Part shown: positions 1 to 24,000 of the stretch, piece by piece
Layout of the letters: every line of letters begins with the position of its first letter
Numbering within the stretch: position 1 is the first letter of the stretch
Source of the DNA: Khoudiadiopia massiliensis
GTDB taxonomy: Bacteria > Bacillota > Clostridia > Tissierellales > Peptoniphilaceae
DNA length: 24,000 nucleotides
NCBI GenBank assembly: GCA_900290095.1
Contig: OKQS01000001.1
Span: forward strand, 526,431-550,430
Direction of reading: 5' to 3'
Program-made: the position numbers and the translations under genes
The notes under the pieces: model-generated
The model's input: the letters and a program-made list of their open reading frames with translations, nothing else
Told to the model about the DNA's origin: nothing
The model's database searches: none

Positions 1-969
1 GTTGATGATCCTCCTGTAATGCATATCAATGTTTCCAAGGACTCCGATCCTGCCCTCAAAATCTCCCGCCACTTTATATGGAACTGAAATGATTGCCCTC
101 TCCTGCAACCAGTCTTGGGGGTTCTCCCTGCCTATCTTGATGCTGACCGGAAGGTTCGCATCCAGGCCCCCAATGTATTCGATAAAATCCGGATCGTTTT
201 GAAGCCTTCTTATGAAGTCAAGGCTTTCCTCACCATTGTAATTGGCCCCGGTGATAAGCTTGGTCAAGCCCGCAAAATCTACGGCCGCTTCCATATTTCT
301 CCTTATATGGTCTCTTAGCAAGGGAACCAGCTCACTCATAACATTGCCCGAAACGTAGGATCCGGAAAAGAAGCTTGAGTGAAGAAAGTCATCTATTGAT
401 TTCAAGTTCCTGTTTTCCAAAAGTTCCTGCAAAATTTCCCCGGCCCTGTCAAGCCTCTGCTTGGAATATTGGCCATGGAGGTGGACCAGGTCAGTCTGAA
501 TGAAGTTTGAATTAAAGACCATAAGCAGGACCAGGTCCCGGTCCGACATGGGTATTATCCTTATCTTATTCAGTAGGTCCTTTTCCCTTGAAGGCAACAA
601 TATAAATGAAGCCAACCCGGTAACGTCTGATAAGAGATTTAAGGCGTTGGATAGAACTTCCTTGGGGTCGTTGGTCTGACTGAAGAGGCTCTTTGTTGGA
701 AGTCTCAAAACCTGGTCATCCTTAAGTCCCCTGGTCATAAGCTCGTCCACATACCAGCGAAAAGCCTTCTCTGAAGGGATCCTGCCCGAAGATACGTGGG
801 TTTTTTCCAGGTAACCTTCGTGTTCAAGGTCGCTCATCTCGTTCCTTATGGTTGCTGCGGAAACGTCCATATCGTACTCTCTCTTGAGAATTCTGGATCC
901 TATGGCTTGGCCGTTTTCAATATATGAAGAGAGTATTGCGCTTAAAATAAAATATTTTCTCTCGTCCAT
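1..969 (-). CDS. hrcA: Heat-inducible transcription repressor HrcA (C-terminal end runs off the window start)
   Basis: ATG is on the complement at 967-969. The translation MDERKYFILSAILSSYIENGQAIGSRILKREYDMDVSAATIRNEMSDLEHEGYLEKTHVSSGRIPSEKAFRWYVDEL... is a typical HrcA N-terminal winged helix. The frame stays open to base 1 (...FEGRIGVLGNIDMHYRRIIN). It is missing from the ORF track only because there is no in-window stop. A CIRCE operator and promoter lie directly upstream, and it sits in the lepA-hemW-hrcA synteny. Confidence 0.9.
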   Translation of the reverse strand, partial: MDERKYFILSAILSSYIENGQAIGSRILKREYDMDVSAATIRNEMSDLEHEGYLEKTHVSSGRIPSEKAFRWYVDELMTRGLKDDQVLRLPTKSLFSQTNDPKEVLSNALNLLSDVTGLASFILLPSREKDLLNKIRIIPMSDRDLVLLMVFNSNFIQTDLVHLHGQYSKQRLDRAGEILQELLENRNLKSIDDFLHSSFFSGSYVSGNVMSELVPLLRDHIRRNMEAAVDFAGLTKLITGANYNGEESLDFIRRLQNDPDFIEYIGGLDANLPVSIKIGRENPQDWLQERAIISVPYKVAGDFEGRIGVLGNIDMHYRRIIN

Positions 970-1015
970 ATTATCCTCCTCAATCACCAATCTTTACCGG
1001 CCCGTTTATTCTTTA

Positions 1016-1042
1016 TTATCACTCTACCTTTTCGAGTGCTAA
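1016..1042 (-). promoter_or_regulatory. CIRCE operator (HrcA binding site)
   Basis: Plus strand reads TTATCACTC (1016-1024), then N9, then GAGTGCTAA (1034-1042). This is one mismatch from the consensus TTAGCACTC-N9-GAGTGCTAA. It lies between the -10 box and the hrcA start codon. Confidence 0.85.
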
Positions 1043-1046
1043 TATT

Positions 1047-1075
1047 ATTTTAAAGGGCTTTATCCTCTTTGTCAA
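1047..1075 (-). promoter_or_regulatory. Sigma-A type promoter of hrcA
   Basis: Minus strand reads TTGACA (1075-1070), a 17 nt spacer, then TAAAAT (1052-1047). CIRCE follows immediately. Confidence 0.7.
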
Positions 1076-1150
1076 GTATTATTACAAGCCTTCGGCAAGA
1101 AAAAAAAGTGCCTTGCAAAAACCATGACAGCCTTTGAAAAAAGGGCAAGA

Positions 1151-1177
1151 TAAAAGGGCCGGAAGCCGGAAAACCCC
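1151..1177 (-). terminator. Putative intrinsic terminator downstream of the beta-glucuronidase gene
   Basis: Minus-strand RNA reads GGGG-UUUU-CCGG-CUU-CCGG-CCC followed by UUUUAU, about 50 nt after the uidA stop. The stem is GC-rich but bulged, so the call is tentative. Confidence 0.3.
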
Positions 1178-1227
1178 GCTTTCGACCCTTTCGGCGAAAA
1201 AAAGGCTGTCGCCGGTCAAAATCAAAA

Positions 1228-3030
1228 CTATTCCTTATATCCGAACTCAGGTATGCCCTTCCAACGCTCAGTCAAATACCTGACTACCATCTTGGGCTGG
1301 CGTTCGCGAGTAAAGACTCCCTTGCGGTTGCCCATAACCCTCATAATCCCGAATTTTGTTTGGAAGTCTGCAAAGTTCCACAACTGCTCACCTTTAACAT
1401 TGGCAAACTCATCGAAAGTTTCGCTGTACATCTTATAAAACTCAAGCTGGTATTCCTCACTGAAGGGCTCGTTATAGGCGGAATGCATGCCGTCAACCGT
1501 ATCAGCCCCATATTCGGTAAAGACTATAGGCTTGTCCGGGAACTTGTCCTGGAATGCTTTAAGCTCTTTTCTCATGCCCTCGCGGCCCGCTTCCAGGTCT
1601 CCTGTATTGATGTACCATGAATAATAGCGGTTGGGGCAGATGACATCATAGAGATCTAGGGTCTGGTCGGTCTCGGGAGTTGAGAACATTATTGAAACGC
1701 AGGTCCTGGGTCTCTTCTGTTCATCAAGTTCGTGGGCCAGTTTAAAGAGAGGCTCAAAGTATTCATGGGCCCCGTCGGAGAAGTTTGCCGCCTCATTGGC
1801 AATGGACCACATGACAACACAGGCGTGATTTTTATCCCTGCTTATAAGCTCTTTCAAAGCCTGTTCATGCATTTCTTTTGTCTTGAGCTTGGTCCAGGTT
1901 TGATCTTTCTTCCCGCCTTCAGCAATGTTAAATCCGAAGCTAACCATAAGTCCTACAGCCGGGACTTCATCAATTACCACTATACCTTCCCTGTCGCACA
2001 GCCTCATCATCTCCTCAGCATAGGGATAGTGGCTGGTCCTGAATGAATTGGCCCCCATGGCTTTCATGAGCTCAATATCAAGGATATTATAGGCCTGGTT
2101 AAGACCGCGTCCGTTGACGTAGCTGTCCTCATGTTTTCCGAAGCCTTTAAAGTAGAAGGACTTGTCATTAATATAGAAGCTTCCGTTTTTGACTTCGATT
2201 TTCCTGCAGCCGAAGGGTTCCTCGTAAACATCAATCAGGTCTCCACCCTTAAGAGCCTCAACCCTCAATGTGTAAAGATATGCATTCAGTGGCTGCCAGA
2301 GCTTGAGATCCTCAATTTTAATTCTTGTGTCATTCCCTTGGCCCTGTGCAACCGGCTGTCCCTCTTCATCAAAAACAGTAAGCTTGATTTCATCAAAGTC
2401 TCCGAAGCTGTTCACTCTAACATGAACATCAGCTTTTTTTCCCGCAACATCAACGTCCGGGCAGATGCTTATATCTTCAATGTAGTCTTTAGGTGTTGAG
2501 TAGAGGACCACAGGCCTGTGAATTCCCGCATAGTTGAAGAAATCAAAATTCTCATCCACCTTATGAATGATTCTCCCATTTTCATCCTGAGTCTTTGAAT
2601 AATTTCCCACGGGCAGGCTTGTATAGTCCAGTAAATTGGAAAGTCTTACGGTCAGCCTGTTCTTTCCGACCTGTGCCAAGTCATTGATCTTCGCTTCAAA
2701 TGGTGTGAAGCCCCCCTTATGGTGGGTCAGCTCCTGTCCGTTTATGTAAACCCAGGCCTCATGGGTTACCGATCCGAACCTGAGAACCTGTCTTTTTTCC
2801 AGGTCCTCTTTTCTCAAAACAAATTCCCTCTCATAGATAAAATAGCCGGCATGCATGCGGACCTCGGTATCCACAGTCTGGTCATTGAAAGAAGCCGGTA
2901 CTGCCATGAGCTTATAGTCCTTAATTTTCTCTTTAACATCACAGCTTCCGTCCTCAGGATCCACACGGAACTTCCATATACCGTCTAATGACAACTTACC
3001 CCTTGTTTCAGTTGAAATTGGAAATAACAT
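1228..3030 (-). CDS. uidA: Beta-glucuronidase, glycoside hydrolase family 2
   Basis: 600 aa, colinear with E. coli GusA/UidA as I recall it. Shared motifs are NFDFFNYAGIHR, RTSHYPYAEEM, the acid/base Glu in WSIANE (E413), the nucleophile Glu in FTEYG (E506), NRYYSWY, and the glucuronide-specific N-x-K in MGNRKG (N568/K570). A G-rich RBS (AGGGGGA) lies just upstream of the ATG at 3030. Confidence 0.95.
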   Translation of the reverse strand: MLFPISTETRGKLSLDGIWKFRVDPEDGSCDVKEKIKDYKLMAVPASFNDQTVDTEVRMHAGYFIYEREFVLRKEDLEKRQVLRFGSVTHEAWVYINGQELTHHKGGFTPFEAKINDLAQVGKNRLTVRLSNLLDYTSLPVGNYSKTQDENGRIIHKVDENFDFFNYAGIHRPVVLYSTPKDYIEDISICPDVDVAGKKADVHVRVNSFGDFDEIKLTVFDEEGQPVAQGQGNDTRIKIEDLKLWQPLNAYLYTLRVEALKGGDLIDVYEEPFGCRKIEVKNGSFYINDKSFYFKGFGKHEDSYVNGRGLNQAYNILDIELMKAMGANSFRTSHYPYAEEMMRLCDREGIVVIDEVPAVGLMVSFGFNIAEGGKKDQTWTKLKTKEMHEQALKELISRDKNHACVVMWSIANEAANFSDGAHEYFEPLFKLAHELDEQKRPRTCVSIMFSTPETDQTLDLYDVICPNRYYSWYINTGDLEAGREGMRKELKAFQDKFPDKPIVFTEYGADTVDGMHSAYNEPFSEEYQLEFYKMYSETFDEFANVKGEQLWNFADFQTKFGIMRVMGNRKGVFTRERQPKMVVRYLTERWKGIPEFGYKE

Positions 3031-3105
3031 AGGTCCCCCTTTCGATAATTTGCAATCTCTCTAAGCCCATAAAAATAATTTTATATGGCATTCAATGATA
3101 CAATA

Positions 3106-3128
3106 ATTATATCAAGCAAACGTTTCTA
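3106..3128 (-). promoter_or_regulatory. Candidate uidA promoter (extended -10) next to a palindromic LacI-type operator-like site
   Basis: Minus strand reads TGATATAAT (3114-3106), a perfect TGnTATAAT. Immediately upstream is AGCAAACGTTTCTA (3115-3128), whose 8-bp core AAACGTTT (3118-3125) is a perfect palindrome with a central CG. No good -35 hexamer is present. Confidence 0.35.
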
Positions 3129-3267
3129 CAACACGCCTATTTGTAAAATTCAGCGTACTTTTAGAATCAGCTTGTTATGTCCCTTTCGTTCTTTAATATT
3201 ATTAAATACTAATCAAAGGACAGGCAGGGCGAAAAACTATAAAACCATTATAGAAAAGGAGACCGGC

Positions 3268-5361
3268 ATGGAAAAAATGAATCTTGAAGTCCGTAAGAAA
3301 AAGCTCATTGAAGTTGATGGTCTTAAATTCAAGGATCTCAACGGAAACGGAAAGCTGGACCCCTATGAGGACTGGAGACTTCCCTATGAAGAGAGGATTA
3401 AAGACCTGGTCGGACAGATGAACCTGGACGAAAAGGTTGGCATGATGATGATCTGCACCCAGGAAATGGGTCAGTCCACAAGTCCTGAAAACAGGAGCCA
3501 AGACGGTATCCTCAACAATGAATACAGAGCTGAAAAATCTTCCATATTTGCAAATCAAAAAGAATATGGCAACACCCGTACAGTTGAAGAATTAAAAATG
3601 AGGCACTTCATTTTAAGAGAAAACTATTCTGAAAAAGAGATAGCCCTGTGGATAAACGCCATGAACGAGTTGGCGGAGGAATCAAGACTGGGCATCCCGG
3701 TCATAATAGCCTCAAACTCCAGGAACGAAAATGCTGAAAGAACCTTCGGCATGAATGACGCTGTCGGCGTTTTCTCAACCTGGCCCTCAACCCTTGGCCT
3801 TGCAGCAGCAGCCATGGGAGACTTGGCAGCCGGCAAAGACGCCTCCATCTTCAGCGAGTTCGCCGAGACGGCAAATGAAGAGTGGAAGGCAACCGGCATA
3901 AGAAAAGGCTATATGTACATGGTCGATACGGCCACAGACCCCAGGTGGATGAGGATCTACGGGACCTTCGGTGAAAGGACCGACCTCATCTGCGAAGCTG
4001 CAAAGAGGCTCCTGCTTGGCTTCCAAGGCGAAAAACTCAGCAAGGAATCAACCTCACTTACCATGAAACACTTCCCATCAGGCGGTCCCCGTGAGAACGG
4101 CTTTGACCCCCACTATGCCGAGGGAAAACTGAATGTCTATGCAACGGAAGGCAGTCTTGAAAAATACCACCTGCCACCCTTCCAAGTATGCGTCGACTAC
4201 GGATCGACATCAATAATGCCCTACTACTCAATTCCTTCAAGCGAAAAGAGCGCTCCTCAGACATATAAGGGCCAAACCCTTGACTTTGAGGATGTGGGCT
4301 TCGCCTTCAATAAGGCCTTCTTAAAAGATATGCTTAGAGACGATATGGGCTTTAAGGGCTATGTCAACTCAGACTCGGGAATCTTGGACAAGATGTGCTG
4401 GGGCATGGAAAAAGCCTCACAGGTTGACCGCGCCGCCAAGGCCATCAATGCCGGAACCGACATAATAGCAGACACCAACGAGGTCTTCCTCATAAAGCAA
4501 GCTGTGGAAGAGGGCAAGGTCTCCATGGACAGAATTGATGAGGCCGTAAGCAGGCTCCTACATGAGATGTTCACCCTGGGGCTTTTTGATGATAAAACCT
4601 ATGTGGATCCCGACAAGGCCGTCGAGGTCGTTGAAAATCCTGAATCCCATAAGAAGGCTTACAAGGCCCACCTCAAATCCGTAGTTCCCCTGAAAAACAA
4701 GGACTGCTTCCCCTGGAAGAAGGACAGCAAGGTCTATGTTGAAACCTTCCACAAGGAAGCTGAGAAAGCCCTTCCCTATTTGGATGAGGCGGTTAAAATC
4801 CTGAAAACCCGTGAAGACCTGGTCTATGTGGATAAACCTGAGGATGCCGACATTGTCTGGGCCCTCCTCTATCCCAAAACGGGCAACTACTTTACCGCAA
4901 CTCCGGGCCTTCTTGAATTGACCCTGTGTGAGAACAAAACCAACATGGCTTTGGACGGTGAAAAATACAAGGAGACAACCCTTGAAAAGGTGGCAAGACT
5001 CAAAGAGCTTTCTGAAATAGCCCATGCCCACGGCGGCAAGTTTGTCGTTTCTATAAATACAATAATGCCCTGGATCCTCGACAATGTTGAGCCCCTCACG
5101 GACGGCCTGATCGCCCACTTTGAGACCCTCATTGAGGCCCAGCTCGATGTTTATACAGGCAAGGCCAAGCCAGGCGGAAAGCTCCCCTTGACCCTACCGT
5201 CATCAGAAAAAGTTATAGCTGTGGATAAGGACTACAAGTGTGTATCTCCCAACGATGTTCCCGGCTATGACAAGCAGAAGTACATGCCTAAGGGCCTCCA
5301 CTATGCTTATGTGGACGAGGCCGGCAACGAGTATATCTCGGGATTCGGATTGACTTTCTAA
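3268..5361 (+). CDS. Glycoside hydrolase family 3 protein (beta-glucosidase/BglX-like), cytoplasmic
   Basis: I moved the start from the track's 3085 to the ATG at 3268, which has AAGGAG at 3256-3261. This gives 697 aa starting MEKMNLEVRKKKLIEVDGLKFKDLNGNGKLDPYEDWR. GH3-like motifs are present: MNLDEKVGMM, IPVIIASNS, the KHFPSGGP region, and GFKGYVNSDSG containing the putative Asp nucleophile. No signal peptide. Confidence 0.8.
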   Translation: MEKMNLEVRKKKLIEVDGLKFKDLNGNGKLDPYEDWRLPYEERIKDLVGQMNLDEKVGMMMICTQEMGQSTSPENRSQDGILNNEYRAEKSSIFANQKEYGNTRTVEELKMRHFILRENYSEKEIALWINAMNELAEESRLGIPVIIASNSRNENAERTFGMNDAVGVFSTWPSTLGLAAAAMGDLAAGKDASIFSEFAETANEEWKATGIRKGYMYMVDTATDPRWMRIYGTFGERTDLICEAAKRLLLGFQGEKLSKESTSLTMKHFPSGGPRENGFDPHYAEGKLNVYATEGSLEKYHLPPFQVCVDYGSTSIMPYYSIPSSEKSAPQTYKGQTLDFEDVGFAFNKAFLKDMLRDDMGFKGYVNSDSGILDKMCWGMEKASQVDRAAKAINAGTDIIADTNEVFLIKQAVEEGKVSMDRIDEAVSRLLHEMFTLGLFDDKTYVDPDKAVEVVENPESHKKAYKAHLKSVVPLKNKDCFPWKKDSKVYVETFHKEAEKALPYLDEAVKILKTREDLVYVDKPEDADIVWALLYPKTGNYFTATPGLLELTLCENKTNMALDGEKYKETTLEKVARLKELSEIAHAHGGKFVVSINTIMPWILDNVEPLTDGLIAHFETLIEAQLDVYTGKAKPGGKLPLTLPSSEKVIAVDKDYKCVSPNDVPGYDKQKYMPKGLHYAYVDEAGNEYISGFGLTF

Positions 5362-5407
5362 ATTCTCGCAAACATAAACAGCTTATAAAGCTTAAATATT
5401 GCAAACT

Positions 5408-5439
5408 AAAAGGGATCGGCCGCTTGGTCGATCCCTTTA
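5408..5439. terminator. Bidirectional intrinsic terminator between convergent genes
   Basis: AAAGGGATCG (5409-5418) pairs with CGATCCCTTT (5429-5438), and the stem extends further to a GCTT loop. It is flanked by an A-run and a T/A-run, so it can serve both the GH3 gene (+) and the symporter gene (-). Confidence 0.7.
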
Positions 5440-5511
5440 AAAATGAGTTATTCCCAAAACTCTATTATCAAAATAAAATATTTCTTAATTATATAACTTA
5501 AGTTTTATAAA

Positions 5512-6924
5512 CTAAGCTTGCTGCTTTTCACGCCTGTCCGCAAGCTCTTTTGCGTTGGCCTGGACCCTGGACTTGCTCAGAGGATATATAAATATCATTG
5601 AGAGAGCTGACAAGGCCATGGCTATGGCCGGAACTAGGGTGGAAATATTGTACATGCCCTGGATAACCTGCGGTGTCTGAGTTATTACGGTCTGGTCGTA
5701 TCCAACACCTGCTAAGGCCCAACCGGCTGCAGCACCTGCGAAGGCCTGGCCGACTTTACGGGCAAATGAGTATAGACCGTAGATCGTGCCGTCATCCCTG
5801 TTGTGGGTCTGAACTTCGACATCATCAATAACGTCAATGATATTGGCCCATATAATCGTATTGAAATAGTTCATTCCTACATAAGCAAGAAGGAGGCAAA
5901 CTATGAAGATCATTGGGTTACGGGTGTTCAAAACAAACAGCAGGAAGGTCATGCCGGTGCCCAAAATACTAGCAGCTGCACTTATTTCCTTTTTTCCGAA
6001 TTTTCTGGCAACATAGGGTGCCGATGTTTGGACAATGACCAGGGCTATGATCGGATTTACAAAGTTCACTATCGACAAGCCCTTGGCACTATTGAATATG
6101 TCCTTGAATACGTAGTTGTTCATGGCTCCTACCATGAGCTGGGCCATGATCAGGAAGAGTGATCCGAGGATTATACCTATGAGACCGCGATTAACCAAAA
6201 CTCTCTTGTAGTCCTTTAATGTTTCTGAAAAGCCCTTGGATCCCTGAGAAGGAATTTTTACCCTCTCAATCGTTCCTTTATAGCAGAAATAGTAGAAAAC
6301 GACCGCCATAATTGAGAATACGGCTGCAAGAATCGGAAAAGTCATATCGGTCTTAACTACCTGCTGGCCGTCAACTGTTGTGAAGATTACCATTGGAACC
6401 AGGCCGCCGATTACCAGCTGGGCCAATGTTGCACCACGGCTTCTCCAAGTTGAAAGTTCCGTACGTTCATCCGGATCGGCAGTGATTGCTGATGCCATTG
6501 AACCATATGGAATATTAATCGCCGTATACATGAATGAGCCCCAAAGCAGGTAGGTTACATACATGTAGATCATTTTTACCGACATTGAAGCGGCCTGCAT
6601 TGATGACTGATAAAGCAGGAAGGAAGCCAGGGACACCGGAATCGCAATTCTCCTTATCCAGGGTCTGAACTTGCCTTCTTTTCCGACGGTTGCCATATCG
6701 ACGATTCTGCCCATACCGGTATCGGTGAAAGCATCCACAATACGTGCTACCAGGAAGAGGGTTCCTACAGCAGCCGAAGGTATTTTCAATACCTGAGTGT
6801 AAAACACCATCAAATACATGCTCTGAAGCATAAAGGTCATATCGTTCGCCAGGTCTCCGAACATGTAGGAGACCTTGTCCTTGATTCCGAATGGACGATA
6901 ATCCTCATATTGCATATGTTCCAT
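5512..6924 (-). CDS. GPH-family (glycoside-pentoside-hexuronide):cation symporter, likely glucuronide transporter
   Basis: I moved the start to the ATG at 6924 (MEHMQYEDYRPFGIKDKVSYMFGDLANDM...), with AGGAGG at 6934-6929. 470 aa and polytopic. GPH hallmarks are VARIVDAFTD, GKFRPW and NIPYGSMASAIT. It resembles E. coli UidB/GusB as I recall it, and it is adjacent to uidA. Confidence 0.85.
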   Translation of the reverse strand: MEHMQYEDYRPFGIKDKVSYMFGDLANDMTFMLQSMYLMVFYTQVLKIPSAAVGTLFLVARIVDAFTDTGMGRIVDMATVGKEGKFRPWIRRIAIPVSLASFLLYQSSMQAASMSVKMIYMYVTYLLWGSFMYTAINIPYGSMASAITADPDERTELSTWRSRGATLAQLVIGGLVPMVIFTTVDGQQVVKTDMTFPILAAVFSIMAVVFYYFCYKGTIERVKIPSQGSKGFSETLKDYKRVLVNRGLIGIILGSLFLIMAQLMVGAMNNYVFKDIFNSAKGLSIVNFVNPIIALVIVQTSAPYVARKFGKKEISAAASILGTGMTFLLFVLNTRNPMIFIVCLLLAYVGMNYFNTIIWANIIDVIDDVEVQTHNRDDGTIYGLYSFARKVGQAFAGAAAGWALAGVGYDQTVITQTPQVIQGMYNISTLVPAIAMALSALSMIFIYPLSKSRVQANAKELADRREKQQA

Positions 6925-7003
6925 CTTACCTCCTTTGACCAATAAAAGCGGATAATAAATTTTAGGTTCCCACCTTGTAGGTGAAAACCCTTTCCTCAGG
7001 TTA

Positions 7004-7032
7004 ATATTAGCATATAGGGAATGAATTGTCAT
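7004..7032 (-). promoter_or_regulatory. Candidate promoter of the symporter gene
   Basis: Minus strand reads ATGACA (7032-7027), a 17 nt spacer, then TAATAT (7009-7004), with a TG at 7012-7011 (extended -10). It starts only 9 nt after the hemW stop. Confidence 0.45.
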
Positions 7033-7040
7033 ATAACTTA

Positions 7041-8228
7041 TCAAATAAATATGTCGAAATACTCCATTAGGCCGCTAAGAAAGGAATTCTGCAAGTCAAG
7101 GCCTTTTTTTGTCAATCTGACCCTATCGTCATCCCACTCAACAAGGCCTCTTTCTTTTTCCACATTAAAGTAAGCCCCTGCCCTCTCAAGGGGGTCCTCT
7201 CCCATAAGATCCTTGAATCTTCTCCTGTCAATTCCGGAAATTTTTCTGAATCCCATCATGAGGCCCTCAAATATATCATCATCCCTGTTTCTCTTTTCAA
7301 TGCTAAACGGCAGGCCATCCTGCGCAATTGACTCTATGTATTTTTGAATATTTCTCGTATTTGAAAAGCGTTCATGGTTCATATAAGATGCAGCTCCCAG
7401 GCCCAATCCCAGATACTCATCCAAAGACCAATATTTGAGGTTATGCCTTGACTCCTTTCCCCTCTTGGAAAAATTTGAAATCTCATATCGCTTGTAGCCC
7501 AGATCCTCAAGACCTTTATAAGCCCCGGTCATCAGCTCAACCTCTCTTGATTCCGGATTTGGGGCCACCTTGCCCTTTTCTATCCAAAACTTGAGCAAAG
7601 TCCTATCCTCTATGATCAGGCTGTAATATGAAACATGGTCGGGATCCATTTTGCCAATGGCTCTGAGGTCCATATCCAGATCCTCATGAGTTTGACCCGG
7701 TATTGAAAAAATAAAATCAAGATTTAAATCGAAATAATTGCGACTTCTAACCAATTCGACGTCTTTATACACCCCGTCCGGTGTCTGATCCCTCTTACAG
7801 AAGTCAATGAGTTTTTCTGACATGGTCTGGACACCCAGGGAAATTCGATTGACCCCGGCTTCCTGAAAAATATCCAACTTGCTTTCACTCAGGGTCCCGG
7901 GATTGGCTTCAATGGTCCACTCGGCATCCTCGGAAATTGTAAAGCCGGCTCTTATGGCTTTAAAAAGCCTTTTTAGGTCGGCATCTGAAATTATTGTGGG
8001 CGTACCCCCGCCAATGTAGAGGCTGTCAATCAGATAATTTCGGTCTTTGAGTTTTTGACTCCAAAGCCTTATCTCCCCTATTAGGGAATCAATGTATGGT
8101 GAGTGGTAGGCTTCCACGTGGGGAAAAGTTAAAAAATCGCAATAGGAACACCTCTCCTTGCAGAAAGGTATATGGAAGTAGAGTCCCAGTTTCCTATTTG
8201 CGATTTCTCTCTTATTCATCTTCATCAT
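7041..8228 (-). CDS. hemW: Radical SAM heme chaperone HemW (HemN-like, formerly annotated coproporphyrinogen III oxidase)
   Basis: 395 aa. The radical-SAM CxxxCxxC motif is in [14 protein letters not shown] (C23/C27/C30), with GGGTPT and the HemN C-terminal region also present. Its start overlaps the lepA stop (8212-8228). ATGs at 8228, 8225 and 8219 are all possible starts. It occupies the canonical position between lepA and hrcA. Confidence 0.9.
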
Positions 8229-10023
8229 ATTTTAGTACTGATAAGAAGGCCGATTGAGGCAGGGTGACATTGCCGATCTGTCTCATCTTCTTCTTGCCCT
8301 CTTTTTGCTTCTCCAGGAGCTTCTTCTTTCTGGATATATCGCCGCCATAGCACTTGGCTATGACGTCCTTCCTCAGGGCAGATACGGTCTCTCTGGCTAT
8401 AATCTTTCCACCTATTGCGGCTTGAACCGGAATGGCGAACTGGTGCCTTGGAATTTCTTTTTTCAGGCGGACACAGATGTTCCTCCCCCTGTCATAGGCC
8501 TTATCCCTATGAACTATGAGGGACAGGGCGTCAACAGGCTCACCGTTTATGAGTATATCCAGCTTTACCAGGTCGCTCTTCTCATAGTCTTTGAGGTCAT
8601 AGTCAAGCGAAGCAAAGCCGCGGGTCCTTGACTTTAAGGCATCGAAGAAATCATAAATTACCTCGTTTAAGGGCAGGTCATAAACAATGGAAACCCTTCT
8701 CTCATCCAGGTATTCCATAGTCTTGTAAATCCCCCTCCTGTCTTGGCATAAGTCCATGATGGTCCCTATGTATTCCTGGGGTGTCATTATTCTTGCGTTT
8801 ACAATGGGTTCGGAAATTGATTCTATATCTGTTGGATCCGGGAAGTCGGCCGGATTCTGCAATTCCAGCTCCCGGCCTGAATGGAGCTTAAGCTTGTATA
8901 TTACTGAGGGGGCTGTGACAATCATGTCCAGGTCAAATTCCCTCTCAAGTCTCTCCTCGACAATCTCCATGTGGAGCATTCCAAGGAAACCGCACCTGAA
9001 GCCGAAGCCCAAGGCTATGGATGATTCTTTTTCAAATGTCAGGGCAGCATCGTTAACCCTGAGCTTTTCCAGGGCATCTCTTATTGAGTTGACATCCTCA
9101 TTTTCTGTAGGATAGATTCCCGCATAGACCATGGGCATTACTTTTTTATATCCGGGCAGGGCATGCTGGGTCGGATTTAGGGCGTCGGTAATGGTATCTC
9201 CGACCCCGGCGTCCCCCACAGTCTTTATTGAGGCCACAACATAGCCTACATCCCCAGTTATGAGCTCTCCTATTGGTATGTTGCCGCCCGAAACATAGCC
9301 CACCTCGTCAACGTCATATTCTTTTCCCGTAGCCATGAGCTTGATTTTCTGGCCAGGCTTAATTTTACCATCAATCACCCTTATGAAAAGGACGACCCCC
9401 TTATATGAGTCATAGTATGAGTCGAAGATCAGGGCTTTTAAAGGCTTATCCTGGTCCCCTTGGGGTGGCGGGACATTTTTTACTATATCTTCCAAAACGT
9501 CATCTATGTTGGTTCCGACTTTTGCAGAAATAAGGGGTATTCCCTCGCTGTCAAAGCCCAGAATATTCTCTATCTCCCCCTTGGCAAACTCAATATCTGC
9601 GCTGGGCAGGTCAATCTTGTTCACAACGGGGAGGATCTCCAAATCTTCTTCCAATGCCAGGTAGGTATTAGCCAGAGTCTGGGCTTCAACCCCCTGTGAA
9701 GCGTCCACTATGAGTATGGCTCCCTCGCAGGCTGCCAAGGACCTTGAAACTTCATAATTGAAGTCCACATGGCCCGGAGTGTCGATCAAATTCAGGACAT
9801 AGCGCTTGCCGTCCTTGGAATCATAAAAGAGCTTTACCGACTTGAGCTTGATTGTTATGCCCCTCTCCTTCTCCAAGTCCATGGAGTCAAGGAGCTGCTC
9901 TCTCATTTCCCTTGCTGTAACCGCTCCGGTCTTCTCTATAAGACGGTCTGCCAGGGTCGATTTGCCGTGGTCAATATGGGCAATTATGCAAAAATTTCTT
10001 ATTTGTTCTGAATTATATTTCAT
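8212..10023 (-). CDS. lepA: Elongation factor 4 (LepA)
   Basis: 603 aa. GTPase motifs are [14 protein letters not shown] and NKID. The LepA-specific C-terminal region is present (...[45 protein letters not shown]). AGGAGA RBS precedes the ATG at 10023. Confidence 0.97.
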
Positions 10024-10031
10024 GATTTCTC

Positions 10032-10571
10032 CTAAATCGGTCCTATCGATCCGAAGGGATAATAGCGGAAACTCGCGTGTCCCTCTATGGTATTTCCCTT
10101 GATGGGGCCGAATACCCTGCTGTCCTTGCTGGCTCCTTCTTTTCGATTGTCTCCTAAAACAAAGACCTCTCCCTCACCTATTAACCACTCGGCCTTGTCA
10201 CCTGTATATGTGTAATCGGAATTGACATAGTCCTCTTCCAGCCTTTTCCCGTTTACAAAGACGCTGCCGTTGTCAATTTGAACGTATTCATTGGGCAGGC
10301 CGATCACGCGTTTAATATAGAAGCGATTTTCACCGGGCGGCCTGAAAACAATTATGTCTCCTCTTTCCAGGTTGTCGACATCGGATCCGGGTTTAAAGAC
10401 CAAAAGCCTGTCCCCGCTATGGAGGGTATCCAGCATGGACGAACCCTCAACCCTGGTTGCACTAACCAGGAACTTGGTGATCAGGAAGGCCACCAATAGG
10501 GCTGAAGCTAAAATCTTCAGAAGCAAAACGGGGCCGAATTTTCTCTGTTTTGTTTTTTTTCCGGCCCTCAT
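10032..10571 (-). CDS. Type I signal peptidase (short paralog)
   Basis: 179 aa with an N-terminal TM ([22 protein letters not shown]). The catalytic Ser box is EGSSMLDTL and the Lys box is [11 protein letters not shown], followed by [23 protein letters not shown]. It ends 8 nt before lepA. Confidence 0.9.
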
Positions 10572-10604
10572 AGAACCTCCTCAATTCATGATCAGGCTAA
10601 TCTC

Positions 10605-11723
10605 TTAATAAAAACTCTTCATATGGGTGAGCGGCCAAATTCTGAAACGGGCAACCGCCTCAAGCCTGTCCGCAGGGACCGGCCCGAAAAGCCTGCTGTC
10701 ATTGCTGGCTCCGGGATTCCTATTGTCACCCATGACAAAGTATTGGTCTGCCGAAAGGACCCAAACATTGTCCTGGTAGCTTTCCGTGGGCAGATCTTTA
10801 ATATAGTGTTCAACCAAAAGGAGGCCGTCAATGAAGACCTTGCCGTCATGGATCTCAACGGTTTCTCCGGGAAGGCCTATGACCCTCTTTACATAGAGTT
10901 CGTCGGGATGGTCGGGGCTGTCAAGTATGACTATATCGCTCCTCTTAAATTGATGGCTGTATGTGGGTATCTTGCTTACAAGAAGAATATCTCCGTTACT
11001 GAGGGTTGGGTACATGGACTCCCCTTTGACCGTGGTGGCACCCCCTATGAACATCCTGATTATCAAGGCCAGGGCGACTGCGGCTACTAATGGAAGAACC
11101 CAGTCCCTCAATGCCACGAAAAATGAAGATTTCTTTTTAGGTGCTTCGATATTTTCTTGATCATATCTTTCCGGCCCTTGATTTACAGGCCTCTTCTTAT
11201 TTACAAGGAAAAGCTCGTCTTCGTAGGCATCCTCGTCGTCATAGTCCTCATCTTCATAAATTTCATAAGTTCCTTGGGCCAGGTCTTCGGTGTCTGAGAC
11301 ATCGGCTTTAGGGCTTTCTTGTGACTCCTCTTGGGCCGGGCTTTCCTCGACCGGCTCTTCTTGATTGTTCCACTTGACCCCGAAGAGCTCATCAGTATCG
11401 TCTATGTGGTTCTCAAGCGAAGATCCTTCTTCCTCTTTTTCTTCCTCAACAGACGCAACAGGTTCTTCAGCAGGGCCCTCTTCTTTCTGTTCTTCCTGAA
11501 GCAGTCTCCGTCTTAGCTGGAACTTCAGTGCATCCATGTCATAATCGCTATCTTCACTGCCGTCTTTCACTTCTCCTGCTGCTGACATTTCTTCTCTGCG
11601 ATCCTGCTCAAAATCCTCTTTAAGGCTTCTCATGATCTCTACAGGATCAAAAGGGCGGGTGCTTTCCATATCTTCATCTAGGCCCTTGTCTCCGCTCCGA
11701 TCTTCCCAATTTTCTATTTTCAT
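10605..11723 (-). CDS. Type I signal peptidase with a ~200-aa acidic N-terminal cytoplasmic extension
   Basis: 372 aa. The C-terminal ~170 aa form a complete SPase I: TM at ~201-224, GESMYPTL, YVKRVIGLPGE and GDNRNPGASNDSR. The N-terminal 200 aa contain 67 D/E by my count. AAGGAG lies 6 nt upstream of the ATG at 11723. There is no alternative start with an RBS near the TM. Confidence 0.85.
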   Translation of the reverse strand: MKIENWEDRSGDKGLDEDMESTRPFDPVEIMRSLKEDFEQDRREEMSAAGEVKDGSEDSDYDMDALKFQLRRRLLQEEQKEEGPAEEPVASVEEEKEEEGSSLENHIDDTDELFGVKWNNQEEPVEESPAQEESQESPKADVSDTEDLAQGTYEIYEDEDYDDEDAYEDELFLVNKKRPVNQGPERYDQENIEAPKKKSSFFVALRDWVLPLVAAVALALIIRMFIGGATTVKGESMYPTLSNGDILLVSKIPTYSHQFKRSDIVILDSPDHPDELYVKRVIGLPGETVEIHDGKVFIDGLLLVEHYIKDLPTESYQDNVWVLSADQYFVMGDNRNPGASNDSRLFGPVPADRLEAVARFRIWPLTHMKSFY

Positions 11724-11776
11724 GGCGGCTCCTTATCTAAAAATACCTTTCGGTTTTATCGTTAATTTACCAGAAT

Positions 11777-11785
11777 AGTATAACA
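11777..11785 (-). promoter_or_regulatory. Candidate extended -10 promoter for the signal peptidase-lepA-hemW transcription unit
   Basis: Minus strand reads TGTTATACT (TGnTATACT) about 55 nt upstream of the ATG at 11723. No convincing -35 is present. Confidence 0.3.
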
Positions 11786-11835
11786 CAGACTGCTGTATTT
11801 AACTTTAAAGCTGGGCAAAAAACAGGCCCGGATAC

Positions 11836-12246
11836 TCACATTTTTAAAAGGCCGGCTTTTATCTCTTCAACTCTTTCGATTGCTTCATTAACCTGCTTTT
11901 CGGCTGCTCTTATTTTATCCTGAACCATCCAATCTACTATGAGCCCGTCAAAAAAGTAATCTGAAAAATTAAGGAAAGCCGATATATCTATATTTATCTC
12001 AAGGACTTGACCGACATCCGCCAATTCCTTGCTTAAATTTTTAACCGCTTGCTTTGCTTTTTCTATGTCGGAATTAGCATCGCTGATCCTAGCATGTTTT
12101 ATCAGGGTCGTTAAAGCTCCCCCTCCCAGCATATCGAAAATACCCCATTTGCCGGCGACTCTTAGCTGTTCTGCGGCATCTGTAAGACAGTCCAAGGCCT
12201 TATCAGCTGCAATCACCGCTTCTGCTATCTCTTTCTTTTTGTCCAT
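11836..12246 (-). CDS. Hypothetical all-helical cytoplasmic protein (136 aa), family not recognised
   Basis: Intact ORF with a GAAAGGA RBS. It has no TM or signal peptide, and coiled-coil-like ends. The centre carries KWGIFDMLGGGALTTLIKHARI and the aromatic patch FLNFSDYFFDGLIVDWMV. Confidence 0.6.
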   Translation of the reverse strand: MDKKKEIAEAVIAADKALDCLTDAAEQLRVAGKWGIFDMLGGGALTTLIKHARISDANSDIEKAKQAVKNLSKELADVGQVLEINIDISAFLNFSDYFFDGLIVDWMVQDKIRAAEKQVNEAIERVEEIKAGLLKM

Positions 12247-12314
12247 ATGTGTGTCCTTTCTTATTAAAGGCTTATTACAATGTTAATAATAGCTTGTATA
12301 AATATTATAAAGAC

Positions 12315-12354
12315 AAAAAGAGATGGATGTTTTGAATTTCATCCATCTCTTTTT
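12315..12354 (-). terminator. Intrinsic terminator after the small membrane-protein gene
   Basis: An 11-bp perfect stem: AGAGATGGATG (12319-12329) pairs with CATCCATCTCT (12340-12350). It is flanked by an A-run and a T-run, and on the minus strand it is followed by TTTTTGTCTTT. Confidence 0.8.
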
Positions 12355-12373
12355 AGTTGATAATATTCCTTCT

Positions 12374-12796
12374 TTATTCTCCTTTTTCTACTACTGTCTG
12401 CCCGGTCTCATCATTTTTTAATGCCTTTATTCCTTTTCTATATTTTAAATAGGCACTGAGTGTGGCGGCTTCAGCCAAACCAATAATAATAGGGGCAACA
12501 GAGGGCCCGTCAGCCAAACCTTCAGACCAACGAGTTTCTTTATTAATTGCTAAAATAATAAACAATACTATATAGACAATTAGGTGTTTCTTATTTACAT
12601 ATCTTCCGGATAAAATAAAAAGTCCGCATGCCAAAATATTTATGATTAACCTCATTGTTTTTTGATCGAAACGGCCTATATAGAAATGAGAAAAAAGGGT
12701 TATTAATAATAGCTCTATCCATAAAAATAGTCCAAACACCCATAGTTGCTTATTTATTTTCGTTGTTGCTTTTTTCATAACTTTTTTAAGATACAT
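12374..12796 (-). CDS. Hypothetical small integral membrane protein (about 140 aa, 4 predicted TM)
   Basis: I moved the start to the ATG at 12796 (MYLKKVMKKATTKINKQLWVFGLFLWIELLLITLF...), with GGGAGA 7 nt upstream. The predicted promoter would exclude the track's start at 12841. The gene is very AT-rich (18-32% GC in spot-counted lines). Confidence 0.6.
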   Translation of the reverse strand: MYLKKVMKKATTKINKQLWVFGLFLWIELLLITLFSHFYIGRFDQKTMRLIINILACGLFILSGRYVNKKHLIVYIVLFIILAINKETRWSEGLADGPSVAPIIIGLAEAATLSAYLKYRKGIKALKNDETGQTVVEKGE

Positions 12797-12843
12797 AAAA
12801 TATCTCCCATCTTTAATCCGGCCAAAATAAATAGACCACAAGA

Positions 12844-12872
12844 ATGCTAAACCTTTAGTTATTCCATGTCAA
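12844..12872 (-). promoter_or_regulatory. Candidate promoter of the small membrane-protein gene
   Basis: Minus strand reads TTGACA (12872-12867), a 17 nt spacer, then TAGCAT (12849-12844). Confidence 0.45.
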
Positions 12873-12883
12873 TATCTGCTAAC

Positions 12884-12910
12884 AAAAAAAGACCTGATAA
12901 AAATCAGGTC
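12884..12910 (-). terminator. Intrinsic terminator of rpsT
   Basis: GACCTGAT (12891-12898), loop AAAA, ATCAGGTC (12903-12910). On the minus strand it is followed by a run of seven T (complement of 12884-12890). It lies 34 nt after the rpsT stop. Confidence 0.85.
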
Positions 12911-12943
12911 AATCTTTTTACTTATTTAATGAAAATCTATAAT

Positions 12944-13210
12944 TTAGGAAGCTTGAGCATTGAGTTTCTTCTGAAGTGTGCTGATTCGACGACTAGCCGC
13001 GTTTTTAGAAACTGCACCTTTCAAAGAAGCGCGCTTGAGCTTTTTATCGATGGTCTTAAGAAGTTCACGAGCCTCTTCGCCCTTGTTTTCCTCAATAGCT
13101 ACCCCAAATTTTTTGATGTATGTGTTGATTTCAGAGCGTTTGCTCTTATTACGCAAGGTATTTCTCTTTGCGATTTCTATTCTTTTCTTCGCTGACTTGA
13201 TATTTGCCAT
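12944..13210 (-). CDS. rpsT: 30S ribosomal protein S20
   Basis: I moved the start to the ATG at 13210 (MANIKSAKKRIEIAKRNTLRNKSKRSEINTYIKKF...), the canonical S20 N-terminus. GGGGGTGAG RBS. 88 aa. Confidence 0.95.
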   Translation of the reverse strand: MANIKSAKKRIEIAKRNTLRNKSKRSEINTYIKKFGVAIEENKGEEARELLKTIDKKLKRASLKGAVSKNAASRRISTLQKKLNAQAS

Positions 13211-13252
13211 CTGCTCACCCCCTATCATGTTTATAAAATTAGCTACCAAGGA

Positions 13253-13281
13253 AGTTTACCATATATGATAGCTATGTGCAA
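13253..13281 (-). promoter_or_regulatory. Candidate rpsT promoter
   Basis: Minus strand reads TTGCAC (13281-13276), a 17 nt spacer, then TAAACT (13258-13253), preceded by TGG (extended -10 like). Confidence 0.4.
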
Positions 13282-13301
13282 ATTAATTTTTTCATTTAAT
13301 A

Positions 13302-13333
13302 AAGCAGCCCGACCCTTGAAGGCCGGACTGCTT
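13302..13333 (-). terminator. Intrinsic terminator ending the six-gene envelope operon
   Basis: An imperfect GC-rich hairpin, AAGCAGCCCGACC / GGCCGGACTGCTT. On the minus strand it is followed by TTATTAAAT. It lies about 60 nt after the stop at 13392. Confidence 0.55.
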
Positions 13334-13391
13334 ACGCAATTGATCTTGCTCAATCATTCGCTATTTGATCTATAACCTTACCTATAACCCT

Positions 13392-15995
13392 TTACTTTAG
13401 AGAATCCTCAACCGCCTGGCTTACTGCTTTCAATCCGCCAACGATGATGATTTTCTCATAGTTTGCCTTCTGGATATGTTTGGCAATCGCTTTGGGTAAG
13501 TCTGCCTTCTTCGTCAGAAGGACGGGAACATCTGCCCTTGCTGCTACGGGTCCCGCTGCCAGGGCATCGGCAAAGTCTTCGCCGGAGGCGAGATAGGCGG
13601 TGGTGGCTTTGGGGAAGAAGCGTTCAGCAATCATGGCTGACGTTTCATAACGAGTTTCCCCACCGATCCGTTCGATCTTTTGGGGTATGTCTTTCACCAC
13701 AGAATCTGTCAAGGCCGCTTTACCGCCCAAGACCAGGGCCGAAGAGACCTTCATATCTTGGATTGTCTTTTTAATGACATCAGGTAAGGCATTGGTCTTG
13801 GTGAGGAGGATGGGATAAGCCATCTTGCCGGCATAGGGGCTGATGGAAAGGGCATCCGCATAGTTGAGCCCGGTAGCCAGGATGACCTTCTCCGGATTCC
13901 CCTTTAGCTTAGCCATTCTCCAGGCAATCAGAGCCGATGTCTCATAACGGTCGGCCCCACCGATCCGGCTGGACTTCCAGCCCTTCTTTACTGCGCCTTC
14001 AACTTCATTGGAGAGGGCATTGTTCCCGCCAATGAGGATGACTTCTTTTGCACCAAGTCGGCTTGTTTCTGCCTTGACGCCTCCGTCCAATGACCGAGTC
14101 TTCGTTAAAAGAATCGGCGCATTCAGAGCCTTAGCTAATACGCCGGCCGTCAAGGCATCGGCAAAGTTATCAGACCGGGCCAAGATAACATAGTCGGCAT
14201 GGTCAAAGTTCTTCTTGGAGAGGACAATAGCTGTCTCAATCCGGTCTTCTCCGGCGATCCGTTCCGTCGCTCTCTTTTCCGTATTTGAGGGCGTCGTTCC
14301 GGGCTTGGGATCCGGTCCGGGTTGGTAAACTGTCTTCCACTGGGCCTGGACCATGGTGTTCTTATTCACTGTAATTTCATCGCCGACCGTCTTCTTTTCT
14401 CCCTCAACCATCCAGCCGTTAAAGGCCTTCCCTGCCGGCACTTCGAAGCCGTTTTCGGGAAGCTTCACGGTAACGGTCTGACCCTTCTTATAGGCCGATA
14501 CCGGCATAGAGCCTTTCGCTCCATTGCCATCGTAACCGATGAAGAAGAAGTCATTCTTGTAGTTGATGTCGTAATTATTCAGAGGACTGGGAATACCGGT
14601 CGGGTTGTGGAGGGTGGGGTCCTGCTTATAGCCCAAGTTGGTAAAAGCAGACCAGTTGGAGGGGGGAACAAAGAGGCCGCCTTCCGCCTTGTTTTGGTCA
14701 AAACCGGTGGTCTCGTCAAGATGGATATTCTTATAATAAGTACCTGGATCCACGATCAGGTCCTTGTATTCTTCCGCTGAAGAGTCCGGCATGGCAGCCG
14801 CTTTTTTATCATAAATTGCCCCGCCTGCTTCTTGGGCCGTATTCCCTTGGAAGAGGGTATTCTCTTCGCAGGTTAAATCGCCGCCTTCATCCAGGAAAAT
14901 CCCACCACCTTGTTTGGATGTGTTGTTCCGGACCAGGACATTTCTCAAGGTCACCTTGCCATTTGTGGTCAGGGCACCTCCATAATGGCTACTACTGTTT
15001 CCCTCAATTGTGGCATTTTCAGCGGTGAAAGTAGAATCCTGTAAGGAAATGGCTCCACCGGAAGCGGCACCTTTGTTTCCGGAAATCAGGATGGAATCTC
15101 TGCTGGCTCCCTTGAGATTCACCTCACTGTCCCTGGCCCCAATAGCCGTACCATAGAGCCTTCCCTGGTCTCCTGTCCCTGTGCGCTCCATCCTATTATT
15201 CATGATTCGTCCGGCTTGTATGTTTAGATGACCATTGACAAGATAAATAGCGCTACTCAGGAGGACTTCATTATTTTTTACTGTAGCGATATTATCTGAA
15301 ATCTCACCACCCAGCATAGTAAAGGCCACGTATTGTTCCGGCACTCCGTTTGGCCTTCCATTGAGAAAGATAACGCTACCGGCAGAATAAGGCTTATCAA
15401 TATGGCTCTGGTTGTTATGGATCTTTCCCCCATACATATCAAATGTCCCGGAGGTGACATTGACCGCTGAGGCCCAATAGTCCCCGCTGGTTACCATATT
15501 TTTAATTTCCACCCCACCATACATCTTGAGATGACCCGGGGTTAAACCTCCCCCACCCGGAGCACCGGCTCCGATAAAAACAGCCGGTATTCTTCGCGGA
15601 TTATCTTTAGAAGCTGAAGAAGTGATCGTCAAATCATTCTCGTTTCCCTGTGGATTCTCCCTCCCCAGGGACAGGGTGGAATCATTGACGATGGCGAAAC
15701 AGAATTTGTTCAGGTTTAGGGTATGTCCCTGACCCAAAAGGATGGTATCTTTTGTAATTCCTAAAGTGTGCTCTCCGTCAGGCATGACAATATCCGCCCC
15801 TAAGCGAATGATGTTCTCCTGACCATCTTCACCCTCCATCCGAATCTTGTGGAGAGCTTGTCCAAGCTCCACTGGCGTAGTAACTTTAATATCCAGCCCT
15901 CCTTCCGCCTTGGCAATTGGGGTCCCGGGCAAGAAGCCCAGGACCATGACCAAGGCGAGGACCAGGGCAAGCGTCCGTCGTCTTAATCCTTTCAT
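13392..15995 (-). CDS. Secreted cell-surface protein: beta-helix with Pmp-like GGA(I/L) repeats, a Listeria-Bacteroides-type repeat, and three C-terminal CWB2 wall-binding repeats
   Basis: 867 aa. The signal peptide is MKGLRRRTLALVLALVMVLGFLPGTPIAKA/EGG. It has repeated GGAISL, GGALTT, GGGIFL and FQGNTAQEAGGAIY motifs. The segment YDGNGAKGSMP...FNGWMVEGEKKTVGDEITVNKNTMVQAQW is flg_new-like. A Pro/Thr linker follows, then three ~98-aa CWB2 repeats. AAGGAG RBS. Confidence 0.85.
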   Translation of the reverse strand: MKGLRRRTLALVLALVMVLGFLPGTPIAKAEGGLDIKVTTPVELGQALHKIRMEGEDGQENIIRLGADIVMPDGEHTLGITKDTILLGQGHTLNLNKFCFAIVNDSTLSLGRENPQGNENDLTITSSASKDNPRRIPAVFIGAGAPGGGGLTPGHLKMYGGVEIKNMVTSGDYWASAVNVTSGTFDMYGGKIHNNQSHIDKPYSAGSVIFLNGRPNGVPEQYVAFTMLGGEISDNIATVKNNEVLLSSAIYLVNGHLNIQAGRIMNNRMERTGTGDQGRLYGTAIGARDSEVNLKGASRDSILISGNKGAASGGAISLQDSTFTAENATIEGNSSSHYGGALTTNGKVTLRNVLVRNNTSKQGGGIFLDEGGDLTCEENTLFQGNTAQEAGGAIYDKKAAAMPDSSAEEYKDLIVDPGTYYKNIHLDETTGFDQNKAEGGLFVPPSNWSAFTNLGYKQDPTLHNPTGIPSPLNNYDINYKNDFFFIGYDGNGAKGSMPVSAYKKGQTVTVKLPENGFEVPAGKAFNGWMVEGEKKTVGDEITVNKNTMVQAQWKTVYQPGPDPKPGTTPSNTEKRATERIAGEDRIETAIVLSKKNFDHADYVILARSDNFADALTAGVLAKALNAPILLTKTRSLDGGVKAETSRLGAKEVILIGGNNALSNEVEGAVKKGWKSSRIGGADRYETSALIAWRMAKLKGNPEKVILATGLNYADALSISPYAGKMAYPILLTKTNALPDVIKKTIQDMKVSSALVLGGKAALTDSVVKDIPQKIERIGGETRYETSAMIAERFFPKATTAYLASGEDFADALAAGPVAARADVPVLLTKKADLPKAIAKHIQKANYEKIIIVGGLKAVSQAVEDSLK
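13395..14264 (-). repeat. Three tandem CWB2 (cell wall binding repeat 2) modules at protein level
   Basis: The repeat units start at aa 578 (ERIAGEDRIETA), aa 676 (SRIGGADRYETS) and aa 775 (ERIGGETRYETS). Each carries the (F/Y)ADAL ... P(I/V)LLTK ... (I/L)GG pattern typical of Clostridioides Cwp proteins. Confidence 0.8.
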
Positions 15996-16022
15996 TTCTT
16001 TCTCCTTCTTTCTCTCCGGAAT

Positions 16023-16547
16023 TTATTTCTCTACATTGGCCTCCATAACCGCCGTGTAGTTTTGGAACTTACCATCGACTACCAATAAATTAGTAAAAGT
16101 TACCTTGACCTTCTTACTTTCGTTATTCAAGCCAAAGGCTTCCTGGGCATTCTTCATCTTGGCCCCGACAGGAGTTGATTGTGGATAATTAAGCTCTTCT
16201 ACTGCAGGATATGAAGAGCCCATCTCACCCTGCTCATCAATGACGCTGTCAGGACTTAAGAAGAGTCCGTCGGCTTCCTCAGTACAGCCGATGTTCTCAT
16301 AGCTATAATCTACGCATACGACCTGTTTAGGTTTCATATCTGTAAACTCGTTTCTTCCATCAAGAACCTTTACGGAATTTATGACCAGCTTCCACTTTCC
16401 GTCCACCACCCATTCTTCTCCCGGACCAAGGGTTTGTTCCAATTCGTTCCCTTTCGACTTCTCCTTGCCGGCGTCAGGCTTTTTACTTCCACAAGCCGTA
16501 AAAGCTAATAAAACTACTAAGCAAAGAACTAATTTTTTAATCTTCAT
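16023..16547 (-). CDS. Small lipoprotein, possibly DUF4352-like Ig-fold
   Basis: 174 aa. The lipobox is LLAFTA-C19 (MKIKKLVLCLVVLLAFTACGSKK). The beta-rich body (WKLVINSVKVLDGRNEF...VCVDYSYENIG...) resembles DUF4352 lipoproteins, but that family assignment is tentative. TAAGGAGG RBS. Confidence 0.7.
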   Translation of the reverse strand: MKIKKLVLCLVVLLAFTACGSKKPDAGKEKSKGNELEQTLGPGEEWVVDGKWKLVINSVKVLDGRNEFTDMKPKQVVCVDYSYENIGCTEEADGLFLSPDSVIDEQGEMGSSYPAVEELNYPQSTPVGAKMKNAQEAFGLNNESKKVKVTFTNLLVVDGKFQNYTAVMEANVEK

Positions 16548-16577
16548 TTTGTCCTCCTTATGGGTTCACCCACAACA

Positions 16578-18074
16578 TTATCCTCTTCCCATTACCGATA
16601 TTATCTTCTGGAATAGGGGCATAGAATAAAAATCTTTTTTCTTAAGTCCATCCAGATCAGCGGCCTTCCCGGCGTCTATGATCCCCTCCGGCAAATTAAT
16701 GATCTCTTTCTTCTCATTAATCATGGGACTCATCTCTATCTTTTCATCCCTGTACCTGATCGTGATTCTAATATTCGTTGTCCCCTTTTCCTGCCTCTGA
16801 CAGATCAAGGTGGTCGAACTCTGAGCTATGGTATCCAGAATATTGTTTTCCACCTCTTTTACAGACCCGTCCTTCTCTGTCTTTATCTCCTTAAGGCTTA
16901 CGGTGGCCTTGTCCCATTTCGGGACTACAAGATAGTAGTCTTCTCCTATGAGCTCGCTGTTTTCAAAGTTCGGGTTATCCCTGGTTGCCAATAGGAGCCT
17001 GGGATCATCAAAATCGTTGAAAATGTTCTGGCAGGGATCCAATCTGGTCAACACGTCTTCCAATTCTTTCTCCGCATTGGCATAGCCCACATAGACTATC
17101 AATCCTTTGATCTTTTCGTCGTAGGGATCCAGACCCATTGCCCTGGCCATTTTTACGAACTGCGGAGAATAGCCCCTGTCATTAACTTTTTTGGAATAGA
17201 GTTCCAGGGTATTTTGATATAGGCCCGGCCCCCAGCTATAGTAAGCGTTGAAAATGAACATTGGCCTTCCCGTAGGATCCAGATAAAATCTTCTTTCAGG
17301 CACATCCCGACCCTCCCAAATATCTTGCAAAGCCATGCCCTCATAGTGGGTTACATCACCCAGATAGTGGTAATTCTCGGCGTTGTAGTTCCAAACTTCC
17401 ACCATTCTCTGATAATCATAGTCAATGCTTTCTTCCATAAGGTCCATGGCTTCTTCTTTGTCGATTCCTAGATATGTAAGCAGGTCCTCATCTTTGATGA
17501 ATTTCCCGTCATCCAGGGTGAAGTTAAAAACCTTATGTGTGGAGCCGTCTCCGTCTCCGCCGTTCGTATATTGCAGGTGAATGCTAAGAATCTGATCATC
17601 TTCATACACTGAAAATGTGGAACTTATCATTATATAATCAGGATCCAAATCATTCTTGGCAGCATTGTAGGTCTCTTTTAAGAGATTAATTGTTTCCTCA
17701 ATTTGCTTATTGGCCCTTTGAGCATCCTCAGAATCCAGAAGAATTCGTGGAAAATGGACACCGTTAACGAGATTTTTTGCAGCTTTTTCATGTTTGGGCT
17801 CTATGAAGTCCTTCCAGACTTCCCTATCCTCAACGTGGTCAGACATGGACCCTGCTGTTGCACCCTGAACAAGTTTTCCCCTTGCCTTGGCATCCTTTAT
17901 CCCTCCGGCTACAAGCTTAGTGGCTATGCCTGTTGTTGCAGAGACTTGGGAAGTCTGACCTACACCTGATTGGTCCTGACTTTCGGAGCCATCCGAAGTC
18001 TTGCCTTTGCCGCTGCAGGCTACCAAAATTAAGGCCAAGGCCAATATAAGAAGCCTATATTTTCCACTTTTCAT
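16578..18074 (-). CDS. Large lipoprotein of unknown function
   Basis: 498 aa. The lipobox is ILVA-C20 (MKSGKYRLLILALALILVACSGKG), followed by a Ser/Gly/Gln-rich linker. The segment VHFPRILLDSEDAQRANKQIEETI...FNFTLDDGKFIKDEDLL is reminiscent of DUF4163/DUF3298 (RsiV/PdaC-like) domains, at low certainty. AGGAGGG RBS. Confidence 0.7.
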   Translation of the reverse strand: MKSGKYRLLILALALILVACSGKGKTSDGSESQDQSGVGQTSQVSATTGIATKLVAGGIKDAKARGKLVQGATAGSMSDHVEDREVWKDFIEPKHEKAAKNLVNGVHFPRILLDSEDAQRANKQIEETINLLKETYNAAKNDLDPDYIMISSTFSVYEDDQILSIHLQYTNGGDGDGSTHKVFNFTLDDGKFIKDEDLLTYLGIDKEEAMDLMEESIDYDYQRMVEVWNYNAENYHYLGDVTHYEGMALQDIWEGRDVPERRFYLDPTGRPMFIFNAYYSWGPGLYQNTLELYSKKVNDRGYSPQFVKMARAMGLDPYDEKIKGLIVYVGYANAEKELEDVLTRLDPCQNIFNDFDDPRLLLATRDNPNFENSELIGEDYYLVVPKWDKATVSLKEIKTEKDGSVKEVENNILDTIAQSSTTLICQRQEKGTTNIRITIRYRDEKIEMSPMINEKKEIINLPEGIIDAGKAADLDGLKKKDFYSMPLFQKIISVMGRG

Positions 18075-18090
18075 GGCAAACCCTCCTGAC

Positions 18091-19284
18091 CTATAGACCT
18101 AAAAGATCGTGTTTAGCCTTATCGAACTCCTCTTGGGAAATAACTCCCGCATCCAACAGTTTTTTCATCTTAATTAATTTATCTGTAGGATCTTCCTGTG
18201 TCTGATTCGCTTGCCCGGCACCGAAATTCGGATTATAGGTGCTGTCTGTACCTTCCTGCTGAAGACCGCCCATCATTCCTCCGGCTGCATTCATTCCCAG
18301 ACCCATAAAGGCCATACCGGCTCCGCCGCCACCATTTTCTCCTGCTGCCTGCATGCCTCTGGCAACTGACTGCTGCAAAAAAGCATTGCCACGTCTGCCT
18401 GAAAGGGCATCGGCTTTTTTAACATCGGACATAAGAAGCTTGGTGTCTTCGTCATATTCTATGGCAAGGATTGCCGTTTTTACTATTGCCAAGCCCCTGT
18501 CGGACCTCCACTGATAGGCATCTTCCACCGCTGTTGTCAGAGATTGGGCAAAGCCTATTTGATCCCCCTGTATCCTGCTCATGCGGTTCCCCTTGGACGG
18601 ATCATTGGTATAGTTCGAAAATGCGGCTGACAAGCTTCCCACAACTTCGTTAAATAGCTGCTCACCCGCAGGATTGTCCATATCGCCAAAGTCGAAGACC
18701 GGTGCGTTTTGAATAATATATTTTTGCGGGACGAAGTTTTTAACAAAGAGAAGAGGGTCCACAATCTTCAAAGTATAGGTTCCTCTGGTTACCGCCCCTA
18801 CCTGGGTTCCGAAAAATGCGTCGTCCCAATAGATCTCACTTTGGGTTCCAAATCGGTTGTTTGGAATCTCCTTTAAATTGACATAGAAGGCCAGTTGCTG
18901 GGATCCGGGTTGGCCTCCGAATTTTATTTTCTCCCAGGTTGACTTTATAATTGACGCATTTAGGCCATTTCCTTCAAATATACTTTGGGAATTAACATCA
19001 TCTGATGTAAATATAAAGCCTCCGGGTTCAGCCACTATTCCCGTAATAGCCCCGTCCTGCATGGTGATAAGGGCTGTTCCCTCAGGAACTATGATCTTGC
19101 TTCCGTTGCTTATAATATTGTTATTTCCCTTGGTATTTTCTCCCCTGCCATTATTCTGGCCTTGGGCCATAGCCGGAAAAACTCCGGCTGTGGCGGAAAG
19201 CCCATCTTGAGGTAGGTAAAAATCTTTCCATTGATCGGCAAAGGTCCCTGAGAGAGCCCCTGCAAACGCTTTAATAAATCCCAT
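18091..19284 (-). CDS. SPFH/Band-7 superfamily protein of the YdjI type (COG4260, 'virion core protein-like') with a C-terminal SHOCT domain
   Basis: 397 aa. The N-terminus MGFIKAFAGALSGTFADQWKDFY is characteristic of this family. It has a Gly/Met-rich linker (GGGGAGMAFMGLGMNAAGGMMGGL). The C-terminal DKLIKMKKLLDAGVISQEEFDKAKHDLLG matches the SHOCT consensus. GGAGG RBS. Confidence 0.75.
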   Translation of the reverse strand: MGFIKAFAGALSGTFADQWKDFYLPQDGLSATAGVFPAMAQGQNNGRGENTKGNNNIISNGSKIIVPEGTALITMQDGAITGIVAEPGGFIFTSDDVNSQSIFEGNGLNASIIKSTWEKIKFGGQPGSQQLAFYVNLKEIPNNRFGTQSEIYWDDAFFGTQVGAVTRGTYTLKIVDPLLFVKNFVPQKYIIQNAPVFDFGDMDNPAGEQLFNEVVGSLSAAFSNYTNDPSKGNRMSRIQGDQIGFAQSLTTAVEDAYQWRSDRGLAIVKTAILAIEYDEDTKLLMSDVKKADALSGRRGNAFLQQSVARGMQAAGENGGGGAGMAFMGLGMNAAGGMMGGLQQEGTDSTYNPNFGAGQANQTQEDPTDKLIKMKKLLDAGVISQEEFDKAKHDLLGL

Positions 19285-19313
19285 CTCGACCTCCTAATTT
19301 TTATCCTAATTTT

Positions 19314-19685
19314 TTAGTTAACCGCTTTAGGTAATTTGACAAACATAAATATTGTGGCTGCAAAGAGAAGAACGCTTGATGCCAGCAAGAGGTAGAATCC
19401 GTATGTTACAAATTCTTTAAATTCTCCCAATGAGCTGTACCGATAAATTGCCAATGACAGGTTTAAGCCTGCAAAAATAAGGGCGGGGATTCTTTTCTTG
19501 AATATGGTTGTGACTATTGTCAAAACTGCAAGACATATTAATATAACTCCGGGCCCGACTCCGCTTTCAGACTCTAATAAATTTGCCGAAATTCCGAAAA
19601 GTTCAACTGCTGGCAGAACTGTGGAAATACAAACCAGCAGGGCAAATATGATGACAAGAATTTGACTAACATGCATTTTTTTCAT
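19314..19685 (-). CDS. Hypothetical 4-TM small membrane protein
   Basis: 123 aa with four hydrophobic segments (ILVIIFALLVCISTVL, GVILICLAVLTIVTTIF, ALIFAGLNLSLAIY, FYLLLASSVLLFAATIFMFV). AAGGAGG RBS. Confidence 0.65.
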   Translation of the reverse strand: MKKMHVSQILVIIFALLVCISTVLPAVELFGISANLLESESGVGPGVILICLAVLTIVTTIFKKRIPALIFAGLNLSLAIYRYSSLGEFKEFVTYGFYLLLASSVLLFAATIFMFVKLPKAVN

Positions 19686-19745
19686 GATTTCCTCCTTATT
19701 TTTATTTTTTAATTATGTAGGTATTACAATTCCTATTAAAATTTT

Positions 19746-21284
19746 TTATTTGGTCGTTTTTTCCTCGTCCATCTCCTCCAATCTTTTTTTAGCCTCCAAG
19801 GCTTCATCAAGCACGCCCCTATCCATCGCTTCCTTTAAATGATCGTCTTCACTTAAATCCACACGATTTCCTTTGAGCATGGTGCTGTTTTCGCCCCACA
19901 TTCTCGCAGTGCTGAGACCATATTTGCTGGTCTCAAAATCGTCCTCTTGTATGAGATTGGAAATTTCATGTTTGGTTTCCAGCTCATAGTGGTGCCTTTC
20001 ATTTGAATTGCGGTATCTCAAGTACATTACTATGTAAAAAACAAATCCTGACAGCAGAAGGACATAGAACCACTGCCTTGAACTTTGAAAATCCGTGCCC
20101 CGGTACCTGTCCATAGCCGCTATCATGTTAATGACAAAGGCTGCAAGGCCTCCGAAGATCTCGACCAGGACTGCGAATAAGAAGAGCTTGGTGAAGTTGA
20201 TTGGTACACTTCCCATGGTTTCACTGGTTCTTGCATTTACCGCCACATAGTGGAGGAGGTTCTTCTTCCCCTTATTTTCCATGTAGCTGTAGAGCCAGAC
20301 CGGAAGATAAGCCGACTTCCATGAATCACCTTTAACTGTGTAGTCTTCGTCCTCCCACTTTACCCCCCTGTCGTACCGGGTCAGAGTGTCCTGGGCGGCA
20401 AGTCTTGCCACATCCGAGCTTTGAACGTCGACGACTTTCTTGAGTTTTTTAATATTTGTGTCTCTCTTTTCAGAAGTGTAGCCTTTCAGGTAATTTGCGT
20501 TGAAATTGACACAATTTTCAGTATCGAAGGGCATAATTGCGTTTATAACATTTGTTGTCTTTGTCTTTGATGTGTAGTCCAATTTGTCGGTGCTCGACTC
20601 TATCGAAAGGTCGTCAATGTAGATGTCAAACTCCCTTTTTATCCTGTAAACATCGGCATCGTATTCAAAGTGCTTATTCTTGCCCTCACCAACTTCCCGG
20701 CAATCCGTTTGAATCTCGCCTTTGCCTTCAAGTCTCATATGTCCGTTGATATCGACCAGCATGTAGGGTATGTAAACGCCGCAAATATTTTCTGTGCTGA
20801 ATTCCCTGGTGAACTTGGGATGGGCGAAGAATTTCCTCTTATTTACAAAATCCGAAATCTTTTCCTTGGCATCTTCTCTTGTAATCTTGAAAGGCAAAAT
20901 CACATCCGGTACAGCCCCGTTTGGAATTTGATTGTTCAAAGACAGGGTATTCCTGCACCAATGGCACCTTGCCTGGGTTGTGGTCTTCGTGTCAATTACA
21001 ACTTCAGCCCCGCAGCTTTCGCATTTGAGCGTTATCAGGTCTTCGCTGTTGTCGTCAATGTCCTGGGCCCCGGATCTTATGCTGGTTCCTTCGAGGGTGC
21101 TGATATCCTGATCCTCGGGGGCTAAATCAGGTTCAAATTCATGGCGGCAAAAGTTGCACCTGAGCTTGCCCGTCTTTGTGTTTGTTTCAATGTCGGTCGA
21201 TCCGCACTTCGGGCATTTGATCTGCCCGTCTTTTAGACCCCCTTCATTTTCTATAACTTTAAAATCTTTATTTTCTTCGCTCAT
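19746..21284 (-). CDS. Double zinc-ribbon, 2-TM membrane protein of the YdjG type
   Basis: 512 aa. Two CxxC-x15-CxxC ribbons are present (C24/27/43/46 and C88/91/107/110). The conserved core is VILPFKITREDAKEKISDFV...GVYIPYMLVD...YLPVWLYSY...VNARTSETMGSVP. Two TMs lie at ~365-390 and ~405-424, followed by an acidic helical tail. GGAGGTG RBS. Confidence 0.7.
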   Translation of the reverse strand: MSEENKDFKVIENEGGLKDGQIKCPKCGSTDIETNTKTGKLRCNFCRHEFEPDLAPEDQDISTLEGTSIRSGAQDIDDNSEDLITLKCESCGAEVVIDTKTTTQARCHWCRNTLSLNNQIPNGAVPDVILPFKITREDAKEKISDFVNKRKFFAHPKFTREFSTENICGVYIPYMLVDINGHMRLEGKGEIQTDCREVGEGKNKHFEYDADVYRIKREFDIYIDDLSIESSTDKLDYTSKTKTTNVINAIMPFDTENCVNFNANYLKGYTSEKRDTNIKKLKKVVDVQSSDVARLAAQDTLTRYDRGVKWEDEDYTVKGDSWKSAYLPVWLYSYMENKGKKNLLHYVAVNARTSETMGSVPINFTKLFLFAVLVEIFGGLAAFVINMIAAMDRYRGTDFQSSRQWFYVLLLSGFVFYIVMYLRYRNSNERHHYELETKHEISNLIQEDDFETSKYGLSTARMWGENSTMLKGNRVDLSEDDHLKEAMDRGVLDEALEAKKRLEEMDEEKTTK

Positions 21285-21428
21285 AATTCACCTCCAAAAG
21301 ATTTTCCTCTTTCCGGCTAAAGATACGCCTTGCTTATCCAACTCAATTTAATCACGGTATATATAGAAAATAAATTGTCCTAAGGTTCATCTTTTGGCCA
21401 TTTTTGCAAAATAGACCTTTGGTCTATA

Positions 21429-21469
21429 TAAAAAACAGCCACAATTTAGGCCTCCTAAACTGTGACTGT
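21429..21469 (-). terminator. Intrinsic terminator of the LuxR-type regulator gene
   Basis: A 15-bp stem forms between 21435-21449 and 21455-21469. Its two mismatches on the plus strand become G-U pairs on the minus strand, so the stem is complete only in the minus-strand RNA. A T-run follows on the minus strand (complement of 21430-21434). Confidence 0.8.
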
Positions 21470-21503
21470 TTCAACATTTGTCAATAAAGATCAATTTTAA
21501 ATT

Positions 21504-23108
21504 TTAAATTTTCTTATTATTCTTGTTATTACTTTCATTTTTACCGATAATATTATCGATCATTCCACAACCTTTTATCATATCCAGATATAGGAGCAGC
21601 TCTCCCCTGGAAGACACATTGAGCTTTTTATATATCTTCAAGATGTGGTGTTTGGCAGTGCTTTTGCTCACAAAAAGCAAATCGGGCAAGTCATCCATAT
21701 TGTGGCCTTGTATGAGCAGGGATAGAACATTCATCTCAGCAGGAGTCAGATCTTCCGTAGCTTCTATGAAATTCTTGAATTTATTGGCAAGGTAAACCGG
21801 CACCCCGTCAAAATTATCGGTTTTCATATTCTTTCTTAGATTTTTGATCAATTCATTAATTTCATAAAACCTGAATTTTTCAACATCATAGCCCCCATTA
21901 GGATCTAAAATATTATCCTGATTCCCAATCATCTCCAAACTTTCTGTGATAGGCGTTATATATCTCTTTGTAAAAATTAAGCCTCCGCTTATAGAAAAGA
22001 ATAGAAACACGATGACAGTAATTACAAGGCTGATAAGATTTTCAAACAGGTCCCTATTAAAGTCACTCTTTGGCACCATGACGACCAACATGGACCTGTT
22101 GCCATTTTTTAAGAGGGGGATTTCTCTGGTCACCCCCAGATAGGTGTTGTCCTTACTAATAAATTCCACCAAGTTTGATCCCTGTTTTTTTATGGTCAAA
22201 GTGCTTTTCGGCAGGTAGTAATAGCCGCTATCTGTTCCGCTGCTCAAGGTCAGTGAAGGGTCGATTTTTCCGTCCTTATTCGCTACCGGAAGAAAAAGTG
22301 TTGTAAGTTTGTCCAATTTGCTTGGCTGTGACAGCTTCTCCTTGAAATACATCTGCTCGACTTCGAAACCGCAGATCCCATAAAAGCTTCCATCCTTGCC
22401 TATGATTGGCAGGGTTATAAGCATTATTCTCTGATCTGTCCCGGGCAAGGTAAAAACCGGGGTTATATTATATGACTCATAAAGGGGAGCGTCTCCTTTG
22501 TTCAAATGCAAATAATTTGGTATTTGTGAGATGTCATATTCCAACTTCCATTTTCTGTGGGGCATTGAATTGTGCTTTTTTGCAACCTCTACATCCCCTC
22601 TGTAAACTATAATTGAAGAGTCTTTCAGGCTCCTGGTATCCAGCTTAATGTAAAGGCCGCTCCTGAATTCTCCTTCCCTATTAACCTTTGAATTGACGGT
22701 TGTATTCCACAATACAAAAGCTCCGGAAGCGTCGGCATTGAACATGCTGTTTTTCAGGTCTTCAAATATTGAGTCCTGAATTTTGGCCAGGGCTTTCCGA
22801 TTATCCTTCAATTTCTCAAAACTTATATTTTCTTTCTCCATAAGGTCTTCCAGTTTTGACCCGGAAGTTTTGGAAAGGTCCATGGCGGAAATTGCAGATT
22901 TGCTGAAGTATCCCTTGATCTCTTTTTTCATTATGGACAACTGCATATCGAAATTCTTGACATAATCTTTTCTGACACTTTTAAATTGGCCAAAGAGGGC
23001 CATAGCCACAAGAATATATATGAGCAGTAAACCTGCAAACAAAATCAAATATTCAAACAGCTTCCTATACATGGAATTTTTTTTACGCTTTTTTAATACG
23101 TCAAACAA
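21504..23108 (-). CDS. Membrane-anchored one-component regulator: TM, ~315-aa extracytoplasmic (Cache-like) sensor domain, TM, then a LuxR/FixJ-type HTH
   Basis: 534 aa with a TTG start at 23108 and AGGAG 7 nt upstream. TM1 is at ~17-39 and TM2 at ~358-380. The C-terminal LTPAEMNVLSLLIQGHNMDDLPDLLFVSKSTAKHHILKIYKKLNVSSRGELL is a LuxR-type HTH. There is no receiver domain. Confidence 0.8.
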   Translation of the reverse strand: MFDVLKKRKKNSMYRKLFEYLILFAGLLLIYILVAMALFGQFKSVRKDYVKNFDMQLSIMKKEIKGYFSKSAISAMDLSKTSGSKLEDLMEKENISFEKLKDNRKALAKIQDSIFEDLKNSMFNADASGAFVLWNTTVNSKVNREGEFRSGLYIKLDTRSLKDSSIIVYRGDVEVAKKHNSMPHRKWKLEYDISQIPNYLHLNKGDAPLYESYNITPVFTLPGTDQRIMLITLPIIGKDGSFYGICGFEVEQMYFKEKLSQPSKLDKLTTLFLPVANKDGKIDPSLTLSSGTDSGYYYLPKSTLTIKKQGSNLVEFISKDNTYLGVTREIPLLKNGNRSMLVVMVPKSDFNRDLFENLISLVITVIVFLFFSISGGLIFTKRYITPITESLEMIGNQDNILDPNGGYDVEKFRFYEINELIKNLRKNMKTDNFDGVPVYLANKFKNFIEATEDLTPAEMNVLSLLIQGHNMDDLPDLLFVSKSTAKHHILKIYKKLNVSSRGELLLYLDMIKGCGMIDNIIGKNESNNKNNKKI

Positions 23109-23129
23109 GAGAATTCTCCTATTTATATT

Positions 23130-24000
23130 TTAATTTTCCAGCCCCCGCCTGCATTCTTCGACAAGCTTCCCGGCATTCTCTCCTTGCATATATCTGTCTT
23201 CCCAATTCTTTTGATTCTTTCTGATAAAATCGTAAAATTTCAGCACCTTATCATAGTTGTATGTTTCCGGTAAAAAAGAATATGTTTTTCTCATCTCGGC
23301 CAGGGCTTCATATAGCTGCTTATAGCTGTCATTCTTAAATTTGAAGTCTGAAATTTTCTCAAAGGCTTCTTTTCTTACGGGCATATAGCCGGCTTCCGTG
23401 ACAAATTTTAAATTTCTCTCACCTTCGGTGATCCACTTTGCAAAAATTGTTGCAGCCTTGGCCTTTTCCTCTGTTGTTTTGTATGCACAAAGTCCCGTCC
23501 CTGCCAAGGTGTCAACATCTTTTCCGGGATTTTTTGTGGGCAAAGGAAGGACCTTTAAGTTCATGGCTTCTGAAGTGTTGTCCGGATAGGTTACCGTATC
23601 GTTGTAATATAGGACGGCGGCACTGGAGCTTATCCCTGCCATAGTCTCACCGGTCATCATTTGTGTATTAGCATAGAGATCTGATACTACAATATTACCC
23701 TTTACCAGGCTTGACAGAAAAGCATCCAATTCCGTGTGAAAAGCCTGATTGTCAGTGTCATACCAACCTACATCATTGTGAAGTTTGTTATCGGGATTTG
23801 CTGACAAGCAGGCAAGTTCGGCTTCCCTGAGCAAATAGTCCAGGGCACAGAAGGGCTTGCCTCCGGACCAGGTATGGAAGATTTCCGCTGCATCAAAGAA
23901 ACCTTCCCAACTTTTCAGTTGGTCATAAGTCACGCCTGTGGCTTCTGAGAATCTGTCAAACATGCTTCCATTTATATAGAGCATATGAGTGGATTTTGAA
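23130..24000 (-). CDS. ABC-type extracellular solute-binding protein, family 1 (N-terminus outside the window)
   Basis: The frame stays open to the window edge (...SKSTHMLYINGSMFDRF...), so the track's M at 23984 is internal. The C-terminal two-thirds look like a sugar-type SBP (LAGTGLCAYKTTEEKAKAATIFAKWITEGERNLKFVTEAGYMPVRKEAF). No permease or ATPase gene lies downstream. Confidence 0.7.
   Translation of the reverse strand, partial: SKSTHMLYINGSMFDRFSEATGVTYDQLKSWEGFFDAAEIFHTWSGGKPFCALDYLLREAELACLSANPDNKLHNDVGWYDTDNQAFHTELDAFLSSLVKGNIVVSDLYANTQMMTGETMAGISSSAAVLYYNDTVTYPDNTSEAMNLKVLPLPTKNPGKDVDTLAGTGLCAYKTTEEKAKAATIFAKWITEGERNLKFVTEAGYMPVRKEAFEKISDFKFKNDSYKQLYEALAEMRKTYSFLPETYNYDKVLKFYDFIRKNQKNWEDRYMQGENAGKLVEECRRGLEN

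Follow-up and report, generated by a model that had tools for sequence, protein, structure and literature searches.

The nearest described relative of the locus studied here is the pspA-ydjGHI (pspA-samGHI) operon of Bacillus subtilis, and experimental roles of YdjGHI/SamGHI are presented in two reports (PMC8581546; bioRxiv 10.64898/2026.02.06.704340). Passages of the SHOCT survey give Band_7_1+SHOCT as the commonest architecture of that domain (PMC3581485), while passages of Ravi et al. 2024 describe band-7 proteins as recurrent partners of sub-membrane stress complexes (PMC11237479). In these passages both surveys focus on PspA-containing contexts, and the main-text passages of neither contain a PspA-free pair of an SPFH gene followed by a gene for two zinc ribbons and two transmembrane (TM) segments, a 4-TM partner or a lipoprotein regulon.

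In the window, that is the whole stretch of 24,000 nucleotides analysed, six minus-strand open reading frames extend from 21284 to 13392 and are listed here with the two flanking terminators.

19746..21284, minus strand: g1, 512 aa, SamG/YdjG-like (Pfam, TM prediction, homologues)
19314..19685, minus strand: g2, 123-aa 4-TM protein (profile-profile comparison and HMM family)
18091..19284, minus strand: g3, 397-aa soluble SPFH protein, SamI/YdjI-like (Pfam, no TM segment)
16578..18074, minus strand: g4, 498-aa lipoprotein (lipobox LVAC; AF2 and Foldseek)
16023..16547, minus strand: g5, 174-aa lipoprotein (lipobox FTAC)
13392..15995, minus strand: g6, 867-aa secreted protein (Pfam CW_binding_2 and Chlam_PMP)
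21430..21472 (about 21430-21475 in folding), minus strand: terminator closing the regulator gene, 19-bp stem and U6
13302..13333 (folded region 13296-13340), minus strand: operon-end intrinsic terminator, hairpin followed by UUUAUU

The sequence-only reading had described six closely spaced genes, each with a ribosome-binding site, junctions free of terminators and intrinsic terminators only at the two ends, and had assigned the domain content of the products; this description holds throughout. The ORF check returned the same coordinates, with intergenic gaps from g1 to g6 of 60, 29, 16, 30 and 27 nt, a GGAGG-like site lies 5' of each of the six start codons, and the Pfam, TM and lipobox predictions agree with the assigned domains. 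Folding of the five junctions revealed no hairpin with a T-run and the terminator scan of the window listed no minus-strand terminator within them; folding energies are -25.0 kcal/mol (z -7.4) for the hairpin 5' of the operon and -24.3 kcal/mol (z -6.2) for the one at its end. Weak promoter-like matches (9/12) were returned by the window scan upstream of g2 and within g3 and g6. The six genes, whose block is also found whole in a 95%-identical MAG and in Kallipyga massiliensis, are probably co-transcribed as a single unit of a Kallipyga-like Tissierellia bacterium.

We favour, with a probability of roughly 55%, a reading in which three layers of different age have been fused: the core g1-g3, a lipoprotein regulon and the add-on g6. 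A widespread stress module, two lipoproteins and a surface protein would thereby be joined in one operon of a gut-type anaerobe.

The g1-g3 core is an ancient and widespread membrane-stress module, kin of Bacillus SamG/SamI. The g1 protein consists of two N-terminal TFIIB-like zinc ribbons (Pfam), a conserved cytoplasmic alpha/beta domain, a predicted hairpin of two TM segments and, at the C-terminus, a cytoplasmic tail; its structure model is poor (pLDDT 57). In g3, Pfam identifies a Band_7_1 domain and, at the C-terminus, a SHOCT domain; the protein also has a linker rich in Gly and Met, and no TM segment is predicted in it. Relatives of g1 are encoded in at least 567 genome stretches, and E<1e-30 is reached by 324 clusters at 50% identity. 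A g3 homologue adjoins the g1 homologue in 80/80 species loci examined, most of which hold the bare pair, and the two proteins keep 55-76% identity across classes in a nearly constant gene order, SPFH before zinc ribbon. That the first half of the operon is of the YdjG/YdjI type, as had been claimed, is borne out by an Enterococcus cluster ordered SPFH, 2xZnR-TM (two zinc ribbons and a TM segment), TPM, with which g1 shares 27% identity over the zinc-ribbon gene (E 2e-38) and g3 32% over the SPFH gene (E 6e-50). The YdjGHI domain architecture published in passages of PMC11237479 agrees with this cluster, through which the homology of g1 and g3 with the YdjG/YdjI (SamG/SamI)-type pair is supported. 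No PspA or TPM/YdjH gene was found beside the pair by Pfam among the operon neighbours, and the 94 operon neighbours include no protease, NfeD or translocase partner.

Three strong TM segments and a weak one are predicted in g2. Its lineage profiles match each other (hhalign 94.6%, E 6.5e-8), and the family HMM is present in 17 of the 80 loci at variable positions relative to the pair. Judged from these profiles, g2 is a member of a recurrent, optional accessory family of the core pair.

Further elements lie upstream of g1.

23130..24000, minus strand: SBP_bac_8 solute-binding lipoprotein (SBP) gene, 3' part, cut by the window end (Pfam E 1.4e-11)
21504..23108, minus strand: 534-aa membrane-bound LuxR/GerE-type one-component regulator (Pfam GerE, TM prediction)
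21412..21426, minus strand: box 1, candidate operator with the perfectly palindromic sequence TAGACCAAAGGTCTA, at about -80 from the inferred start
21375..21389, minus strand: box 2, TGAACCTTAGGACAA, a degenerate version of box 1 spaced 37 bp from it, with its centre inferred at about -42.5
21346..21354, minus strand: extended -10-like element TGATTAAAT, inferred operon promoter, conserved in the alignment

The SBP gene is the first of the conserved block, and an SBP gene of 439-440 aa lies 5' of the regulator in loci L005, L085 and L152 and in Anaerococcus. The predicted topology of the regulator places a ~320-aa extracytoplasmic region between TM segments 21-39 and 361-379, and residues 454-506 form the C-terminal HTH (Pfam GerE, E 1.5e-8); in Anaerococcus and K. 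massiliensis this position is occupied by orthologues of 57-66% identity. On the evidence of gene neighbourhoods, these two upstream genes, absent from the sequence-only reading, are the most consistent partners in the lineage. K. massiliensis and the window lineage keep the block in different flanking contexts, and the eight genes therefore move as a unit.

A two-palindrome promoter precedes the operon in both Kallipyga and Anaerococcus. Box 1 is invariant across the two genera; searched as an exact pattern, it has a single occurrence in each of 10 loci with a regulator orthologue, none in 141 other loci, and two in L152. The 37-bp spacing of the boxes recurs in L005 and L022, the ACCTnnGG core of box 2 is kept in six promoter copies, and TGnTTnAAT is kept in 6/6 aligned copies. 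In L152, a third lineage, the SPFH-ZnR genes form one transcription unit and g4-g5 another, and the two-palindrome promoter of the fused operon stands before each (chance expectation 0.2 matches; two reached in 2/200 shuffles). Since the promoter is duplicated before both units, this arrangement points to a single regulon to which the core pair and g4-g5 belong. Box 1 could fold as a small hairpin (-7 kcal/mol), and the boxes could be bound by a factor other than the adjacent regulator; Peptoniphilus loci with g4 have no boxes and use other LuxR-type regulators.

The g4 family (120 clusters) is confined to Peptoniphilaceae, and g5 has likewise been seen only there. The AF2 model of g4 (pLDDT 81) matches 3cyg (E 5e-4), 3s5t (DUF3298) and 5jen, the RsiV-lysozyme structure (prob 0.95), in Foldseek, a marginal match suggesting an RsiV/DUF3298-like fold for the N-terminal half; the beta-rich C-terminal half found no match there, and neither g4 nor g5 has a Pfam hit. 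The g5 protein matches the phage lipoprotein family phrog_806 (E 7e-19). Its homologues sit after g4 in L023, L099 and L152; as a companion of the pair, g5 is limited to Kallipyga, L152 and a subset of Anaerococcus.

A neighbourhood check upheld the expected co-occurrence of the lipoproteins with the pair and went against that of the CWB2 gene. The g4 gene lies no more than 10 kb from the pair in half of the informative Peptoniphilaceae pair loci (10/20), and of the 39 informative loci anchored on g4 about 28 (~70%) have the pair nearby, in at least five different arrangements and in all deep g4 clades, with tight junctions in Anaerococcus (-10 to +24 nt). A linkage beyond coincidence is thus supported by gene context. 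At least 11 informative loci, for example L086 and L087, carry g4 without the pair, and one retains it beside a decayed, truncated SPFH remnant; g4 thus does not depend on the module. The recombination history of the g4-g5 segment also differs from that of g1-g2, giving a mosaic.

The surface protein g6 carries three CWB2 repeats (CW_binding_2, E 2e-60) and a Chlam_PMP repeat (Pfam), the latter within an N-terminal PMP-repeat beta-helix region, and residues about 486-556 form one Listeria-Bacteroides-like repeat resembling Flg_new proteins. It adjoins the pair only in Kallipyga, most of the 80 loci are bare, and one conserved six-component system is not supported. From its distribution, g6 is a Kallipyga-specific, fast-evolving CWB2 surface protein, a local add-on at the genus level.

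If the module works as SamGHI does in B. subtilis, its membrane proteins g1 and g2 would tether g3 to the inner membrane face, where it may oligomerise, sense or stabilise a stressed membrane and restrain signalling by its membrane partner. In the second layer, at the level of Peptoniphilaceae, g4 with its ligand-binding-type fold and g5 would share the regulon of the pair. The two-box promoter (-80, -42.5) would most likely be activated by the adjacent membrane LuxR-type regulator, a pairing and a geometry that we infer, and this regulator would have the solute-binding lipoprotein as its working partner. A cue from outside the cell would then switch on at once the cytoplasmic-face membrane module and the outer-face lipoprotein pair, g6 as the third layer riding on the shared transcript. 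A physical trans-envelope complex is disfavoured because the predicted topology gives g1 and g2 only short loops outside the membrane, and hence little surface for lipoprotein contact; such contact with the module is putative.

It seems unlikely that only g1-g3 are functional and that g4, g5 and g6 represent unrelated downstream read-through, their recurrence being inherited synteny. Such passive accretion would fit the many bare pairs, the restriction of g6 to Kallipyga, the solitary g4 of L086, L087 and others, the mosaic g4-g5 segment, and the unrelated exported proteins found downstream elsewhere (VWA/pilin-like Ig, Big_2, Flg_new+LRR). However, the g4 linkage survives its rearrangements across all deep clades, the block is kept though its flanks are not conserved, and the duplicated dual-box promoter of L152 ties g4-g5 to SPFH-ZnR across separate units. 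Exported proteins are also enriched in the three genes 3' of the pair (25.6% vs 11.6%, OR 2.6, p 4e-5), as counted across Bacillota with a crude predictor and with phylogeny ignored.

SPFH proteins in general are tied to the assembly and quality control of membrane proteins. The SPFH assembly might here organise or quality-control insertion, lipidation or export, the lipoproteins and surface protein being cargo and not sensors. Chaperone-like roles are proposed for band-7 partners in passages of Ravi et al. (PMC11237479), SamI loss blocks BslA secretion in B. subtilis according to the preprint (bioRxiv 10.64898/2026.02.06.704340), and in several lineages the genes that follow the pair again encode exported or surface proteins. 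This account is nevertheless quite improbable given operon neighbours devoid of protease, NfeD or translocase partners, downstream proteins that are mutually unrelated, and most loci having no exported gene adjoining the pair. Very improbable, in our view, is an anti-phage or abortive-infection system in which a zinc-ribbon membrane effector is held under SPFH control and the surface proteins block adsorption. The zinc-ribbon region weakly matches the PADLOC candidate PDC-S64 (E 6e-7), one g1 homologue carries the source label 'PDDEXK family nuclease', and the phrog_806 match of g5 could be read in the same sense. Against this, no nuclease family was detected in g1, g2-g6 gave no PADLOC hit, the neighbours are housekeeping genes and not defence islands, and the pair is very strongly conserved in sequence and order across classes; the hits in phage collections come from records that are unverified or lack annotation, one of them clearly a high-GC bacterial-looking contig.

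The operon has in common with B. subtilis pspA-ydjGHI a soluble SPFH protein of Band_7_1 type that contains a low-complexity linker and ends in a small domain. It is encoded in tight operonic pairing with a membrane protein that combines two zinc ribbons at its N-terminus with a cytoplasmic domain and a TM segment, and the homology is supported through the Enterococcus cluster. The gene order (zinc ribbon, membrane protein, SPFH) mimics ydjG-H-I, but pspA and the TPM-domain YdjH are missing and the middle gene encodes an unrelated 4-TM protein. The g3 C-terminus is SHOCT and not the zinc finger of YdjI, while g1 adds to the YdjG plan a second TM segment and a conserved ~90-aa cytoplasmic tail. 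Control appears to lie with a LuxR-type regulator and palindromic boxes instead of sigma-W, and lipoprotein and CWB2 genes are attached.

Other comparisons concern single components. SPFH-NfeD and HflK/C-FtsH likewise place an SPFH scaffold gene beside a membrane-partner gene, but no NfeD, protease or AAA+ partner occurs here and g3 is without its own membrane anchor. The N-terminal half of g4, which is extracytoplasmic, resembles in its fold RsiV, the anti-sigma-V lysozyme receptor, and DUF3298/DUF4163 proteins; g4, however, is a lipoprotein without anti-sigma or TM domain, has an additional C-terminal beta domain, and no sigma-V gene lies near it. Like the CWB2 cell-wall proteins of Clostridia (SlpA/Cwp), g6 carries at its C-terminus three CWB2 repeats in tandem and at its N-terminus a variable, functional region, which in g6 is made of a PMP-repeat beta-helix and a Listeria-Bacteroides-type repeat, and unlike theirs its gene ends an SPFH operon.

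The operon described in the sequence-only reading was recovered as claimed. Its six minus-strand reading frames between 21284 and 13392, here called g1 (zinc-ribbon protein), g2 (four-TM protein), g3 (SPFH protein), g4 and g5 (lipoproteins) and g6 (CWB2 surface protein), have exactly the proposed boundaries and are separated by gaps of 60, 29, 16, 30 and 27 nt. A GGAGG-type sequence precedes all six start codons, none of the five junctions folds as a hairpin with a T-run, in agreement with the terminator scan, and strong terminators close both ends (21430-21475, -25.0 kcal/mol, z -7.4, U6; 13296-13340, -24.3 kcal/mol, z -6.2). Promoter-like matches within the block are weak ones only (9/12), and no Rfam elements were found. 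We infer that the six genes are co-transcribed.

The same six-gene block occurs in a 95%-identical MAG (uncultured Tissierellia bacterium) and in Kallipyga massiliensis. Upstream of it lie an SBP_bac_8 lipoprotein gene and the gene of a 534-aa membrane-bound LuxR/GerE regulator, both present at the same position in Anaerococcus (57-60% identity) and Kallipyga massiliensis (66%). Because its flanks differ between the window lineage (holA side and rpsT side) and Kallipyga massiliensis (LOR/asnA side and alpha-amylase side), the resulting eight-gene block behaves as a unit. Nucleotide identity between the window and Kallipyga massiliensis is 61-78% from the SBP gene through the regulator gene, g1 and g2 into the 5' part of g3, and 91-97% over the 3' part of g3, g4, g5 and the start of g6 (15900-18300); such a jump at the lipoprotein genes suggests a recent recombination tract. 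The surroundings in the window are housekeeping genes, namely rpsT, two signal peptidase genes, lepA and glycosidase genes. The two signal peptidase I genes stand in tandem (10032-11723), and the product of the second (372 aa) carries an N-terminal extension of about 200 aa ahead of its S26 domain. Between them and rpsT are two small reading frames conserved in one of the compared loci (L001) and with no family match:

11836-12246, minus strand: small ORF of 136 aa, helical
12374-12841, minus strand: small ORF of 155 aa, multi-TM

The core of the operon is the pair formed by g1 and g3. The g1 product (512 aa) combines two TFIIB-like zinc ribbons (CxxC...CxxC), a conserved central region, TM segments at 360-378 and 404-422 and a conserved C-terminal tail. 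The g3 product (397 aa) is a soluble SPFH protein of the Band_7_1 type (E 4.7e-7) with zero TM segments, a low-complexity linker and a small C-terminal SHOCT domain (E 8.9e-8). More than 6,600 protein clusters match g1, and an exhaustive search gave 324 clusters (clustered at 50% identity) with E<1e-30. In 80 of 80 species loci a g3 homologue adjoins the g1 homologue, nearly always in the order SPFH then zinc ribbon and with a gap of 7-90 nt; among these loci and Kallipyga massiliensis, the order zinc ribbon, four-TM, SPFH is confined to the window lineage and Kallipyga massiliensis. The pair is 55-76% identical across classes. Families recurring among its 94 same-strand operon neighbours are further zinc-ribbon membrane proteins, Cu_amine_oxidN1, Yip1 and GerE, with 0 instances of PspA, TPM or NfeD.

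Other lineages surround this pair differently. Downstream of it, Bacilli-type MAGs (L036, L061, L062, L069 and L073) carry the same core in another, larger elaboration, in which the SPFH and zinc-ribbon genes are followed by those of a zinc-ribbon plus Yip1 membrane protein (~290-310 aa), a Q/N-rich WG-repeat protein (~520-600 aa), a member of the four-TM family (~206 aa) and a zinc-ribbon-headed protein of 820-950 aa. In many Peptoniphilaceae without the 534-aa regulator, the pair adjoins a set of three genes, encoding a 551-aa multi-TM protein, a HATPase_c protein and a Response_reg plus GerE regulator, which is divergent and upstream in L007, L015 and L017-L021 and downstream in L010, L014, L020, L025 and L029. 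A g1 homologue of Aedoeadaptatus acetigenes (P0082) is labelled 'PDDEXK family nuclease' by one source; no nuclease family was detected in g1 or in this protein. A record named 'UNVERIFIED: Bacteriophage sp.' (MT835641.1) holds a 394-aa ORF directly upstream of a 40% identical, apparently frameshifted g1 homologue, on a contig of dense overlapping long ORFs that we took as a sign of high G+C content; we regard it as probable bacterial DNA within a virome data set.

The small multi-TM product of g2 (123 aa) matches no Pfam family. Small four-TM proteins are also encoded between the SPFH and zinc-ribbon genes in Mogibacterium and [Eubacterium] infirmum, and directly 3' of the zinc-ribbon gene in a group of Clostridia MAGs. 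The profiles of these two groups align across all four helices (hhalign 94.6%, E 6.5e-8) and have K-IP and GFY motifs in common. With an HMM built from both, members of the family were detected in 17 of 80 loci, so that g2 is a recurrent, optional third component. Homology of g2 to YdjH was rejected.

The two lipoproteins, g4 (498 aa) and g5 (174 aa), possess lipoboxes and have no Pfam or NCBIfam match. The g4 family comprises 120 clusters, conserved over their full length and restricted to Peptoniphilaceae. The sequence-only reading had left to a neighbourhood survey whether the lipoproteins accompany the pair, and g4 often does: 10 of 20 informative Peptoniphilaceae loci have it no more than 10 kb downstream of the pair, and in L035 it stands upstream. 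From the reverse direction, with 62 metagenome loci anchored on g4 and individual look-ups, about 28 informative loci were linked to the pair and 11 unlinked, the linked ones occurring across every deep clade of the g4 tree. The gene immediately follows the zinc-ribbon gene in Anaerococcus (junctions of -10 to +24 nt) and comes after a 1,000-1,480-aa Flg_new/LRR/Cu_amine_oxidN1 surface protein in Peptoniphilus; elsewhere one or two other genes intervene. In three loci (L126, at 6633-6956, L113 and L135), the 107-aa ORF directly upstream of g4 corresponds to the SPFH C-terminal linker and SHOCT domain only and no zinc-ribbon gene is present. These are decayed copies of the locus with g4 retained, and g4 can therefore outlive the module. 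Judged from gene content, the SPFH/zinc-ribbon module can do without g4, and g4 can exist apart from it. The g5 gene follows g4 only in Kallipyga, in some Anaerococcus and in a third lineage (L152). It matches a phage protein family of unknown function, phrog_806, over nearly its full length (E 7e-19); related lipoproteins thus occur in phage genomes.

The AF2 model of g4 is good (pLDDT 81). With Foldseek, its N-terminal half gave marginal matches to 3cyg (E 5e-4), to the DUF3298 structure 3s5t (E 0.034) and to lysozyme-bound RsiV (5jen; E 0.036, prob 0.95, TM(target) 0.47), and its C-terminal beta domain gave none. Unlike RsiV, g4 has no anti-sigma domain and no TM anchor, its lipobox signal peptide being the sole membrane attachment signal, and a cognate ECF sigma factor gene was sought in the g4 block and not found.

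The g6 product (867 aa) consists of an N-terminal hydrophobic signal peptide, a Chlam_PMP repeat region and three tandem CWB2 repeats (CW_binding_2, E 2.1e-60), which identify it as a CWB2 cell-wall protein. It is the fastest-diverging gene, its protein being 78% identical to that of the 95%-level relative. Over the N-terminal part (15000-15900), nucleotide identity to that MAG, otherwise 85-99%, is only 58-73%; this stretch is hypervariable, as expected of an exposed antigen or receptor. Next to the pair, g6 is found in Kallipyga only. The idea that the CWB2 protein belongs to a conserved system was not borne out, and this surface protein is better corrected to a genus-specific passenger than kept as a piece of a conserved machine. 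Downstream of the pair, other lineages encode unrelated exported or adhesin-like proteins (VWA with pilin-like Ig; Big_2; Flg_new/LRR). Among the three same-strand genes downstream of the pair 25.6% are exported versus 11.6% of other genes of the same loci (OR 2.6, p 4e-5, with a crude signal-peptide predictor and uncorrected for phylogeny), which is suggestive of a general tendency and is not evidence for a fixed partner.

Evidence for a regulatory link between the pair and the lipoproteins came from the upstream region. An alignment of the intergenic stretches that separate the regulator gene from the first operon gene, which have otherwise diverged, brought out three conserved elements:

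21412-21426, minus strand: box 1, an invariant palindrome (TAGACCAAAGGTCTA)
21375-21389, minus strand: box 2, a degenerate version of box 1 placed exactly 37 bp downstream of it
21346-21354, minus strand: conserved TGnTTnAAT element, candidate extended -10

All six promoter copies aligned retain the boxes and the -10-like element. LuxR-type activator promoters of the lux-box kind have a palindrome overlapping the -35 region (around -42.5) and an adjacent regulator gene. If TGnTTnAAT is an extended -10, the two boxes would be centred at about -80 and -42.5, as in an activator-dependent promoter. The exact box 1 palindrome was present once in each of the 10 loci with a regulator orthologue and in 0 of 141 other loci. 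The third lineage, L152 (g4 50% and g5 71% identical), has the order SPFH, zinc ribbon, SBP, GerE, g4, g5 and carries the complete two-box promoter twice, before the SPFH gene and before g4; 0.2 matches are expected by chance, and two matches were reached in 2 of 200 shuffles. The pair and the lipoproteins, though separate units there, keep the same dedicated promoter, and the evidence for a regulon is therefore independent of adjacency. The stretch between the duplicated promoter and g4 (7850-7930 of L152) holds a ~22-nt unit (ttgaaagatgatttttaat...) in about three tandem copies. The neighbouring SBP/LuxR-type membrane regulator is the candidate that probably switches on all operon genes.

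The best-supported reading, to which we assign a probability of about 0.55, is a layered unit. Its first layer, g1 to g3, would be an inner-face, SamG/SamI-like membrane-stress module (SamG and SamI being YdjG and YdjI of Bacillus subtilis); g4 and g5 would form a lipoprotein pair that is specific to Peptoniphilaceae and belongs to the same regulon, and g6 would be the genus-specific CWB2 passenger. The trans-envelope interpretation of the sequence-only reading is thus partly upheld, for the module kind and the lipoprotein regulon and not for the CWB2 partner. A physical trans-envelope complex is counted against, as g1 and g2 are predicted to expose short loops only and g4 appears separable. 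Passive accretion, with g4 to g6 unrelated to the module and merely read through, would suit g6, confined to Kallipyga, and the loci where g4 stands without the pair; the promoter shared by separated units in L152 speaks against it for g4 and g5, and we hold this explanation to be unlikely. That the products of g4 to g6 are cargo of the SPFH assembly (a client-scaffold relation) is quite doubtful. A role in phage defence, one of the functions initially proposed, is very improbable. PADLOC matched only the zinc-ribbon level of g1 (PDC-S64, E 6e-7) and nothing in g2 to g6, and the housekeeping context speaks against it.

On the layered reading one may tentatively build a self-contained, PspA-independent circuit protecting the membrane from two sides, which we regard as improbable at this stage. 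The membrane-bound LuxR-type regulator, assisted by the SBP, would detect an extracellular cue and co-induce an inner-face SPFH/zinc-ribbon/four-TM assembly and an outer-face, RsiV-like lipoprotein pair, and both arms would act on the same membrane patch from opposite sides. For example, g4 might capture lysozyme or another wall-damaging agent, or a wall fragment, and the SPFH assembly might stabilise the membrane or signal inside. If true, this would for the first time define an input and an output for the SamG/SamI-like pair that is so widespread in anaerobic Firmicutes.

To our knowledge, work on SamG/SamI-type SPFH modules has been confined to B. subtilis, where they are read through PspA. 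A tblastn search of plasmid records provided the link to this system, with an Enterococcus gallinarum replicon (NZ_CP116511.1) encoding an 'SPFH domain-containing protein' (410 aa, zinc-ribbon end), a 374-aa protein with two ribbons and one C-terminal TM, and a 'TPM domain-containing protein'. Residues 23-385 of g1 are 27% identical to the 374-aa protein (E 2e-38), and g3 is 32% identical to the SPFH protein (E 6e-50). The replicon, 'plasmid' pK205-4a-A (484 kb, typed non-mobilizable), has the cluster amid dnaX, recR, tmk and ribosomal protein genes and resembles chromosomal or chromid DNA. The trio matches the architectures given in PMC11237479, where YdjI is a band-7 protein with a zinc ribbon, YdjG has two zinc ribbons, a domain and a TM, and YdjH is a TPM protein. 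In B. subtilis the soluble SPFH protein YdjI is brought in by YdjG and YdjH and itself recruits PspA (PMC8581546), and loss of SamI/YdjI leads to constitutive SamG-SamH signalling, according to a preprint (bioRxiv 10.64898/2026.02.06.704340). The YdjG N-terminus MIISYKCPNC, taken from primers (PMC8581546), had 0 matches among 390 proteins.

The assignment to a YdjG/YdjI-type module accordingly stands for the SPFH and zinc-ribbon components, by homology to the Enterococcus cluster; the TPM and PspA components were sought and are absent from the operon. Like YdjG, g1 has two ribbons, a cytoplasmic domain and a TM, and like YdjI, g3 is a Band_7_1 SPFH protein with a linker, but it ends in SHOCT instead of a zinc finger. 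The operon lacks a TPM gene (YdjH/SamH), with the four-TM g2 instead, and the ESCRT-III-like pspA; no TPM or NfeD match was found in the six proteins with Pfam, and no PspA match anywhere in the window. It differs from SPFH-NfeD operons in having no NfeD-family gene beside g3. The kind of system is already known (YdjG/YdjI, SamG/SamI); what appears undescribed in the literature searched is a variant without PspA and TPM, with a four-TM partner, a dedicated candidate operator and regulator and co-regulated lipoproteins. The PspA-less, TPM-less pair is a very large and strongly conserved version in anaerobic Firmicutes (of 599 genome stretches matched, at least 567 encode a g1 relative), many of its carriers being human-associated (Peptoniphilus, Anaerococcus, Mogibacterium, Erysipelotrichaceae). 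Over the Bacillus model, the Peptoniphilaceae clusters add a dedicated candidate regulator, a precise candidate operator and a small regulon with outward-facing lipoproteins, so that the inducing signal and the partners of the module become directly testable.

Follow-up and report, generated by a model that had tools for sequence, protein, structure and literature searches.

Layout of the locus

The window, by which we mean the whole 24,000-nucleotide stretch of the Khoudiadiopia massiliensis genome that was analyzed, carries three consecutive genes identified by ORF calling, which are read in the order zinc-ribbon gene, four-transmembrane (4-TM) gene, and SPFH gene, with gaps of 60 and 29 nt. 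These and all of the other features for which we give positions are on the minus strand. The first gene (positions 19746 to 21284) encodes a 512-aa membrane protein of a long YdjG/SamG type, the second (19314 to 19685) encodes a 123-aa four-helix membrane protein, and the third (18091 to 19284), assigned from its ORF and from Pfam, encodes a 397-aa soluble SPFH (Band_7_1) protein with a SHOCT C terminus.

Downstream of the SPFH gene is a gene for a 498-aa lipoprotein with a lipobox-like N terminus (16578 to 18074). It begins 16 nt after the SPFH stop codon and we found no terminator-like site between the two, so it is predicted that they are probably cotranscribed. A 30-nt gap separates this gene from a codirectional gene for a 174-aa lipoprotein (16023 to 16547), which is followed after 27 nt by a gene for an 867-aa surface protein (13392 to 15995). 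The surface protein has a PMP-type repeat region (Pfam Chlam_PMP, 36 bits) and three CWB2 wall-binding domains (Pfam CW_binding_2, 201.6 bits). The upstream neighbor (21504 to 23108) encodes a 534-aa membrane protein with a C-terminal LuxR/GerE helix-turn-helix (HTH) domain (Pfam GerE, 34.6 bits). An intrinsic terminator 3′ of this LuxR-type gene (21425 to 21472), which is a 19-bp core stem within a longer hairpin followed by a U-run (−26 kcal/mol; z = −6.5), is predicted to mark the start of the transcription unit, which places the LuxR-type gene on a separate transcript. A promoter scan gave 21 sites versus 16.8 ± 3.9 in shuffled sequence, which is no excess.

The 397-aa protein has an SPFH fold and a SHOCT C terminus

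The 397-aa protein matches Pfam Band_7_1 (PF13421) with 30.1 bits (cutoff, 24), although only positions 8 to 122 of the 211-position profile are covered, and it matches SHOCT (PF09851) with 32.1 bits (cutoff, 27) at residues 368 to 395. Comparison of an SPFH profile with the sequences of solved structures gave only marginal matches to stomatin (E = 0.1 to 0.4), and a fold search was therefore needed to settle the SPFH assignment. The core of the structural model has a pLDDT of about 80 to 94, and its 36 PDB matches at an E value of ≤0.001 are SPFH-family proteins plus two major vault protein chains. HflK/C, stomatin, prohibitin, erlin, flotillin, and QmcA are matched with a probability of 1.00, and the TM-score against isolated SPFH domains is up to 0.5 to 0.6 among the matches listed. 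The sequence contains no cysteine and no hydrophobic segment. A low-complexity linker rich in Gly, Met, and Ala occupies residues 306 to 365 (18190 to 18369), with 16 G, 6 M, and 9 A in 60 residues and a pLDDT of <50 at residues 308 to 363. The SHOCT two-helix hairpin (residues 366 to 397; 18094 to 18189) is modeled with helices at residues 366 to 378 and 384 to 395 and a pLDDT of about 80 to 90.

The Gly/Met/Ala-rich linker is common to all three SPFH subgroups. The 397-aa protein is only 21 to 22% identical to short YdjI-type proteins, and its N terminus, MGFIKA, is common to the long SPFH subfamilies, but not to the short YdjI-type proteins that canonical pspA operons encode. It is 40 to 81% identical to the corresponding partner protein in related loci and 97% identical to that in a metagenome-assembled genome (MAG) of the same species. 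A zinc-ribbon-ended SPFH paralogue is encoded on another contig of the same genome, and the SHOCT motif ends 78 of the 79 SPFH proteins encoded beside a zinc-ribbon gene. We conclude that the 397-aa protein has the SPFH fold but belongs to a separate, SHOCT-ended subfamily, and these comparisons indicate that the SHOCT ending marks an old and widespread paralogous subfamily. The preliminary description of this locus, made before these profile and structure searches were run, had assigned the protein to the SPFH family and had recognized its Gly/Met-rich linker and SHOCT end, all of which our results bear out; the family N terminus that it reported is real for the long SPFH subfamilies, but not for the short YdjI-type proteins. 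Its proposal that SHOCT has replaced a zinc ribbon by local rearrangement is contradicted both by the near-constant SHOCT ending of the partner proteins and by the retention of a ribbon-ended paralogue elsewhere in the genome.

The architecture itself is not new. Eberhardt et al. (2013) found Band_7_1 plus SHOCT, which is identical to the arrangement here, to be the commonest SHOCT architecture, although a zinc-ribbon membrane partner and a function are not described there (PMC3581485). Only the gene order and the 4-TM gene are particular to this genus. The sole published test of SHOCT as an oligomerization domain was negative (PMC3581485).

The 512-aa protein is a YdjG/SamG homologue with a C-terminal extension

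The 512-aa protein has cysteines at residues 24, 27, 43, and 46 and at residues 88, 91, 107, and 110, forming two CxxC-x15-CxxC zinc ribbons (ribbon 1, residues 24 to 46, 21147 to 21215; ribbon 2, residues 88 to 110, 20955 to 21023). Pfam Zn_Ribbon_TF matches residues 23 to 46 with 25.4 bits, below its 29-bit threshold. Across 58 sequences of the family, seven of the ribbon cysteines are invariant and one is nearly so, and all four of ribbon 2 (C88, C91, C107, and C110) are among the invariant ones. In the structural model (pLDDT, 84.7; pTM, 0.80), the ribbons are followed by a predicted cytoplasmic central domain (residues ~126 to 361; 20202 to 20909) with very long β-hairpins (strands at residues 168 to 198, 205 to 229, 307 to 338, and 341 to 350; pLDDT mostly >90). 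Foldseek found no PDB fold match at an E value of ≤0.001 for this confident model of long β-hairpins and helices, and the central domain has no solved structural counterpart. Ravi et al. (2024) state that the central fold of YdjG is NTF2-like and related to YpeB, and our alignments show that the domain is kept across the YdjG family.

Two transmembrane (TM) helices with a short outside loop (residues ~362 to 392 and ~403 to 425; 20010 to 20201) are modeled at residues 364 to 389 and 403 to 425 and appear by hydropathy at about residues 362 to 392 and 404 to 423. The predicted cytoplasmic tail (residues 426 to 512; 19749 to 20009) is modeled as a β-hairpin (residues 438 to 457) and then an acidic helix (residues 481 to 511), and it contains 23 D+E versus 13 K+R.

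When the 512-aa protein is aligned over residues ~20 to 390 with the YdjG-type proteins encoded in canonical pspA operons, 37 columns are invariant and all eight cysteines are among them; BLAST comparisons with YdjG-type proteins, including those of canonical operons, give E values of 1e−25 to 1e−35 over ~370 residues. The reference for this homology is a set of pspA-ydjGHI operons from the same bacterial order, rather than the B. subtilis sequences themselves, and their composition was verified with Pfam as PspA, Zn_Ribbon_TF, TPM, and Band_7_1 plus ribbon. YdjG-type proteins of ~350 aa stop after the first TM helix and do not have the extension of the 512-aa protein, while the long form with a second TM helix and tail is itself a large subfamily. 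An Atlas match that belongs to the family of the 512-aa protein is structurally similar (TM, 0.59/0.80) to a cluster of ~359-aa proteins with 44,361 members. Identity to the 512-aa protein is 75% for the orthologue in the close relative G118, 95% for that in the same-species MAG, and 54 to 75% for those in the remaining 79 related loci; no second YdjG-type gene is present in the genome.

At the level of sequence, then, the 512-aa protein is a true homologue of YdjG/SamG to which a second TM helix and a cytoplasmic tail have been added. Its placement with YdjG-like proteins and its layout of two ribbons, two C-terminal TM helices, and an acidic tail had been correctly described, except that the acidity of the tail holds among close relatives only and is lost in distant orthologues. 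The further suggestion that metal binding has moved onto this partner does not hold, as two ribbons are the norm in the family. Two other identities were considered. A homologue is named "PDDEXK" by one source, which we reject because the 512-aa protein has no Pfam or NCBIfam match to a nuclease and no nuclease is among the fold matches. A YdjG-YdjH fusion is not supported: there is no TPM match in the 512-aa or the 123-aa protein, and the extension consists of a TM helix and a tail only.

The conserved unit is a dyad

We compared 80 related loci from many Firmicutes. In 78 of them, the zinc-ribbon gene or its match is immediately preceded by an SPFH gene, and 77 of these 78 SPFH genes end in SHOCT. 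Of the 79 loci in which the zinc-ribbon ORF is complete, 77 have the SPFH gene immediately before it on the same strand (median gap, 3 nt), so that the coupling of the two genes is tight and nearly universal. Across the 80 loci, only this dyad is conserved and not its neighbors, and its distribution within the bacterial order is patchy. The order found in the window, zinc-ribbon gene, 4-TM gene, SPFH gene, is restricted to the genus, and elsewhere the dyad normally has the opposite order. We found no repeats of note that could account for the switch.

The 123-aa protein has four hydrophobic segments and no family match in Pfam or NCBIfam. It has no TPM_phosphatase domain, and the TPM family (PF04536) is absent from the whole genome by a profile search that does find matches in control genomes; this agrees with the earlier statement that the middle gene does not resemble ydjH. 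One alternative is that all three genes work together as a true functional trio, with the 123-aa protein substituting for YdjH/SamH as a second membrane component. The gene does lie between the other two, and the gaps are short and free of terminators; in 21 other loci, a small 4-TM gene of a different family is present downstream of the zinc-ribbon gene, directly adjacent to it in nine, a placement that matches that of the 123-aa gene; and an Atlas feature match of the 123-aa protein has among its nearest structural neighbors tetraspans that are fused to zinc ribbons or to SHOCT. However, relatives of the 123-aa protein amount to only five protein clusters, all at least 87% identical and confined to the genus, and the gene is missing from G118; of the 80 related loci, 79 do not have it. 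Comparison of the 123-aa protein with the 4-TM family beside other dyads gave an hhalign probability of 20%, and a predicted complex with the 512-aa protein scored 0.00, equal to controls. We consider a functional trio unlikely. The gene comparisons indicate that the conserved unit is the dyad and not the trio that had been proposed as the module, and that the 123-aa gene and the switched order are genus-specific additions to it; the 123-aa protein is at most a putative member of the module.

A second alternative is that the dyad belongs functionally to a six-gene envelope operon, in which it would scaffold the export or anchoring of the two lipoproteins and the CWB2 surface protein. The six genes are codirectional, with gaps of 16 to 60 nt, no internal terminator-like site, and the strong terminator upstream. 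In five Peptoniphilaceae loci, a homologue of the 498-aa lipoprotein (34 to 37% identical) is encoded downstream of the dyad at a distance of 0.6 to 4.4 kb, and a 50% identical homologue of the 174-aa lipoprotein is encoded directly after the dyad in Anaerococcus vaginalis. This linkage is a loose one that is seen only in close relatives, however, while the dyad alone is conserved across the 80 loci, and we regard this role as improbable.

Absence of PspA and comparison with known systems

The absence of PspA from the window, which was evident beforehand, extends much further. PspA_IM30 has no match in the whole genome (1.53 Mb, 88% complete), and PspA was also not found when we looked at 5 further genomes that carry the dyad and at 61 genomes sampled from the same bacterial family.

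The pspA-ydjGHI (pspA-samGHI) operon of B. subtilis likewise encodes a soluble Band_7_1 SPFH protein with a Gly/Met-rich linker beside a YdjG-type gene, and YdjG/SamG shares with the 512-aa protein two N-terminal Cys4 ribbons, a central domain, and a TM helix, as judged through the same-order operons rather than the B. subtilis sequences. In contrast, the genome analyzed here has neither pspA nor a TPM-domain ydjH. YdjI/SamI ends in a zinc finger (PMC8581546, PMC11237479), whereas the SPFH protein of the window ends in SHOCT and has a longer N terminus, and YdjG/SamG (~340 to 370 aa) ends with a single TM helix, whereas the 512-aa protein adds a second TM helix and a tail of ~87 residues. PspA-less trios of an SPFH-ribbon gene, a YdjG-like gene, and a TPM gene exist at loci L016 to L023 of the same bacterial order, and there, too, the SPFH gene is beside the YdjG-type gene. 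Their SPFH proteins have a double zinc ribbon at the end and are 53 to 59% identical to the other paralogue of the present genome, but only 30 to 34% identical to the window protein; their YdjG-type proteins are ~350 aa with one TM helix, and in the two loci that were mapped in detail, L016 (checked with Pfam) and L019, a TPM protein follows. The ring- or cage-forming SPFH complexes HflK/C-FtsH, QmcA-YbbJ, stomatin, and flotillin share the fold of the 397-aa core, and they scaffold a membrane client. These proteins have their own membrane anchor, while the 397-aa protein lacks a hydrophobic segment and presumably relies on its 512-aa partner.

Discussion

We favor, with moderate confidence, the interpretation that the 512-aa and 397-aa proteins constitute a two-part membrane scaffold module, which would be a PspA-less and YdjH-less relative of SamG/SamI. 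The 512-aa protein would be anchored by its two TM helices with the ribbons, the β-sheet domain, and the C-terminal tail in the cytoplasm, and it is probably the zinc-ribbon membrane receptor that recruits the soluble SPFH-SHOCT protein. In B. subtilis, soluble YdjI needs YdjG/H to reach the membrane (PMC8581546). Prediction of the complex of the 512-aa and 397-aa proteins gave a score of 0.36 versus 0.09 for the best control, which is graded as "weak support." Of 80 solved complexes, 55 attain this mark, as do 3 of 110 mismatches, and the score lies in a range in which a pass is usually a false one when an interaction is not already likely. The interface predicted at this grade is reproducible and places ribbon 1 (residues 26 to 48 of the 512-aa protein) against the SPFH body.

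By analogy with other SPFH proteins, the recruited protein would probably form a ring or cage beneath the membrane, and the B. subtilis relative is reported to be a higher-order oligomer. Such an assembly may organize or restrain membrane-associated processes in envelope stress, and SHOCT may contribute by binding the membrane or a partner. Recruitment would most likely work without PspA or a YdjH/TPM partner, and PspA-independent roles have been described for SamGHI (PMC13713150). The B. subtilis mechanism cannot simply be transferred, since in the current model SamI restrains SamH, which is absent here.

The 512-aa protein could instead be a membrane-tethered, nucleic-acid-binding regulator with TFIIB-type ribbons, under the control of the SPFH protein. 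The weak Zn_Ribbon_TF similarity points in this direction, DNA binding by such ribbons is possible according to Popp et al. (PMC9239133), and homologues of the LuxR-type membrane regulator immediately precede the dyad in close relatives, namely, in G118 (29% identity), in A. vaginalis (59%), and in [Eubacterium] infirmum (27%). However, the ribbon match is below the Pfam cutoff, and ribbons serve in protein contacts as well; it is at ribbon 1 that contact with the SPFH protein is predicted. The 512-aa protein also lacks an HTH and any other DNA-binding domain, and its fold is unmatched, which makes a regulator quite unlikely. Still harder to sustain is an anti-phage defense or abortive-infection module: the PADLOC candidate PDC-S64 matches the 512-aa protein with 26.7 bits (residues 21 to 117 versus profile positions 199 to 292 of 339), the SHOCT end of the 397-aa protein matches phage protein families of unknown function, and the dyad is patchily distributed in the order, but both matches cover only short generic domains (the ribbon region and SHOCT), the surroundings contain no defense genes, and the family is a broad and strongly conserved one whose closest studied relatives function in membrane stress.

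It is highly improbable that the β-hairpin domain of the YdjG-type protein is a membrane-active effector that the SPFH-SHOCT assembly holds in check; if it were, the dyad would be a device that repairs or disrupts membranes by itself, without ESCRT-III, and would stand in for PspA in many anaerobic Firmicutes without PspA. The similarity of the 512-aa model to pore-forming proteins is nonsignificant (Foldseek probability, 0.01 to 0.02). This similarity, the lack of another effector gene, and the unmatched fold are the only hints, and none of them counts as evidence.

The scaffold dyad that we favor is thus a fairly ordinary find, a widespread PspA-less relative of the YdjG/YdjI membrane-stress module, to which the window itself adds little beyond one more member with a genus-specific gene order. 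The only studied relatives, SamG/H/I, are understood through the recruitment of PspA and the restraint of SamH, and the SHOCT-type dyad has neither partner. Because it is tightly conserved and widespread in host-associated Firmicutes, the dyad offers a minimal system for learning what a soluble SPFH scaffold and its probable zinc-ribbon receptor do by themselves and what SHOCT contributes.

Organization of the locus

Three tandem minus-strand ORFs, each with a good ribosome-binding site and separated by 60 and 29 nt, encode a 512-aa YdjG (SamG)-type zinc-ribbon protein (positions 19746 to 21284), a 123-aa protein (19314 to 19685), and a 397-aa SPFH protein (18091 to 19284). ORF calls, Pfam matches, cysteine positions, and hydropathy agree, and the preliminary description of the trio as a two-ribbon protein with two transmembrane (TM) helices, a four-TM (4-TM) protein, and an SPFH protein ending in SHOCT is correct. 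The upstream LuxR-type gene is followed by an intrinsic terminator with a folding energy of -26 kcal/mol (z = -6.5) and a trailing U-run. On the other side, 3' of the trio, come three more genes; the spacers are 16, 30, and 27 nt long and contain no terminator-like site. Based on the strong upstream terminator and the short, terminator-free gaps, the trio probably opens a transcript of six genes. The first and second genes downstream of the SPFH-SHOCT gene encode 498-aa and 174-aa lipoproteins, and the last gene of this apparent unit encodes an 867-aa CWB2 surface protein (13392 to 15995, minus strand). This secreted protein combines a region of beta-helix-like, PMP-type repeats with three CWB2 wall-binding domains at its C terminus.

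Upstream are a membrane-bound LuxR/GerE-type regulator gene (21504 to 23108, minus strand) and, preceding it, a solute-binding-protein-like gene (23130 to 23999, minus strand). The same pair, lipoprotein then LuxR-type gene, is directly upstream of the zinc-ribbon and SPFH-SHOCT genes (the dyad) in a close relative, G118, and a LuxR-type homolog is just upstream of the dyad in Anaerococcus vaginalis and [Eubacterium] infirmum.

The SPFH-SHOCT protein

The 397-aa protein scores above the Pfam cutoffs for Band_7_1 (30.1 bits versus 24, with the match confined to the first half of the profile) and for SHOCT (32.1 bits versus 27). It has no cysteine, no hydrophobic segment, and a Gly/Met/Ala-rich linker (residues 306 to 365). 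Its structural model has a confident core (about 130 to 295), a disordered linker, and a two-helix hairpin at SHOCT. A fold search of the PDB with this model gives 36 hits at E ≤ 0.001, each with a probability of 1.00, which are HflK/C, stomatin, prohibitin, erlin, flotillin, QmcA, and two major vault protein chains. Judged from this predicted fold, membership in the SPFH family is settled.

Our alignment separates three Band_7_1 groups that share the Gly/Met linker: short, YdjI-type proteins from pspA operons with one ribbon (21 to 22% identity to the 397-aa protein), long proteins that start with MGLIKA and have a double ribbon (31%), and proteins that start with MGFIKA and end in SHOCT (75 to 82%). 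It had been proposed that SHOCT replaces the ribbon at this locus. Since a ribbon-ended paralog coexists on another contig of the same genome (C8), there was no such local replacement; SHOCT and ribbon ends mark paralogous subfamilies, both of which this genome has. Band_7_1 was already recorded as the commonest SHOCT partner by Eberhardt et al. in 2013 (PMC3581485).

The paralog (C8:178093-179310; 1339 to 2556 of locus L001) belongs to the second group, is 405 aa long, and matches Band_7_1 (73.9 bits) and DZR/Zn_Ribbon_1. It stands alone, divergent from ftsH and beside a hemolysin-III-like gene, with no YdjG-type neighbor. SPFH proteins (HflK/C) cage FtsH, and by analogy the adjacency to ftsH may be meaningful. 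This genome has only one YdjG-type gene, whose product might serve both Band_7_1 paralogs.

The zinc-ribbon membrane protein

The 512-aa protein has two CxxC-x15-CxxC ribbons (Cys 24/27/43/46 and 88/91/107/110), hydrophobic helices at about 362 to 392 and 404 to 423, and a net acidic tail, the acidity of which is kept only in close relatives among the 80 loci described below. Aligned with YdjG-type proteins of canonical operons, it corresponds from the first ribbon to the first TM helix, with 37 invariant columns that include all eight cysteines; the second TM helix and an 87-residue tail are extra. Among 121 genomes of the order, we found one close ortholog (75% identity, in G118) and, in 36 other genomes, relatives of 327 to 426 aa (mostly about 340 to 375 aa) with 24 to 30% identity; genomic context was retrieved for 12 relatives. 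The AlphaFold model (58 sequences) is confident (pLDDT 84.7, pTM 0.80). In it, very long beta-hairpins build the central domain, which is followed by the two TM helices, a beta-hairpin (438 to 457) that is well predicted, and a terminal helix. A Foldseek search of the PDB gave no significant match, and thus the fold has no solved counterpart. The same result leaves the name "PDDEXK nuclease," given to one homolog, unsupported. Because of the Cys4 ribbons and the basic residues after the second TM helix, we argue that the N-terminal domain and the tail are both cytoplasmic.

The conserved unit is the dyad

A scan of a species-level genome collection gave 182 stretches with relatives of the 512-aa protein, the best 80 of which were analyzed. 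Their hosts are Peptoniphilus, Urinicoccus, Lagierella, Citroniella, Anaerococcus, [Eubacterium] infirmum, Peptostreptococcus, and many gut metagenome-assembled genomes (MAGs) labeled Bacilli or Clostridia. The SPFH gene is immediately 5' of the zinc-ribbon gene on the same strand in 77 of 79 loci with a full zinc-ribbon ORF (median gap, 3 nt), and a locus whose zinc-ribbon gene is truncated at a contig end (L090) has the same order, for a total of 78 of 80. SHOCT ends 78 of 79 SPFH partners; the exception breaks off within the linker. Neighbor clustering across the 80 loci found no other conserved gene. The order zinc-ribbon, 4-TM, SPFH recurs among these loci only in L027, a MAG from this species or a sister species, and a same-genus genome (G165) is colinear with the window locus at 91% DNA identity. 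Of the trio first described, the zinc-ribbon/SPFH pair is the conserved part; the 4-TM gene and the gene order are restricted to the genus.

Dyads whose zinc-ribbon proteins are 55 to 58% identical to that of the window also occur in MAGs with non-Firmicutes labels, namely Muribaculaceae (L043, L054), Actinomycetes (L040), and Saccharimonas (L104), for which binning or label error is more likely than gene transfer. Near-identical copies on two contigs of one MAG (L099/L100, Bacilli; L030/L031, Peptoniphilus) could be duplication or assembly redundancy.

The 123-aa protein, with four hydrophobic segments, has no family match in profile searches including Pfam and falls in only five database clusters, each at least 87% identical. 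In 21 loci, a different, conserved 4-TM family of 145 to 250 aa is encoded 3' of the zinc-ribbon gene, and in nine of these it is the immediate neighbor. This family may represent a third member that recurs in the module; hhalign gives a 20% probability for its relation to the 123-aa protein. Examples are L048:6121-6573 and L053:7413-7874, and a CxxC...CxxC ribbon closes the longer members. A zinc-ribbon, Yip1-like multi-TM protein is encoded directly after the dyad's zinc-ribbon gene in 19 loci, most of them from gut MAGs labeled Bacilli. In its ~290 aa, a Gln/Asn-rich spacer lies between a zinc ribbon at the N terminus and the five-TM domain (L040:3222-4127, L057:7440-8378).

Absence of PspA and YdjH

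Three of the 12 retrieved contexts (L024 to L026) are canonical operons. Each begins with the genes for PspA and a one-TM protein with two ribbons and closes with that for a short, ribbon-ended Band_7_1 protein; in third place, L025 and L026 encode a YdjH-type membrane protein, and L024 shows an unfilled gap. Pfam scores in L026 are 139.6 bits for PspA_IM30, 43 for Zn_Ribbon_TF, 83.3 for TPM, and 148.9 for Band_7_1. The B. subtilis pspA-ydjGHI operon is described with the same composition (PMC8581546, PMC9239133, PMC11237479). In a third arrangement, an SPFH-double-ribbon gene is followed by a YdjG-like gene in 8 of 8 loci (L016 to L023, from G012, G087, G064, G099, G025, G028, G054, and G082); in the two mapped in detail (L016 and L019), a TPM protein gene is next and pspA is not adjacent. 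Such loci indicate that PspA-less forms arose or persisted in more than one subfamily.

A search of this genome (88% complete) with PF04012 (PspA) gives no hit; the same profile matches in nine control genomes. No match above the cutoff occurs in five further genomes that carry the dyad, one of them the complete genome G118, or in 61 genomes sampled from the bacterial family. The TPM profile, PF04536, likewise has no match in this genome. This supports the earlier suggestion that the module works without PspA, and PspA independence would hold for the lineage as a whole rather than for this locus in particular. B. subtilis SamGHI already has PspA-independent roles (PMC13713150).

A putative receptor-scaffold pair

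Our best reading, in which we infer the oligomerization, topology, and function of the dyad proteins, is that the 512-aa protein would be a membrane receptor and the SPFH-SHOCT protein its scaffold. Complex prediction for the two proteins scores 0.36 versus 0.09 for the best control, which is graded "weak support"; 55 of 80 solved complexes and 3 of 110 mismatched pairs reach this mark. Three runs are largely consistent, with 62 to 87% of contacts in common. The predicted contact places ribbon 1 (26 to 48) on the SPFH body (144 to 149, 165 to 168, 202 to 215, and 273 to 276), away from SHOCT, which agrees with the dependence of YdjI localization on YdjG/H (PMC8581546). The one published test of SHOCT as an oligomerization domain was negative (PMC3581485), and Ravi et al. 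propose that it serves to anchor domains to the membrane's inner leaflet (PMC11237479).

While the B. subtilis SamG/SamI operon includes pspA and ydjH, the window's dyad lacks both, and its SPFH protein ends in SHOCT. We conclude that the module is real, well conserved, and ordinary. It is a SHOCT-type variant of the SamG/SamI system that has neither PspA nor YdjH, and its genus-specific features are limited to the gene order and the inserted 4-TM gene.
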